A stretch of DNA of 64,000 nucleotides from a plasmid. Within the stretch, counting starts at the first letter, position 1. Every line of letters starts with the position of its first letter. A program made the position numbers and the translations under genes. The stretch is taken from sequence record NZ_CP020429.2. One strand, written 5' to 3'. Below are positions 1 to 64,000 of the stretch, piece after piece. Under the pieces are notes generated by a model, which made no database searches, had not been told where the DNA came from, and saw only the letters and a program-made list of their open reading frames with translations.

Positions 1-356
1 AATTGAAATAGCTTTGCGTTTTAAGAATAACAAATTAGTTTTTAAAGTTGCCAATCCAATCAAAGATTCTAATGTAGATGTTAATTACGATGGAATGAAG
101 TCGATAAAATCTCCTAACCGGCAAGGTATAGGGATAAAAAGTAGTTATGATCGGGCTATGAAATTGAAGGGACATTTAAATATTACTGTTCAGTCAAATC
201 GATTTATTGTATTGGTTGTGATTCCGCTAAGGATGAACTGAGTCTTTATTGGGAAATCTATATTCAAACTCTGCTAATGGGCAGAGTTCTTTTTCTAGGG
301 TGTCTTACAGATGGTTTATTGGTACAGTATGATAATCGTGTCTTTTCTCCCAAAAT

Positions 357-638
357 GTGTCCAAAATATTGACAGAATTCCATGACAGAACTTTGTACCA
401 AGAATTAAGTAATAAGTTTCAAATCCCTGCTAGAAAAGATCATTTGATAGATGATATTGAAGGACGAAAGATTAGACTTGCGGCTGATATTATTTGTGGT
501 AGAAAGCAAATTGTTAAGTTTCACGAAAATGATTATGAAAAGTGGAGAGAAGATTATGAACTTGTTCGTTCCAATTTAAACCTTCATTTTTGTGGCCTAA
601 CACAAGGCGCCAACAATCAATACTTATCACTACACTAA
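357..638 (+). CDS. hypothetical protein (93 aa)
   Basis: Open frame in the ORF track; no recognisable motifs; start uncertain. Confidence 0.3.
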   Translation: MSKILTEFHDRTLYQELSNKFQIPARKDHLIDDIEGRKIRLAADIICGRKQIVKFHENDYEKWREDYELVRSNLNLHFCGLTQGANNQYLSLH

Positions 639-705
639 ATATTTAGATAGGATTGATTATTTACTTTTTGATCTAAAATGTTATTTTAGAGGACAAGAGA
701 CTCCG

Positions 706-951
706 ATGATTGCTGCCTATCAAGGTGAAGAGACAGAGATTTGGTTAAGGCAGTTTAGTAGAGATTTCAAGTATTTCACTGATAAGATGAAGTTGAATGC
801 TTTCGTGAATGAAAACTATGAAGTTTTAGGTATCAGTAAAGCACAATCAGAAATTATTCAGAGAATCATTTCTAGAAAGGAGATTTCAGATACATTAAAT
901 CTGTTCATGGAAAATATGTTAAACTTAAATCGGAAAGGTATATTCAGTTGA
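706..951 (+). CDS. hypothetical protein (81 aa)
   Basis: ORF track; translationally coupled to the downstream ASCH gene. Confidence 0.3.
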   Translation: MIAAYQGEETEIWLRQFSRDFKYFTDKMKLNAFVNENYEVLGISKAQSEIIQRIISRKEISDTLNLFMENMLNLNRKGIFS

Positions 952-962
952 AAGGAGAACTC

Positions 963-1403
963 ATGACACCGCAAGAAATGTGGAATCAATACAAGAAAAT
1001 TAACGCCTCTATCGGAGATGAGATAGAGGCCTGGGCTTTTGGAGTGGAAGCTGATCTCTTGGCAGACTTGGTTTTAAAAGGCGTAAAGACGGCAACCGCT
1101 TCAGCTTACGACCTTTATGCACTAGAGGATGAACCCCTTCCGCAGGAAGGTACATTCGATGTTATTTTAGACAGTCAAGATCAAGCTGTCTGCATTGTCG
1201 AAATTACAAAGGTTTCCGTTGAACCCTTTAATCAAGTGTCAGCTGACCATGCCTTCAAGGAAGGGGAAGGTGACAAATCCCTAGCCTATTGGCGTCAGGT
1301 TCATGAGGACTTTTTCGCCGAGTGGCTGAGGGAGGCAGGACTGACTTTTACACCTAACAGCAAGGTTGTTTTAGAAGAATTTCGCAAGGTTTATCCATTA
1401 TAG
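963..1403 (+). CDS. ASCH-domain protein
   Basis: ATG at 963 follows RBS AAAGGAGAAC; ~147 aa with ASCH-like composition and size. Confidence 0.55.
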   Translation: MTPQEMWNQYKKINASIGDEIEAWAFGVEADLLADLVLKGVKTATASAYDLYALEDEPLPQEGTFDVILDSQDQAVCIVEITKVSVEPFNQVSADHAFKEGEGDKSLAYWRQVHEDFFAEWLREAGLTFTPNSKVVLEEFRKVYPL

Positions 1404-1528
1404 AACATGAGAGTGGGACAGAAATCAGTAATTCGTTAGAATTCGATTTCTGTCCTACCTCCGACAGTTGAGTAGGGCTGTAAAAGCTGATGAAATCAGC
1501 GTAGTAGAGCTCACACAACCACTGCGTC

Positions 1529-1783
1529 TTGTTCAACAATCCAAAGACAATTGAGAGGCTAGGACTTTTGTCCCAGCCTCTTTTGAGATATGATATCATA
1601 AAAAAAGGGCTACTTAAGATTTCGAAAGAAGAGCTGTCATCGACACAAGAGACAACTCTAGAAGAGTTAGATGAAATGTCTGGAGTTGTTAAGCAACTAA
1701 CGTGTGGGGAAGCAGTTGCAGATTTAATTGCCTATGCTTTCCTAGATGATATGGAGTTAAATTGGGAATTTTCTGTGAAATAA
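1529..1783 (+). CDS. hypothetical small protein, read through direct-repeat copy A
   Basis: 84-aa ORF; residues 18-84 are encoded by the 195-bp repeat (copy A) and end ...DDMELNWEFSVK. Confidence 0.35.
   Translation: MFNNPKTIERLGLLSQPLLRYDIIKKGLLKISKEELSSTQETTLEELDEMSGVVKQLTCGEAVADLIAYAFLDDMELNWEFSVK
1578..1772 (+). repeat. 195-bp direct repeat, copy A
   Basis: Near-identical to 2702-2895 with 3 substitutions, one changing TCG (copy A) to TAG (copy B); the pair flanks the TA module. Confidence 0.9.
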
Positions 1784-1917
1784 AAAGAAGGTAGCTGTGA
1801 TAAATGCCGATATTAAGTTATTTTTAACCTAGATTTTTCTACAATAATTATTCTTTAAATATATAATAAAAAGCCCTTGATATAGGGCTTTTTAGCTGGA
1901 TTCAAACTATAATAATA

Positions 1918-2208
1918 CTAACCAATGTGAATCGTAAGAGGTTTATTAAGAGCAACGGCGATTTTGCTCATGGTTTCGATGCTAGTGTTATTTCCCCGCT
2001 CGATACGTGCAATGGTAGATTGTGGAACATGTGATAGGTCTGCTAGTTCACGCTGGCTAAGCCCAGCTTTTTGACGTGCGTTGTAGACAGCTAGAGCGCT
2101 CTCCAAGACAGCTTTTTCTGACAAATAGCCAGATTTGAAGTCATCATTTTTCAATTCTTCATTCAAAAAATTATCAAATTTAATGGTTGCCATTTTCGTT
2201 CTCCTCAA
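1918..2208 (-). CDS. XRE-family HTH antitoxin (HigA-like)
   Basis: 96 aa with an HTH (LSQRELADLSHVPQSTIARIERG); overlaps the upstream toxin gene by 29 nt, toxin-first order. Confidence 0.75.
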   Translation of the reverse strand: MRRTKMATIKFDNFLNEELKNDDFKSGYLSEKAVLESALAVYNARQKAGLSQRELADLSHVPQSTIARIERGNNTSIETMSKIAVALNKPLTIHIG

Positions 2209-2545
2209 ATTCTTGTTTTAATGCTTTAGCGTGTTTGATTTCAGCAGTAGGGGTCTTTTGTGTTTTCTTTGTAAATCCATGCGTAATGATAAAGCGGTCA
2301 TCAACAACATGGAAATAAAGTGCACGCTGAATGTTACTTGATACCTTAGAACGGATTTCAAAAATGTCACTGTCTAACTTTTTAACCCATTCCATGCGTT
2401 GGGCTTCCAATAAGCCCTGCTCTTGAATCATGCTGATAGTCGCTAGGAGTTTCTGCCTGTCTTTTATCGGTAAGTTTTGTAAAAACTCGATAAATTCATT
2501 CCGTCCGTTTGTACGTGTGTAAAATTCAAATTTTGGGTGTTTCAT
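2180..2545 (-). CDS. type II toxin, RelE/ParE superfamily (Gp49/HigB-like)
   Basis: 121 aa, phage Gp49-like toxin composition; coupled to the downstream HTH antitoxin. Confidence 0.7.
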   Translation of the reverse strand: MKHPKFEFYTRTNGRNEFIEFLQNLPIKDRQKLLATISMIQEQGLLEAQRMEWVKKLDSDIFEIRSKVSSNIQRALYFHVVDDRFIITHGFTKKTQKTPTAEIKHAKALKQEFEENENGNH

Positions 2546-2701
2546 TGTATCTCAATGATAGCATATATTGTTCATTTGTACAATCATCAATAGTGTGAAC
2601 TTTTGGGTATAATATGGCTCAATTCAGTGATTTTTAGGGTAAAATTCACACTATTCAGATGAAATTAGTTCAAATCAGTTGTAAATTGGCTTTTGAACAG
2701 G

Positions 2702-2895
2702 CTCTTTTGAGATATGATATCATAAAAAAAGGGCTACTTAAGATTTCGAAAGAAGAGCTGTCATAGGCACAAGAGACAACTCTAGAAGAGTTAGATGAAA
2801 TGCCTGGAGTTGTTAAGCAACTAACGTGTGGGGAAGCAGTTGCAGATTTAATTGCCTATGCTTTCCTAGATGATATGGAGTTAAATTGGGAATTT
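2702..2895 (+). repeat. 195-bp direct repeat, copy B
   Basis: Near-identical to 1578-1772; an in-frame TAG gives a 35-aa ORF (MKLVQISCKLAFEQALLRYDIIKKGLLKISKEELS) from ATG 2664. Confidence 0.9.
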
Positions 2896-3026
2896 TTCCA
2901 AGCTAGTGACTCTTAATAGTAGAAATTAAAAAAGCACTTAAAGTTTTTTAACTTTGAGTGCATTTTTTGTTACTTTTTGGTATCTTTTACGAATAGATAT
3001 ATTGTAGAAAATAGGAGGTATATAAT

Positions 3027-3212
3027 ATGATGACTTATGATGAAGTAATGGAAGCGATAGAAAGAGGGTTTATCAAGGGAGATAAAATCAGTATTATTCG
3101 ACGAAATGGCAAGATCCATGATTATGTTTTATCAGGAGAGAAAGTAGAACCTGGAGAAATAGTGGTAAAAGAGGACTTAGATGTTGTCCTTGAAGAGTTG
3201 AAGGAGTTCTAA
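3027..3212 (+). CDS. small acidic hypothetical protein (61 aa)
   Basis: RBS AGGAGGTATATAAT before ATG; no signal peptide; leads the ABC ATPase and permease. Confidence 0.4.
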   Translation: MMTYDEVMEAIERGFIKGDKISIIRRNGKIHDYVLSGEKVEPGEIVVKEDLDVVLEELKEF

Positions 3213-3391
3213 AATGATGCAGCTTTTAAGTAAGATGATTCCTATGGTCTCGTAAAAGGGATACAAGAGTGATATAATAGTGATGTTAGTATGATTTTAT
3301 GGACATGGTGGTTGGGATGATGATAACGATAATTTAATGTTCAGCATATTGAATTATTTTCTTGAAACAATAGGATAATTGAGGTACTTAT

Positions 3392-4126
3392 ATGGAAAAA
3401 AAGGTTGCGGTGAGGGCATCGCGAATATCGAAAGAATTTAGAATAACTAACGAGAGAGTGAATAATGTTTTAAAAGGGGTATCTTTTGTAGCACATTATG
3501 GAGAGTTTATTTCTATTCTAGGAATTAGTGGTTCAGGAAAATCCACATTGTTAAAGTGTCTCTCGAGCCTTTCATTACCAACAAGTGGTGAAGTAGAAGT
3601 TAATGGAATTAATCCATATCAATTGAATAATAGCAAACTAGCCAAATTTAGGAGAGAAGATATCTCTTTAATTTTTCAATCTTATAATTTATTGCCAGCA
3701 CTACCGGTGCTTGAAAATGTTGCGCTACCTTTAAGATTATCTCATAAAAAGGTAGATAGAAAACAAATAGAAAAGTTACTAGACAAGATGGCATTTACTG
3801 CTAATCTAAATAGTTCAATTAGTTCTTTATCGGGTGGGGAGCAACAAAAAGTAGCTATTGCTAGAACCATACTCGCAGATAGTCAGATTATTTTTGCTGA
3901 TGAACCAACTGGTGCATTAGATAGTATTTCACGTCAGAAGATATTTGATTTACTAAAAGACTTGGTGAGGCAAGGGAAGTGTGTCATTATGGTAACGCAT
4001 GATATTGAACTAGCTTCACGTACAGATAGGTCATTAATACTAAAAGAGGGAAAAATTTTTCAGGATTTACAAAACCCTTCAGCAGATGTATTATATCAGG
4101 CATTAGAGTCCATACCGGCTGAGTAA
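3392..4126 (+). CDS. ABC transporter ATP-binding protein
   Basis: Walker A GISGSGKST, ABC signature LSGGEQQKVAIAR, Walker B IIFADEPTGALD. Confidence 0.85.
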   Translation: MEKKVAVRASRISKEFRITNERVNNVLKGVSFVAHYGEFISILGISGSGKSTLLKCLSSLSLPTSGEVEVNGINPYQLNNSKLAKFRREDISLIFQSYNLLPALPVLENVALPLRLSHKKVDRKQIEKLLDKMAFTANLNSSISSLSGGEQQKVAIARTILADSQIIFADEPTGALDSISRQKIFDLLKDLVRQGKCVIMVTHDIELASRTDRSLILKEGKIFQDLQNPSADVLYQALESIPAE

Positions 4127-4138
4127 CAGGAGGACGAT

Positions 4139-5497
4139 ATGCTTACATTAATTTATTATCAGTTCCGCTATACTAAAAAGCAATGGTTAGGAACAATACC
4201 TGTATTTTTAATTTCGAGTATTTTGGTGGGGACTTGTTTAACAATCGCTAACAACATTTCTGCCAATCCGATACTGTTTCAAGATGTTGGAACTCCACTG
4301 CCCATATTTGTAGGTCCAATTATTTTTGGTGGCTTAACTTTATTATTTTTAATATCAAGTTCGATTCAGTTACTGTTAAATTATTTTAAGGAGGACTATC
4401 AAACTTGGAATAAATTAGGTACTAATAGGAATCAACTGGCTTTCTTAGTTGCAGGGCAAATCACAATTATTTCCTTTTTGGTCAGTATTGTTGGAAGTTT
4501 TATCTCCATTTTTGTTGCTAGATATTATTACAGTCTAGTTCAACATTTAGCTGGAAAAGCACAACTACCTAGTATTCCCATCGTTTTTGATTTTAAAGCT
4601 TTTTGCCTCACCATATTGTTAATTTCAATATTAGCTTTTTGTGGTAGCTTTATACATACACGTAAAATCTTAAATCAAGTTATCGAATCACAAGAAAATG
4701 ATAATTTAAAAAGACGTAAGTTATCTAGAGTAGCTAAGCTAGGTGGTACGACCATACTATTCTTCCTATGGGGATGGTTAGCATATGAATTTTTTTACCC
4801 TCCAACTTCTCTATCAGGTGATGACTTAATATTTAAGTTGGACGATAATATTTTAGTCATATTAATACTTCATATTATTATGATTCATTTTCTTTCCCCA
4901 GAGTTACCAGAGTTTATCGTAAAATTGTTATTTAGAAAAACTCATAGTTATAGTTCTACATTAGCTAAGTGGCAAGTTCTTGAAAATCGTTCGTATCTAA
5001 AGTCCCTATCTTCTTCAGTAATGATGGGAATAGTGCTGATTTCTGGATTTTTGATGTACTCTGCTGTTTCATATGGTGATTTAGCAAATCAGTCTCAGCA
5101 GGCTAATGAAACTAACGCAGTATTACTGCTCTTTGTAGCAGGCCCTATCTTAGTTATTCTTGCAAATATCATTACCATTACGATACTGTCCTCATTTGCA
5201 GAAAAAAGGGTTGTTCAACAGTGGAATGTACTTGGCATTTCCAAATCACAAAGATATTTTGTTCGTCTGTCCGAGGCGGGGATTTACAGTCTTTTGATTG
5301 TGATTATTTCTTCAATTTTCAACTCTATATATTATGTTTTATCGCTTCAACTAGCTAAAGCTATTAGTGTAAAAGTAACTAGTAGTGCAAATGCTTATCT
5401 CTATACTTTGCTAATCTCAATTCTTATGTTTCTTTTTCTAGTTATAACAAAGGTATCTATAGATAGTAATGTTGATAGAAATACAAAAGAAGTTTAA
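4139..5497 (+). CDS. multi-pass membrane permease partner of the ABC ATPase
   Basis: 452 aa, about 8-10 hydrophobic segments; coupled 13 nt after the ATPase gene. Confidence 0.6.
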   Translation: MLTLIYYQFRYTKKQWLGTIPVFLISSILVGTCLTIANNISANPILFQDVGTPLPIFVGPIIFGGLTLLFLISSSIQLLLNYFKEDYQTWNKLGTNRNQLAFLVAGQITIISFLVSIVGSFISIFVARYYYSLVQHLAGKAQLPSIPIVFDFKAFCLTILLISILAFCGSFIHTRKILNQVIESQENDNLKRRKLSRVAKLGGTTILFFLWGWLAYEFFYPPTSLSGDDLIFKLDDNILVILILHIIMIHFLSPELPEFIVKLLFRKTHSYSSTLAKWQVLENRSYLKSLSSSVMMGIVLISGFLMYSAVSYGDLANQSQQANETNAVLLLFVAGPILVILANIITITILSSFAEKRVVQQWNVLGISKSQRYFVRLSEAGIYSLLIVIISSIFNSIYYVLSLQLAKAISVKVTSSANAYLYTLLISILMFLFLVITKVSIDSNVDRNTKEV

Positions 5498-5789
5498 TTT
5501 TCAAACATCATTTTCATAAAGAGTAGAAAGTTGAAAAATTTCACTACTGTAAGCTATAGCATGTGCATCTGATATAGAAAATAAGAGAATTTATTGGCTC
5601 ATTTTCAACTGAACGGAGTAACTCATTTTAGGATGGTGTTTTTTGTTTAGATTGGTTGCTTCGATAAAGCAATCTGCTTTCTCGCTTAATCTGATTGTTA
5701 GCATTTACGAAATTTGGTTGAAAAAATATAAAAAAGTGAAATAAAGTATCCTCTGAGTTTCGAAAACAAGACCTGTTATGATATACTTA

Positions 5790-6063
5790 TATCAAGGTTA
5801 AGGAATGAGGTTTCTCCCCTCTCCTTAACCCCACCATTGTTGTTGTAAGGTTAGACGAGATTTCTCCTCTCGGAACTAACATAATCTTTTCATTTCTACT
5901 AGTTATGAACAGGGACATCCCATAAACATAACTGTACTTTCTGTTTTTAGTGTTGTTAGGTTTCTCCCCTAACAGATAAACTAAAAATAGTCATTGTTTT
6001 TCTTCTTTGTAGAAATAATACTAGGAAAACGAGGTAGTCCATTGAGACTTGCCTCGTTTTTTG
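5790..6063 (+). ncRNA. candidate small RNA with three stem-loops displaying UUUCUCC loops
   Basis: Extended -10 TGTTATGAT at 5775-5783. Hairpins GGTTAAGGA/TCCTTAACC (5796-5830), GTTAGACGAGA/TCTCGGAACTAAC, and TGTTAGG/CCTAACA with loop TTTCTCC. Ends at an intrinsic terminator at 6027-6063. Confidence 0.3.
6027..6063 (+). terminator. rho-independent terminator
   Basis: 9-bp stem AAAACGAGG/CCTCGTTTT with a 17-nt loop, then a T-run. Confidence 0.55.
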
Positions 6064-6276
6064 TTGTCTCGTAAAGGTTACTTTAAAAAAACCATTGGAA
6101 CAACAGGAAGTTCCAATGGCCACAACAACAATATTTTTCATAAAAACAATGACTTGTATCTAGGAAAAATCCTAAATCAGCCATAACGACCTTGTTTTTT
6201 CCGCCGACATTGATACCGCGGAGTAAAAGTGCATAACGCTTGTGTGCTCCTTACAAATATATCTATTATTTCCAAA

Positions 6277-6774
6277 CTAACTGTTAGAGTTTCTAATGTA
6301 AATCATCCGTTTTTCTTTCACGGCTTCTCCTAGGTCAATGACCTTTTCCTGACCGTCAAAAACAAAACCTATTTTTTCATAAAAGGCGATGGCACGTTTG
6401 TTATCTTCTAAAACCCATAATATAATCTCTTGATAACCATCCAAGGCAGCAAAAGCAGCTTGTATGAGCTGCCGGCCCACACCCTTGCCATAATAATCTT
6501 TTAAGACATACAAGGCGAAAATTTCACCCGCTATCGTAGCTGAATCTCGAAAATCACCGTAGCTAACAAAGCCGACCACTTTAGCATCATCCAATGCGAT
6601 TAAGGTATTTTCAGGATACTTTTGACTATAAAACCGGCACTTATCCAAAGTCATTTGTTCTTGAAAATCCGCGGGCAAAATCTCATCATAAGCTTCACGC
6701 CATGTCTGCCAATGAACTCTGGATTTCCCTTCTATCTCCTCAGCTGTCACCATTGGTTTGATTGTGATGACCAT
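6277..6774 (-). CDS. GNAT family N-acetyltransferase
   Basis: 165 aa with acetyl-CoA-binding-like motif YGKGVGRQLIQAA; strong RBS AAGGAGGAAACAA on the minus strand. Confidence 0.8.
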   Translation of the reverse strand: MVITIKPMVTAEEIEGKSRVHWQTWREAYDEILPADFQEQMTLDKCRFYSQKYPENTLIALDDAKVVGFVSYGDFRDSATIAGEIFALYVLKDYYGKGVGRQLIQAAFAALDGYQEIILWVLEDNKRAIAFYEKIGFVFDGQEKVIDLGEAVKEKRMIYIRNSNS

Positions 6775-7002
6775 TTGTTTCCTCCTTGAATAAATCTATC
6801 TCAATTATTCCGCCTGAAAACCATTTCTATCTAATTTCCCATTTTCTCCCCAAACTACTACATAAACATTTTTGGGTAAGCTAGTAAAATCAACATAGTC
6901 AGTTAGTCTCGCACCTTCAGGAACCTCGCCTTCCAGAAATAGATACATTTCTAGTCTAACTTATTGATTGTGTTATTTCAAGGGTAGGAAATCAGAATAA
7001 GA

Positions 7003-8157
7003 GTGTTATTATCTCAAAAGTCAACCTATGTCACTAGGTTGCGACACCTATATAAAATAGCCTATCATGGCTTCATGGTAGAATTTAAAGATTATGAAAA
7101 TACACAGGAACTAGAAGGCTGGTACAATTGGCCAGTTAGGGCCTCTAAAAAGATAAAATCCATTAGGGCAATCAATAGTGTCATCTCTTACTTTAGGAGA
7201 CATCGATTAAAGAGAACGCTAATCATTAGCTATACTTTACTGGGTACAATGGTATGGACAGCTACGACTGGCTATTTCTCTCCTAAACGGGTTACTTACA
7301 CGGAGACACAGCTGCGAGCGACGCAAACCTTTGGTAATGGCCTTGGAAGCATCACAGCAACCTCTATGACGTATTCACCATCTAATGGAATGGTCGTTAT
7401 GGAATTAGCAACATCAGATGCGACTAGTGCTATTCAGAAAGGAATCAATACTGAAAATCTTGATTGGCAAGTTTTCTTGCCAAGTAGTGTCAAGAACCCA
7501 GAAGCAGTGACTTTAGAAGTTATTCCGTTAACTGGAGATAAAGTGTATCTGGTTTTGCGTAATGTTCCTTCAGATTATACGCTCATGGTTATTCGAGCGA
7601 CCAATAAGACGCCAAACTCTAACAGTCTAAAGTTGGATGTTCAAGAATATGACGATTACTTGTCATCAAGTAGTAATTCAGTTTTCAATCAGAAAAAACA
7701 AAAAGATAATGATTTTAACAAGACCTATGTTGATTTCTTTGTAACTCCTCAAAATGAACTTCTCAAAAACAAGTATGTTAAGAATTTATCACGTGAGAAG
7801 TTTGCTCTTAATATTTTCGAAGAGGAGTTGAAGTATCAAAAAGGTCAACGGAAAGAACTTCTGAATTCTGCAAAAACACTTGATGACAGTGTCAAGGAAG
7901 ATACTAAGACATTGGAGCAGTTGAAGCGTGAGTCAGAATACTTGGTCGGTAACGACTTAACCGATAAGCAGAGTGATATGGAAGCTATCGAGAAAAGTAT
8001 GGACTCTAAAGAGAAGGATGGAGCGAAAGCGCGTGAAAATGCTGCTTATGTTCAGACAATCATTGAACAGATTGAAAAGAATATCAAAGCAGTTAAGAAT
8101 GGTACTTACAAGTTTAATTCACCAGTACGATCAGTAAAACAAGATATTGGGGAATAA
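7003..8157 (+). CDS. conjugation-module membrane/coiled-coil protein (start uncertain)
   Basis: One transmembrane segment (TLIISYTLLGTMVWTATTGYF) and a charged coiled-coil C-terminus. The annotated start overlaps the conserved motif, so the true start is probably near 7075. Confidence 0.45.
   Translation: MLLSQKSTYVTRLRHLYKIAYHGFMVEFKDYENTQELEGWYNWPVRASKKIKSIRAINSVISYFRRHRLKRTLIISYTLLGTMVWTATTGYFSPKRVTYTETQLRATQTFGNGLGSITATSMTYSPSNGMVVMELATSDATSAIQKGINTENLDWQVFLPSSVKNPEAVTLEVIPLTGDKVYLVLRNVPSDYTLMVIRATNKTPNSNSLKLDVQEYDDYLSSSSNSVFNQKKQKDNDFNKTYVDFFVTPQNELLKNKYVKNLSREKFALNIFEEELKYQKGQRKELLNSAKTLDDSVKEDTKTLEQLKRESEYLVGNDLTDKQSDMEAIEKSMDSKEKDGAKARENAAYVQTIIEQIEKNIKAVKNGTYKFNSPVRSVKQDIGE
7029..7046 (+). 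promoter_or_regulatory. conserved conjugation-module motif, copy 1 (TGTCACTAGGTTGCGACA)
   Basis: One of three near-identical imperfect palindromes, each about 65 nt upstream of a conjugation transcription-unit start; followed by TATATAAAAT. Confidence 0.45.
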
Positions 8158-8192
8158 ATATAAAAAGGAAAGAAAGGACTTTATTAACGATT

Positions 8193-8591
8193 ATGACAAT
8201 TGACGAACAACGCTACTTACTTAACCAAGATTGCCTATTGATGAAATATCAGCGAGGTAACGCTATGAATGAACCCCTTCAAATTTTTAGAGGGAAATGG
8301 GCAGACGGTTTAGAACGCCTACACCAAATCATTGATAAAGAAGTTGGTTGGAAGAACTTTCGTAGTTTTGTCTCAAGTAACGTTCATCATGACGCTGAAA
8401 CATCCATTGAGGTAGTCAAGAAACACTTGAACCAATGCCGTATTGAATGTACGGACCTTTTGGATATTGATTTTGGAGAGAAAGGTTCTATATGTATTCA
8501 GAGGAATCAAGTAGAGCTTTTGACTGAGAAATTCCGTTATTTCCTTTATTTTGAAAGTAATATTCAACCAATGATGGATATTGACTTCTAG
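8193..8591 (+). CDS. hypothetical protein (conjugation module)
   Basis: 132-aa ORF, co-oriented and tightly packed with its neighbours. Confidence 0.4.
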   Translation: MTIDEQRYLLNQDCLLMKYQRGNAMNEPLQIFRGKWADGLERLHQIIDKEVGWKNFRSFVSSNVHHDAETSIEVVKKHLNQCRIECTDLLDIDFGEKGSICIQRNQVELLTEKFRYFLYFESNIQPMMDIDF

Positions 8592-8601
8592 GAGGTACTG
8601 G

Positions 8602-9003
8602 ATGAATCAAGAAGAAAATCAACAACAAGAGGGGAACTGGGGACTGCCTCGTGGTCTTTACACACAGGTAAAGTACTACGGTGTTCCGGTAATGAAAGCC
8701 TTCATTATAGTAGGGAGTTTTGTTTTTCCGCTACAATTCAGGGATATATTTTTCCCTAGAGGGCAAGAGTTGAAGTTCCTAATCAATTTACTCTGTACAA
8801 TGACTTTAACGATTTATTGGATGATCCCTTCTTCGTCTGGTGGAAATAAGTTCTGGGAATTTATTCATGCACACCGTCGGACAAAGAAACGTTATTATCC
8901 AATTGATAAGAACTGTTACCCAGAGTTGAGAGATGATGGCTCGAAAAACCGTCGCTACTTAATGGATAAGGCTGCAGAACGTTTAGGAAGGAAGTATAAA
9001 TAG
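8602..9003 (+). CDS. small membrane protein (conjugation module)
   Basis: RBS TAGGAGGTACTGG before ATG 8602; two hydrophobic segments. Confidence 0.45.
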   Translation: MNQEENQQQEGNWGLPRGLYTQVKYYGVPVMKAFIIVGSFVFPLQFRDIFFPRGQELKFLINLLCTMTLTIYWMIPSSSGGNKFWEFIHAHRRTKKRYYPIDKNCYPELRDDGSKNRRYLMDKAAERLGRKYK

Positions 9004-10947
9004 ATGAAGGAGAGGACTAACCATAATCTTAGTAAGACTCCTTATATTGACAAATACACAACAGACCTTACTGAGAAAATCAGACCCAAGCGTCAAGATT
9101 TTGTGGCTTGGGGTAGACAAGATGAAATCAGACAAGTCTTTATCTCACTGAATCGATTAGAAAAAAACTCTCCTGTACTAATTGGTGAAGCTGGTGTAGG
9201 TAAAACAGCTATTGTAGAAGGAATTTGTGCGGATATTCTTAACAATAAAGCCCACGTCCCAACACGTTTCCGAGGTAAGCAGGTTAAGCAACTAGAATTA
9301 TCTGCTATCCAAGGGAAAGAATTTGACCATACTGGTAAAGAGGTGAACATCATTGCTAAAATGGACGGGTTGATTAAAGAGTTTATGGCTCATAAAGATG
9401 AGTTTATCCTCTTTATTGATGAAGTGCATACCATTATGGGAACTGGGGTTGAGGGAAGTGCTCTTGACGTCGCTAATAGCTTGAAACCAGCCTTATCTCG
9501 TGGGGAAATCTATCTTATATCAGCTACCACAGCTGATGAGTTTATGATTATTGAACGAGATCCTGCAATGGAACGACGTCTACAACCAGTTTACGTTGAT
9601 GAACTGGACAAAGAGGCATCTATTTTGGTCTTAAAAAAACGTCGACCAAAGTACAAACGAGAACTTGACATTGAGATTCCTAATGATGTCATTAAGGCGG
9701 CAGTGGAATTATCTATTCGTTATATTACGGATAAAATGCTTCCAGATAAAGCTATTGATATTATTGATGAAGCTTCAGCGACTGCAAATATAGATGGAAA
9801 ATCAGAGATTACCTTAAGAGATATTGCGAATGTCATTCACCGTAAAAAAGGTATTCCAATGGAAAGTCTACTACGCACGTCTTCAACTCCAGTGGATTTT
9901 GCGGAAGGGATGCGTGCTGTTGTTAAGGGGCAAGATCATGTGATTCGAACCATAGCACGCCTTATGTATAAGGGAATCCAGGGAGGACAGAACAAGCGAA
10001 GACCTCTTGGAACTCTTCTTCTACTTGGAACAACTGGTACAGGTAAAACTGAATTGGCGAAACAAGCAGCCAAACAACTGTTTGGTAGTGAAGAAGCGAT
10101 GATTCGGCTGGATATGTCAGAATACATGACAGATAATGCCGTTGTTCGTCTTATAGGAAATGACGAACGAAAAGGTGACTTAACGGAAAAAATTAAGAAG
10201 AATCCCTACTCGTTAGTACTATTGGACGAGTTAGAAAAGGCTCATCCAGATGTCTGGGCTTTGTATTTGCAAATGCTTGATGATGGACATTTGACTGATG
10301 GACGTGGACGAAAAATCAATTTTAAGAATACGTTCATCATTGCAACATCAAACGTGGGTCATAAGCGAATCAAAGATAAATATATCACCTCTGGTCAAAC
10401 TTTTACAGAAATGAACAAGACTGACTATAAAGAGTTCATGAAGGACATGAGAGACGAGTTAATCAAGATCTTTAAACGTCCTGAATTTATCAACCGTTGG
10501 AAAATTGAAGTGACTAATATCTTGACGAAACAAACCATTGATAAGATTGTCTATTCAAAAATGGCAGTGCATGAGAGTAGTTGGTTTAAAGAGCATCATA
10601 TCCTTATTAATTATGAGGATGTTAAGGATGGTAACCAAACTATCGATGGCAAAAAATACTTTTATGAATATCTTAGTAGTGTCGGTGTTAGTCCAGAAGA
10701 TGGAGCAAGGCCTTTAGAGAGAACTATTGATGAAGTGTTAACTGATGAAATCTTTGAGCAATTGTATTTCCTTGGGCGAAAGCCACAAGATTACTTTATG
10801 GTTGATGTGTCTTTATCTGGACATGCACCAGGAACGTTTGCGTATGGGAACTCAGGTAGAAAGACCGTTCAAGATAGACGTCAGACACATATTAGTGTCA
10901 AACGGATACCTCCAGAGGAGTATGGTAACTATTTGCTTACTTCTTAA
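9004..10947 (+). CDS. ClpA/ClpB-family AAA+ ATPase with two nucleotide-binding domains and no N-domain
   Basis: First Walker A GEAGVGKTAIVEGI, second LLLGTTGTGKTELAKQ; Walker B-like ILFIDEVH and LVLLDELEKAH. Confidence 0.8.
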   Translation: MKERTNHNLSKTPYIDKYTTDLTEKIRPKRQDFVAWGRQDEIRQVFISLNRLEKNSPVLIGEAGVGKTAIVEGICADILNNKAHVPTRFRGKQVKQLELSAIQGKEFDHTGKEVNIIAKMDGLIKEFMAHKDEFILFIDEVHTIMGTGVEGSALDVANSLKPALSRGEIYLISATTADEFMIIERDPAMERRLQPVYVDELDKEASILVLKKRRPKYKRELDIEIPNDVIKAAVELSIRYITDKMLPDKAIDIIDEASATANIDGKSEITLRDIANVIHRKKGIPMESLLRTSSTPVDFAEGMRAVVKGQDHVIRTIARLMYKGIQGGQNKRRPLGTLLLLGTTGTGKTELAKQAAKQLFGSEEAMIRLDMSEYMTDNAVVRLIGNDERKGDLTEKIKKNPYSLVLLDELEKAHPDVWALYLQMLDDGHLTDGRGRKINFKNTFIIATSNVGHKRIKDKYITSGQTFTEMNKTDYKEFMKDMRDELIKIFKRPEFINRWKIEVTNILTKQTIDKIVYSKMAVHESSWFKEHHILINYEDVKDGNQTIDGKKYFYEYLSSVGVSPEDGARPLERTIDEVLTDEIFEQLYFLGRKPQDYFMVDVSLSGHAPGTFAYGNSGRKTVQDRRQTHISVKRIPPEEYGNYLLTS

Positions 10948-10952
10948 GGGGT

Positions 10953-10970
10953 GTCACTAGGTTGTGACTC
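10953..10970 (+). promoter_or_regulatory. conserved conjugation-module motif, copy 2 (TGTCACTAGGTTGTGACT)
   Basis: Palindrome GTCAC-N6-GTGAC, 50 nt upstream of the pilin-like gene start codon. Confidence 0.45.
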
Positions 10971-11020
10971 GTAGATGGACTATTGTAGACTACAGATATT
11001 AAAATTTTAAGGAGGCTGTT

Positions 11021-11368
11021 TTGAAAGAAAACACATTTTTGAACAACGTGAAGACAAAGGCATCAACACTAGGAATGACTGCTTTGTTGACGTTAAACTC
11101 TGTATCACTTGCTTTTGCGGAGCAAACTGGAGGAAAAGCTACTAACCCAGCTAATGAGGCTACTAATACGCTTAATGATGTTTCAGGTATGTTGCGACTT
11201 GTATTCCCAGGGATAGCAATAATATCTGGTTTACTTGCATGTATATTGATGATGATGGGTGACAAGAAACGAACGGAAGCCCTTGACCGACTCTTGTGGA
11301 TTGCGATCGCACTATGTGTTGGTTCGGCACTTGCTTCGGTTGTTGAATATCTTTGGCAACCCAAATAA
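11021..11368 (+). CDS. VirB2/TrbC-like T4SS pilin candidate
   Basis: TTG start after RBS AAGGAGG. Signal peptide ending AFAEQ, then two hydrophobic helices (GIAIISGLLACILMMM, LLWIAIALCVGSALASVV), 115 aa. Confidence 0.5.
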   Translation: MKENTFLNNVKTKASTLGMTALLTLNSVSLAFAEQTGGKATNPANEATNTLNDVSGMLRLVFPGIAIISGLLACILMMMGDKKRTEALDRLLWIAIALCVGSALASVVEYLWQPK

Positions 11369-11388
11369 GTAGTTAAGAGGTATACTTT

Positions 11389-12594
11389 ATGGAAAAAGAA
11401 TTACTTACCATAAAGGGGAATCGCAAGGTATTGTTTCCCGATGCCTTGTTTCTTTATATCGAGTGGAAAGGCAATGCAAATCCTAAAAAGGATGAAGAGT
11501 TAGCGGATATCATTGATGACTTAGATACTGAATATTTCCCTAGTAATAAAAAGGAAAGTATCGCTCAAAGTCTACCATTTCTAACTTTTAAACAAGCAGA
11601 ATTACTTTTTCGAGAAATCAAAAAGCGTTATTCTGAATTTACCTTAAAAGGAATTGCCCTTGCTAGTCAACCGATGGAACAAAATGGTCGTGTCACACGA
11701 CCAACAACGGGAGTCCCTAGTATTGAAGGACAACCTCAGATTACCCCTTTTGTTATTACGAAAGATTATAAGGAACTCGTTACCCCACTCATCGAAGAAG
11801 CACACCGTGATAAACGGTTTGAGAAAACAACATATGAAGGGATCTCCAACTTTTTCAGTGGTCCAATGGGGTTGCTTCCATGTTATGCTGAAAGTTTAGG
11901 CTTGTCTCTTGTTGATATGCCACCTTATCCAAAACCAGGAACGATTGAAGGAGAACTTCCAAATCGTCTTATGTCGAATAAGGATAAGTATAAACAGTCA
12001 GTTGCTGGAGCCAAGAAACGGAAGGAGAAAACAGGCAGAGTGTATGAAGATGAAGAAGTAGGACCACCAAGTAAGTTGCCATTGATTTTGGCTATTGTCT
12101 CTTGTACGTTGTCGGTGTTCTTATTGTTGATGCTAATGGTCTACAATAGCAATTTCACGCGCGTCAAGAAAGAACTTGTGGCCACAACAGATAAAGTTGA
12201 GCGTCTTATAATGATACAAGATCATGAACATGAGATTGATGTTATGGCTCGCTATTTCTTGTCATACTATTATTCAGGAGACAAGGATAAGCTTAAGGCT
12301 TACTTGGATAATAACGACGCTAAATTTACTAACCCAGAGGTAGCGACTGTTTCTAGCACAATGTTGGAGAAAGTTGAACTCGTTAAGAATGAGAAAGATA
12401 CCTATGAGGTTACATACGTTGTTGGTACAACGGATGAGGCTCAAAAAACGACAGTTCGTCGTGTTACTTTCAATGTTAAGAAAAAACCATCAGCTACTCA
12501 AGGTTGGGTAGTTACATCTGAACCGACAACAACAGCATTTGCAACGCCAACATCTCCTTCTACTGAAACTTCAGCTGAAAACAAGGAGGGATAA
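11389..12594 (+). CDS. conjugation protein with one TM and a possible VirB8-like C-terminal domain
   Basis: 401 aa; TM LPLILAIVSCTLSVFLLLMLMV; Thr/Pro-rich tail. Confidence 0.4.
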   Translation: MEKELLTIKGNRKVLFPDALFLYIEWKGNANPKKDEELADIIDDLDTEYFPSNKKESIAQSLPFLTFKQAELLFREIKKRYSEFTLKGIALASQPMEQNGRVTRPTTGVPSIEGQPQITPFVITKDYKELVTPLIEEAHRDKRFEKTTYEGISNFFSGPMGLLPCYAESLGLSLVDMPPYPKPGTIEGELPNRLMSNKDKYKQSVAGAKKRKEKTGRVYEDEEVGPPSKLPLILAIVSCTLSVFLLLMLMVYNSNFTRVKKELVATTDKVERLIMIQDHEHEIDVMARYFLSYYYSGDKDKLKAYLDNNDAKFTNPEVATVSSTMLEKVELVKNEKDTYEVTYVVGTTDEAQKTTVRRVTFNVKKKPSATQGWVVTSEPTTTAFATPTSPSTETSAENKEG

Positions 12595-12597
12595 CCT

Positions 12598-14841
12598 ATG
12601 GGTGCAGAAGCAACAATTGAGATTGAACAAGGGAAGGTCTGGCCATCCCTATCAGATATGATCTCTCAATCGAAAGATTGGCCTAATGAAGTTGGTCCTA
12701 AAGGTTGGGGAGGTGACAAGGATAAAGAGCTATTATTGGCATCCTTTTATGCACAGTGGGACCAATACCTCCACCCAACAACTGGGGTCTTTATAGCTTT
12801 TGGCTTTATTCCCGAGATGCTATCAAAAGGTATCTATAGTTTTAGTTATGCGATTGAGAAAGCATACCTCAACATGTTTAAGTTGTTCGGGATGTTTGAT
12901 TATATTAGTCAATCCGATAGCTTTGTTGGTCAAGTTTATAAGTGGCTTCAAATCGTTGGGATTTCTTTATTTGTTTTGGTAACGCTCATTCGTCTGATAA
13001 TGGCAATGGCAGGAGCACCTTTCAGGTACAGAGAATTCTTCAATCACATTATTTTGGTAACTTTTTCTGTAACTGCACTTCCGGTATTCGCTTCAAAATT
13101 TGGTAGTGCTATAGCGAAGGATACCGTAGGACTAGCCTATTATGACATAACTGGTAGTAGTCAGAGTGTTTCACTTTCTGTAACCCCATTTCGGGGTAAT
13201 ACGGTTGACCTCGAAATGCTGTATGCAATGGATTTTGATACAGATAAGTTAGGCTATAATGAAGATACTCATTTTATAGCGGGTGATAAAAACTGGAATA
13301 CCATTTCAGATGGTAATATTTGGTTCACCAATTTTACTGAAACCTATGGCCCAACCAATAAAGCCATGTTGCAGTATTATTCTGGACGTGAAGGACGAGT
13401 ATCGTCGCTACCTAAGATGTTAGGAATACGAGAAGACGGTTCGGTTGATTGGTGGCAACAGGTTAAAAATAGTGCTGCGATGTCTAACCCAGTAACAGCC
13501 CTTCTTCAAATCAGTAAATTGTTCTTTACTGGTTGGAAAGAGCAAAAAGACTTGAAGGAGGACCAGGCAAATTCACCTTATAATGGTTTCTCTGATGTAA
13601 TGAGATCCACGCTCAACACCATTCGTTATGCAGATGGTAAGATAGCTTATGCACGAGTCACTACGTCAAAATCAGGTTATTTCCTTGGCTTTGATAATAC
13701 AGCCTTTTTGCCGACTTACGCTCGCTATAAGGTTGACTGGATAGCACTGATAACCCAGCAAATTATTCTTTTGCTTCTTCTTGTCGGATTGCTAGTAACG
13801 ACGGTACGAGTAATTTTCAAAACGCTTATAACAGTGATTATTTCACCCCTCGTTTCTTACGCAGCAGTGGGAAATAGTATGAGAATCTTGGAAGTTTGGC
13901 AGGAAGTTATGACAGGAATTGCTGCCATCTGGTTCCAACTACTATTCGTTAAAGTAGCTCAATGGTTCTTAATTACTTATAGTGAAGTGAAACTCAATCT
14001 AGGTTCTGGAGCATCTGATGTTGCTAAGAAAACTCTAGGTGGAAGTTTCTATGATGGACTAGATCCATTCCAACATGCCATTGCGACGATTGCGGTTTAC
14101 CTTGGTGTTTATCTTGCGGTTTCTCAAGGTTCAAAAGTTTTGGAACGCTGGATAGGTATTGATACTAACCTTTCAAGTGGAACTAAGGCTGGAGTTGCTA
14201 CAATGGCTGTTGGTGCGATGGCTGCTAATAAAATGGGTGGCGGTGCTAGAAACTTCGCTGTTGGTAGGTATAATCCAACTACTGGCAGACGAAATCAAAG
14301 TGGGTTTAACCGTCTCAGAAATAGTGTTAGTAGTGGAACCAAAGTTGGTGTAAAGGGACTTAAGACTGCTGGAAGTACAGTAGGTTCGACTGCTAACAAT
14401 ATCAGACGAGGTGCCTTAACTGCTGCTGGTGCTACTGCTGGTACAGTCGCTGGTACTTGGAAAGCAATGGCTGATAGGAGAGCTCATGGTCTTAAGTATA
14501 GAGAGATTGTTGGTCAGTCAATGAGTGCTGCTGGACGTAATGTGTCTAAAGGAGTCAGAGAGACTGTTAAATCTGGTAAAGAAGTTGTTGGCAATGAATT
14601 CAGGAATGCTAGTCAAACAGTTAAGAGAGACTTCTCAAGTAGTTTCGGAGCAGGTTATACAAATACTAGAGATAATGTTAGAGACAAAATCTTAAATAGT
14701 ACTGGTGGAGCTGGAAGAATTACTCCAAAGGGTGATACTTCAAGCATTACTCCTCCGACTCAAAGCTTACCAAAGAAGAATAGGTTAGACAGCGACAGTC
14801 GATTCCAGAAATTTGATGCTGGAGAAGATGGAGAATTGTGA
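12598..14841 (+). CDS. VirB6/TrbL-like polytopic membrane protein
   Basis: 747 aa, multiple TM helices in the N-terminal 500 aa, then a G/T/A/S-rich low-complexity tail typical of TrbL/VirB6. Confidence 0.6.
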   Translation: MGAEATIEIEQGKVWPSLSDMISQSKDWPNEVGPKGWGGDKDKELLLASFYAQWDQYLHPTTGVFIAFGFIPEMLSKGIYSFSYAIEKAYLNMFKLFGMFDYISQSDSFVGQVYKWLQIVGISLFVLVTLIRLIMAMAGAPFRYREFFNHIILVTFSVTALPVFASKFGSAIAKDTVGLAYYDITGSSQSVSLSVTPFRGNTVDLEMLYAMDFDTDKLGYNEDTHFIAGDKNWNTISDGNIWFTNFTETYGPTNKAMLQYYSGREGRVSSLPKMLGIREDGSVDWWQQVKNSAAMSNPVTALLQISKLFFTGWKEQKDLKEDQANSPYNGFSDVMRSTLNTIRYADGKIAYARVTTSKSGYFLGFDNTAFLPTYARYKVDWIALITQQIILLLLLVGLLVTTVRVIFKTLITVIISPLVSYAAVGNSMRILEVWQEVMTGIAAIWFQLLFVKVAQWFLITYSEVKLNLGSGASDVAKKTLGGSFYDGLDPFQHAIATIAVYLGVYLAVSQGSKVLERWIGIDTNLSSGTKAGVATMAVGAMAANKMGGGARNFAVGRYNPTTGRRNQSGFNRLRNSVSSGTKVGVKGLKTAGSTVGSTANNIRRGALTAAGATAGTVAGTWKAMADRRAHGLKYREIVGQSMSAAGRNVSKGVRETVKSGKEVVGNEFRNASQTVKRDFSSSFGAGYTNTRDNVRDKILNSTGGAGRITPKGDTSSITPPTQSLPKKNRLDSDSRFQKFDAGEDGEL

Positions 14842-14867
14842 TAACTAGTTTACAAAAAAAGCAAATC

Positions 14868-14897
14868 GAACTGTGTACTGACCCCAAAAGTTAGATA
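14868..14897 (+). repeat. partial copy of the insertion-sequence-end-like hairpin element (left arm only)
   Basis: GAACTGTGTACTGACCCCAAAAGTTAGAT resembles GAACTGCACCCCAAAAGTTAGAC of the copy at 17211. Confidence 0.5.
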
Positions 14898-15169
14898 ATT
14901 TATTTAAGCAAAGGATTTAGTTCTGCATTGCATAGGGCTAAGTCCTTTTCTACCATTTGTCAAGTATATCAAGGTATTCTAGTTTTACCTTGGAAAAATC
15001 TCTAAAGAAAACTCTGTTACCAACCCTTGGATAATTATCGTTTTTCTTCTTGCTCTTTTTCTTCCTCCAATCGGAGTTCTTTCAACTTTTTTAGAATAGC
15101 CTTCTTAGCTTTCATGTACTCCTTTTCTGATTAAGATCGCTTAAAGCTTTCCAAAGATAATCTATTTGC

Positions 15170-15250
15170 ACTTTATCTTCATAAGTCAATTTCATAATAA
15201 AAACACCCCCAAAATTAGATTTTTTCTGTCTAATTTGGAGGTGTCGTTCA
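15170..15250 (-). repeat. insertion-sequence-left-end-like hairpin element, copy 1
   Basis: Reverse complement reads TGAACGACACCTCCAAATTAGACAGAAAAAATCTAATTTTGGGGGTGTTTTTATTATGAAATTGACTTATGAAGATAAAGT; about 90 percent identical to copy 2. Confidence 0.75.
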
Positions 15251-15433
15251 AAAAAAAGTTTTTAGAGTGTTTTTTGTTTAAGTGGAAAAAATACTTTTCC
15301 GATCATATGTTATTTTGAGGTTGAGTTTTAGGTATTAGAGTTATATATTCTGATGATTTTCCTGATGAAGTAAATGGAGTAGAGAGTGGTTTGTGAATAA
15401 TTCGGAGGCTTTCAAAATTCTTTCGATATTTCA

Positions 15434-16051
15434 CTAAAAATTTTGAAATACCACGATTATAGCTGATAGTATCATAGCTACACCACCGATATATGCAATC
15501 CATTTTTCAGAATGTTTTCCAAGTGCACTTCCAATATTCGATGCAAAATAACTATATAAATAATCGTTGATTAAACCAACAAATAGATATGTCAAACCTA
15601 ATATTGTAGTTTGTAATAAAAATGGAGAGTTGTGGTTAATGAATTGAGGTAAAAATGAAGCAAAGAAAATAATGTTTTTAGGATTTAAAAATATCAGTAA
15701 AAATGCATTTTTAAAGACTTCTCCCTTTTCAGGAGGTGTCATTTTCTCAGTTTTATCTTTTACCTTATTAGCACCAAGAAGACTTTTGATTCCTAAATAG
15801 ATAAGATAAGCGATTCCAAGTAAACGTAAGATTGCGTACAAGGTTTCCGAAGCTTTAAGTATAGCTCCAATCCCAATAAAGGAAAGGATTAGACAAACAA
15901 GTCCTCCCCAGAAACTTCCCCAAACTATTTCATAGGCTGTTTTTTTTCCATGAGTCATACTAGTTGTTATAAGATAAGTTACTGTTGGTCCAGGAGGGGA
16001 AATAAGTAGAATGCAAGCGATGGTGTATGATATCCATGTAGATAATGACAT
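15434..16051 (-). CDS. LysE/RhtB-family amino-acid exporter
   Basis: 205 aa, 6 TM, typical LysE-family size and hydropathy. Confidence 0.75.
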   Translation of the reverse strand: MSLSTWISYTIACILLISPPGPTVTYLITTSMTHGKKTAYEIVWGSFWGGLVCLILSFIGIGAILKASETLYAILRLLGIAYLIYLGIKSLLGANKVKDKTEKMTPPEKGEVFKNAFLLIFLNPKNIIFFASFLPQFINHNSPFLLQTTILGLTYLFVGLINDYLYSYFASNIGSALGKHSEKWIAYIGGVAMILSAIIVVFQNF

Positions 16052-16052
16052 A

Positions 16053-17048
16053 TTATTTTTCCTTTACAACTCTATATTTTATATCATCCTCATTTAAGTT
16101 TAGCAATGGGACTGGAAGCTTGGTATGTACAAACTGACTAGGGGTTAATGCTGGCGTCATATTAGATAAAAAACTTAAGAGGTTATTTTTGCTATTAGAT
16201 GCGTAGACTGTATAAAAATTTCCAGAATTCCAATTTATGACAGCATATTTAAAAAAGTTAGCCAAAATGTTTTTAAATGTATCTATTGTTACAAGACAGT
16301 TATTCATATCTGTTAACACATTCTCTTTTTTCAGTCGAATGGCTTTTTGTGAGAAAAATCTATTCTTAAAAAGAGAGTCTTTAATATGTTCTCTTTTTAG
16401 AAATTCAGTAATATCTTTATTGGAAAATTTCTCAATAAAACCAATTATACCATCATTTTTAAGTTTTTCTTTTGTAAATTTTATTTGTTTAGCTCTATCT
16501 GGACTGTACATCTGAAATGTCGTATCTTCTATTATGACATCAAAACCATTGAAATTAGGAAATAATTCTCTGATATTTGAGTTGTTTATTTTATTGTAAG
16601 GAGATAAGATAAATTTGGAATGTAGTGGTTTACCATATCTAAAAAAATTATCCTGATTAGCTTTTGTTGGACTACAAGATAAAGTTTTTATCTTTCCATT
16701 ACTTAAATTTCCAATTGTTCTAGCCATTGTTCCCTCAGCAGCTCCAAGAACATACAAATATTGCGTCCCCTCTCTTTTTTCTAAGTAATCTTTTAATGCC
16801 GAGCCAACGCGACATTCTTCCTCTAATATAAAGGGGATACTTGAGTAGAAATGTTTGTCAAATTGTCCTTGTAATTTTCTATGATTTAAATAAAAGAATA
16901 ACATTTTTTCGTCATTTTTAAATAAGTTTATATCACCTAGATAAGTATTGTCTGGTTTTCCCAATTCGCCTAACGCAGTCTTTTCAAAAAAATCTGCAAG
17001 TGCCCCTATTCTAGGGGTGTTGGTAATATTATCTTCAATATCTTTCAT
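16053..17048 (-). CDS. SAM-dependent methyltransferase-like protein
   Basis: Motif I-like LYVLGAAEGTMARTIG and post-I FDVIIEDTT; RBS GGGAGAAAATTT before ATG at 17048; coupled to the LysE gene. Confidence 0.55.
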   Translation of the reverse strand: MKDIEDNITNTPRIGALADFFEKTALGELGKPDNTYLGDINLFKNDEKMLFFYLNHRKLQGQFDKHFYSSIPFILEEECRVGSALKDYLEKREGTQYLYVLGAAEGTMARTIGNLSNGKIKTLSCSPTKANQDNFFRYGKPLHSKFILSPYNKINNSNIRELFPNFNGFDVIIEDTTFQMYSPDRAKQIKFTKEKLKNDGIIGFIEKFSNKDITEFLKREHIKDSLFKNRFFSQKAIRLKKENVLTDMNNCLVTIDTFKNILANFFKYAVINWNSGNFYTVYASNSKNNLLSFLSNMTPALTPSQFVHTKLPVPLLNLNEDDIKYRVVKEK

Positions 17049-17210
17049 AAATTTTCTCCCATATGTTATAATTATACACAAAAAATAGTGAAGTACAATC
17101 AAAAAGATGAAATTTTTAGAAGGTTACAAAATCTACATAGAATTTGAAAAAATTGATCGTAAAATGCGTAATAATCCTCTTAATATTAAATAAACGAGCT
17201 TCGGTAGAAA

Positions 17211-17292
17211 TGAACTGCACCCCAAAAGTTAGACAGAAAAAATCTAACTTTTGGAGTGTTTTTATTATGAAATTAACTTATGAAGATAAAGT
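17211..17292 (+). repeat. insertion-sequence-left-end-like hairpin element, copy 2
   Basis: TGAACTGCACCCCAAAAGTTAGACAGAAAAAATCTAACTTTTGGAGTGTTTTTATTATGAAATTAACTTATGAAGATAAAGT. A perfect 12-bp stem holds GGAG 10 nt before an ATG that opens MKLTYEDKV. Confidence 0.75.
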
Positions 17293-17414
17293 TGGGATTA
17301 CTTTGGCATGTTTAAATAACAAAAAATTGGTAAAAATGATCGTAGGGAAGAACTGTTATTTTATCCAAATATCCACAATATTATTGGATTTTGAGAGAAT
17401 TAAGTGTGAATATA

Positions 17415-17448
17415 AAAAAGACAAATATCAAAAACGATGTTTGTCTTC
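17415..17448 (-). terminator. minus-strand intrinsic terminator (repeated hairpin family)
   Basis: Reverse complement GAAGACAAACATCGTTTTTGATATTTGTCTTTTTTAT; similar to the hairpin at 25243-25277. Confidence 0.5.
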
Positions 17449-17833
17449 ATTCTGAAATAATGACAGAGTCATTATTATTGTGGTCTTGCAGACAGCTAGG
17501 ATTGCATCCTCTTTTTCCAAAAATATTTGGAAAAATTCACCTCTCTCTAGGCAAAACGTAAGTTATTTTTCTAAATCAAAAAAGAAACACAAAAAGAAAT
17601 TGAGAGAATCTTGCCTTTATATCTATTTTTAAGTTATTGTGATGATTAGCTTAACGAGGATATACAACGACTTTAATTTTTGACAAAGATTTGTACACAT
17701 TTTTATCTATTTCTACATAAGAATCATGAAAGTTAAAATTGTTTTCATTTCAAAATTGAAATAGTGAATACTGGGTGGTATACTATTACAAATAATAAAA
17801 ATTATAATAGTTTCAAGTAATAGGGAGCTAGCG

Positions 17834-18757
17834 ATGTTTGAACAATACTTCGGTCATCGGTTAAGAGAGTTGAGATTAGCACAAGGACTAACTAAAGAAA
17901 AATTTTGTGAAGGGGATGAGGTTTTATCAATACGGCAATTGACACGTATAGAAACAGGGAAGTCTCAACCTAAATTAGAGACCTTAGAGCACTTGGCAAG
18001 ACGTCTGAATATATCTTTATCGGAATTGCTTGGAGAGAGAGCTGTAGGCTCAAAGCTGCCGTTAGAATACCTCAATCTCAAATATCAATTGATGCATGCG
18101 ACTAGTCTAGATAAGCCAAATAATCTAATGAAACTAGACGAAAAGCTGGGTAAAATTATTGATAGCTATTATGATGATTTGCCAGCTGATGAACAGAGGG
18201 TTGTTGATATCTTACAGTCAAAACTTTACTCTTATACTTCAAAGACACATCAAAAATTTGGCATGAGCATATTGGAGAAGAGTTTACCATCATTATGTGA
18301 GAAAAGGGTATACACTATCAATGATCTACTACTTATAGAACTATATCAAATCTCGTTAGGAGATGGTGATAGTATGAGGTCAGATGGGTTTAGTGAAGGG
18401 ACTTTTTATACTATTTGTAGAAATCTAATAAATAGTTATGATAATATTCCCACGGAGTATCTATTTTTACTTAGGGATGCCTTATTAATGGTTCCAATAG
18501 TTGAATATGAACGAAAAAAGTTTCATTTATCGGAGATAGCATTCAATCAACTGCATCACATTATGGAGGAAACTCAAGATTATCAGAAAAAACCAATATT
18601 GAGAATGCTAGAGGGACAGTATCTATATGTTGTAAAGAATGATATTTTTGAGGCTAAAAAGGCCTATCAAGAAGGGATAATCTTGGCTAGATTGTTAGGA
18701 GATACCTCTTTAGCTGACATTATATCAGAGAAAATGAGAGATGCTATGAAAGAATAG
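17834..18757 (+). CDS. rgg: Rgg/GadR/MutR-family transcriptional regulator
   Basis: N-terminal XRE HTH (LRLAQGLTKEKFCEGDEVLSIRQLTRIETGKSQP) plus a ~240-aa helical C-terminal domain, 307 aa. Confidence 0.85.
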   Translation: MFEQYFGHRLRELRLAQGLTKEKFCEGDEVLSIRQLTRIETGKSQPKLETLEHLARRLNISLSELLGERAVGSKLPLEYLNLKYQLMHATSLDKPNNLMKLDEKLGKIIDSYYDDLPADEQRVVDILQSKLYSYTSKTHQKFGMSILEKSLPSLCEKRVYTINDLLLIELYQISLGDGDSMRSDGFSEGTFYTICRNLINSYDNIPTEYLFLLRDALLMVPIVEYERKKFHLSEIAFNQLHHIMEETQDYQKKPILRMLEGQYLYVVKNDIFEAKKAYQEGIILARLLGDTSLADIISEKMRDAMKE

Positions 18758-18917
18758 AGCAGGACATACGTGTCCTGTTCTTTTTTTCTAATATGCAGTA
18801 TATTATATTCATAAAGCGAATTGAAGAATAGAAATTTGAGTGCATTATTTTCTTTGGGGATTTTAGGAATTTACACTTGTCATAAAATTTATTTAAAATA
18901 CACAAAGGAGATTTATT

Positions 18918-20720
18918 ATGAAATACTCAAATAACAAACTAGCCCGCTATTCAATTCGAAAATATTCTATTGGTGTAGCATCTGTTCTAATAGGATTTTT
19001 CTTTATGGGAGTATCAGTATCTGCTGATCAAGTGACAGAAGCGAACGCTGTCGCTCCATCAAGTCTTGTAACAGAAAAATCAGATGCTACAGTGGCTTCT
19101 ACAAATACAGAAATTGGAAAATCTACAGAAGTAGTACAAGCTAATACTCCAGAAGTTCCTTTAGGAAGCCCAAATGAAACGAGGGATGAAGTAAAACCTG
19201 ATACAATCAAAAAATCTGAGTTAAGTATTTCCGAGTTAGACACAAGTAATAAAGTCTCAGAAAACAGTACTACACCTATGTTAGAGACAAAGGATGAAAA
19301 AGAGACACTCAAAGTGGTAGCTGAGGATAAACAAGCTGATACAATTGAACAAGTAGATCCTACTAACCCAGAAGGCAAAAAAACAGTTGGGTATGCTGCT
19401 GCGAATATTGATAAGCCAGAGACCTCCATTGTTAATGATGTGACACGGATTCGAGCTACCAAAAAAGATGGTAAGTACATTCATTCAACAAATGTTAATA
19501 ATGTTTCATCTGGAGATGTTGTCTTGTTTTCAGCAGGTGGTGGTTCAATTGCACGTGGTGATGACTACCCTCAAAGATTCAAGAATGGTAGAATTTGGGT
19601 AGATGCAGATGATTGGGGACAATATGTTAGGGAATGTACATCATTTGTAGCTTATCGCCTAAGTACAGTAAATGGATTTACAATTCCTTATGCTTATGGT
19701 GACGCAGGAAAATGGGGATATCGAGCACGTAGTGAAGGTTACAGGGTAGATAATACTCCAGCATTGGGTTCAGTGGCTTGGTATGATAATCAATATCAAC
19801 ATGTTGCATGGGTATCTAATGTCATGGGGGATTACATTGAATTAGAAGAGTATAACTGGCATGATGATCATATTTATCATAGACAGGTAGTTAATAAAAA
19901 TACTGTAACAGGATTTATTCACTTTAAGGATATTAATAGAGTGGTGGACGATTCTTCAAATCACCCATCACCTTCAGTAGACCAAGAAGTTCCAGAAAGT
20001 GGTGTCTATTATTTCAAAGGACGTGCTAGTATAAAATCAGAACCTAAAATGTCAAGCCCAGAACTTGCGTACTATGACGCAGGTCAAAGTGTAAACTATG
20101 ATCGTAAATTGATTGCAGATGGTCATGAGTGGATTTCTTATCTATCTTACGCTGGAAATCGTCGTTATATCCCTATTCGTGAAATTGTAAATGTGACTAG
20201 TAGTCCAACGGGTACTATAAGAATTGTAAATAATGATTCTGAGACAGGAACATTTGATATTATCGTTTCCAATGTTTCAGACGTTAACGGAGTTCAAAAA
20301 GTATCGCTCCCAACATGGTCTGAAATTGATGGACAAGATGATATTATTTGGTACACTGCTACTCGTCAATCTGATGGAACATATCGTCAACATGTAAACG
20401 TAAGTGATCATAAAAATTCAACAGGAGTTTATAATGTTCACTTGTATTATGTTGAAAATAGCGGTAAACTTGTTGGTGTTGGTGGGACTACTGTTAATGT
20501 GCAAAAGAATCAGGATACCTATACTATCCCATCAAGTGGTGTTTATCGTTTCACACAACGAGTCAGTATAAAGTCAGAACCTAGTATGTCAAGCCCTGAA
20601 TTAGCTTATTATGACGCTGGTAATACGGTTAATTATGATAGAGTATTGACTAATGAGGGACACACTTGGATTTCTTATCTCAGTTATAGTGGAAATCGCC
20701 GTTATATTGCTATTAATTAA
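18918..20720 (+). CDS. secreted CHAP-domain peptidoglycan hydrolase with SH3b and Bsp-like repeats
   Basis: YSIRK-type signal (YSIRKYSIGVASVLIG). CHAP Cys/His (ECTSFVAYRL ... QHVAWVS). Two SH3_5-like modules (GVYYFKGRASIKSEPKMSSPELAYYDAG...) and one Bsp-like repeat. No LPXTG. Confidence 0.8.
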   Translation: MKYSNNKLARYSIRKYSIGVASVLIGFFFMGVSVSADQVTEANAVAPSSLVTEKSDATVASTNTEIGKSTEVVQANTPEVPLGSPNETRDEVKPDTIKKSELSISELDTSNKVSENSTTPMLETKDEKETLKVVAEDKQADTIEQVDPTNPEGKKTVGYAAANIDKPETSIVNDVTRIRATKKDGKYIHSTNVNNVSSGDVVLFSAGGGSIARGDDYPQRFKNGRIWVDADDWGQYVRECTSFVAYRLSTVNGFTIPYAYGDAGKWGYRARSEGYRVDNTPALGSVAWYDNQYQHVAWVSNVMGDYIELEEYNWHDDHIYHRQVVNKNTVTGFIHFKDINRVVDDSSNHPSPSVDQEVPESGVYYFKGRASIKSEPKMSSPELAYYDAGQSVNYDRKLIADGHEWISYLSYAGNRRYIPIREIVNVTSSPTGTIRIVNNDSETGTFDIIVSNVSDVNGVQKVSLPTWSEIDGQDDIIWYTATRQSDGTYRQHVNVSDHKNSTGVYNVHLYYVENSGKLVGVGGTTVNVQKNQDTYTIPSSGVYRFTQRVSIKSEPSMSSPELAYYDAGNTVNYDRVLTNEGHTWISYLSYSGNRRYIAIN

Positions 20721-20731
20721 GGAGAATTATT

Positions 20732-21424
20732 ATGAAGCCTACTACAAAACGTTTCACAACTTTAACCGCACTCGCTTTAACTTCCGTTCTATTACTTGGT
20801 GCATGTGGTAATAACAAGAAGGAAGCCACATTAACATCGAGCTCTAGTAAGGTTAGTCAGAAAGTGAAATCGACAAAACCATCCTCAAAAGAAAAAGCGA
20901 AGAAGTCTGAGAAAAAGACAAAATCTTCTAGTTCAGAAGAAGTCTCAAAAGAAACCTCTGGAGAAAAGGCTTCACAACCATCAGCCGGAAATGTTGCTGA
21001 ATCTGCTCAACAAGAAGTTGCCCCAACAAATCCTAATGAAGAAACAGCTGGAGTAAATCAAGGAACTCCTACAGAACAACCAGCTGCTTCAGCGGAACAA
21101 ACACCAGCTACCACAGTAGTTGATGCTACGGCAATGGCTAATGGTGATTTCTCTAGTGTTGCTGGTACCTATCAAAATGACTTAGGAGATACAATTACAG
21201 TATCCCCATCCGGTAGTGTAACTCGTGTTGGCGCTGAAAGTGGTTATAGTGATACAAGTAGTCAGCTCTTTAATGGTTTTGCTCAAGATGGCGGTTATGT
21301 AGCAGGTTTTGCTCATAATGATGGACCAACCAGTGACCCAATTTTCTTTGATAGTAACGGACAGATTCGTTTTGGTTCTGATGCGATATATGGTCGGATG
21401 CATGTTTACAATAAAGTAGATTGA
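20732..21424 (+). CDS. lipoprotein, Ser/Lys/Glu-rich
   Basis: Signal peptide with lipobox LLGAC; low-complexity mature region. Confidence 0.7.
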   Translation: MKPTTKRFTTLTALALTSVLLLGACGNNKKEATLTSSSSKVSQKVKSTKPSSKEKAKKSEKKTKSSSSEEVSKETSGEKASQPSAGNVAESAQQEVAPTNPNEETAGVNQGTPTEQPAASAEQTPATTVVDATAMANGDFSSVAGTYQNDLGDTITVSPSGSVTRVGAESGYSDTSSQLFNGFAQDGGYVAGFAHNDGPTSDPIFFDSNGQIRFGSDAIYGRMHVYNKVD

Positions 21425-21488
21425 TGGTATTGTCCCTCAGTACTTAAGAAAAGGAAATCACAAGTAGTAGAAGGAGCACACTTTAAAA

Positions 21489-21788
21489 ATGTCTCAAAAA
21501 GAACATGGAGAAGTGAGAAGTACTAGTGGCACCTTAAAGGGTACCTATCACTATTTGAATTCTCCCAGTCCTCATTTGTTTCCGTTTGTCTTTATTAGTA
21601 ATGTAACAGATAACTTTCAGATGTTTCGCGTGTGTAAGAATGGTAAGCCAATTGCCTTTCCATTACTTCTACCAAATCAATATAAAATTGTTTACATTAA
21701 GGATTTTCAAAATGTTAGCTCCTGTGATGAGATTACAGTGACTGAACATTTAGAGGAATACATCTATGATGAATCAGACTTAGACTAG
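21489..21788 (+). CDS. hypothetical protein (99 aa)
   Basis: ORF track only. Confidence 0.3.
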   Translation: MSQKEHGEVRSTSGTLKGTYHYLNSPSPHLFPFVFISNVTDNFQMFRVCKNGKPIAFPLLLPNQYKIVYIKDFQNVSSCDEITVTEHLEEYIYDESDLD

Positions 21789-22074
21789 AATGATATCTAT
21801 AGTCAATTTAACTCAGAATAAATTGATTAATCTGTTCAGATTTGCTTAATGTGTCAAGAAATTAGATGTTTGAAAAGTCCTTAGATATATCTAAGGACTT
21901 TTCTTCATTATAATAGGTAATAGTTATCGAAAAAATTATCGATCAATTTTCTACAAAATAAAGTTTAGTAATATTAATGAAATACTTGTAAAATATTTTT
22001 AAAAGAAGTATACTATAGGCGTAAAAACGGTTCCATTATTTTATGAAACAGCCTAGAAAGTGAGAGTGATCAAA

Positions 22075-25000
22075 ATGAGAAAGGCATATGTTTTTAAGGA
22101 ACGTCAACGTTACTCAATTCGTAAATATTCTTTTGGAGCTGCATCAGTCTTGATTGGTGCGAGCTTGATGCTTGGTGGGCATGCTTTGGCTCAGGAACAA
22201 GCCAATAGCACAGGTTCTATCACGGACTATGAAGTTACTGTAAATAATTCTGAAGCACCCCAAATTGACCAAGCAACTTCAGAAGCTGTTACCGAGGTTC
22301 TCAATGAACCAGCTTCAAGATCTGAAGCGCCAAGACCTAAGCTTGCCAGCAGTGAAGTTGCTTCCTCTGAAGCTAGTAGTGTAGTGGTCAGCGAGGCTGC
22401 TTCTTTGGAAGTACCAGCAGAGGTTGCTCAATCTGCATCTGCTGTCGCTTCTGTTGCGAGCTCAGAGGTGGCTAGTCCACGTTATGAAGTGTCATCAGTA
22501 GCTAGCTCTGAAGTAGTTAGTGAGATTAACCGTTCAGCAACTTCAGAAGTAGCAGAAGCTAGAGTTACTGACCGTGAAGCTGTCGATACTAGTCTTCGTA
22601 CTGTCTTAACTAATGCTAGTCAGCCAGGTGTAGATGGTCCTGTGACTGCTGATGGTTCTCTTGATATCCCATCAAACGGTACCTATTATTTCCGTCGCAC
22701 AACTGAAATTCGTACAGCTCCAGTCATGGATATCAAACCTACATTTGTCTTTAGTGCAGGCGACCATGTTATCTATGATAAGGTCTTGAAGAGAGACAAT
22801 CATCAATGGATTTCTTATATTGGTTATGACTATGAACGCTACTACGCTGATATCGCAGCATTGAAGGCTGAAAATACTAGTAGCAACACTGAAGCGACTA
22901 GAGATGAAACCATCCCTGAACGTGGTACTTATTACTTCACTAAACCTGCAGATGTGAAGAACCAACCTAGCTTGACTGCCAAGACTGAGTTCAATTTTGA
23001 TCCAGGCATGTCAGTCAACTACGATAGATCTTTGCTTGCGGACAACCACCGTTGGATTTCTTACACTTCGTACAGTGGTACTCGTCGTTATGTCGACCTA
23101 GGTGCTGTTGCAGAGGCTGTAGCTAAACCAAGAGGCGATATCGCTATTGAAAGTCATGACAATGGTGACTTTAGTGTAGTTATCAGTAATGTTTCAGACC
23201 AAAACGGTGTCCTCGGGGTATCTGTTCCAATCTGGTCTGAAAAGAATGGTCAAGACGACATCATCTGGTACAATGCGACTCGTCTTAACAATGGTAACTA
23301 CAAGGTTAACGTCAGTCTAACTGACCATAAGAATGAACGTGGTCTCTACAATGTTCATCTTTACTATGTTGAAACTAATGGTAAATTAGTTGGTGTTGGT
23401 GGCACAACTTACACAGTTCCTGCCAAGGTCGAAGAAACTCACACAACTACTAGTTATAGCCTTCCTGACTCAGGAACTTATACTTTCAAAGAACGCTCTA
23501 GCATTAAGGCAGAACCTCGTGTAGCAAGTCCAGAGTTGGCTTACTATGATGCTGGCATGTCAGTCAACTACGATAAGCTTGTCAGTGGTGATGGTTATGA
23601 ATGGCTTTCTTACCTCAGCTACAATGGCAACCGCCGTTATGTAGCCGTGGCTAAACTTGCTCAACAAGAAAGCAAACCAAGCGGTACTATCAATATTGAA
23701 AATCTCTCTAACCTTGGTTTTGATGTTCATATCACTAATGTTTCTGGTGGTGACAAGGCTATCCAAGGCGTAAGTGTTCCAGTTTGGACATCCAAAGACG
23801 GCCAAGACGACCTTGTATGGCACCAAGCTAGCAGACAAAGTGATGGTAGCTACAAGGTTCGTATCAATGTTAGTGACCATAAGGCTGAAGCAGGCGAATA
23901 CATTGTCCATCTCTACTATGTTCAAGATGGTAAGATGGTAGGTATAGGAGGCACTAGCACAACTGTTCCAGTTCAAAATGCAACTCGCCACAACCTTCCA
24001 GCTTCAGGTTCATATACCTTTACTGCTCGTACTGGCATTAAGGCAGAACCTCGTGTGGCAAGCCCAGAGTTGGCCTACTACGATGCTGGTATGTCAGTCA
24101 ACTATGACAAGATTGTCAGTGGTGATGGTTATGAATGGCTTTCTTACCTCAGCTACAATGGCAACCGACGTTATGTAGCCGTGGCTAAACTTGCTCAACA
24201 AGAAAGCAAACCAAGCGGTACTATCAATATTGAAAACCTCTCTAACCTCGGTTTTGACGTTCATATCACTAATGTTTCTGGTGGAGACAAGGCTATTCAA
24301 GGCGTAAGTGTTCCAGTTTGGACAGCTAAAGACGGCCAAGACGACCTTGTATGGCACCAAGCTAGCAGACAAAGTGATGGTAGCTACAAGGTTCGTATCA
24401 ATGTTAGTGACCATAAGGCTGAAGCAGGTGAATACATTGTCCATCTCTACTATGTCCAAGATGGTAAAATGGTAGGTATCGGAGGCACTAGTACAACTGT
24501 TCCAGTTCAAAATGCAACTCGCCACAATCTTCCAGCTTCAGGTTCATATACCTTTACCGCTCGTACTGGCATCAAGGCTCAACCTTTGGTAGCCAACCCA
24601 GATGTTAGCTACTACGATGCTGGCATGTCAGTCAACTATGACAAGGTTGTCAATAATGATGGCTATACATGGCTTTCTTATCTCAGCTATTCAGGACATC
24701 GTTTCTATGTGGCTATCGCACCAACGAGTGTGACTAAACCTGTAGAACAACCTGTTCAACCAAGTACACCATCATCTGGTACCTATACTTTCAAAGAACG
24801 CTCTAGCATTAAAGCAGAACCAAGTGTAGCGAGTCCAGAGTTGGCTTACTATGATGCTGGTATGTCCGTTAACTATGACAGATTGGTGACTGCAGATGGT
24901 CACACATGGCTCTCTTATGTTAGCCATGGAGGCAACCGTCGTTACATTGCTATTGATGGTAAGGCAACAGCAGTTGCTCAACCAGCAAGTCCAAGCCTAG

Positions 25001-25191
25001 CTGCGACTGGTACTTATACCTTTACCAAACCTAGCTCTATCAAGGCTCAACCAAGTATTGCTAGTCCAGAGTTAGCCTACTATGATAAAGGCATGTCCGT
25101 TCGCTATGACAAAGTCCTTACAGCTGATGGCCACACCTGGTTGTCTTATGTAACCTATAGCGGTGCAAGACGCTATGTGGACATTGCTTAA
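22075..25191 (+). CDS. large secreted repeat protein with SH3b and Bsp-like repeats
   Basis: YSIRK-type signal; Ser/Ala/Val-rich SEVAS region; at least 7 SH3_5-like and 3 Bsp-like modules; no LPXTG; a 534-bp internal tandem duplication. Confidence 0.8.
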   Translation: MRKAYVFKERQRYSIRKYSFGAASVLIGASLMLGGHALAQEQANSTGSITDYEVTVNNSEAPQIDQATSEAVTEVLNEPASRSEAPRPKLASSEVASSEASSVVVSEAASLEVPAEVAQSASAVASVASSEVASPRYEVSSVASSEVVSEINRSATSEVAEARVTDREAVDTSLRTVLTNASQPGVDGPVTADGSLDIPSNGTYYFRRTTEIRTAPVMDIKPTFVFSAGDHVIYDKVLKRDNHQWISYIGYDYERYYADIAALKAENTSSNTEATRDETIPERGTYYFTKPADVKNQPSLTAKTEFNFDPGMSVNYDRSLLADNHRWISYTSYSGTRRYVDLGAVAEAVAKPRGDIAIESHDNGDFSVVISNVSDQNGVLGVSVPIWSEKNGQDDIIWYNATRLNNGNYKVNVSLTDHKNERGLYNVHLYYVETNGKLVGVGGTTYTVPAKVEETHTTTSYSLPDSGTYTFKERSSIKAEPRVASPELAYYDAGMSVNYDKLVSGDGYEWLSYLSYNGNRRYVAVAKLAQQESKPSGTINIENLSNLGFDVHITNVSGGDKAIQGVSVPVWTSKDGQDDLVWHQASRQSDGSYKVRINVSDHKAEAGEYIVHLYYVQDGKMVGIGGTSTTVPVQNATRHNLPASGSYTFTARTGIKAEPRVASPELAYYDAGMSVNYDKIVSGDGYEWLSYLSYNGNRRYVAVAKLAQQESKPSGTINIENLSNLGFDVHITNVSGGDKAIQGVSVPVWTAKDGQDDLVWHQASRQSDGSYKVRINVSDHKAEAGEYIVHLYYVQDGKMVGIGGTSTTVPVQNATRHNLPASGSYTFTARTGIKAQPLVANPDVSYYDAGMSVNYDKVVNNDGYTWLSYLSYSGHRFYVAIAPTSVTKPVEQPVQPSTPSSGTYTFKERSSIKAEPSVASPELAYYDAGMSVNYDRLVTADGHTWLSYVSHGGNRRYIAIDGKATAVAQPASPSLAATGTYTFTKPSSIKAQPSIASPELAYYDKGMSVRYDKVLTADGHTWLSYVTYSGARRYVDIA
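23461..24528 (+). repeat. two tandem 534-bp units (about 95 percent identical) inside the surface-protein gene
   Basis: Unit 1 is 23461-23994 and unit 2 is 23995-24528; both start CTTCC(T/A)G; a third diverged unit starts at 24529. Confidence 0.9.
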
Positions 25192-25203
25192 GAGTTGTAA
25201 CAT

Positions 25204-25230
25204 CACTCTCTTTTGAGGGTGGTGTTTTTT
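25204..25230 (+). terminator. intrinsic terminator
   Basis: CACTCTCTTTTGAGGGTG hairpin, then TGTTTTTT. Confidence 0.5.
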
Positions 25231-25242
25231 GGTAGAAAAGAG

Positions 25243-25277
25243 CCAAAAAAACAAACATCAAAAGAATGTTTGTCTTT
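25243..25277 (-). terminator. minus-strand intrinsic terminator (repeated hairpin family)
   Basis: Reverse complement AAAGACAAACATTCTTTTGATGTTTGTTTTTTT, downstream of the Fic gene. Confidence 0.55.
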
Positions 25278-25397
25278 ACTTTAGCCCTACATGAGAAAGG
25301 GTGGCCCTGACTAATAAACACCAGCAGGGATATATTACGTATGTTCGTATAGAATTAGTTTAAGAGGTAAGACAGTACTGAAAGGTAGTACAGTAAC

Positions 25398-26009
25398 TCA
25401 TAATTTAATCAGTATTCTGATAAATAATTCTTTTAACTTTTCTAAGTCTTCATGGACTGTCCCGTCCATATAGAGATTATAAACTTCATCGTCTTGTTCC
25501 ACTCGTATCTGTGCAGAGTAACCTTTTGATAGAGCTAAAGCACGAATAACCTCTCGTTGAGTTCGTCCATTACCCTCTCGAAAGGGATGAAAATAATTAA
25601 GATTATCAAGAATTTCTATTAAATGCATAATGATTTCATCTTTGGAGTTGGCAGTTTGATGATAGGAATGAATCAGATGATTCATATGAGTTTCAGCTGT
25701 ATTAAATGACTGTATTGGCATAAAAGGATTACCGCTTTTAGAGATATTTACTTTGCGATATTGTCCAGCCCAAGCGTAAACATCTTGAAATAAATAATTG
25801 TGGATGGCTAGAATATCGCTCATGGAATAGACCTGAATGGGCTCTAAACGCAAGTCTGCAAGCCTTCTAGTAACGAATAAGTGTTCATTTCGGTAAGCTT
25901 CTTCGATATTTGTAATATTTTGTTTATTGACTAAGACTGTAGAATCTGGATAGGTATATTGGTTATTAGGGTCAATGTACTTATATCCTTCATATTGATT
26001 CTTAACCAA
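25398..26009 (-). CDS. Fic/Doc-family protein (AMPylator-type toxin)
   Basis: Canonical Fic motif HPFREGNGRTQRE; 203 aa. Confidence 0.85.
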   Translation of the reverse strand: MVKNQYEGYKYIDPNNQYTYPDSTVLVNKQNITNIEEAYRNEHLFVTRRLADLRLEPIQVYSMSDILAIHNYLFQDVYAWAGQYRKVNISKSGNPFMPIQSFNTAETHMNHLIHSYHQTANSKDEIIMHLIEILDNLNYFHPFREGNGRTQREVIRALALSKGYSAQIRVEQDDEVYNLYMDGTVHEDLEKLKELFIRILIKL

Positions 26010-26190
26010 TGTTCAATTCCTTTCGTCTGTTAGTGACATAAGTTTTTAAATCAATTACATCCTGAACAGTAGGCTCATAATTTTCAATCATTGAAGATCC
26101 GATAGCATACCAAACGGTATCAAAATCTGAATAATTATCAAAAGAAATTCCTAAAATTGTTAATTCTTCTTCATTTACATCAAGAGTCAT
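26002..26190 (-). CDS. small acidic protein coupled to fic (putative antitoxin)
   Basis: 62 aa; 8-nt overlap with the Fic gene start. Confidence 0.45.
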   Translation of the reverse strand: MTLDVNEEELTILGISFDNYSDFDTVWYAIGSSMIENYEPTVQDVIDLKTYVTNRRKELNIG

Positions 26191-26294
26191 GGCATACCTC
26201 CTTGTATATCAATATCATTGTACCATAAACCCTTTATATTTACATGAAAGATGGAGATAGTTATGATTGATTGAACTGTTTATAGGCTATTTTC

Positions 26295-26353
26295 ATCATA
26301 AAAAACACCCTCAAAAATTAATTTTTTCTGTCTAACTTTTGAGGTACAGTTCA
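26295..26353 (-). repeat. insertion-sequence-left-end-like hairpin element, copy 3
   Basis: Reverse complement TGAACTGTACCTCAAAAGTTAGACAGAAAAAATTAATTTTTGAGGGTGTTTTTTATGATG; it diverges right after the ATG. Confidence 0.65.
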
Positions 26354-26851
26354 ATCTGTTTGAGTTTTTACACATAATTATTGATAGCATCAAAACAAGG
26401 CTTGCATAACCTTGGGAATATTTGACAGCACCTTCATTAATTCCAGTCAGTAGTTACATTCTAAAACATTGTACTTGTTTAATTGGAACTGAGAGAAATT
26501 TGGTATCGTAAAAACGCTCACTAATTAAATAGTAGAGTCCTCTTATATACAAGATATGTGCCTTCTTGGATAGTTATCTGAAAGTATGATGATAAAGTGG
26601 TTGGTCATAAATTATTGATGATTCATGTGACAATCAGAAAAATCCATTAGATTCATGACATTATAACTTTACCAATATTATGATAGAAATTTGATAACGG
26701 TATTGAGAAATATTTAATTGAAAATTCTAAAAATAAGGTATTAAAAAAGTAATTATGGTACAATATAAAAGAAAATCGTTTTATCTTTTATATCGAATTT
26801 TTGCTGTTACTCACTAATTTGTGTGTTACTTATAGTATTATAGGAGTAATG

Positions 26852-27529
26852 ATGAATAAGATTTTAGCCATTGATGATGACGAAGAAATTCTAAAACTTA
26901 TAAAGACAGCTTTAGAGATTGAGAATTATCAAGTCACAACTTTACAAGAAATACAAGTACCAATAGTTTTTGATAAATTTAAGGGGTATGATTTAATTCT
27001 ATTAGATATTCTGATGCCTAATATAAATGGAATAGAATTTTGTTATAAAATTCGTGAAGAGGTATGCTCTCCAATTATTTTTGTTAGTGCCTTATCTCAT
27101 GACGATGAAATTATCCAAGCTTTAACCGTAGGAGGAGATGATTTTATTGTTAAACCGTTTAGTTTGAAACAATTTATAGCTAAGGTTAATTCTCATTTGA
27201 AGAGAGAAGAAAGAGCAAGGTTAAAGATTGAAAGAGATAAAAGGAGCTTTCCTCCTCTAGAAATTTATCTAGAGGAACGTATGCTATACATCGATAAGAT
27301 CCCTTTAACTTTAACTTCTAGGGAATATGATATTTTGGAATTATTATCTCGTTATCCCCATAAAGTATTTACAAAAGAAGAGATATATGAACAGGTCTAT
27401 GACGAGGAGGCGTCAGCATTATTTCACTCCATTTCAGAGTATATTTATCAAATTAGAATGAAATTTGCAAGCTTTGGAATTAATCCAATAAAAACAGTAC
27501 GTGGGATTGGTTATAAGTGGGATGTCTAA
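26852..27529 (+). CDS. lanR: OmpR-family response regulator of the lantibiotic locus
   Basis: Receiver domain (ILAIDDDEEI ... LDILMP) plus a winged-helix C-terminus; RBS TAGGAG; streptin-locus-like position. Confidence 0.85.
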   Translation: MNKILAIDDDEEILKLIKTALEIENYQVTTLQEIQVPIVFDKFKGYDLILLDILMPNINGIEFCYKIREEVCSPIIFVSALSHDDEIIQALTVGGDDFIVKPFSLKQFIAKVNSHLKREERARLKIERDKRSFPPLEIYLEERMLYIDKIPLTLTSREYDILELLSRYPHKVFTKEEIYEQVYDEEASALFHSISEYIYQIRMKFASFGINPIKTVRGIGYKWDV

Positions 27530-28865
27530 AAAATATTCAATAAAAAAAAGAGTCTGGTTAGTAGTTTTTGAAGTTTGTGCTGGTTTTTTTATTACAATTC
27601 TAATAATCTATATAATTTCATTTTCTTTCTTAAGGCTAAATATAGTGACGTCCCATAATATTGGAGAGGAATATCATTTTGAAGATAAAAAAACAATAAA
27701 ACAACTGACAAACTATGCGGAATCTTTGGGACTAGATTATGTTATTTTAGATAATAAGGTAAATAAAATCATTAAGGGGAAATACATACCTAAAGAATTT
27801 TCTTTATTCAGAAAAGTTGTAGAAGAAAAAGATAACTTAATTTTGGACACAGTGCATTATGACTTCTATAACAATGTTGATTATAGTATTGTTATTAGAT
27901 ATAATGAGATGCCAGAATTTTCTAATCCTAAGTTTAGGGATGTTCCATATAATATGTTGACTTTTTATTTTCTAGGGTTAGGAATAATAACTAGTATTGT
28001 GGTTGCTTCAACAAGGTTTGTGAAAGAAATTTCTTCGAATTTTAAAGAAATAAAGAAAATAGCAAATAAAATGGGGATAGAAAGATTATCTAAACAAGAA
28101 AACTTTTCTAAAATAACGGAATTTGATGATATCCTGGCAACCCTATATACAAAGGGAGATGGTTTGAAAAATTTGATTGATCGAGAAAAATTAGAGAAAC
28201 AAGATTTATCATTTCAAATATCTGCTCTCTCTCATGATATAAAGACACCTTTAACTGTTTTAAAAGGGAACCTTGAGTTATTAGAATTAACGTCCTTAAC
28301 AACTAGTCAACAAAGTTATGTTCTTTCAATGGATAATAGTATTTCTGTTTTTGAGAGCTATTTCGACTCATTGATTTCCTATACTCGGATGCTTTCAGAA
28401 GATAGAGGAGCAAAGTTGATAGTTGTTGAAGAACTGCTAAGTGAGTTACATTTTGAGGTTGATGATCTTTTGAATATAAACGATGTTGAATTTTCTATTG
28501 GGAATCACCTTGTAAGCAGTTCTTTTTATGGAGAAGAAGAAAATTTGATACGGGCAATATCTAATCTTCTAGTTAATGCAATTAGATTTACACCCTCTTC
28601 AAATAAGAAAATAGAGGTCATATTATCTGAATCGGAAACTCTCATTTATTTTGAAGTATGGAACAATGGTCCCCAGTTTAATGATTGTACTTTGAAAAAT
28701 GGCACTAAATTGTTTTACACAGAAGATAATAGTAGAGGAAATAAGCATTACGGAATTGGATTAGCTTTTGTTAATGGTGTTGCTATTAAGCATGGAGGGC
28801 ACCTTCAGTTGGTAAACCCAGCAAGAGGGGGAGCAAGTGCAATTTTATCCATTAAGAAGAAATAG
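27522..28865 (+). CDS. lanK: sensor histidine kinase of the lantibiotic locus
   Basis: ATG overlaps the lanR stop (ATGTCTAA); two N-terminal TM segments, H-box SALSHDIKTPLT, HATPase region. Confidence 0.85.
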   Translation: MSKKYSIKKRVWLVVFEVCAGFFITILIIYIISFSFLRLNIVTSHNIGEEYHFEDKKTIKQLTNYAESLGLDYVILDNKVNKIIKGKYIPKEFSLFRKVVEEKDNLILDTVHYDFYNNVDYSIVIRYNEMPEFSNPKFRDVPYNMLTFYFLGLGIITSIVVASTRFVKEISSNFKEIKKIANKMGIERLSKQENFSKITEFDDILATLYTKGDGLKNLIDREKLEKQDLSFQISALSHDIKTPLTVLKGNLELLELTSLTTSQQSYVLSMDNSISVFESYFDSLISYTRMLSEDRGAKLIVVEELLSELHFEVDDLLNINDVEFSIGNHLVSSSFYGEEENLIRAISNLLVNAIRFTPSSNKKIEVILSESETLIYFEVWNNGPQFNDCTLKNGTKLFYTEDNSRGNKHYGIGLAFVNGVAIKHGGHLQLVNPARGGASAILSIKKK

Positions 28866-28876
28866 ATATAATTTAA

Positions 28877-28925
28877 AGCATTTGGACAGAAATTGTAAGA
28901 AATTTTCTGTCCAAATGCTTTTTTT
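28877..28925 (+). terminator. intrinsic terminator after lanK
   Basis: Perfect 15-bp stem GCATTTGGACAGAAA/TTTCTGTCCAAATGC, then T8. Confidence 0.8.
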
Positions 28926-28941
28926 CTGAACAGATTCTGAA
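28924..28941 (+). promoter_or_regulatory. direct repeat TCTGAAC-N4-TCTGAAC upstream of lanA (candidate LanR box)
   Basis: Two 7-bp repeats 11 bp apart, about 60 nt before the lanA ATG. Confidence 0.45.
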
Positions 28942-29003
28942 CTTAAGATGAAATAATAACATCGTAAATATATCGGACATATAAATAAGAGAGGAAATAT
29001 AAG

Positions 29004-29108
29004 ATGAAAAATACAATCAAAGATTTCGACCTAGATTTAAAGACAACTAAAAATAACTCTGATGAATCACTTGGTCATGCAGAAAACTGTAAAGCTAACA
29101 TTAGCTGA
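29004..29108 (+). pseudogene. lanA: class I lantibiotic precursor with streptin-like leader; core region lost
   Basis: RBS GAGAGGA. Translation MKNTIKDFDLDLKTTKNNSDESLGHAENCKANIS. The leader resembles the streptin leader recalled from memory (MNNTIKDFDLDLKTNKKDTATPY). The C-terminal 12 codons are out-of-frame lanT sequence. Confidence 0.6.
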
Positions 29109-30561
29109 ATTTGAAACTCCAGAAATATATGATGATATTACACGTATACAAAATCAAATATCCTATAAACCATTTCAAATATATAAATCTATTATTTCTG
29201 TACTTTCTTCATTAGTATCATTTATTTCTTCCTTTATCATTTTGTTGAATTGGAAAACATCAATTTTTCCACTCTTGATTATTCTTCCGGTAATTTCAAT
29301 TTATATATACTTAAAAATAGGTAAAAACGAATTTGAAATGTTATATAAGCGGAGTAGTGATGAAAGGGCAAATTGGTACATAAGCCATATTTTAACACAT
29401 GATTTTGCTGTTAAGGAATTAAGGTTAGGCATATTAGAAAACTATTTTTTAAAAAAATTTGACAAAAATAATCAACTATTTATTACTCAGGAAAATAGCA
29501 TAAATAAATCTAAAATGGGAAATGGTATTTTATTGGGAATATTGGAGATTATGATAGAGTCAATAATAATGTTTCTTGCAGTTAGAGAGGCGTTTTTAGG
29601 AATAATTTTAATTGGAAATGTAACAACCTTTATTAGATCTTTGTCAACAATGCAAACGAGTACCAAAAATATAGTGAACAATATTTATTCCTTCTATAAT
29701 GGATCACTGTACATGGAGTTACTATATGATTTCACTCATAGTGAGACTGAATACAATAATCTAAAAGAAAAAGTAGTTAACGATATTAAGTCTATCGAGT
29801 TTGAAAATGTTTCTTTTTCATATGATGGTAAGGAAAATGTGATAAATAACATAAGTTTTTCAATTAAATCAGGAGAAAAAATAGCAATTGTTGGTGAAAA
29901 TGGTTCAGGGAAGAGTACTATTTTTAAATTAGTCTGCGGACTTTATGATAATTATGAAGGAAACATTTATATAAACGGTAATAATATTCGTTCAATACAG
30001 AAAAAATCATATTATAAGAGGATATCAGCTTTATTCCAGGATTTCTTGAAATACGAGTTAACACTTCGAGAAAATATTGGTTTAGGTGATTTATCAAAAC
30101 TGTATAATGATGAGGCTTTAATAAACACATTAAAGCGTACGGGAATTGATTCAATATTTTATGAGAAAGAAGGAAAAACTAATCAGTTAGACTTAGAACA
30201 GCAACTAGGAAATTGGTTCGAGGACGGGAGACAGTTATCTGGTGGGCAGTGGCAAAAAATTGCATTGTCAAGAGTTTATCTTAAAGAAGCTGATTGTTAT
30301 TTTTTAGATGAGCCTAGTTCAGCTTTAGATCCAAAATCTGAAGCAAAAATTTTTAAAACTTTTTTTGAATTGTCACAAAATAAGATTGGCATTTTCATTA
30401 CACATAAGCCAAGTATTACTCAATTTGTAGATAAAATTCTATACTTGGAGAATGGCAATATAGTCGAGACAGGAAGTTTCAATGATTTAAATTTTAAAGG
30501 TAAGAAATTCAAAAACTTGTTAGATAAGGAGATTGGAATTGTATATGACACCTCAAATTGA
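29062..30561 (+). CDS. lanT: lantibiotic ABC exporter LanT, N-terminally truncated by about 115 aa
   Basis: 499 aa versus about 600 for NisT. The alignable region starts at the equivalent of NisT residue ~125 (STYKPFQL motif matches SYKPFQIYKS). Only about 3 TM helices precede the ABC domain (GENGSGKST, LSGGQWQKIALSR, YFLDEPSSALD). Confidence 0.75.
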   Translation: MNHLVMQKTVKLTLAEFETPEIYDDITRIQNQISYKPFQIYKSIISVLSSLVSFISSFIILLNWKTSIFPLLIILPVISIYIYLKIGKNEFEMLYKRSSDERANWYISHILTHDFAVKELRLGILENYFLKKFDKNNQLFITQENSINKSKMGNGILLGILEIMIESIIMFLAVREAFLGIILIGNVTTFIRSLSTMQTSTKNIVNNIYSFYNGSLYMELLYDFTHSETEYNNLKEKVVNDIKSIEFENVSFSYDGKENVINNISFSIKSGEKIAIVGENGSGKSTIFKLVCGLYDNYEGNIYINGNNIRSIQKKSYYKRISALFQDFLKYELTLRENIGLGDLSKLYNDEALINTLKRTGIDSIFYEKEGKTNQLDLEQQLGNWFEDGRQLSGGQWQKIALSRVYLKEADCYFLDEPSSALDPKSEAKIFKTFFELSQNKIGIFITHKPSITQFVDKILYLENGNIVETGSFNDLNFKGKKFKNLLDKEIGIVYDTSN

Positions 30562-31786
30562 ACAAATTTTAGATTATGTTGCTGATAGATTTACGAACTA
30601 TGAGCAAATAGTAGCAGAAAGTACAAATGAGACGCTAATTAGCATAGAATCTAAATACAAAAATACTTTTTTTGAAAAATCTTTAAGTCACGGAATTCCA
30701 TCATTAATTTTAATGTATAGCTCGCTATATAAAGTAACTAGACAAGATAAGTATATGGATCTGTCTAACAGCTATATCAGTAAATTAGTTGAAATAATCT
30801 CCAAAGACGGAATAGAATCTCCCTCTCTCTATGCGGGGACTGCTGGTATCTCATTGGCAATTAGGGAAGCTAGTATATCAGGGAAATATTATACCAAGCT
30901 ATTGGACTCTTTACATCGCCTATTGAAAGAACAAATTCAAGAAAAGTTGATTATAAGTTTATCAAATATAGATAAAGGGATTATTGATCCATTTGACTAT
31001 GATATGGTTAACGGTTTTAGTGGAATAGCTAATTATTTAATGCTTGAGAGAGAATATTTTTTTGAAGAGTTGAAACAAATAGGAATGTATCTTTTGAAGT
31101 ATATTGAGACAATTTTTAGTAAAGTGAAAAATTGTTCTATAGATTCAAAAATTGAATTTGATTTAGGTATTGCTCATGGAATAGTTGGTCCAATGTTAAT
31201 ATTGGCGAAGTTAAAATCAGAAAGAATCTTAGAAGATAATGATGAGATATTGAACAAGGCTATCAAGCTAGTATTTTTATATAGAAGAGAAGATAAACTA
31301 TGGCCTGGTAAAATATATTCTGATAATATTTTGAATCGTGATTTTAAAAATCTCCCTACTAGGATGGCTTGGTGCTACGGTACTCCTGGTACATCACTTG
31401 CCTTATTTAAAATATGTCAATTGATGGATTTAAACTATACTGATAGTATTATAGAGAGTTTGATTGCTCAGATAACTAGTCCAGAAAAAAATATTTATTC
31501 ACTGACAATGTGTCATGGATTATCAGGTGTTTCCTTTATATACGATTTGATTGGTAGAAGCAATTCAAATGTGAGATTAGTGAATTTTGCAGAGTGTTTA
31601 CGCCAGGAAATAATAATACAATTCTCAGGTCAGAAAATATTTGGATATACTGATAGAGAAAAATTAGGAGAAGTAGAAATTGAATTTGAATCAGTTGGTA
31701 TATTACAGGGGGTATCGGGAATTGTCTTATTTTTATTAAATCCTTATAGCGATGAGAAACTCTTGTGGGATAGAATGTTTATTTAA
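30545..31786 (+). CDS. lanC: LanC-like lanthionine cyclase
   Basis: Hallmark motifs GIAHGIVGP, WCYGTPG, CHGLSG; 414 aa. Confidence 0.85.
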   Translation: MTPQIEQILDYVADRFTNYEQIVAESTNETLISIESKYKNTFFEKSLSHGIPSLILMYSSLYKVTRQDKYMDLSNSYISKLVEIISKDGIESPSLYAGTAGISLAIREASISGKYYTKLLDSLHRLLKEQIQEKLIISLSNIDKGIIDPFDYDMVNGFSGIANYLMLEREYFFEELKQIGMYLLKYIETIFSKVKNCSIDSKIEFDLGIAHGIVGPMLILAKLKSERILEDNDEILNKAIKLVFLYRREDKLWPGKIYSDNILNRDFKNLPTRMAWCYGTPGTSLALFKICQLMDLNYTDSIIESLIAQITSPEKNIYSLTMCHGLSGVSFIYDLIGRSNSNVRLVNFAECLRQEIIIQFSGQKIFGYTDREKLGEVEIEFESVGILQGVSGIVLFLLNPYSDEKLLWDRMFI

Positions 31787-31804
31787 TTAAGAGAGGAGAA
31801 CAAG

Positions 31805-34765
31805 ATGTATAATGTATTTCCAAGAGGCATGATCCGTGTTCCTTTGCAAAAACAGGAATTTTATGAAAAAGGATATGATGAGCTGATAAAAGATAAAGTT
31901 TTTATGGAGCAACTTTTAGTTGCTAGTCCTAGTCTCTATCATAGTGTAAAAAATATTGATAAATGTAACGAAAAGAAAAAACAAAAAATAAAAATATCAA
32001 TAAAAAGTTACGCAAAAAGGGCGGCACTACGTACTACTCCGTTTGGAATTTTTACCGCAATAAATGTAGTCGACCTGAAAAATGAAACAAACTCCAATGT
32101 AAAAAAAATTAGTTTTACTAAAAAAGCGACACCAGATTATCTTTGGATATATTCTTTGGTGAAATCTTATGAAATAAAGAATATAGAAGAACTTGCCTTC
32201 AAAATTAATACAGCAGCATTTATCCAAGGGGATAGATATGTATTACCATTTACAGTGAGTGAGTTTGAGGAAGATAGAAATATAAGTCTTTCAAAACCAG
32301 TTCAGATATTGATTGAAAAATGCCAGAAAAACTATGTGAACTATGAAGAACTGATAAAAATACTTAAAACCAGTTATCCGGAGATAGCTTTAGAAGTGCT
32401 AACATCATTTATTTACAATTTGGTTGAAAATGATTTTTTAATTTCAGATCTAAGACCACCTATTTGTAATATTAATCCACTAGATTATTTATTATCGAAA
32501 TTGGAAAAGGGAAGACTAAAAAACGATTTACAACATTTAAAAAATATGATTGAGAATTATAATGATTTAAAAATAGGTGAGGGCTGTAATTTACTTCTTC
32601 AAATATTTGATGTCATGAAAAATATCCATAAATATGATATTGGTGGAAATTACCTAAAGGTAGATTCCATAGCAAATTTTAATGGTAGATTTGATGTCTT
32701 ATCGGAAAAGTCTTTAGAGATTATAAAGCAGCTTGCAGAGATGTTTGTGAAGTTAAATAATAACGTTAAAAGAAGAGGTGGCAGGAAAAATTCACTTAAA
32801 GAATATCAGTTGAAATTTATTGGAAAATATGGGGAAAACTGTGCAATTCCTCTTGTAGAAGTAATAAATAAGGATGTTGGTATAGGTTTCCCTGATTATT
32901 ACAAAGACGAATCAGGAGAAGCAATAGAGTTTAGTGATCCAATAATGCAAATGTTTGAAAAGAAATACGAGGAGGCTCTTTTAGATGGTAAAAGTATTGA
33001 ATTTCGGTCAAAGGATTTACATGATTTTAAATTAAATCAAAATAATAGTTTAGAATCATTTGAATTAAATTTTAATATCAAAAAACTAAATGATGATATC
33101 AAGTTATATTTAGGTGCCAATATTGGTTCTGGTCAAGCTGGAAGAAGTTTCGGTAGATTCTATACATTAAGCGAACAATTGAAAACAACTATTCAAAAAT
33201 TAGATCAGAAAAATTGTATGAATGTAGAGCTATCATTCGTTCCGAATCAGATAAGAATAGCGAATGTAATGCAAAATTATAGCACTGAAACCTTCAATAC
33301 ATCATTTTTTACAACATCATGGGATTCGACAAATGAAATTAGATTAGAAGACATCTATATAAGATATAGTGAAGGTAAGTTTCATTTTACAACAAGTGAT
33401 GGGAAAAATGAATTGAAATTTACTATGAATAATATGTTGAATCCTGACAGCCAAAGTAAGGTACTGAGATTGTTGGTTGATATATCAGAGTTTGAGTATG
33501 GATTGTCACATTGGTCTTTATTTCCATGGGATATTTTAGCTCAGGAAAAAGTCTATATTCCTGAAATTTCGTTTGAAGGAATTACGATAGCTACCGCACA
33601 ATGGAACTTATCAATGATAAGAGAACAGTTACTAACTAAAAATAAATTTATTGATAAAAAAGTTATTTTTGATAATTTTAGAAAAACATACAAGGTTCCA
33701 AATGACATCATTTTAAAATATGCAGATAATGAATTAAGGCTAGATTTATCTATGGATGATGACTTAGAGATTTTATTTAAAAATATCAAAAAATACGTAT
33801 ACGTTTCGCTAAGAGAAATTGAAAAAGGAGAATCAATTTTTAAAGAATATTTAGGTAACTATAACGCAGAAATAGTTGTTCCAATTATTAAAGAGATAGA
33901 TAGAAATGCAAGCCATGAAACTAATTTAATCTTTAAAAATGAAATTAAGAGAACATATTTACCATTTTGTGACTGGCTATTTTTAAAGTTGTATGGTCCT
34001 AAAGAACGACAAAATGAACTATTAGGTTACTGGAGCAATTATTTTGCGAATATACTACCAAGAAATTATAATCAACCCAAAATGTTTTATATGAGATATT
34101 ATGACACAAATGATCATATAAGAATGCGAGTAAATTCTCGTTCTTTTGAGAATAATTTTTCTTTATATTTGTCAGTAGTTCGTGACTTATTACCTATGTT
34201 GATAGAAAAAGGTATTGTCTCAGATATAGAGGTGAGTAGTTATAAGCCAGAGGTAAACAGATATGGGGGACCTAATTTAATACACTATGCTGAAGAAATT
34301 TTTTGCAAAGAATCTATTTTATTTATGAATCATATAATAAGTTTGTCAGAAAATGAAAGATTAGTTTGTGCTACATATTTAGTTTTATACTATCTAAATT
34401 ATTTCTTCAAAGATGAAGTGACAAAGTGTTCTTTTCTCCTTGAGAATTATACTGGAAAATATAAGAAAGAATTTAAAAATTTACCAATTGATTTACCCAT
34501 AGAGTATATGAAGAGTTTGAAGGGAGTAGCATCGGCGCTAGATAGATATGATTATTTCCAGGAAATGGATAAATATCTTACTTCTTATATGGAAGAATAC
34601 AATCGATTCGATAGTACAAATGATCTATATAATACAAAATTTAATTTAGTAGGAAGTTTTTTACACTTATCAATGAACCGATTAAATGGGATTAATAGAG
34701 AATTTGAAGAGAAGGTATATTGTTTTGCTTATTACACACTAAATGCCCAACAGTATATAGAATAG
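31805..34765 (+). CDS. lanB: LanB-type lantibiotic dehydratase
   Basis: 986 aa, NisB-like size and architecture; RBS AGAGGAG. Confidence 0.85.
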   Translation: MYNVFPRGMIRVPLQKQEFYEKGYDELIKDKVFMEQLLVASPSLYHSVKNIDKCNEKKKQKIKISIKSYAKRAALRTTPFGIFTAINVVDLKNETNSNVKKISFTKKATPDYLWIYSLVKSYEIKNIEELAFKINTAAFIQGDRYVLPFTVSEFEEDRNISLSKPVQILIEKCQKNYVNYEELIKILKTSYPEIALEVLTSFIYNLVENDFLISDLRPPICNINPLDYLLSKLEKGRLKNDLQHLKNMIENYNDLKIGEGCNLLLQIFDVMKNIHKYDIGGNYLKVDSIANFNGRFDVLSEKSLEIIKQLAEMFVKLNNNVKRRGGRKNSLKEYQLKFIGKYGENCAIPLVEVINKDVGIGFPDYYKDESGEAIEFSDPIMQMFEKKYEEALLDGKSIEFRSKDLHDFKLNQNNSLESFELNFNIKKLNDDIKLYLGANIGSGQAGRSFGRFYTLSEQLKTTIQKLDQKNCMNVELSFVPNQIRIANVMQNYSTETFNTSFFTTSWDSTNEIRLEDIYIRYSEGKFHFTTSDGKNELKFTMNNMLNPDSQSKVLRLLVDISEFEYGLSHWSLFPWDILAQEKVYIPEISFEGITIATAQWNLSMIREQLLTKNKFIDKKVIFDNFRKTYKVPNDIILKYADNELRLDLSMDDDLEILFKNIKKYVYVSLREIEKGESIFKEYLGNYNAEIVVPIIKEIDRNASHETNLIFKNEIKRTYLPFCDWLFLKLYGPKERQNELLGYWSNYFANILPRNYNQPKMFYMRYYDTNDHIRMRVNSRSFENNFSLYLSVVRDLLPMLIEKGIVSDIEVSSYKPEVNRYGGPNLIHYAEEIFCKESILFMNHIISLSENERLVCATYLVLYYLNYFFKDEVTKCSFLLENYTGKYKKEFKNLPIDLPIEYMKSLKGVASALDRYDYFQEMDKYLTSYMEEYNRFDSTNDLYNTKFNLVGSFLHLSMNRLNGINREFEEKVYCFAYYTLNAQQYIE

Positions 34766-34776
34766 GAGTAATCAAT

Positions 34777-35472
34777 ATGTTAAAAATACAAAACTTAAGA
34801 AAATCTTATGGTAAGAGAACGGTACTAGATAATGTCAATATGAATATTCCTAAGGGAAAAGTGTATGCTTTAATAGGTCCAAATGGTGCTGGAAAATCAA
34901 CTATTATGAAAATTTTGACTGGTTTAATTAATAAAACCAGTGGTTCTATCACTTTTGAAGGTAGAGAATGGTCACGTCGAGATTTGCAGAAAATTGGAAG
35001 TATTATTGAAGAACCACCACTTTACAAGAATTTGAGCGCATACGATAATATGAAAGTAGTTACAACAATGCTTGGTATTTCAAATAGTACAATACTTCCG
35101 CTATTAAATAAAGTAGGTTTAGGAAACATTGATAGGAGACCAGTAAAGCAATTTTCTCTAGGGATGAAGCAAAGGTTAGGAATAGCTATCGCTTTAATAA
35201 ATTCACCTAAATTACTTATATTGGACGAGCCTACCAACGGGTTGGATCCTATTGGAATTCAAGAATTAAGGGAAATTATAGAGTCATTTAAATCAGATGG
35301 GATGACAGTCATGATTTCAAGTCATATTCTTTCAGAGGTCGAACATCTAGCTGATTTTATTGGTTTTATTTATGAAGGAAAGATTGTACTGGAGAAGGAA
35401 TATGATGGATCTGAGAATCTTGAGGAGTTATTTAATAATCAAATTATATATGAAAAAGGGAGGAGATTATGA
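34777..35472 (+). CDS. lanF: lantibiotic immunity ABC ATPase (LanF)
   Basis: GPNGAGKST, LSLGMKQRLGIAIAL, LLILDEPTNGLD; RBS TAGGAG. Confidence 0.8.
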   Translation: MLKIQNLRKSYGKRTVLDNVNMNIPKGKVYALIGPNGAGKSTIMKILTGLINKTSGSITFEGREWSRRDLQKIGSIIEEPPLYKNLSAYDNMKVVTTMLGISNSTILPLLNKVGLGNIDRRPVKQFSLGMKQRLGIAIALINSPKLLILDEPTNGLDPIGIQELREIIESFKSDGMTVMISSHILSEVEHLADFIGFIYEGKIVLEKEYDGSENLEELFNNQIIYEKGRRL

Positions 35473-36218
35473 AACAAGTTTTTTTATCAAATTTAATTAA
35501 AATAAAGAATACGAGTATTTTTAGGTTAATTTTTATTTTCCCTTTCATTTGTGTCATTCTTTCTTTATTGTTTTCATCATTGGGTGGTAAGGAAGTATTA
35601 AGTCTAACTGCAGAAACCACCGTGAATCAGTGGGGGGTTATTTGGATTAATGTAATTATAGCTGTAAATTCCGCTTTGTTAAATAAGTTGGAATTAGATT
35701 CAAATAAGTATTCTGTTTATTTATCAAGGAATGTTAATTTAAAAAAGGTAGAATACGCAAGAATCATATTGGTAGCTTTTTTAAATTTAATAATTAGTAT
35801 GATTTTAAGCCTAATACTTATCTTAATGGGTTTAATTTTACCCACACCAAGTCTTATTAGTATATGTAGGATGCTATTAACTATTTTATTGATTTGGTTG
35901 ACAACATTATGGCAAATTCCATTTATTTTATGGCTATCAAGAAAAACTAATTTGTATTTTGCTATGATTATTAATACAATATCACCACTAATTATTGGTA
36001 CAAGTTTTTCTCTCTTAGATACATGGTATTTGTTTCCTTATGATTGGTCATTGAAGCTACTTGAACCAATGACAAAAATGAGAATAAATGGTATACCTAT
36101 TGGATCTGAATATATTCCTGATTATTCAATGATTTTCGTTTCATTTTTCTTAGGGATTACTTTTTTCATTTTATTGGTCGAACTATCTGCTATCTCTTTC
36201 AAAAGACAGGTTAAATAG
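35469..36218 (+). CDS. lanE: lantibiotic immunity ABC permease (LanE)
   Basis: 249 aa, 6 TM; coupled ATGA overlap. Confidence 0.7.
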   Translation: MKQVFLSNLIKIKNTSIFRLIFIFPFICVILSLLFSSLGGKEVLSLTAETTVNQWGVIWINVIIAVNSALLNKLELDSNKYSVYLSRNVNLKKVEYARIILVAFLNLIISMILSLILILMGLILPTPSLISICRMLLTILLIWLTTLWQIPFILWLSRKTNLYFAMIINTISPLIIGTSFSLLDTWYLFPYDWSLKLLEPMTKMRINGIPIGSEYIPDYSMIFVSFFLGITFFILLVELSAISFKRQVK

Positions 36219-36220
36219 TC

Positions 36221-36943
36221 ATGAAATCATATATATACTCTAGTTTTTTAAAAATAAAAAACACTTCTTATTTGCTAGTACACATTTTAGCCGCATTATT
36301 ATTTCCACTACTTTTGTTCCTATATTGGAATCAACGTGGAGGGTTACAAAGCAGGACAGTATTATTTTCTTACTTTCAAATAGTAGGAGTACTTCTTCCT
36401 TTTGCTTCTAGTATTGTGAATATTCAACTAAAAAATTTGGAGGAATCATCTGGTAAATTTAAATATTTGTTAGGGTATTCACAATCGAATTATAAGCCAT
36501 TTTTTGCTGAATTGGTATTTTTGTGGTTATGTTATTGTATAGTTTTAATAGTTTCAATTACTATATTTATCTTTTTGTTGAAAACTATTGGTATAGTTGT
36601 ATCTCTAAGATTACTTATTTTGATTAGTTTATTTTATATTATTTTGGGCTATATAGCATATATGCTTAATCAGATTATTAGTTATTTATTTAGCACAGGT
36701 GTGGCACTAGGTATTTCAATGATGGGAGTCATTATTGCTGCGTTTTGTGAAACGAGTCTCGGTGATAAGGTATGGTTTCTAATCCCATGGGCATGGTTTT
36801 TGAGAGTATCAGATACACTATTCAACCAACAAAAAATAGATAACACTCCACTTATGATTATATTTGTTATTTCTATCATAATAGTATTTTTTCATTTTTT
36901 ACTATTTCAAAAGTGGAATCAAGACCGCTTGATAAGTGGTTAA
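36221..36943 (+). CDS. lanG: lantibiotic immunity ABC permease (LanG)
   Basis: 240 aa, 6 TM; 2-nt spacing from lanE. Confidence 0.7.
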   Translation: MKSYIYSSFLKIKNTSYLLVHILAALLFPLLLFLYWNQRGGLQSRTVLFSYFQIVGVLLPFASSIVNIQLKNLEESSGKFKYLLGYSQSNYKPFFAELVFLWLCYCIVLIVSITIFIFLLKTIGIVVSLRLLILISLFYIILGYIAYMLNQIISYLFSTGVALGISMMGVIIAAFCETSLGDKVWFLIPWAWFLRVSDTLFNQQKIDNTPLMIIFVISIIIVFFHFLLFQKWNQDRLISG

Positions 36944-37341
36944 ATATGTTCAGTTTTCTATCTATAATTAATACAATCTAATTATGTTTGATTAGGAAAT
37001 GGCTATAACATCTTATATCCTTGGATTTTATAGTATGATTTTAACATATATTTTCATAGATTTACTTTTAATGATGAAAATTTGAATCAATTTCAATAAA
37101 CTTTTTAAAAAAAGTAATGACAGTTACGATTTAAAAAAATATATGTGTTACATAGGACATTTAATATAAAGTTTTATTTGACTAGCTACTTTCTTCCTCG
37201 CCGTTTGGAGTCTGGCCAATATAAAAAAGAGAGGCAGCCTTGGACTACCTCTCTTAGATTATAGACAAACTACTTTTTCAAAGGTGGTTTGTTTTTTTAT
37301 TTTCTTAACATAATAGCATCGGCTGAATAGGTTTCCTCTCA

Positions 37342-37704
37342 TTATTTCTTTGCCATGAAGAATAAGAACAATGGATTGAAAAGACTGATGATGAATAGAA
37401 TAATACCACCTACAATCAATAAGCCAAACAATGGATAAAAGAAACTAGAGATAGCTCCTAAAAAGAGGCCTATAGAACGAATGATGCCATGAAGTGTCAT
37501 AAATAGACAAAATAAGGCAAATATAGCGGTTAAACTCATCGAGAATTTCAACCAAATCAGTTGTGCAGTTTTGCCTTTGAATTCGAACAAAAAAGTGGCA
37601 AGGCAACAGCCCATGGCAATAAGAACCGAAAGTAGTAGCCATTTAAACGAGGTCCAAGTGCTTATATAGAGTGAAAAGTAGAAATCTTGTAAAAAATCTA
37701 GCAT
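37342..37704 (-). CDS. small membrane protein (4 TM)
   Basis: 120 aa, highly hydrophobic. Confidence 0.45.
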   Translation of the reverse strand: MLDFLQDFYFSLYISTWTSFKWLLLSVLIAMGCCLATFLFEFKGKTAQLIWLKFSMSLTAIFALFCLFMTLHGIIRSIGLFLGAISSFFYPLFGLLIVGGIILFIISLFNPLFLFFMAKK

Positions 37705-37842
37705 CCTAAAACCCTCCTAAAAAAGATTATTGCGATTGTGTTTATTTGATTGTAACAGGATTTAAGTAGCTAGACAAGGACAGAGAGCCCTAAATAGAAG
37801 TAAATAGTCAAAATAATGGAGAAGTATGAGTAGCTAATAGGT

Positions 37843-37860
37843 GTCACTGGGTTACGAACG
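37843..37860 (+). promoter_or_regulatory. conserved conjugation-module motif, copy 3 (TGTCACTGGGTTACGAAC)
   Basis: 52 nt upstream of ATG 37913; followed by TATAGAAT. Confidence 0.4.
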
Positions 37861-37912
37861 CCCTGTGTTGTTTTATAGAATAGTGGAAAATAATGTTTAT
37901 GGAGGAAATCAT

Positions 37913-38749
37913 ATGTCAGGTTTAATTGAAGAACCAGTATTGACAAAAAAAGAACTTAGAAAACGAAATAAAGAACTTAAGAAACAAAAAAAAGAAGAGG
38001 CACGTAAAAGTAAACAAGCTAAGAAGAAGGAAAAACAAACACAATATGAAAGTATCGACCTTGGTGAACGTGCCGGAGAGGAATTTGTGTATGTTCCACT
38101 TAATAAGAAGAAACGTAAAGATTTTTTAGACACTGTTGCGATAACTGATGTGAAGTCTATCCTATATGGCTATCCTAATCAACCGATACGATTAGCTAAT
38201 GGCTATTCAGGATATGTGCAGATTTTTGAGGTGTTTGGGCAAGATATTCAAGCGATGTCTAACGAAGAACAGGCAGCAATTAAAGTAGGATTCACTCTTT
38301 TTCTGTCTGGGACTGCCTTTGACATGATGATCCAGACAACAAAATTGCCAACAGATGTCTCAAGTCAATCTAACGAATTGCTACGTCTTCTAGATGAAGT
38401 CAAACAAGAACAGAACGCTCCAGAATTGATTGTCAATGATGGTGATGACATTGATACCATTTCACGTAAAGAGAGATTAGTTTATCAGCTAAGACAAAGA
38501 GAAGATATTTTGAAAACAAAATATCTCGTCCAACAAGTCATTGCGATCAATCAACAAAATATCGAGTTCTTTATTTGGGTGTTTGGAGATACTTTGGCTG
38601 AAATTGATTCCAATACACGTACCACACTAACGATTGCTTCGAGCCACGGATTTGCCCCTAAAGTTGTATCTGTCGAAAAGAAGGAAGAGTTGTTGACTCA
38701 ATATTACAACTTTAATGATTCACTGAATGTTTCGCCTAACCAGTATTAG
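37913..38749 (+). CDS. conjugation-module protein with lysine-rich N-terminus
   Basis: RBS ATGGAGGAAATCAT; KKELRKRNKELKKQKKEEARK stretch; 278 aa. Confidence 0.5.
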   Translation: MSGLIEEPVLTKKELRKRNKELKKQKKEEARKSKQAKKKEKQTQYESIDLGERAGEEFVYVPLNKKKRKDFLDTVAITDVKSILYGYPNQPIRLANGYSGYVQIFEVFGQDIQAMSNEEQAAIKVGFTLFLSGTAFDMMIQTTKLPTDVSSQSNELLRLLDEVKQEQNAPELIVNDGDDIDTISRKERLVYQLRQREDILKTKYLVQQVIAINQQNIEFFIWVFGDTLAEIDSNTRTTLTIASSHGFAPKVVSVEKKEELLTQYYNFNDSLNVSPNQY

Positions 38750-38760
38750 AAGGAGTTTAC

Positions 38761-40722
38761 ATGGATTTAAGTTCACGAAAAATCAAGAAATATATTCGAG
38801 AGGGTTATGACCTCAATCTTATTAGTAGGATTCAAAGTGATATTCCAGATTTTAAATATGATGATAGATATTGGAGACAAGCAAACGGTTATTATAAGAT
38901 TGCTCATGTTCCATATGACCGATACCCAGAACACGGTTTACCTGACTTTTGGATGAGTGATTTAATGCTCGTTGATAATGTAATCAGTTTTATGTCCTTA
39001 GAACATGCTTCAAATAGTGAAATGTCCGAACTAGCTTCAAAAGCTATTTCGAATATGTTAGCCACTCAAAATACAAAGGCTGCACAAGATGCCGATGATA
39101 AGATGCGTATCAGTTCTTTATTAGACTATCGCGAAAAACTAGGTAACAATGTTCCTTCTAAAAAAATTCACACCCGCTTTTTGTTAGCTGCAAACACATT
39201 GGAGCAACTGGTAGAACGAGAAGCTGACCTCAAGCAACAGTTGAATCAGTATTCTATCTCTTCTTCAGATGGCATGCAAGATGTCGAATATCATACAGCC
39301 TTTATCCCCGCTTCTCGTTTGGAAGACACCCCACTACGTCGAAAAGGGCAAGCAGCATCCGTCTGGGATTTAGGTGCTGGCTATCCTTTTAATCATACGA
39401 ACTTAATGGATACCTATGGTGTTTACTTGGGAGAAACACGTACTGGTGGTGTGGTTAACTTTGACCTTTTGCATGAAGATAGGGAACGTAAAATTCCATC
39501 AATGCTGATTGCCGGAGCAGGAAACGGAAAAATGAAACTGTTAGGTAACTTGATTGACACCTATTTTGCTAAAGGACATACCATTTTTAACATTGACCTT
39601 ACTGGGAAATTAAAAGACCTTACGGAAATGCAAGGTGGTCGATATGTCAAGATGTCTGGGACAAATAATCGAAATCATATTAACCTCATGCAAATTATTG
39701 CAACGGCTTCCTCTGCAGATGGAGAAACAACAGACCAGGTCCAATCTTTCTATGCCCACCGTAATAAACTACGTGCTTTGGCTCAAATTCTTGATCCAGG
39801 GTTAAAGAATTCTGACCTCAATAATTTGTCATCTGCTTTAAACGACTTCTATGAAGACCGTAGTCTGTGGAACCGTAATGCAGAAGTGATGGACCAAGAA
39901 GACTTAACGATTACGAATGTCATTCCTGAAGATTATCCAACTCTATCTCATTGGGTAGAACGCTTAAACAAGCTTAAAGAGGACAAAATCGCAGAGGGGA
40001 ATGAAATTGATGCTGCAAGTTATGACCGTCTCTATAATGCTTTCTCTGGTCTCTTGGGAGATTATCGCTTCTTGAATGCGACCTCACAGTTTGAAGATTT
40101 CTCAAATGAACAAGTTGTGACCTTTGACCTCTCTGGGATTCAAGATACTGAACTTCTTAATATTCAGCTTTACCAAGTGTTATCTATCATTTCATCATAC
40201 GCTGTAGCAAATGGAAGAAGGGTATCTGAGTATTTCCGTAGAGGGATTATCGGGGGAGCTAAGAGCCAGCGACCTCATAGCATTATTACCATTAACGGAG
40301 CACATAAGCTCTTCAATTATCGTTATTCAGAGTCTCTTAACTTTCTAAAGGATTTGATTGAGAATGTAAGTAGTAACTATTCCGCATTTATTATGGAAAT
40401 GAGTTCGTTAGATAACATCCTCTTGAATGCAAACTCTACGGATGCAGTGGATTACGTTTTAGCGACACGTGCGATTTTCTCTATGATGACGTATCGTGTC
40501 TTTTCTCAATTAGGTGATTTGACTATCCCTCGTCTAGCGGATGCTTTACAAGGGGAAATGACTGAGAGTGAACTTTCGTCACTTAAATATTTAAGAGATG
40601 GTGATTTCTTCCTAAATATTGCTTCTGTCAAGAACTTAGTCTTCAACCATCAACTAGCGGATAATAGGTCTTATGGTAAGTATCCGTATGATGAACATGT
40701 TCGCTATGCATTCTTACCTTAG
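38761..40722 (+). CDS. large conjugation protein, possibly a VirB4/TraE-like ATPase with a degenerate Walker A
   Basis: 653 aa. P-loop-like LIAGAGNGKMK does not fit GxxxxGK[ST]. The position after the VirB6-like gene matches the pCF10 prgH-prgJ order. Confidence 0.4.
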   Translation: MDLSSRKIKKYIREGYDLNLISRIQSDIPDFKYDDRYWRQANGYYKIAHVPYDRYPEHGLPDFWMSDLMLVDNVISFMSLEHASNSEMSELASKAISNMLATQNTKAAQDADDKMRISSLLDYREKLGNNVPSKKIHTRFLLAANTLEQLVEREADLKQQLNQYSISSSDGMQDVEYHTAFIPASRLEDTPLRRKGQAASVWDLGAGYPFNHTNLMDTYGVYLGETRTGGVVNFDLLHEDRERKIPSMLIAGAGNGKMKLLGNLIDTYFAKGHTIFNIDLTGKLKDLTEMQGGRYVKMSGTNNRNHINLMQIIATASSADGETTDQVQSFYAHRNKLRALAQILDPGLKNSDLNNLSSALNDFYEDRSLWNRNAEVMDQEDLTITNVIPEDYPTLSHWVERLNKLKEDKIAEGNEIDAASYDRLYNAFSGLLGDYRFLNATSQFEDFSNEQVVTFDLSGIQDTELLNIQLYQVLSIISSYAVANGRRVSEYFRRGIIGGAKSQRPHSIITINGAHKLFNYRYSESLNFLKDLIENVSSNYSAFIMEMSSLDNILLNANSTDAVDYVLATRAIFSMMTYRVFSQLGDLTIPRLADALQGEMTESELSSLKYLRDGDFFLNIASVKNLVFNHQLADNRSYGKYPYDEHVRYAFLP

Positions 40723-40745
40723 AAATGGTGAAAGGGGGAAATACA

Positions 40746-41051
40746 ATGAACCTACAGCAACCATATTCTGATGAGGCATTCCAACTACAAACTAAAATTC
40801 TGACAGAGGATAATCCGCATGATTTAGAAAGAATTGTAAATGATTACTTAGAGATCTTGGCTTACAAAAAGACCTGTCGTGTTGTTGATATTACTTATCA
40901 GATGCGAAAAACACATCTTTTAAGTAGTTTATGTGGCTTATTTGGAAGTCAGCAAGTAGATGAGTACTCAGCCATGATTATCTACCAAGAACCAGCTCGA
41001 TTTGAGTCGAGAATATTTGAAACAGAAGAAGAGCCAGAGGAGGAAAATTAA
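40746..41051 (+). CDS. hypothetical acidic protein
   Basis: RBS AAAGGGGGAAATACA before ATG. Confidence 0.4.
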   Translation: MNLQQPYSDEAFQLQTKILTEDNPHDLERIVNDYLEILAYKKTCRVVDITYQMRKTHLLSSLCGLFGSQQVDEYSAMIIYQEPARFESRIFETEEEPEEEN

Positions 41052-41054
41052 TCA

Positions 41055-41753
41055 ATGACCACACTAATGCAAATGTCACTATGGGTTAACAATATTGCTT
41101 ATGACATTAAAACACTACGTTTCTTTAGGATAGTTTCCTTCATTATTAGCTTAGTTCTTGGTTTGGTTGGTTTCTATAGCTATCTCATGCTCTATCAGAC
41201 ACTTTTATTTGCCTACGGTGTTCATTTTATGGCTATTGCCTATACACCGTATGTGTTTTGTGCCTTGATTGTAGCCATTTATCAGCTACTTACTGGTAAG
41301 AGACGTGAACGTATCAAGAAAGCAAAGCGTATCCTTATGTTTAGTCTTCTACCAATCTGTTTGATGAACACCTGGGGCTTTATCACGCTAGTGACTTGGG
41401 GGCTTGCATGGGTTATGGCCAAACTAGAATATAACCATAGAAAACGTGCTGTTAAGATCGTATCATTCTTTTCAAAGGAATATTCACCTCTTTTTGAAAA
41501 GAGATTGGCTAATCGAAACAACTATTATGCTTATCAATCTGCTTATCGTCTCCTAGACTTGATTCAGGTGTCAGCTTATGAAGAACTCTTTAAGGAAGAA
41601 GTGACGGAAAAAGATTATAAAGCTGGTCTCGTTGTTAAAGAGTTACACCGTACTTTCAGAATTAAAGGTGTACCTTTTTCTAAGGTAACTGTAACAGATA
41701 AACTTTATATTGCTCCACAAAAAATGCCAATTATTGGCTTAAGGAGGTTTTAA
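41055..41753 (+). CDS. polytopic membrane protein (conjugation module)
   Basis: 232 aa, about 4 TM. Confidence 0.45.
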   Translation: MTTLMQMSLWVNNIAYDIKTLRFFRIVSFIISLVLGLVGFYSYLMLYQTLLFAYGVHFMAIAYTPYVFCALIVAIYQLLTGKRRERIKKAKRILMFSLLPICLMNTWGFITLVTWGLAWVMAKLEYNHRKRAVKIVSFFSKEYSPLFEKRLANRNNYYAYQSAYRLLDLIQVSAYEELFKEEVTEKDYKAGLVVKELHRTFRIKGVPFSKVTVTDKLYIAPQKMPIIGLRRF

Positions 41754-41756
41754 TAT

Positions 41757-42179
41757 ATGGTATCTTATCGTTTTAAACGAGATGGTCAGTATATTCAGCG
41801 TGAACTAGAACTAGATCCTCTTGATGAGCATCAAGACCAAGTCTATCCGGAAAGCCTTGAAGAGCAAGTAGATTATTCAGCATTTTACGATACCTACTAT
41901 GACGGTTTTGATGAAGACAGTATCTCACGTGAACAAGAGAAAAAACAAGGTCTCATTGCGCGTGGGAAAGAAAGGTTATCCAGTGTCAAGGAGGATGTGA
42001 CAGACTATTATAATTTGCAAGTGGAACGTCACAAAGACTATTACTCAGATGAAGATTCATTTTGGATGCGTAAGCAACAACAAAAACGAAATCGAAAATT
42101 CATTAAACAAAGTATCTTTCTTGCCCTAGGACTATTACTTGTATTTGGTTGGTATTGGCTAACCGCACTACTTCATTAA
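41757..42179 (+). CDS. acidic protein with a C-terminal TM anchor
   Basis: 140 aa; the C-terminus LALGLLLVFGWYWLTALL is hydrophobic. Confidence 0.45.
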   Translation: MVSYRFKRDGQYIQRELELDPLDEHQDQVYPESLEEQVDYSAFYDTYYDGFDEDSISREQEKKQGLIARGKERLSSVKEDVTDYYNLQVERHKDYYSDEDSFWMRKQQQKRNRKFIKQSIFLALGLLLVFGWYWLTALLH

Positions 42180-42196
42180 GGGGGTGACTGAGATAT

Positions 42197-44257
42197 TTGA
42201 AACGAATAGGTGATAAAGCTGCTCGTGTTCTTCTAACGATTTTTGGAGTGAAGACAACCATTATTATAGGAACTATTTTAACTTTTGCGGTTATCTTAAT
42301 TGCAATTATCACTGGTTTAATGGGGACGATTAGTACTTCCGGTGGGAAAGGTGGCAAGACTAACGCCCAATGTGTAACCTACCAAAAAGATGGCGATGAA
42401 GAAGACGATGATGAAGAAGACGATGATGGCTCTAAGCCTCAATCGACTTCTACTAAAACAGACTCAGCATCTGCAGGCGACTCTGACCCCTTTACGAAGG
42501 GGACAAAAGCCTATGAAAATGCCCACAAAGTCTTTATGGCTTTTGTGAATGCTGGATTGTCTGGGGAATCTGCTGCAGGTGCTGTTGGTTGGGCAAACTC
42601 TGAAGGGAGCTATGACATCATTGGACGTGCCCAAGGGCATTATGGTGGTGGTATCAATGACTCCATTTCTAAGGGAGCTGTGCCAACGACAGGTGGTACA
42701 TCTAACACACTTGGTGGTGGTGGAATCTTCCAGTTTGACCCCTACACAAAATATGCACCTTTAAATAGTTCGGACTGGGAAGATGCGGATAAGATGGTTG
42801 CCTTTGTTATTGATGCAATCTCAAAAGGTGACTGGAACCCAGCCTATGACGAATCTGGCCATAACTGGTCATTCCAGGAGTTTGCTAAACAAACCAATAT
42901 CGATGAAACTGCTATGGCATGGAATGCCTACGAACGAGGTAATATGGCTTATGTCAGACCAGAGCAGAAGAAGGCGGATGCAAGGAAGTTTGCGGAAGTC
43001 TTCGAAGCAAGTAAATATAAGTACGATGATGCCAAGTTCCAAAAGGCGTTTGGTGGTGGTGGAGCTTCTTCCAATAACTCCTCGTCAAGTAGTCAAAGTT
43101 CAGATGATGATGACGGTGACGACGATGAAGAAGATAGCGACAACGAAGACAATGATAACGATAGCAGTTCAAGCAGTTCATCAAGTGACTCTAGCAACAA
43201 GGATAGCAAAAAAGACAGTGATAAAGACAAAAAGTCTATTGATACTGATAAGGCTATCAAGTGGTATAAGGATAAGCTAGGGAAGGTCAAATATTCTCGT
43301 GATGCTCGTACCGGACCAGATAGCTATGACCATTCATCTGCTTTATACTATGCCCTTGTTGACGGCGGTGCTAAAGAATCTGGATCTCCAGTAGATACCG
43401 ATTCAGAACACGACTGGTTGAAAGACAATGGTTATGAGTTAGTGTATGAAGGTGACTGGTCGTCTAAAGATGATGTTCAAAACCGTGAAAAAGGAGATGT
43501 CATTATCTGGGGTACGAAAGGTAGTAGCTCTGGAGATAAAGGACAGACCATGCTAGTTGAGGATAAGGAGAATATTATCCAATGTTCACCATCGACAGAC
43601 GGGATTTCTGAGAATAATTATGGTCAATATCGAGACCGTATTACTATGGACTACGGAAAAGTCTATGTCTATCGTCCAAAAGAGTCAAAAGACAAGAAGG
43701 ATAAGGATGATGACAAGGAAGAAGTAGATGCAGATACGTGTGGTGATAGCGATAGTAGTAATCTCAGTACTGATACAGGTCAGCCACTTGATGTCCCTTA
43801 TACCATTACCCAACTTTTCGGAGCATCAGCTAATGCTGGTGGTCCAAATGCGGGTTCAGGACACACTGGAATGGACCTTGCAGCACCAGAAGGCTCTCCA
43901 ATTTATGCCGTAACAGACGGTGAAGTAGTAGAGGTCAATGAAGAGGCGATGAATATCGATGGTAACCACGTGATGCACACTCTTCCAGATGGCACTATTA
44001 TTTATTATGGACATATGCGTGATGTTCCTCTTGTTAAGAAAGGGGATAAGGTCAAAAAAGGCCAACTTATCGGATATGTTGGACAAACGGGAGCAGCTAC
44101 TGGACCACATATTCACTTTGAACGTCGGAAAACGAAAGTCTTCCAGTACGGTGATTTCTTGAGTCCAGCGTCGATTATTCTAGGGGATACCCAACCACAA
44201 GTTGGTATGGTGATTGATCCTAAGACACAAAAAGGTGGAGCACCATCTAAAGAATAA
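42197..44257 (+). CDS. PrgK-like T4SS peptidoglycan hydrolase (transglycosylase-like, amidase-like and M23 domains)
   Basis: N-terminal TM, three acidic/Ser low-complexity linkers, and a C-terminal LytM/M23 region (GHTGMDLAAPEGSPIYA ... HIHFE). Confidence 0.75.
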   Translation: MKRIGDKAARVLLTIFGVKTTIIIGTILTFAVILIAIITGLMGTISTSGGKGGKTNAQCVTYQKDGDEEDDDEEDDDGSKPQSTSTKTDSASAGDSDPFTKGTKAYENAHKVFMAFVNAGLSGESAAGAVGWANSEGSYDIIGRAQGHYGGGINDSISKGAVPTTGGTSNTLGGGGIFQFDPYTKYAPLNSSDWEDADKMVAFVIDAISKGDWNPAYDESGHNWSFQEFAKQTNIDETAMAWNAYERGNMAYVRPEQKKADARKFAEVFEASKYKYDDAKFQKAFGGGGASSNNSSSSSQSSDDDDGDDDEEDSDNEDNDNDSSSSSSSSDSSNKDSKKDSDKDKKSIDTDKAIKWYKDKLGKVKYSRDARTGPDSYDHSSALYYALVDGGAKESGSPVDTDSEHDWLKDNGYELVYEGDWSSKDDVQNREKGDVIIWGTKGSSSGDKGQTMLVEDKENIIQCSPSTDGISENNYGQYRDRITMDYGKVYVYRPKESKDKKDKDDDKEEVDADTCGDSDSSNLSTDTGQPLDVPYTITQLFGASANAGGPNAGSGHTGMDLAAPEGSPIYAVTDGEVVEVNEEAMNIDGNHVMHTLPDGTIIYYGHMRDVPLVKKGDKVKKGQLIGYVGQTGAATGPHIHFERRKTKVFQYGDFLSPASIILGDTQPQVGMVIDPKTQKGGAPSKE

Positions 44258-44274
44258 ATCAAAAAGGAGAAAAA

Positions 44275-45090
44275 ATGAAAACAAAAATCAATCAAAAAAG
44301 TATGTCATTATTTACTGCATTATGCCTAGACTTGTGTTTGCGAAAAGCTTTCTTATGGTTCTTTTTAATTATGGGAACACTTTTCTTGAATATCCTTTCT
44401 AAGACAATGCCGGGTCAACAAGCATTATTATTTATTAGTGTTATCGAAGGCATTTATCTAGCATCATTCACGTTTAGAGTCATTCAAAAATACAGAATTG
44501 GGAGTGAATTGTTGGTTTATACCGTCTTAATTAGTTTCATTGAGATGATAACCTTGTGTGTTCTTTTGTTGAGGCCAACACAGATTACACAGATTACAGA
44601 GGCTGAAGTAACTTATATTTTAGAACTATCAGTTATTAGTCTCATTCTTTATGTTGTAGGTTCAAAATTAAGCTTGAACTTATTTAAACGTTATCTATTC
44701 AAGAATGTTATTGATGTGAAATATCTTGGGTTGAAGAAATCTACTGAAACCAGCTTATATAATGAACATTCACTTATTAATGATATTGAGTTAACAACCC
44801 ACGACACTAATGCTCAAATGACAATGATTAATAAGAATGCTATTAAGCCAGAGTATAGGTCGATTGTCGAGGTCACTAATATGGAATGTGAGAAAGTAAT
44901 TGCTCCTCATTATTATAGAGAGGGAACTACTCCAGGGAAGCCTCAAGGGAATATCAAACATACGTTTGAAACGAAAGATACGCTATACCATCTTCATTTC
45001 AACTTCCATTTATTCGGCATTAACAGTAAGTTTTCACCATGTTATCTTTATTTAATTGACCTAACGGTTAGTGATAAACAGGGTAGGTAA
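44275..45090 (+). CDS. membrane protein, unknown function
   Basis: 271 aa, 4-5 TM in the N-terminal half. Confidence 0.4.
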   Translation: MKTKINQKSMSLFTALCLDLCLRKAFLWFFLIMGTLFLNILSKTMPGQQALLFISVIEGIYLASFTFRVIQKYRIGSELLVYTVLISFIEMITLCVLLLRPTQITQITEAEVTYILELSVISLILYVVGSKLSLNLFKRYLFKNVIDVKYLGLKKSTETSLYNEHSLINDIELTTHDTNAQMTMINKNAIKPEYRSIVEVTNMECEKVIAPHYYREGTTPGKPQGNIKHTFETKDTLYHLHFNFHLFGINSKFSPCYLYLIDLTVSDKQGR

Positions 45091-45559
45091 AACATAAATA
45101 TAATTATGTATATAAAGGAGATTCTTGAAATATAGTTATATGATAGAATCAAAAACTGCAGAACTTAAAGAAAGACAGGTTATTGATGTAGTTAGTGTAT
45201 TAGGTCTTTTTTACATGAAGTTACAAGTGACAGTAACTATTTTAGGTATAACTATAAGTGATCCGAATACCCTTTTGAGAGGGTTTTAACAAGTCAAATG
45301 TTATGGTCTTAGCAATATGAGAACTAGTATCTTTAGGTTTTGTTAGCTATCAAGGGCATGTAGCATATATAGCTTAACATCTGGAACATTTTCTTTGAAT
45401 CTGATGTGTATGAAATTGGATTTATATATTGATACTCATAAAACGAATACCCTAGGGAATAAAATATGTAATTTGTATGAGAGTAATACATATTTTATAT
45501 TGTTGTTTGAAGTATTTATTTCTAAGTGATAAAATATATATAATAATTAATCAAGGAAG

Positions 45560-46438
45560 ATGAAATTGGGAATTTTACTAGCTTCAAGATTGAAGGAAAG
45601 ACGAAAAGCACTAAAAATGTCTCAAAAGGAACTTGCTGAGGGGATTTGCAAACAAGGACAGATTAGTCGTATAGAGAATGGGGAGTATACTCCAGGATCA
45701 GAATTGTTATATGCACTTTCGAGAAAACTTAGAGTAAGTATGGATTATTTTTTTGATGAACAAGTTCAAGATGAGAAAAACGAGCTCGAAAATTTTAGAT
45801 TAGTAGCTGAAAACTTCATTTCACAACGAGACTATTCATCGTTAAAGTACCTATATAATTTAGAAAGCAAATCATCAAGTCATTTATCTTTATCAGATAA
45901 GATGTATTTAGAGTGGATTCAAACTCTTGTTTTATTTTACTGTGATAATAATAAGTTAGAAGCTGTAAGTAAACTAGAAAAGCTAATAAAAGAAAAAAAT
46001 ATCTCAGAAATAAACTATCTTAGGTTTTCAAATACATTATTTAACTTTTACTATGATATTGATGATTTAAATCAATTCAATGAGATACGAGATAATCTAG
46101 AGAAGCGTGTAAATAACTTAATAATACATACAATTGAAGAGTTGGAGTTGTCTATAAAGTTTAATTACAATATCAGTCGTTATCTTTGGTTGCAAAATAA
46201 TGTTGAAGATGCTATAAATAAAATAAGTGAAACAATTCGGATTTGTAAAAGATATAGATCAAATTATCTTTTGGCAGACTTGTATTTATTGCTTGGAAAT
46301 GCTAGTGCAAGCTTTGGTAATATAGATGAAGTCAGAGATTACTATACTAAGGCTAAATTTCTTTATAACCTAGATGGTAACCAAGAGATGTCTCTAAAAG
46401 TAGAACATTATTTAGCAGAAAAGTTAATGTCAAACTAA
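45560..46438 (+). CDS. Rgg/RNPP-like XRE-HTH regulator
   Basis: HTH MSQKELAEGICKQGQISRIENGEYTPGSE plus a helical C-terminal domain; the start may be the TTG at 45566. Confidence 0.7.
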   Translation: MKLGILLASRLKERRKALKMSQKELAEGICKQGQISRIENGEYTPGSELLYALSRKLRVSMDYFFDEQVQDEKNELENFRLVAENFISQRDYSSLKYLYNLESKSSSHLSLSDKMYLEWIQTLVLFYCDNNKLEAVSKLEKLIKEKNISEINYLRFSNTLFNFYYDIDDLNQFNEIRDNLEKRVNNLIIHTIEELELSIKFNYNISRYLWLQNNVEDAINKISETIRICKRYRSNYLLADLYLLLGNASASFGNIDEVRDYYTKAKFLYNLDGNQEMSLKVEHYLAEKLMSN

Positions 46439-46454
46439 CTGTTTAGTTTGATAT

Positions 46455-46592
46455 TTTGAGACTTGTTTTTCTTTAACAGTTAGAATGAGGTATTCTAACT
46501 GTTTTTTTATTAGCTAAATTAGGATAATAAATTATAGATATAAATTTCCAATAAATACAAAATAGGTATTGTTTATTAAATAGAAAAGTGAT
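46455..46592 (+). repeat. 138-bp direct repeat, copy A (terminator plus promoter-like segment)
   Basis: About 92 percent identical to 51265-51402; contains hairpin CAGTTAGAAT/ATTCTAACTG followed by T7. Confidence 0.85.
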
Positions 46593-47464
46593 ATTACTCT
46601 AAGTAATTCATTCGTGTTCTCATTGGTTCCTCGTTGCCATGGAGCATGAGGGTCAGGAAAATAGACTTCAATGTTCAATTGATCGCTCAATTTCTGATGA
46701 TAGGTGAATTCTTTCCCTCTATCAGGAGTTACTGTATACTTCGTCAAGGGTTCTGACATTTTTACCATAGCTTCTATTACCAACTTGCTTTTCTTGACAG
46801 CTACCTTCTGGATTTTTAGAAAACGAGAATAATGGTCAGTTAGAGTCACTAAACAAGCTTTTCCAGTTTTACCTGCAACGGTATCGGCTTCCCAATCTCC
46901 TATTCTAGTTCGGTTATTAGCATTTTCTGGTCTTTCGTGAATCGTATGAGAAATAGAAATTCTCCCTCTATTTTCGACATAACCTTTTGTATGACGTGTT
47001 TTTCCACGATGACGGAGCTTACGAATGACACCACGAGCACCATGAGATAGTGAGTTATCATCAAAATGACCTCTGTAAATGGCTCTATAGATTGTTTGAT
47101 AACTAATAACAGTTTTTCCATACTCTAATCGCAACCGACCTTCTATTTTTTCAGGAGACCATTGGTAATCGAGAAATAGATGTTTGACGGTATTGCTTAA
47201 ATTGTGATCTATTTCAAACATCCGTTTCCGCCCACAGTGTGATTTAGCCCTATGGTAAGACTCCTGTGCATGACTTGGAGAAAAGCTTCCTTCTTTTAGA
47301 TGTCGCTTCCACTCACGACTAATACTAGATGGATGACGATGAAGTAACTTAGCAATTTGAGAAAAATTTAGGCCTTGCGTACGGTAAATGAGAATACTTT
47401 CACGCTCGTCTATGGTAAAATGATGGTAGCTCATAAGATTTCCTTTCGTAACTAGTTCGTTCAA
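46532..47464 (-). mobile_element. IS30-family transposase gene, 3-prime truncated
   Basis: N-terminal HTH and DDE region ending ...HAPWQRGTNENTNELLR; the last ~20 codons are read from repeat copy A instead of IS30 sequence. Confidence 0.8.
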
Positions 47465-47711
47465 TTCTATTTTACTAGAAAATCTTATGAGTTTTTATTG
47501 TGCACCTATATTGTATATTCAAGATAGTAAAGATATTATTTCTTACAAAAATACAAAAAGTGTATTGACAAAAATAAAAAAAACTGTATATAATAACGTT
47601 AAAAGTAAGCGCTTACTTAATGTAACAGTTGACTTCTGAAGGTTTAGAAATGTTATGCATAGTTTATGTCATTTTATTTCCTTCATCGCAATTACTTTAA
47701 GGAGAATACTT

Positions 47712-48008
47712 ATGAGAAAAAATATGAAATCGTTAATGGTTTTGGCTCTTGCTGTGACTTCTTTTGGAACTTTGTCTGGAGTTGCTGCAGCTACGCAGTA
47801 TCCAGGTGGTGGTGTTTGGACTTACGGGGCTTCTAACGGTGGTGCTTTTTCGAATTACTATCATGGTTCGAAATATCATAGTTCAACTGTAGTTAGTCGT
47901 TGGACCTCTAAATCTAGTAAGGCCTATGCTTATGCCGGTCAGACTTCGTATGCTTTTATTAAAACGTCTTTTGGCGAGCAGGCTGCCTTTTACTATAACT
48001 ATAATTAA
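47712..48008 (+). CDS. lactococcin 972-family bacteriocin precursor
   Basis: Sec signal MRKNMKSLMVLALAVTSFGTLSGVAAA. Mature region has SNYYHGSKYHSSTVV and a C-terminal AAFYYNYN, matching the recalled lactococcin 972 consensus. RBS TAAGGAG. Confidence 0.85.
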   Translation: MRKNMKSLMVLALAVTSFGTLSGVAAATQYPGGGVWTYGASNGGAFSNYYHGSKYHSSTVVSRWTSKSSKAYAYAGQTSYAFIKTSFGEQAAFYYNYN

Positions 48009-48022
48009 TTAAGTAACGGTGA

Positions 48023-48056
48023 CTAGGTTGAATGTAATATGTCAACCTAGTTTTTG
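48023..48056 (+). terminator. intrinsic terminator after the bacteriocin gene
   Basis: CTAGGTTGA/TCAACCTAG 9-bp stem, then T5. Confidence 0.7.
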
Positions 48057-48137
48057 TTTCCTTGTAATAGTTCCATTTTCGACCGTGAATTTTATTTCAA
48101 TACAAAGATATATAATTGTTCCGTTTAGGAGGTTTGT

Positions 48138-50165
48138 ATGAAACGTGTTTTTATATTCATCTCGACTATCCTGTTTTCTTGCTACTTAGTCACAATGATT
48201 GTTCAACAAAATCAGCAACTATCTTTTTCGAGTTATAATGCTGTAGATGTGACTGGTCAGGCTTTGACTGATCATAAGGTATCTAATCGTAAGGAAGTAA
48301 CAGATGCTTTAACTAATTTAGCTGATGAGCATAATAGCTTAATTGCTAGACGGATTGTTCAACCAAATGAAAAGGGTGAAATAGATTTTCGTTATCAGTT
48401 TTACGGACACGTTTCTCCACCTTCTAATTTAAAAAGGGCTTCTCAGGAGAGTGCTGAAGGCAGTGATATAGTTAGTAACTATCTAATTGTCTCAGGTGAT
48501 TTAAAGGGAGCAGAACTTATCTCGACATTCAGTCAGCTTGGCTATAATGCGGTTGATTTTTCTTCTTATTCAATACTGTCTTTACTTTTAACAATATTAT
48601 TGAATGAGGTTTCACTTATTAGTTTCGCATTATTTCTGTTGACCTTTGCTTCACTAGTGTTGATTTACCGAATAAAGGATTTAAGGGATGCGGGAATCAA
48701 GCTTGTTTCGGGGCAAAGCATGATGAAAGTAATGTTATCATCATTTATCGTTGATGCTAGGCAGTTATTGATTGCATATTGTTTATCTATTCTTATTGGG
48801 GGAGTAGGTTTGTGGCATTTTCGGATTTTGCAATCTTTGCCTATATTACTTTATTTTACAGGAGTAACTTTATATTTTTTTGCACTATGTTTTATTTCTC
48901 TTGGGTTAAGTTTAATATATCTACTAGGGTTAAAAGCAACTTCTTTAGTTGAAGTTATGAGAGGGCGCCTCCCCTTAAGAAGACTTCTAGGAGTGATGTT
49001 CTTAGGACAATTCGTTGCAATTGTAGTTGTTGGTATTACTGTAGGTACGTTGTTGAATAGTTATCAAGATTTTGTGCAATTAAATAGTGCTAAAGAAGAG
49101 TGGTCTATAAATAGAAATTACTACCAGCTATCTTATAGTTATAGCTCTGCCTTTACACAAGGTAAGGAAGAAGAAAAGCAGAATAAGTCTTGGTATGACT
49201 TCGCAAATCGTACTCTAAAGGATGATAAAGGGCTATTTGTAAAAACAAATTTACGTCAGTTCTTAGTATCAAATATAGCTAATGGGGTTAAAATAACAGA
49301 CTATGTGCCTAATGGGAATACCATTTATGTTTCACCTAATTACTTGGAAAAGCAAAATGTTGGTGTCTCCGATGAATTTTTAGCACAAATGAAAAAACTT
49401 AAGCGTGGCGAATTTGGATTAATAATTCCAGAGAAGTTGAAGAGTAGTAGGAAAGAGTTAGAGAGTATATATTCAGAATATATGTCAGGTTTCTCAAGTC
49501 GTAGTCTAAATCCTCATAGTCATCACTTATTTAAGGTATCGGTCTCTACCGAATTCGTGAAAGATAAGAAAAAGCGTTTTTTGTACAATACAGATAGTGA
49601 CATACCTATGCAATTCCTTAATGATCCTATTATTGTTGTGACTACCCCTGAAGCAATGGGAGATACACCAAGTAGTCAGTTATTTTGGGGGACAGAAGTA
49701 GGTTCGGGACTACACATGACGGGCTATAAGGATAGCATTGATTTACTTAAACAAGGTGGTGTTTATCAATGGGTTTCTTATTTGACTAATAATCGTAATA
49801 GCTACTATAAGATTCTTTCAGAGAGTCGTAGTCGCCTTGCTTTTCTATTAATTGGTGTTTTATTAGGTTTATTGACCTCTATACTTTTATTTGATAGTAT
49901 GAACCTTCTTTACTTTGAGCAATTTAGAAAAGAAATCTTTATCAAGCGATTATCTGGTATGAGGTTTGAAGAAGTGCATTTTAACTATCTTTTTTCACAA
50001 ATCTGTGTTTTAGGTGTTGCACTTGTATTTTTGATTTTCTTGACTCATCATTTGATTATGAGTTTACTTATAGTTTCCTTGTTTATTATCAACATGTTTA
50101 CCATTTTATACAAACAGACGCTTACTGAGAGTAGAACTTCAGTCAGTGTTTTGAAAGGAAAGTAA
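48138..50165 (+). CDS. bacteriocin-associated integral membrane protein (LclB-like, DUF1430 type)
   Basis: 675 aa, N-terminal TM, large extracytoplasmic region, C-terminal TM bundle; genetic context. Confidence 0.75.
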   Translation: MKRVFIFISTILFSCYLVTMIVQQNQQLSFSSYNAVDVTGQALTDHKVSNRKEVTDALTNLADEHNSLIARRIVQPNEKGEIDFRYQFYGHVSPPSNLKRASQESAEGSDIVSNYLIVSGDLKGAELISTFSQLGYNAVDFSSYSILSLLLTILLNEVSLISFALFLLTFASLVLIYRIKDLRDAGIKLVSGQSMMKVMLSSFIVDARQLLIAYCLSILIGGVGLWHFRILQSLPILLYFTGVTLYFFALCFISLGLSLIYLLGLKATSLVEVMRGRLPLRRLLGVMFLGQFVAIVVVGITVGTLLNSYQDFVQLNSAKEEWSINRNYYQLSYSYSSAFTQGKEEEKQNKSWYDFANRTLKDDKGLFVKTNLRQFLVSNIANGVKITDYVPNGNTIYVSPNYLEKQNVGVSDEFLAQMKKLKRGEFGLIIPEKLKSSRKELESIYSEYMSGFSSRSLNPHSHHLFKVSVSTEFVKDKKKRFLYNTDSDIPMQFLNDPIIVVTTPEAMGDTPSSQLFWGTEVGSGLHMTGYKDSIDLLKQGGVYQWVSYLTNNRNSYYKILSESRSRLAFLLIGVLLGLLTSILLFDSMNLLYFEQFRKEIFIKRLSGMRFEEVHFNYLFSQICVLGVALVFLIFLTHHLIMSLLIVSLFIINMFTILYKQTLTESRTSVSVLKGK

Positions 50166-50166
50166 T

Positions 50167-50829
50167 ATGATTGCAATTAAGAAACTAAGCAAATATTTTG
50201 GTAAGCGAGTTATTTTTGATGATTTAAATTTATCTTTTGATAAAGGAAAGATATATGCGCTTATCGGAGAAAGTGGCTCTGGGAAAACAACTCTTTTAAA
50301 TATTCTGGCAAAACTAGAGACTTATGATAGTGGTTCTGTCACTTATGATGGTACAGACTTGAAAGAGATTAAATCTCAAGTCTATTATCGTGATTATTTG
50401 GGTTATTTGTTTCAAAACTTTGGGCTTATTGAAAATGATAGTATAAGTTACAACCTGGATTTGGGGTTGGTAGGAAAGAAACTCAGAAAGAATGATATTC
50501 AAGAATGCAAAGAAAAAGTGATGAAAGATGTTCATCTGGAACATTTAAATCTTAATCAAAAAATATACGAATTATCTGGCGGAGAAGCACAGCGTGTTGC
50601 TCTGGCTAAACTTTTTTTGAAAAATCCTCCTATCATACTAGCTGATGAGCCAACAGCTTCTTTGGATCCTGATAATGCTCAAGAAATTATGGACTTAATT
50701 CGATCACTAAAAAATCCAAATCGTATCATTATTATTGCTACCCATAATCCAGGTATTTGGGAACAAGCAGATCAAGTAATTCGATTAAATAAGATTCGAT
50801 ATAACAACTCTAACGACGATATTAGTTAG
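50167..50829 (+). CDS. ABC ATP-binding protein of the lactococcin 972 module
   Basis: GESGSGKTT, LSGGEAQRVALAK, ILADEPTASLD. Confidence 0.85.
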   Translation: MIAIKKLSKYFGKRVIFDDLNLSFDKGKIYALIGESGSGKTTLLNILAKLETYDSGSVTYDGTDLKEIKSQVYYRDYLGYLFQNFGLIENDSISYNLDLGLVGKKLRKNDIQECKEKVMKDVHLEHLNLNQKIYELSGGEAQRVALAKLFLKNPPIILADEPTASLDPDNAQEIMDLIRSLKNPNRIIIIATHNPGIWEQADQVIRLNKIRYNNSNDDIS

Positions 50830-51264
50830 TTTTGATATCGAGAACCTATTTTAAGAGGTATTTTGACCTATTCTCGTAAGATATCCTGAGGAGATGCAAA
50901 TACCATATAATGTAAGAAATAAAGTCAGTTGGGTCGTTGAAATTGTCAAAATTAACAGAAAATTCTTGACATATCCCTAAAAAGGGGTAAAACAGTTAGT
51001 ATATCAGAAAGTAACTGGTCTTAGATTTTCAGGGAGCCTGCGGTGATTGTGAGTAGGTAATCGAGATGAGTGTTAGTTTCAAAAACAAGTGAAATCTTTT
51101 AATTCTGATTAATTCTGTGGTATTCTTAATAAGTCTCATAAGTTCTTCCTAATGATATTTTGGTTGCTTTTCATTATAGTTCTTATGGGACTTTTTGTGT
51201 ACACTCAAAAAGCTCTATAATCTTTACAGTGGTTTTACCCACTACAGAAATTATAGAGCCACAT

Positions 51265-51402
51265 TTTGGGACTTGTTTTTCTTTGTCAGTTAGAATGAGG
51301 ATTCTAACTGTTTTTTTATTAGCTAAATTAGGATAATAAAAATAGATATAAATTTTCAATAAATACAAAATAGGTATTGTACGATATGTATAAAAGTGAT
51401 AT
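51265..51402 (+). repeat. 138-bp direct repeat, copy B
   Basis: See copy A; immediately upstream of the ABC-2 ATPase gene. Confidence 0.85.
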
Positions 51403-51433
51403 TCTTTTTGTAAGAAAGGAGAGGAGAGATTTA

Positions 51434-52360
51434 ATGACTTGGTTCTTAAAAGTTGATGATGTAACAGTCAAGTATGAAGACTTTGTAGCTTTAGATTCAG
51501 TTTCAATTGAAATTTCTAAAGGAGATTTTATTGGTTTACTAGGGTCAAATGGTGCAGGAAAGTCAACATTTATTAATACGATTGTTGGCTTACAACCTAT
51601 GTATAGAGGAAGCGTGGAATATAATGAGACGGAGTTGAGTAATAAGCAACAACCATTTTCAAACATTGGGTTTAATCCTCAGACTGCTGTTATGGATTTT
51701 TATACTACTGTAAAAGATAATGTTATATTGGGTTTGAATCTAGCTGGAATATTTGGTAGTAAAGCAGATGAACTGTGTATGCAAGCTTTGGATGTTTTAA
51801 ATCTTTCAGATAAAAAAGATAAATTGGTTGATTCCTTATCAGGGGGACAGTTACAACGTGTTCAGCTTGCCAGAGCTATTGCACATAAACCAGATTTTTA
51901 CATTTTGGATGAGCCGACAGTAGGTTTAGATACAGAATCTTCAGATCGCTTTTTATCATATTTAAAGGATGAATCGAATAAGGGGAAAACCATTATTATA
52001 TCTTCCCATGATATTAACTTGATTGAAAGATTTTGTGAAAAAATCCTATTTTTAAAAAATAAACAAATTTCATATTGGGGAACTCTAGAAGATTTTGTTA
52101 ATAGAACGAATCGTAAAGTTGTATTCTCATTGGATCATCCTCTAACTAATGAACAGTCAGAGTTTCTTACTTCTTATAAAGAGAATGTCGTAATTTACAA
52201 TGACACCGAATGTATGATTAGTGTTGATAAAGATGATAATGTTATAGCAGTAATAAATGATTTAGGTGAAGTTTTAAGTATTAAGGGCATTTCTATCGAG
52301 AGAGAGTACCTACGAGATCGTTATCTAGAAGTTGTGAGGGATTCATATGAAAGCAAGTGA
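51434..52360 (+). CDS. ABC-2-type exporter ATP-binding protein with a C-terminal extension
   Basis: RBS AAAGGAGAGGAGAG; GSNGAGKST, LSGGQLQRVQLARA, YILDEPTVGLD. Confidence 0.8.
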   Translation: MTWFLKVDDVTVKYEDFVALDSVSIEISKGDFIGLLGSNGAGKSTFINTIVGLQPMYRGSVEYNETELSNKQQPFSNIGFNPQTAVMDFYTTVKDNVILGLNLAGIFGSKADELCMQALDVLNLSDKKDKLVDSLSGGQLQRVQLARAIAHKPDFYILDEPTVGLDTESSDRFLSYLKDESNKGKTIIISSHDINLIERFCEKILFLKNKQISYWGTLEDFVNRTNRKVVFSLDHPLTNEQSEFLTSYKENVVIYNDTECMISVDKDDNVIAVINDLGEVLSIKGISIEREYLRDRYLEVVRDSYESK

Positions 52361-53147
52361 ACTTAGACACAAGTCAGATTTAGGCGTAAGAGGAATTGAG
52401 ATTATAGCAAAGAATGAATTAGTAGCTTTTTTTAGAAGTAAGGGGCTACTACTTTCTCAATTATTACAACCTATTTTGTATGTTGTTTTTATTGTGATAG
52501 GATTAAATTCAGCGATTAGTAAGGTAAATTATGATCATATCATTACATCCTATACAGAGTATGCAATAACTGGAATTATCGGCTTATTGATTATTGGTCA
52601 GATGACTCAAGTTATTTACAGGGTGACTATAGATAAAAAATATGGGTTACTGTCTTTAAAATTATGTAGTGGTGTAAAACCTATTTATTACATTTTAGGG
52701 ATGAGTGTGTATTCTTTATTAGGGTTATTAGTTCAAGAATTTATTATTTACTTGGTTTCAAGTATGTTCGGTGTAGCAATACCATTATATAACTACTTTT
52801 TGATAATTCTATTGTCAATAGTCTCATTATTCTTTTGGAATGGTATAGCAATTTTAATTACTATGTTTATTAATGATTATAGGAGAAGAGACATTGTTAT
52901 CAGATTCTTTCTAACTCCCCTAGGATTTACAGCACCAGTCTTTTATATTTTTGACTCGTCCCCTATGGTAATCAAATGGTTTGCTTTAATTAATCCACTG
53001 ACTTATCAGTTAGATATTATGAGAAAAGTATATTTTGGTATTGCTGAATTAAAGGATATTGCCATTTTAGTGATAGCTACTCTTATTTCGCTAGTCGTGA
53101 CCTCTTTGGTTATTCCTAAAATCAACCTTATTTTGCTTGAACGTTAA
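52347..53147 (+). CDS. ABC-2-family permease (6 TM)
   Basis: 266 aa; coupled overlap with the ATPase gene. Confidence 0.75.
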   Translation: MKASELRHKSDLGVRGIEIIAKNELVAFFRSKGLLLSQLLQPILYVVFIVIGLNSAISKVNYDHIITSYTEYAITGIIGLLIIGQMTQVIYRVTIDKKYGLLSLKLCSGVKPIYYILGMSVYSLLGLLVQEFIIYLVSSMFGVAIPLYNYFLIILLSIVSLFFWNGIAILITMFINDYRRRDIVIRFFLTPLGFTAPVFYIFDSSPMVIKWFALINPLTYQLDIMRKVYFGIAELKDIAILVIATLISLVVTSLVIPKINLILLER

Positions 53148-53289
53148 TTTCAGAGATAAATAAGGATTAAGAAGTAATTCTAAGGAGATTAGTTATTATT
53201 TGACTTTAGAATCGTTTCGTTATTAATGTGAGAAATAAAAATTTCAAATGATTTTACAAAATAAGTGTTCAAACCAATTGTAAAATGAA

Positions 53290-53550
53290 ATGTCTTGTAA
53301 AGGACTAAGTCCTTTCTCAGCCATCCAGCAGTTCTATCAACTTTTTCCAAAAGACTTTTTAAACTCCTTTACCTCAGTCCGAGGAAAGGAGTTCTTTTGT
53401 TACCCTTTTGTAGAAGATCTTGATCTAGATTTTTACTTTGCGGATGCCTATTCTTCCTGGAAAAGAGGAAATAACGAAACCTCCAATGGTTTACTTAGAG
53501 AATATTTCCCTAAGAAGACTGATTTGGCAGCCATTAGTAATGAAGACTAG
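53290..53550 (+). pseudogene. IS30-family transposase C-terminal fragment
   Basis: ...FYFADAYSSWKRGNNETSNGLLREYFPKKTDL matches the conserved IS30 C-terminal block; no N-terminal part. Confidence 0.65.
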
Positions 53551-53910
53551 TTCTCAGCAAAACCATCGACCACGCAAATGTTTAGGATACAGAACACTCT
53601 TGGAGGCACTTTAAGTGAGTGGTAAAAATGTTGCACTTATTCTTGCAATTTACCATATACTAAAAAGGAGTTTGAGGGCTCCTTTTTATTGACTAGATTC
53701 TTCGTATGGAATATTAGAGGATGCCTTTAATAATATAGAAAAGCCAGTTCCCATCATTATTAGGATAGCTGGCTTTAGGGAAATGGCTTTTATTGTATGA
53801 ATTTGATATACTTTTATATGTAGAAAAGTGATAGACGGTGGCTTTCATCCATTAGAGAGGAGTGATGCCTATGGGCAAGCATTCGAAATCTAGTAGAAAG
53901 GAGAGCCGTT

Positions 53911-54015
53911 TTGACAGCGTTTGAGGTTGTGCAAACCATTCTAGGCTTTGGTAGTTTTACTATTGCTCTTATTGGTTTATGCTACAAGCTCTTTAAAAAC
54001 GATGACAAAAAATAA
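53911..54015 (+). CDS. candidate type I toxin peptide (holin-like toxin or Fst/TxpA-like)
   Basis: RBS AAAGGAGAG before a TTG start. MTAFEVVQTILGFGSFTIALIGLCYKLFKNDDKK has one TM and a KK tail. Hairpin terminators follow at 54016-54050 and 54098-54130. Confidence 0.5.
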   Translation: MTAFEVVQTILGFGSFTIALIGLCYKLFKNDDKK

Positions 54016-54338
54016 TCCGTCCCCACTTTTGGCGAAGTAAGACGGATTATTTTCGTTTAAAACTAGCCACCGTCTTTTAAACGGATCTACATGGAAGTTG
54101 AGTAGAAGTTCAACTTCCTTTTTCAGTTTTTATTTTAGCAAATTAGCTGAATTTCGTCAAATTGATAACACGTTATTGCTTAGAGTTGTTCATAAAACGT
54201 TAATCATGTACTGGTATGAGCATTGATAAGCAATAGTTTAGGTCAAGGAAATAGGATCATCGTTTTCGAAAACCAGTTTGCGTGTAGTAATGATGTTTTT
54301 GTAAATCTAAACCACTATTTTAAGAGGTGAATAAGACT

Positions 54339-55364
54339 ATGAGTATAGTTAAGGACTGTTTTGAAATAATAAAATATTTTCATGAAAAGGTAATGAGATA
54401 CCGTAAAAACATTGTCATTGAGTCGCTTGTCCCATATGATGGTAGATTATTTGAAAATTCAAGTGAAAAATTAGAATGGCAATCAAAAAACATATACTCT
54501 AACCTAATCAAGAATACACTTTTTATTCAAAATAGAAGTGAAGAAAAGCAAGTAGTAACTTCGGTAGTACTTACTAATGTAAAATTTGAGAAAGAGTATA
54601 TTGATTATATCCAATATGATGGTGGTTTTAGAAATGATGATCAGAAGTATGTCTTTTTTTTGATAAATAATGGTAATCTTAAAGGTGAGTCACAAGAATA
54701 TACTATCAAATTTTATGCTCAAGGATCTTATGAGCACGAAAAGGAGTTACTTTTTCAGAGTGATATTCCAGAGACTTCTATTGATTCAGGTGAAATAAAG
54801 GTTGCTGAAGTGGTTAATTGTAAAGAGAAATTTAGCAACTATTTTCATAATCATGAAAAAACTCGATTAATTATTGAGGTTAGTTGCTATAGTAAAGTAA
54901 TATATACAGATTCCCTTGACTATATAAGAAACAATAATAAGTTCATCAAGCAATTAGGTGGAGCTGAAAAACCATTTGATTCTGAAAATATTATATTCAG
55001 AATTGATAAAGATTTTAGCTTTGCAAAGAGAATTACGCAAAAGTGTCAAAAAGAATTAAATCCTGGGAATAATAGTCTTGAATTTTTTATTTTATCTGAT
55101 GAATCTGGAAAATTAACATATTCTTATGAACTATATAGCGGGAAATATGTATTAAAAGATGAAACATCCGATAAAGAAATTAGTTTGAATATATTTGTTC
55201 CCCAATATAAAACAATTATTAGTACCTTCTATGGTAAGTTTTATTACAGTTTATTAAAAGAAAAGCTGAATCCTCAAGATACTTTTTCGAAAGATGTTAT
55301 TAAATCGATATCATCCGATATAGTTTATGAGAAATACGAATATATTAATCAAATTACTTGGTAA
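54339..55364 (+). CDS. hypothetical protein, AT-rich orphan gene upstream of the type I RM system
   Basis: RBS AAGAGGTG; 341 aa, soluble, Lys/Asn/Glu-rich. Confidence 0.5.
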   Translation: MSIVKDCFEIIKYFHEKVMRYRKNIVIESLVPYDGRLFENSSEKLEWQSKNIYSNLIKNTLFIQNRSEEKQVVTSVVLTNVKFEKEYIDYIQYDGGFRNDDQKYVFFLINNGNLKGESQEYTIKFYAQGSYEHEKELLFQSDIPETSIDSGEIKVAEVVNCKEKFSNYFHNHEKTRLIIEVSCYSKVIYTDSLDYIRNNNKFIKQLGGAEKPFDSENIIFRIDKDFSFAKRITQKCQKELNPGNNSLEFFILSDESGKLTYSYELYSGKYVLKDETSDKEISLNIFVPQYKTIISTFYGKFYYSLLKEKLNPQDTFSKDVIKSISSDIVYEKYEYINQITW

Positions 55365-55412
55365 ATAATTGATTATATTCTCAGCCAATTGGTTGGTTCA
55401 TCTGGGGACACG

Positions 55413-55580
55413 ATGAAGCAATTCGTTCCTTATTCAAGAATTGAGGACTTAGAAAAATCGCTAGATAATTTAAGAGTGGAAGTGTCTGATAACCTTAGTT
55501 CAAGTTTAAATAATATTGAATCCTCGATCTCGAATTTAGAAGACGCAATGAGTCAATTAAGATTTGATTTAAAGGATTAG
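55413..55580 (+). CDS. small coiled-coil protein (55 aa)
   Basis: Heptad-like LEKSLDNLRVEVSDNLSSSLNNIESSISNLEDAMSQL. Confidence 0.3.
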   Translation: MKQFVPYSRIEDLEKSLDNLRVEVSDNLSSSLNNIESSISNLEDAMSQLRFDLKD

Positions 55581-56294
55581 CTCATTTCTATAATGGCCTC
55601 TAAAACAGTAGTATTATATTAATTATATGTTCCACTGTACTCTTAATGTTTGACCAGCGAAAAAGATATATGTAGTTCGTAGTGGTTTATAATAGTATTT
55701 TGTCGTGGATAGAATTTTACATATATCTATTTCAGTCAAGAAGTACGATTGGAATCGCGATTTAAAAGCTAAAAAATGATTAATTCAACGAAATAAAAAT
55801 ACTCCTGAGTCTTCTCAGGAGCATACAAAAAAGGCTGAGAACTCATTCGGGGATTTACCTGAAAAACAGGAGGCAGCACCTCTACCTGAAACGGATAGAC
55901 CGCAACCTTTGAATGAGTCGTCACCGACTCAAACTCAGTCTCAACCTTTATTTAATTTTACCAAAACCGAAGTGTCAGAGTCAATTTATAAGGCATGATA
56001 GAATGGGATAGCCAAGAAATATTAATATAGATAAAAAATGTAGGAGTTTCTTCTGCATTTTCTTTTTTAGGCTCAAATACAGATATGATGTATTAATGTG
56101 TCTGAGTGACAACTTGAAGTGTGGTTAGCTATCTACTAACGCCAAGGCTGTCAAGGTCTTCCTTATGTTTTCATTGCTTTCATGGTATAATCAAAGGGAT
56201 ATTATCTTGGAAATGATGCAACAAGTCTAGGTAACATCATTTTTAGATATAGCAATTTGTAAACGAAATGGTAAATAGTAAAAGGGAGACTCAA

Positions 56295-58859
56295 ATGATT
56301 ACGTCAGAAGAAATCAAAGCACGTCTGTGGAATGGAGCTACCGAGCTTCGTGGTTCAATGGATGCTAGCCGTTACAAAGACTATATGTTAGGACTCATGT
56401 TCTATAAATTCCTGAGTGACAAGACACTCAAGACCTTTGCGGAATTATCAGGACTTTCTACTGATGTGGACATATTTGAGGAATATCAAAAGGCACACGA
56501 GTTATACGAAAAAGATCTTGAGAAGATGATCAGTGATAACTTAGGGTATGTAGTCAAACCTAAGTATTTGTATCAAAAATGGCTAAATGACATGAATACA
56601 GGACAGTTTGAAGTTCAGACAGTTACTGAAAGTCTTGGCGAATTTGAACGTAGTGTCGTTTCAACAGACGAGACAGACGATTTTAATGGCCTTTTCTCAA
56701 GCTCAACGTTGGATTTGTCTGATACAGCTCTTGGTAGTGACTTGAATACACGAAGCAAGAACATTCAGGCTCTTATTCGTCTTTTTGAAGACTTGGACAT
56801 GGTTGCCCTCCAAAAAAGTGATATTTTAGGGGATGCCTATGAGTACTTGATTGGGCAGTTCGCTATGGAGTCTGGGAAAAAGGCTGGTGAATTTTACACT
56901 CCTCACCAGGTTAGTGAAGTCATGGCTCAGATAGTTGCGACAAATAAGTCTCTAGCCTCTATCTATGACCCAACCGTTGGTTCAGGCTCACTCCTTTTGA
57001 CGGTAAAAAAACATTTATCTGAAGAGCAGCAGAAGGTTCTCAGCTACTACGGACAAGAAAAAAATACAGCTACTTACAACTTGACACGTATGAACCTCTT
57101 ACTTCATGGTGTACGTCCTGAGAAAATGAGCATTAAAAACGGTGATACCCTTGCACAAGACTGGCCAGAAGACCCAGAGCGTCCAGATGAAGGCGTACAG
57201 TTCGATGCGGTGGTTATGAACCCACCTTATTCAATTAAAAACTGGAACAGAGTCGGCTTAAAAGCTTCAGATCCACGCTTTGAAATTGCCAGTGTATTGC
57301 CTCCAGATTCAAAAGGGGATTTTGCCTTCCTTCTTCATGGGCTTTATCACTTATCAACTACTGGTACAATGGCCATTGTATTACCTCATGGGGTACTTTT
57401 CCGTGGCGGTGCAGAAGGCGAGATTCGCCAGAAACTCATTGAAAAGAATCAGATTGATACCGTTATTGGTCTACCAAGCAATTTATTCTCTAATACAGGG
57501 ATTCCAGTATGTATCATCATTTTGAAGAAAAATCGTGACTTGAATGAGCCTATTCTCTTTATTGATGCTTCGCATAACTTTATTAAAGTAGGGAAGCAAA
57601 ATGTCCTTCAAGAAAAAGATATTGCTAAGATTGTAGATACATACAGTAATCGTACAGAAGAAGAAGGCTACAGTCACTTAGCGAGTCGAAAGGAACTCAT
57701 CAGCAATGAGTTCAATATGAACATCCCTCGTTATGTAACAGCTATAGACAATGAGATTGCTCACGATGTTGATGCCCACTTATACGGAGGTATTCCAAAA
57801 GAGAATATTGAGGACTTGAAGATTCTCAATCAATTAGTACCAGATGTTTTAGAACAAGCCTTCACTGAAAAACGTCCTGGGTATTTGGCCTTAAACAAAA
57901 CGATTGATGCATTTTCAGATGAGGTGCTATCAAGTACGGTTGTACAAGAGACAATGACGCATGTGAAAGAAACGGTTGAAGCTTATCTGGATACCTATTG
58001 GACTCAGTTGCATGAGCTTGGTCAGGAACGTAGCTCTAGACAGGTTAAAGAAGCCATGTTAGCGGATATCAAACATCAGCTATCAGCCTTTGAACAACTT
58101 GACAGTTATGACGGGTATCAGATGATTGCTGAGATTTGGGCTAATAGCCTTGAACACGATTCAGAGTTTATTGAACAGTTAGGATTTTATCAAGCCGGTC
58201 GAACACGTGAGCCTAATATGGTCAAAAAAGGGAAGAAAAAAGAACCAGTTCAAGACGGTTGGAATGGAATTGTCGTCCCAAATAGTCTTATTGCTAGCGA
58301 ATTTTATGCCAAAGAGTTAGCTGAAATTGAGGCTTTCAAATCACGTATTGTTGAAATTGAAAGCGAAATGAGTGAGCTTGTAGAAAATGCTAAGGTAGAA
58401 GATAGTGATGAGTACAATGCTCTCTTTGATTCTCTTAAAAAGAATGAAGAGGGTGAGGCCCAAGACAGTTTTGAAGGCAAGTCTATTAAAGATAGTTTGA
58501 AGGAGGCTGAAAAAGGGTCTCTTGAGTATGATTTTCTCAAGAAAGTCGATGACTTGACCAAAGAAAAATCAGCTGTCAATAAAAAGATTAAGACCAAAGA
58601 GCAAGAGTTGAAAGAAGTAGTGGCTGATCGTATTCTTCAATTGACTGATGAAGAAGTCGATCAACTTCTATACAAAAAATGGTTTGGTTCAGTTATTGAG
58701 AAAGTGGAAGACTTAGTGGAGTCACCGCTTAAGGCTGAGATTGCAGTGATAGACGAATTAAACAAACGCTACTCTGAGACATTGGACACTCTGGATGATG
58801 AGATTGCCAAACTCGAAAAAGAACTTGAAGCAATGATGAAGGAATTGGTGGTACTTTAA
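56295..58859 (+). CDS. hsdM: type I restriction-modification methyltransferase subunit, long form
   Basis: RBS AAAGGGAGA; motif I YDPTVGSGSLLL, motif IV NPPYS; about 850 aa with a ~300-aa coiled-coil C-terminal extension. Confidence 0.85.
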   Translation: MITSEEIKARLWNGATELRGSMDASRYKDYMLGLMFYKFLSDKTLKTFAELSGLSTDVDIFEEYQKAHELYEKDLEKMISDNLGYVVKPKYLYQKWLNDMNTGQFEVQTVTESLGEFERSVVSTDETDDFNGLFSSSTLDLSDTALGSDLNTRSKNIQALIRLFEDLDMVALQKSDILGDAYEYLIGQFAMESGKKAGEFYTPHQVSEVMAQIVATNKSLASIYDPTVGSGSLLLTVKKHLSEEQQKVLSYYGQEKNTATYNLTRMNLLLHGVRPEKMSIKNGDTLAQDWPEDPERPDEGVQFDAVVMNPPYSIKNWNRVGLKASDPRFEIASVLPPDSKGDFAFLLHGLYHLSTTGTMAIVLPHGVLFRGGAEGEIRQKLIEKNQIDTVIGLPSNLFSNTGIPVCIIILKKNRDLNEPILFIDASHNFIKVGKQNVLQEKDIAKIVDTYSNRTEEEGYSHLASRKELISNEFNMNIPRYVTAIDNEIAHDVDAHLYGGIPKENIEDLKILNQLVPDVLEQAFTEKRPGYLALNKTIDAFSDEVLSSTVVQETMTHVKETVEAYLDTYWTQLHELGQERSSRQVKEAMLADIKHQLSAFEQLDSYDGYQMIAEIWANSLEHDSEFIEQLGFYQAGRTREPNMVKKGKKKEPVQDGWNGIVVPNSLIASEFYAKELAEIEAFKSRIVEIESEMSELVENAKVEDSDEYNALFDSLKKNEEGEAQDSFEGKSIKDSLKEAEKGSLEYDFLKKVDDLTKEKSAVNKKIKTKEQELKEVVADRILQLTDEEVDQLLYKKWFGSVIEKVEDLVESPLKAEIAVIDELNKRYSETLDTLDDEIAKLEKELEAMMKELVVL

Positions 58860-60097
58860 TGACGAATAGTGAATATGTGCCAAAGAGACGGTTTAAAGAG
58901 TTTGAAAGTAATGGTGAGTGGGTAAAAAGAAAATTAACAGATTTCATTGAGTTGTTTAGTGGATTAACCTATTCACCGAATGACGTGAGGAAATCCGGGA
59001 CATTAGTTTTGCGATCATCGAATATAAAAAATGGTGAAATTGTAGATGCTGATAATGTTTTTGTTACACCAGCAAAAGCAACATCTGAAAATGTTAAACC
59101 AGGAGATATTATTGTTGTCGTTAGAAATGGATCTCGCTCGTTAATTGGTAAGCATGCTAGAGTAAAATGTGAGAAACCTAACACAGTTATTGGTGCTTTT
59201 ATGGCTGGGATGCATACAGAACATTCTTTGTTTGTAAATGCACTATTAGATACTCCCAAATTTGGTGAAGAAATTGAGAAAAATATGGGTGCGACAATCA
59301 ATCAAATAACTGGTACCATGTTTTCAGAAATGGAGTTTATTATTCCAGATGAACTTGAACAAGACATTATTGGTGAATTTTTCCAAACAATCGACTCTCT
59401 TCTCTCTATCCATCAACATAAACTTGATAAACTCAAAAATCTGAAAAAAGCCTATCTCTCGGAAATGTTTCCAGCTGGAGGTGAGCGCGTGCCGAAACGT
59501 CGTTTTCCTGGTTTTGAAGGTGAGTGGGAACAGATGTTATTAGGAAAAATAGGGAAAGCCCAGTCGGGCATTGGATTTCCTGATTCTGAACAAGGAGGAA
59601 AAGTAGGTATTCCTTTTTATAAAGTATCAGATATGAATAATAACGGGAATGAGCATGAGATGGTTTTTGCAAATAACTACGTTACATTGGAACAGATGAG
59701 TCAAAGAGGATGGAAAGCAATTCATGATGTACCTGCGATATTTTTTGCGAAAGTGGGAGCAGCTGTTTTATTGAATCGTAAGAGATTGTGTAGAGTCCCA
59801 TTCCTTATGGATAACAATACTATGGCATTTTCTTTGGATACTTCAAAAGTTGATACAAATTTTGCTAAAACTATGTTTGAAACTGTCGACCTAACATCAT
59901 TAGTTCAAATTGGTGCGTTACCATCATATAATACGAGGGATGTAGAAAGTATATCGGTATTAGTTCCTGCTACAAAAGAACAGAAACAAATCGGAGATTT
60001 TTTCCATAAACTAGATAACTCTATCTCTCTCCAGCAACAAAAACTAGACAAACTAAACGATTTGAAAAAAGCCTATTTGAATGAACTATTCGTGTAA
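58859..60097 (+). CDS. hsdS: type I RM specificity subunit with two TRDs
   Basis: Conserved spacer repeats LDKLKNLKKAYLSEMF and LDKLNDLKKAYLNELF; start overlaps the hsdM stop. Confidence 0.85.
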   Translation: MTNSEYVPKRRFKEFESNGEWVKRKLTDFIELFSGLTYSPNDVRKSGTLVLRSSNIKNGEIVDADNVFVTPAKATSENVKPGDIIVVVRNGSRSLIGKHARVKCEKPNTVIGAFMAGMHTEHSLFVNALLDTPKFGEEIEKNMGATINQITGTMFSEMEFIIPDELEQDIIGEFFQTIDSLLSIHQHKLDKLKNLKKAYLSEMFPAGGERVPKRRFPGFEGEWEQMLLGKIGKAQSGIGFPDSEQGGKVGIPFYKVSDMNNNGNEHEMVFANNYVTLEQMSQRGWKAIHDVPAIFFAKVGAAVLLNRKRLCRVPFLMDNNTMAFSLDTSKVDTNFAKTMFETVDLTSLVQIGALPSYNTRDVESISVLVPATKEQKQIGDFFHKLDNSISLQQQKLDKLNDLKKAYLNELFV

Positions 60098-60130
60098 CGT
60101 GAGCTCCAGTTTGATATAGAAAGGACACCT

Positions 60131-63100
60131 ATGAGTAATACGCCCAAAAATGCTTCAGAAAAAGCATTTCAGGAAAATTTCGTAAAAGAATTAACGAAGT
60201 ATAAGTGGCAAGCTCCTGATAAACTAAATGGTAATCTTCATAAAGTCACTGTTCAAGACCTTATAAATAACTGGCGTGACGAGTTAAATCGTATCAATGC
60301 GGACATCTTAGAAGGTGTTGCCTTGACTGATGCCGAGTTCCAGCAAGTCATGGCGAAGGTCAAACAGATATCAAATAGTTATGAGGCCGCAAAGATACTT
60401 TCAATGGAAGGGTCAACGGGTAAAATTGACGGTATCTATCGTGACAGTCACCCAGATGTTACTAGACGACAAATTACACTAACGATTCTGAGAAAAGCTC
60501 AAGTTCGTGGTGGAGACTCTAATTATCAAATTGCACGTGAGGTACAGACTGACTATAATAATCGATTTGATATTGTGCTGTTAATTAATGGACTACCATT
60601 AATTAATATTGAGCAAAAACGTACGGATAAAACGTTAGACGAAGCCTTTGGACAATTCAAACGTTATTACCGCGAAGGTGAATACACTAATAACTTCATG
60701 GCCTTTTCACAAATGATGGTTGTGACAAGTGAGATTGAAACACGTTATTTTGCGACACCTAAAACACTCAACGATTTCAACCCTGCTTTTGTATTCCACT
60801 GGTCGCTTGTGAGAAAAAGTCAAGTTGATGGTAAGTTCTTGGGTCATCGTATTCTGACTGATTATCGAGAGGTCATTGAACATTTCTTAAAGATTCCTAT
60901 GGCCCATCAAATGGTTGGGGATTATTTGATAATAAATGAAGATAAACTTGAAGAAAATCGCCGTCATATGTTGATGCGACCTTATCAAGTCCACGCGTTA
61001 CAAGCCATTGAAAAGGCTGTTTTTGGCTCGCCAAATGATAGTATACCGCACGGTGGCTTTGTCTGGCATACTACTGGTTCAGGAAAGACCATCACAAGTT
61101 TTAAGACAGCTCAGTTCTTAGCCACTCGAACGGAGTTTGATAAGGTTGTTTTCTTATTAGATAGACGTGACCTTGACGACCAAACTTCAGAAGCCTTCAA
61201 GGCTTATTCCGTTTATGAATCGGTGAATGTGGATGATACAAAAAGTACCTATCAACTCAGAAGACAATTGATGTCTGCTAAGAGTGGTATTGTCGTTACA
61301 ACAACCTTTAAACTTCATAACTTAGTTGAAAGTCTTGTTGAAGGACAAGACGATAGTCTAAAAGAGAAGAAGATAATCTTTATTATTGATGAGGCCCATC
61401 GGACAACTATGGGTGGTATGATGGCTAAAATTAAAGAGTATTTCTTCCAAAACGGTTTGTTCTTTGGTTTTACCGGGACACCCTTGTTTGATGAAAATAA
61501 GGCTAAAGGTAAAGTCAATGAACGTAGTGAACTCATTAATACGACTGAAAAGCTGTTTGGCCCCTTGCTCCATCAATACACTATTGATGAAGCAATTGCG
61601 GACGGAAATGTCTTGGGTTTCCATGTTGACTACATCAATACTGGTGAGTTTAGGAATTATGATGACCTCCGTGAGCAACTGATTAAGACCTTATCTGAGC
61701 AACATCCAAAAAAAGGAGAAAAAGCTATCGCTCGCGAGGTCTATAAGTGGGATGATTTGGAGGTTGAAAACAAGGCTTCAGAAGAAGATATCTTAATCTA
61801 TCAAGATGAGACTCATATTCCACGAGTAGTTGAAGAAGTGCTAGATGGTTGGCAGGAACAGTCTCAAAACGGAGAGTTTAATGCAATCCTCACAGCAGCT
61901 TATAAAGAGCGTGTAATTGCCTATTACCATGAATTTAAGAAACAAATTGCTGAGAAATTTAAGGATGGTGAAGCTAAACCCAATGTCGCCATGACGTTTA
62001 GCTTTGGAAACGAAAATGATCCAGATAATATTGCTCTAGAAGTCGTTGATGAGATGTTTGAAGACTATGCTAGTTTTACTGGTATTTCCTTCATTCCTGG
62101 CAATAAGACTCATGGAGAAGCTGCTTACTTTGAAGATGTAACGGATCGTGCGAAACGTGGGGGTAGTGGTAGAAACCCTAAGAATATCGATATTCTTATT
62201 GTTGCTGACCAGTTACTAACAGGTTATGATTCGAAACGTATTAACACCCTTTATGTTGATAGACGTCTTGAACTTCAAGGTTTGATTCAGGCTTATTCTA
62301 GGACCAATCGTGTTTTTGGTTCTTCAAAGGAATTTGGAACGATTATTAATTTCCAATATCCAAGAATTACACAAGAACTTGTTAGGGCAGCCCTTGAACT
62401 ATATGGTAGCGGGGGTATGAATAGTAAAGTCATCGTTGATAAGTATGAGGATGCTGTCGATAAACTGAATAAGCGAATGATTAATCTCATCCAAGAACTT
62501 TCAGACCCAACACGATGGATAGACCTACGTGACGATAAAGAAGGTAAAAAACGATTTAAGGCAGCATTCAATGAAGCTGCTAAACAGTTAAATGTTGTTA
62601 AACAATATTATGAATTTGTTTGGGATAATAAGCGTTTTGGCCTTGATGAGCATAAGTGGCTTCAGTATATAGGTGCTTATAGAAACCTTTTCCCTAGAGT
62701 AGTTGGAGAGGGAACAGAAGAGGAAGAGATTCGGGAATTACAAGGGAGAACTAAACTTCAAGGTTCTCAAGTTATTGATGCTCAGAGCCTCATAGAGTTA
62801 ATTGGAAATAAGACGACTACAGAAGGCGGTTATATTGTTATCAATGATAATAATTTAGTCTTAGTTCTAGAGCAAATTCAAGAGTTGAGTAACCTTGGGG
62901 AGCATGAAATGGCTGAGTCTTTGAAACGCTTTGTCAATGAAGAATTGGTAGGTGGTCACATTCCGGCTACGAGTAATTTTGATGAAGCCTTTCAGGATTG
63001 GCAGGACAAGAAACAATTCGAAGAAGTTAAAGCATTTGCGTCCGAATGGGGGATTGATGCTGATTTACTTAGCAAATCGCTTAAGGAGTATAGTCTTATC

Positions 63101-63256
63101 AAGCCAGAAGAGATTCCATTTCGTGATGACATCTCTAAAACATTGGATCCTGATAAAGCAACAAATATCTTTGCAGGCAATAAGTTGATGCTTAATATGA
63201 AATTAGGTCCTGTTCTTCAAAAATGGATGCGTGACATTAAACAGAAATATAAGTGA
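60131..63256 (+). CDS. hsdR: type I RM restriction endonuclease/helicase subunit
   Basis: 1041 aa; nuclease region, helicase motif I TGSGKT and motif II IIDEAHRTT. Confidence 0.9.
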   Translation: MSNTPKNASEKAFQENFVKELTKYKWQAPDKLNGNLHKVTVQDLINNWRDELNRINADILEGVALTDAEFQQVMAKVKQISNSYEAAKILSMEGSTGKIDGIYRDSHPDVTRRQITLTILRKAQVRGGDSNYQIAREVQTDYNNRFDIVLLINGLPLINIEQKRTDKTLDEAFGQFKRYYREGEYTNNFMAFSQMMVVTSEIETRYFATPKTLNDFNPAFVFHWSLVRKSQVDGKFLGHRILTDYREVIEHFLKIPMAHQMVGDYLIINEDKLEENRRHMLMRPYQVHALQAIEKAVFGSPNDSIPHGGFVWHTTGSGKTITSFKTAQFLATRTEFDKVVFLLDRRDLDDQTSEAFKAYSVYESVNVDDTKSTYQLRRQLMSAKSGIVVTTTFKLHNLVESLVEGQDDSLKEKKIIFIIDEAHRTTMGGMMAKIKEYFFQNGLFFGFTGTPLFDENKAKGKVNERSELINTTEKLFGPLLHQYTIDEAIADGNVLGFHVDYINTGEFRNYDDLREQLIKTLSEQHPKKGEKAIAREVYKWDDLEVENKASEEDILIYQDETHIPRVVEEVLDGWQEQSQNGEFNAILTAAYKERVIAYYHEFKKQIAEKFKDGEAKPNVAMTFSFGNENDPDNIALEVVDEMFEDYASFTGISFIPGNKTHGEAAYFEDVTDRAKRGGSGRNPKNIDILIVADQLLTGYDSKRINTLYVDRRLELQGLIQAYSRTNRVFGSSKEFGTIINFQYPRITQELVRAALELYGSGGMNSKVIVDKYEDAVDKLNKRMINLIQELSDPTRWIDLRDDKEGKKRFKAAFNEAAKQLNVVKQYYEFVWDNKRFGLDEHKWLQYIGAYRNLFPRVVGEGTEEEEIRELQGRTKLQGSQVIDAQSLIELIGNKTTTEGGYIVINDNNLVLVLEQIQELSNLGEHEMAESLKRFVNEELVGGHIPATSNFDEAFQDWQDKKQFEEVKAFASEWGIDADLLSKSLKEYSLIKPEEIPFRDDISKTLDPDKATNIFAGNKLMLNMKLGPVLQKWMRDIKQKYK

Positions 63257-63266
63257 TAGTTCAAAT

Positions 63267-63300
63267 AAAGAGTCAGGATTTTCCTGGCTCTTTGATTTTT
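63267..63300 (+). terminator. intrinsic terminator after hsdR
   Basis: AAAGAGTCAGG/CCTGGCTCTTT stem, then GATTTTT. Confidence 0.6.
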
Positions 63301-63410
63301 GAGAGGTATCATAGGTGATATAAAGAATGATTATTATACACTAGGTTTCTTCCGGGTTGAAATTGTTAAATGGTATAATAGTAATGGGAATGAATTAGGA
63401 GGGAATTGCT

Positions 63411-64000
63411 ATGCCTAAGAAGATACTTTTTGCAGTTCTGATAGTTATTTCATTGTTCTTATGCAGTTCGGCTGTTAATAAGGCAATCACCTATGATAAC
63501 GACTTCATTATTTCGTTAGCTAAAGGGTTAGATAAACGGTGGGAGGATGCCAGTTCGAATTACGAGGACACTACGGCGTACTATGAAAAGGCCACACAAT
63601 TTGAGTTATCGGAAGTTGGAAGATATAAGGAAAGAACTTTTAAGGATAACAAACTCAAGAAATTGGCTATTGAATATATAAATGTTCTTGAGGATTCAAA
63701 AAAATTAACATCGAAGGAAAATGAACATTACTCTTCTGATCGTTGGGTTGAGTACAGAAAAAAGAGATATGAATTGATACTTGATATTCATTCAAGAAAG
63801 AAGATACCTGTCCAGGATACTAGACACTTACGTGATATCGTAAACATAGGAATAAAAGTAAAGCAAGCAAATGAAATAATCCAAGCACTTAAAAGAATTT
63901 TTAAGGGGAACAACTTTACAATCAGTAAAAGTAGCGAAAATAGTGATGAATTGAATTGTTCTGCTACATTTGAGAATACTACCGGTTATTATCTAAAATA
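63411..64000 (+). CDS. lipoprotein, partial (runs off the window end)
   Basis: RBS GGAGGGAATTGCT; signal peptide MPKKILFAVLIVISLFLCSS with a lipobox-like LFLC; open frame continues to 64000. Confidence 0.5.
   Translation, partial: MPKKILFAVLIVISLFLCSSAVNKAITYDNDFIISLAKGLDKRWEDASSNYEDTTAYYEKATQFELSEVGRYKERTFKDNKLKKLAIEYINVLEDSKKLTSKENEHYSSDRWVEYRKKRYELILDIHSRKKIPVQDTRHLRDIVNIGIKVKQANEIIQALKRIFKGNNFTISKSSENSDELNCSATFENTTGYYLK

What the first reader, a model, noticed from the sequence alone, without database searches (positions are those of the whole stretch)
26852..36943. Streptin-like class I lantibiotic locus (lanR, lanK, lanA, lanT, lanC, lanB, lanF, lanE, lanG) with a deletion removing the precursor core and the lanT 5-prime end
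The gene order matches the streptin locus as I recall it. The lanA ORF at 29004 has a strong RBS and a leader (MKNTIKDFDLDLKTTKNNSDES) that resembles my memory of the streptin leader. After about 22 codons it runs into out-of-frame lanT sequence and stops; no Cys/Ser/Thr-rich core is present. The downstream lanT starts at the equivalent of NisT residue ~125, so about 2 of 6 TM helices are missing. lanR, lanK, lanC, lanB and lanF/E/G look intact. This points to a single deletion of roughly 400-450 bp with its junction near 29060-29090. The cell would keep sensing and immunity but lose production, a cheater-like state. An alternative is that the real structural gene sits elsewhere.
Basis: partly seen in the sequence, partly recalled or inferred. 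Interest (0 to 1): 0.75.

Follow-up and report, generated by a model that had tools for sequence, protein, structure and literature searches.

The report
Streptin lantibiotic locus with inactivating deletion
This is the known streptin antibiotic-peptide gene cluster on a Streptococcus salivarius megaplasmid, in which a 482-bp deletion between two 13-bp repeats has destroyed the peptide gene and its exporter while the sensing and self-protection genes stay intact; the locus is ordinary, but the same deletion turns up on several different plasmid lineages.

Summary
Window 26852-36943 holds lanR-lanK-lanA'-lanT'-lanC-lanB-lanF-lanE-lanG. Its proteins are 73-93% identical to S. pyogenes SrtRKTCBFEG. 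The window's proteins match those of a 206,913-bp contig of Streptococcus sp. FDAARGOS_192, and the backbone matches S. salivarius megaplasmids.

A 99%-identical intact sister locus maps the lesion exactly. It is a 482-bp deletion between imperfect 13-bp direct repeats, GATGAA(C/T)CACTTG, with the junction at 29061-29073. It removes lanA codons 24-46 (the whole streptin core, VGSRYLCTPGSCWKLVCFTTTVK), the lanA-lanT spacer and lanT ribosome-binding site, and lanT codons 1-97, which hold the first two hydrophobic segments. All other genes are full length.

Its interpretation holds.

Beyond that finding, the same deletion occurs in 17 other public contigs. It comes in two crossover variants and sits on at least four haplotypes. 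Some deleted copies are essentially identical to intact sisters over more than 10 kb, which argues for recurrent origin. Two roughly 6-kb deletions and lanA start-codon losses also exist, and all keep lanRK and lanFEG.

Defective lantibiotic loci that retain immunity are well known, so interest is modest.

The parts
26852..27529 (+). lanR (srtR-like OmpR-family response regulator), 225 aa, intact
   Evidence: Pfam Response_reg and Trans_reg_C. 83% identical to S. pyogenes SrtR. The exact protein is ARC21829.1 and is seen on at least 1000 contigs.
27522..28865 (+). lanK (srtK-like sensor histidine kinase), 447 aa, intact. The ORF is also open from GTG 27501.
   Evidence: Pfam HisKA and HATPase_c. 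73% identical to SrtK. The exact protein is ARC21830.1.
28875..28921 (+). Long inverted repeat followed by a T-run after lanK, likely the lanRK terminator. It has 1 base fewer in one arm than the sister locus.
   Evidence: Read from the sequence. The equivalent element in L001 scores as a 20-pair terminator. The window copy falls outside the scanner's loop limit.
28925..28942 (+). Perfect direct repeat TCTGAAC-N4-TCTGAAC (a TCT-N8-TCT pattern), a candidate LanR binding site of the lanA promoter. It is retained in the window.
   Evidence: It is the only zero-mismatch match in the 64-kb window. Its role as an operator is inferred by analogy with nisin-type promoters, recalled from memory and not tested.
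29004..29108 (+). lanA' remnant: 21 native leader codons, a junction codon, then 12 out-of-frame lanT codons and a stop (34 aa). It is preceded by the ribosome-binding site AGAGAGGA at about 28988-28995.
   Evidence: Translation. Matches the intact 46-aa streptin precursor over residues 1-23 only. The exact 34-aa ORF is present on 4 other contigs.
29061..29073 (+). Deletion junction: a single hybrid copy GATGAATCACTTG of the 13-bp imperfect direct repeat. 482 bp are missing here.
   Evidence: blastn overlap of the two flanks. The repeat pair was found independently in the intact locus as family D7, spacing 482. Junction strings were checked in 19 loci.
29062..30561 (+). lanT' (srtT-like exporter) lacking codons 1-97, which hold the first two hydrophobic segments. 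It has no ribosome-binding site of its own. NCBI annotates it from the ATG at 29077 as 494 aa.
   Evidence: Matches residues 98-596 of the 596-aa P0001 and of S. pyogenes SrtT at 86% identity. Hydropathy of the intact protein. WP_225791530.1.
30545..31786 (+). lanC cyclase, 413 aa, intact
   Evidence: Pfam LANC_like, E = 2.6e-63. The exact protein is ARC21832.1. 74% identical to SrtC.
31805..34765 (+). lanB dehydratase, 986 aa, intact, with its own strong ribosome-binding site
   Evidence: Pfam Lant_dehydr_N and Lant_dehydr_C. The exact protein is ARC21833.1. 75% identical to SrtB. Ribosome-binding site seen.
34777..35472 (+). lanF, immunity ABC transporter ATPase, 231 aa, intact. It starts 11 nt after lanB, so it is probably co-transcribed.
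   Evidence: TIGR03740, 364.8 bits against a cut-off of 309.75. 93% identical to SrtF.
35469..36218 (+). lanE, immunity ABC permease, 249 aa, intact
   Evidence: TIGR03732, 227.9 bits against a cut-off of 145.2. 80% identical to SrtE.
36221..36943 (+). lanG, immunity ABC permease, 240 aa, intact
   Evidence: TIGR03733, 211.8 bits against a cut-off of 117.2. 78% identical to SrtG.
37263..37294 (+). Terminator-like hairpin with a T-run downstream of lanG, the likely end of the lanA'-to-lanG transcript
   Evidence: Consensus scan. Function is inferred.

Best explanation
This is the streptin (srt-type, class I, LanB/LanC) lantibiotic gene cluster, carried as cargo inside the conjugation region of a Streptococcus salivarius megaplasmid. 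A RecA-independent, short-homology deletion, most likely replication slippage, occurred between two copies of GATGAA(C/T)CACTTG. One copy lies at the leader/core boundary of lanA and the other at codons 97-101 of lanT. The event excised 482 bp.

Shown:
- The precursor has lost its entire core peptide.
- The exporter has lost its ribosome-binding site, its start codon and its first 97 residues, which hold the first two hydrophobic segments.
- All other genes are full length.

Inferred:
- The cell can no longer make or export streptin.
- The lanA promoter, with its TCTGAAC-N4-TCTGAAC repeat, still drives one transcript through lanC, lanB and lanFEG under LanRK control.
- The cell therefore still senses streptin made by neighbours and induces the LanFEG immunity pump. 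It behaves as an immune non-producer.

The deletion is a real, circulating allele. It most likely arose more than once.
For: Locus identity: domain and family hits for all nine genes. The window's proteins are 73-93% identical to S. pyogenes SrtR/K/T/C/B/F/E/G. The intact sister lanA carries Pfam Gallidermin and is annotated 'lantibiotic streptin'. Its core is identical to the published streptin prepeptide (PMC4162386).

Deletion mapping: blastn against the 99.2-99.4%-identical intact locus L001 gives a 482-bp gap with 13-bp overlap. The repeat pair was found independently.

Not an assembly artefact: the same junction is present in 17 other contigs from different runs and studies. NCBI annotates the truncated LanT.

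Recurrence: two junction variants exist, with T or C at repeat position 7. They correspond to crossover in the first or second half of the repeat. Deleted alleles sit on haplotypes that differ by 0.7-1.4% from each other. Yet they are 0 to 2 SNPs away from intact sisters over 7.9 to 13.7 kb. The nearest SNPs between haplotypes lie only 103-207 bp from the junction.

Retained regulation and immunity: lanR, lanK and lanFEG are the same length as in intact loci. There is a single perfect direct repeat upstream of lanA'. The lanB-lanF gap is 11 nt, and a terminator follows lanG.

The deletion is probably recent: 10 of the window's 12 private SNPs are synonymous, so there is no sign of decay.

Streptin autoinduction and non-producing srt loci in S. 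pyogenes are documented (PMC4162386 and PMC1949102).

Other production-loss alleles also keep lanRK and lanFEG: 6001-bp and 5895-bp deletions, and lanA start-codon losses.
Against: - No expression or phenotype data exist. Immunity, sensing and loss of production are all inferred from sequence.
- The promoter/operator assignment rests on analogy with nisin promoters that I recalled from memory.
- The rest of the plasmid and the chromosome were not available, so a second lanA or lanT elsewhere in this strain is not excluded.
- Recurrent origin is not proven. Short gene-conversion tracts, with under roughly 100-200 bp of flank on each side, in this naturally transformable species could move one deletion between plasmids. 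A later C/T transition could explain the two junction variants.
- The 13-bp repeat is not exceptional. Several similar short repeats lie nearby, and the intervening DNA has no unusual predicted structure (z = -1.3). Nothing in the sequence explains a raised deletion rate.
- The junction was not found in JGI metagenome contigs.
Confidence: 0.9

Rival explanations
1. There was a single deletion event. The allele later spread to other megaplasmid lineages by homologous recombination (natural transformation or plasmid-plasmid exchange). The C/T junction difference arose by a later point mutation or by mismatch repair of a heteroduplex.
For: S. salivarius is naturally competent (my own knowledge). 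The plasmid haplotypes are visibly mosaic: L039 matches L057 downstream of the locus but L061 upstream. L047 and L065 also show block-wise SNP patterns. The junction variants differ by a single transition.
Against: A transferred tract would have to end within 103-183 bp to the left and 201-207 bp to the right of the junction to leave no donor SNPs. This would have had to happen on at least three backgrounds. L041 is identical to intact L001 over 3,696 bp upstream and differs at 2 of 10,048 bp downstream. Both crossover variants occur on the same L001-like haplotype.
Confidence: 0.25
2. The locus is still a producer. A functional lanA, and an exporter, sit elsewhere in the genome and are served in trans by the intact LanB and LanC of this locus.
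For: lanB and lanC are intact and show no decay. S. salivarius megaplasmids often carry several lantibiotic loci (PMC4062538 and PMC10086258). Only 64 kb of this strain was available.
Against: The window holds no streptin-like core and no copy of the deleted 482 bp. Intact loci carry one lanA at exactly the deleted position. The dedicated exporter is also crippled. The accessions listed for the intact 46-aa precursor did not include an FDAARGOS_192 entry, though only four accessions are shown.
Confidence: 0.04
3. The deletion is an assembly or sequencing artefact in the source record.
For: The junction lies in a short repeat. One related scaffold (L040) has an N-gap and a duplicated junction flank.
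Against: A 13-bp imperfect repeat is far below assembler k-mer sizes. The identical junction is present in 17 other independently assembled contigs from isolate and metagenome runs. One of them, L035, is 100% identical to the window across the locus.
Confidence: 0.01

Closest known systems
Streptin (srt) locus of Streptococcus pyogenes, srtIRKATCBFEG (Karaya 2001; Wescombe & Tagg 2003, as summarised in PMC4162386)
   Same: The gene order R-K-A-T-C-B-F-E-G is the same. The proteins are 73-93% identical. In intact S. salivarius sister loci the 23-aa core peptide is identical to streptin. There is no dedicated LanP protease gene. The system is autoinducing through a two-component regulator, according to the literature.
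   Different: Here the locus is on a megaplasmid inside a conjugation gene cluster, not in a chromosomal ICE-like region next to the ribosomal L10/L12 protein genes. The leader differs: about 74% identical over the first 19 residues. No srtI-like gene was recognised upstream. srtI homology was not tested, because I had no sequence for it. In this window the lanA core and the lanT 5' end are deleted.
Streptin loci on S. salivarius megaplasmids (Wescombe et al. 2006, cited in PMC10086258; pSsal-YU10 NZ_MN480763.1; CP020439.2)
   Same: The plasmid backbone and insertion site are the same. DNA identity is 96-99.6%. lanA is annotated 'lantibiotic streptin'. Strain YU10 carries the gene but made no detectable streptin (PMC4062538).
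   Different: Those records have a full-length lanA and an undeleted lanA-lanT interval. pSsal-YU10 instead has lanT and lanB each annotated as two pieces. I found no description of the 482-bp deletion in the papers searched.
Internally deleted, non-producing srt and sal lantibiotic loci of S. pyogenes (M1 strains; PMC1949102, PMC4162386)
   Same: Production is lost through internal deletions of transport and modification genes, while regulatory and immunity genes persist. Database proteins show an SrtT-SrtB fusion from such a deletion (P0006).
   Different: The breakpoints differ. In S. pyogenes the deletion runs from the srtT 3' end into srtB and leaves srtA. Here it runs from the lanA core into the lanT 5' end and leaves lanC and lanB intact. 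The 13-bp repeat that mediates this deletion is absent from the S. pyogenes locus.
Short-direct-repeat (slipped-strand, RecA-independent) deletions
   Same: The breakpoints fall exactly in a 13-bp direct repeat (12 of 13 identical), and a single hybrid copy is left behind. Both possible crossover products are observed.
   Different: No mechanistic test was done. No secondary structure that would bring the repeats together is predicted.

Membership tests
Class I lanthipeptide (LanB/LanC) biosynthetic gene cluster | A separate LanB dehydratase with N-terminal glutamylation and C-terminal elimination domains | tested here: met
   PF04738 (E = 9.9e-92) and PF14028 (E = 8.2e-36) in the 986-aa ORF at 31805-34765. 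TIGR03891 also matches.
Class I lanthipeptide (LanB/LanC) biosynthetic gene cluster | A separate LanC cyclase | tested here: met
   PF05147 LANC_like, E = 2.6e-63, at 30533-31786.
Class I lanthipeptide (LanB/LanC) biosynthetic gene cluster | A precursor gene that encodes a leader plus a Cys/Ser/Thr-rich core | tested here: not met
   The window ORF at 29004-29108 keeps only leader residues 1-21. It has no NCBIfam hit. No core is found anywhere in the window. Intact sister loci do have a 46-aa Gallidermin-family (PF02052) precursor at this position. The window is therefore a defective member, not a non-member.
Class I lanthipeptide (LanB/LanC) biosynthetic gene cluster | A full-length NisT-type ABC exporter (about 600 aa, six transmembrane segments plus a nucleotide-binding domain) | tested here: not met
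   Only residues 98-596 are encoded. The first two hydrophobic segments are missing. The nucleotide-binding domain (PF00005) is present.
Streptin (srt) locus | Gene order R-K-A-T-C-B-F-E-G with orthologues of SrtRKTCBFEG | tested here: met
   ORF order. Reciprocal best matches are 73-93% identical and full length, except LanT'.
Streptin (srt) locus | Core peptide VGSRYLCTPGSCWKLVCFTTTVK | tested here: not met
   The core is deleted in the window. It is present and identical in intact sister loci on the same plasmid backbone, matching the published sequence.
Streptin (srt) locus | srtI immunity gene upstream of srtR | not tested
   No reference SrtI sequence was available. Only short unconserved ORFs lie between 26190 and 26852.
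LanFEG lantibiotic immunity ABC transporter | A galliderm_ABC ATPase plus MutE/EpiE and MutG permeases, adjacent and full length | tested here: met
   TIGR03740, TIGR03732 and TIGR03733 all score above the curated cut-offs. Lengths equal those in intact loci. Function was not assayed.
LanRK lantibiotic-sensing two-component system | An OmpR-type response regulator and a HisKA/HATPase_c kinase next to the lanA promoter | tested here: met
   Pfam domains. 83% and 73% identical to SrtR and SrtK. Whether streptin is the ligand cannot be tested with these tools.
Immune non-producer ('cheater') state | No production, with immunity retained and inducible | not testable with these tools
   Sequence predicts it. 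Production genes are broken. The regulator, promoter and lanFEG are intact. No phenotype data exist.

The most novel reading that the evidence does not exclude
The 13-bp repeat pair spanning the lanA core and the lanT 5' end is a recurrent deletion hot spot. On this reading it acts as a one-way OFF switch for streptin production in S. salivarius megaplasmids. It repeatedly generates immune, signal-responsive non-producers, which selection then favours. Together with the ~6-kb deletions and the start-codon losses, it would give a natural, sequence-resolved system of repeated producer-to-cheater transitions in the human oral microbiome.
Probability: 0.25. Interest if true: 0.5.

Novelty: new member of a known kind. 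Interest (0 to 1): 0.3.

Why it matters
The locus itself is known. Streptin on S. salivarius megaplasmids and production-defective lantibiotic loci that keep immunity have both been described.

The practical value is annotation. This strain, and any strain with the junction GATGAA(C/T)CACTTGGTCATG, should be scored as a streptin non-producer even though genome-mining tools will report a nearly complete class I cluster. This matters for probiotic screening of S. salivarius.

The modest scientific value lies in the population pattern. At least three different deletions and two start-codon losses inactivate production while sparing lanRK and lanFEG. One of these lesions recurs on several plasmid lineages. 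That gives a tractable natural example for testing producer-versus-cheater dynamics of bacteriocins in the oral microbiome.

Tried and rejected
- MAFFT pairwise alignment of the junction region misplaced the gap. I replaced it with blastn coordinates and direct reading.
- The GTDB species-representative scan returned only S. merionis as a close relative. The window's own genome is not a representative, so this scan gave no information on the frequency of the deletion.
- The exact-junction scan of JGI metagenome contigs found nothing. All extra carriers came from the Logan and ENA assemblies.
- Folding the deleted interval as single-stranded DNA gave no significant structure (z = -1.34). I dropped the idea that a hairpin brings the repeats together.
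- The 85-aa proteins that cluster with lanA (P0258, P0259) looked at first like LanA-LanB fusions. They are simply the C-terminal remnant of LanB in the ~6-kb deletion alleles.
- A search for a second LanR box upstream of lanF found none beyond chance. I therefore rejected a separate regulated lanFEG promoter in favour of co-transcription.
- Wescombe & Tagg 2003 (PMC154524) is not held in the library. Its content is cited only through PMC4162386 and PMC1949102.
- L040 was set aside as evidence for a fifth background, because its scaffold has an N-gap next to the junction.
- Assembly artefact and trans-complementation were considered and judged unlikely (see the rival explanations).

Full report
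**1. What is in the window**

ORF listing and domain and family scans show nine co-oriented genes between 26852 and 36943:
- lanR: an OmpR-type response regulator.
- lanK: a HisKA/HATPase_c kinase.
- A 34-codon ORF at 29004-29108.
- lanT': a 499-aa ABC protein with a nucleotide-binding domain (29062-30561).
- lanC: a LanC-like cyclase.
- lanB: a 986-aa LanB dehydratase (Lant_dehydr_N and Lant_dehydr_C).
- lanF, lanE, lanG: three genes that match the lantibiotic-immunity models TIGR03740, TIGR03732 and TIGR03733 above their curated cut-offs.

The short ORF translates to MKNTIKDFDLDLKTTKNNSDESLGHAENCKANIS*. It has a leader-like start but no Cys/Ser/Thr-rich core.

**2. Source and identity of the locus**

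Exact-sequence look-ups place the window's proteins (ARC21829 to ARC21839) on a 206,913-bp contig of Streptococcus sp. FDAARGOS_192. Both flanks of the window match eight S. salivarius megaplasmids of 126-236 kb.

The flanks encode conjugation-type genes, including TcpC-like, TraG/VirB4 and a lysozyme/CHAP protein. In several of these plasmids the two flanks lie next to each other with no lantibiotic locus between them. The cluster is therefore a variable cargo module inside the transfer region.

Two PLSDB plasmids, pSsal-YU10 and the FDAARGOS_251 plasmid, carry the same locus with a 46-aa lanA annotated 'lantibiotic streptin'. The window's proteins are 73-93% identical to S. pyogenes SrtR/K/T/C/B/F/E/G taken from a locus whose SrtA equals the published streptin prepeptide (PMC4162386).

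The intact S. salivarius precursor is MKNTIKDFDLDLKTTKNNSDEPLVGSRYLCTPGSCWKLVCFTTTVK. Its 23-residue core is identical to streptin. Streptin on S. salivarius megaplasmids is already in the literature (PMC10086258; PMC4062538).

**3. Mapping the lesion**

A homology search with LanT' found a 596-aa protein (P0001) that is essentially identical over the window's 499 residues. Its contig, L001, has the same flanking genes and a Gallidermin-family lanA.

blastn of L001 against the window gives two blocks:
- L001 1302-3696 = window 26681-29073.
- L001 4166-12118 = window 29061-37013.

Both blocks are 99.2-99.4% identical. The window therefore lacks 482 bp, and the two flanks overlap by 13 bases.

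Reading the sequences shows two repeat copies. GATGAACCACTTG lies in lanA (codons 20-24, at the leader/core boundary). GATGAATCACTTG lies in lanT (codons 97-101). The window keeps one hybrid copy, GATGAATCACTTG, at 29061-29073. The repeat finder reports this pair independently in the intact locus, with spacing 482 (family D7).

The deletion removes:
- lanA codons 24-46, which is the whole streptin core. Codon 23 (Leu) survives, and codon 22 changes from Pro to Ser.
- The lanA-lanT spacer, with a hairpin that looks like a leaky terminator and the lanT ribosome-binding site.
- lanT codons 1-97.

Hydropathy of the intact protein places its first two hydrophobic segments within residues ~15-84. 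The remnant therefore lacks those two segments and has no Shine-Dalgarno sequence before ATG 29062.

It gave 400-450 bp and NisT ~125, against the actual 482 bp and residue 98.

**4. Is the rest intact, and is there a spare lanA?**

lanR, lanK, lanC, lanB, lanF, lanE and lanG have the same lengths as in intact loci. Of 12 SNPs private to the window in the 7.87 kb downstream of the junction, 10 are synonymous. There is no sign of decay, and the deletion is probably recent.

A tblastn search with streptin and nisin precursors, and a blastn search with the deleted 476 bp, find nothing else in the 64 kb. The remainder of the genome could not be searched.

**5. Likely working of the remnant (inferred)**

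- The only perfect TCTGAAC-N4-TCTGAAC direct repeat in the window lies at 28925-28942, about 60 bp upstream of lanA'. It has the TCT-N8-TCT layout that I recall from nisin-type LanR-dependent promoters.
- lanC, lanB and lanF each have their own ribosome-binding site.
- lanF starts 11 nt after lanB.
- A terminator-like hairpin follows lanG.

The simplest model is one LanRK-controlled transcript running from the lanA promoter to lanG. In the deleted allele that transcript still delivers LanFEG, and also an idle LanB and LanC.

Streptin is reported to be autoinducing (PMC4162386). The cell would therefore respond to streptin from neighbours by raising immunity while making none itself. None of it has been tested experimentally.

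**6. The allele in the population**

The exact 34-aa fusion ORF occurs on four other contigs, L035-L038. A variant with Pro at residue 22 (junction GATGAACCACTTGG) occurs on 13 more, of which 10 were fetched as L039-L048. I verified all junction strings. The deletion is therefore real and circulating. L035 is 100% identical to the window and may be the same strain.

The two variants are the two possible crossover products, one from each half of the imperfect repeat.

SNP haplotypes over 7,870 bp downstream and 2.2 kb upstream show deleted alleles on at least four backgrounds that differ from one another by 0.7-1.4%:
- L039 and L042 differ at 0 of 7,870 bp from the intact loci L056, L057, L058 and L061.
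- L041 differs from intact L001 at 0 of 3,696 bp upstream and 2 of 10,048 bp downstream.
- L036 (T variant) and L041 (C variant) lie on the same L001-like haplotype.

The nearest SNPs that distinguish the haplotypes lie 103-183 bp to the left and 201-207 bp to the right of the junction. Moving one deletion between lineages would therefore need very short conversion tracts, several times over. Independent recurrence is the more economical reading. Transfer in this competent, recombining species is not excluded, and the plasmids are visibly mosaic.

Nothing in the sequence explains a raised rate. Comparable short repeats lie nearby, and the interval has no unusual predicted fold. The repeat is degenerate in S. 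merionis and absent in S. pyogenes.

**7. Other ways the same locus has been switched off**

- A 6,001-bp deletion fuses the lanA promoter region to the last 85 codons of lanB and leaves lanRK and lanFEG. It is listed in 352 index blocks. The two common intact LanT variants are listed in 330 and 180 blocks.
- L052 has a different, 5,895-bp deletion running from the lanA leader into lanB.
- L058 has lost 12 bp that include the lanA start codon. L067 has ATG changed to ATA.
- L070 and pSsal-YU10 have split lanB and/or lanT.

Every one of these alleles spares lanRK and lanFEG. The 482-bp deletion accounts for roughly 2% of the loci seen. This is a rough figure, because index blocks are not samples.

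**8. Comparison with what is known, and verdict**

This is a member of the streptin (srt) family of class I lantibiotic clusters, and a defective one. Two defining parts, the core-encoding precursor and the full-length exporter, were tested and not met in the window. Both are present in sister loci on the same backbone.

Non-producing srt and sal loci with internal deletions are documented in S. pyogenes (PMC1949102, PMC4162386). A database SrtT-SrtB fusion protein (P0006) shows one such event.

I did not find this particular breakpoint, or its recurrence across plasmid lineages, in the papers searched. Conceptually it is one more example of a known phenomenon.

- Observation: confirmed.
- Interpretation: supported, with corrected numbers.
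- Novelty: new member of a known kind.
- Interest: about 0.3, carried mainly by the population-level pattern of repeated production loss with retained immunity.

Noticed in passing
window 47655-50829: A complete-looking lactococcin 972-family bacteriocin module. It has a 117-aa precursor (TIGR01653), a 675-aa bacteriocin-associated 7-TM immunity protein (TIGR01654 / DUF1430) and an ABC ATPase (TIGR03608). All score above the cut-offs. This is a second, unrelated bacteriocin system on the same plasmid segment.
   Followed up: partly
L049-L051, L053, L054 (junction near locus position 9998) and L052 (near 9954): Two different ~6-kb deletions of the streptin locus (6,001 bp and 5,895 bp). They remove lanA, lanT, lanC and most of lanB, and keep lanRK and lanFEG. 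The first fuses the lanA promoter region to an 85-aa LanB C-terminal remnant and is about as common as the intact locus (352 index blocks).
   Followed up: partly
L058 ~9750-9765; L067 ~9752: In otherwise intact streptin loci, lanA has lost its start codon. L058 has a 12-bp deletion (AGATGAAAAATA), and L067 has ATG changed to ATA. These are further independent ways of losing production.
   Followed up: partly
L033 (pSsal-YU10) 4230-6021 and 7265-10227; L070 13035-15994 and 17501-18172: lanT and lanB are annotated as two pieces each in pSsal-YU10. lanB is split and lanG shortened in L070. These are either real frameshifts or sequencing errors. Strain YU10 was reported not to make streptin (PMC4062538).
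   Followed up: no
window 14860-37340 versus plasmids NZ_CP090008.1, NZ_CP040803.1, NZ_CP015284.1, NZ_CP018188.1, NZ_CP054154.1: In several S. salivarius megaplasmids the left and right flanks of this region lie within about 0.5-1.5 kb of each other. The streptin module, and in some cases the big surface-protein genes too, is therefore a variable insert inside the conjugation gene cluster.
   Followed up: partly
window 25398-26190 (- strand): A Fic/DOC-family protein (203 aa) overlaps a 62-aa upstream ORF, a toxin-antitoxin-like pair right next to lanR. The Fic gene is split or shortened in L001, L040, L041 and L045, and absent in many other plasmids.
   Followed up: no
window 18918-25191: Two large secreted or surface proteins (600 aa and 1043 aa) lie here. 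Pfam hits were seen on the equivalents in L051, with YSIRK signal, CHAP, SH3_5 and GBS_Bsp-like repeats. The 1043-aa protein contains long, near-identical internal repeats.
   Followed up: no
window 56268-63256 and 46532-47464: A complete type I restriction-modification system (HsdM 863 aa, HsdS 412 aa, HsdR 1041 aa) and an IS30-type transposase (HTH_38 and rve) on the minus strand.
   Followed up: no
window 26502-26681 and ~37010; L001 12118-12589: Besides the 482-bp deletion, the window and L001 differ by two other indels. The window has about 180 bp extra upstream of lanR, and lacks about 470 bp present downstream of lanG in L001. Across plasmids the lanG-downstream spacer comes in several lengths, and an optional 128-aa ORF appears there.
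   Followed up: no
L040 10119-10216: This metagenome scaffold carries the deletion junction, then a run of N, then a second copy of the sequence that follows the junction (CACTTGGTCATGCAG...). This may reflect a mixture of intact and deleted alleles in that sample, or a scaffolding artefact.
   Followed up: no
window 28875-28921: The long hairpin after lanK has one base fewer in its left arm than in L001 and other plasmids (AAA versus AAAA). The consensus scanner no longer calls it a terminator. The effect on read-through from lanK into lanA' is unknown.
   Followed up: no
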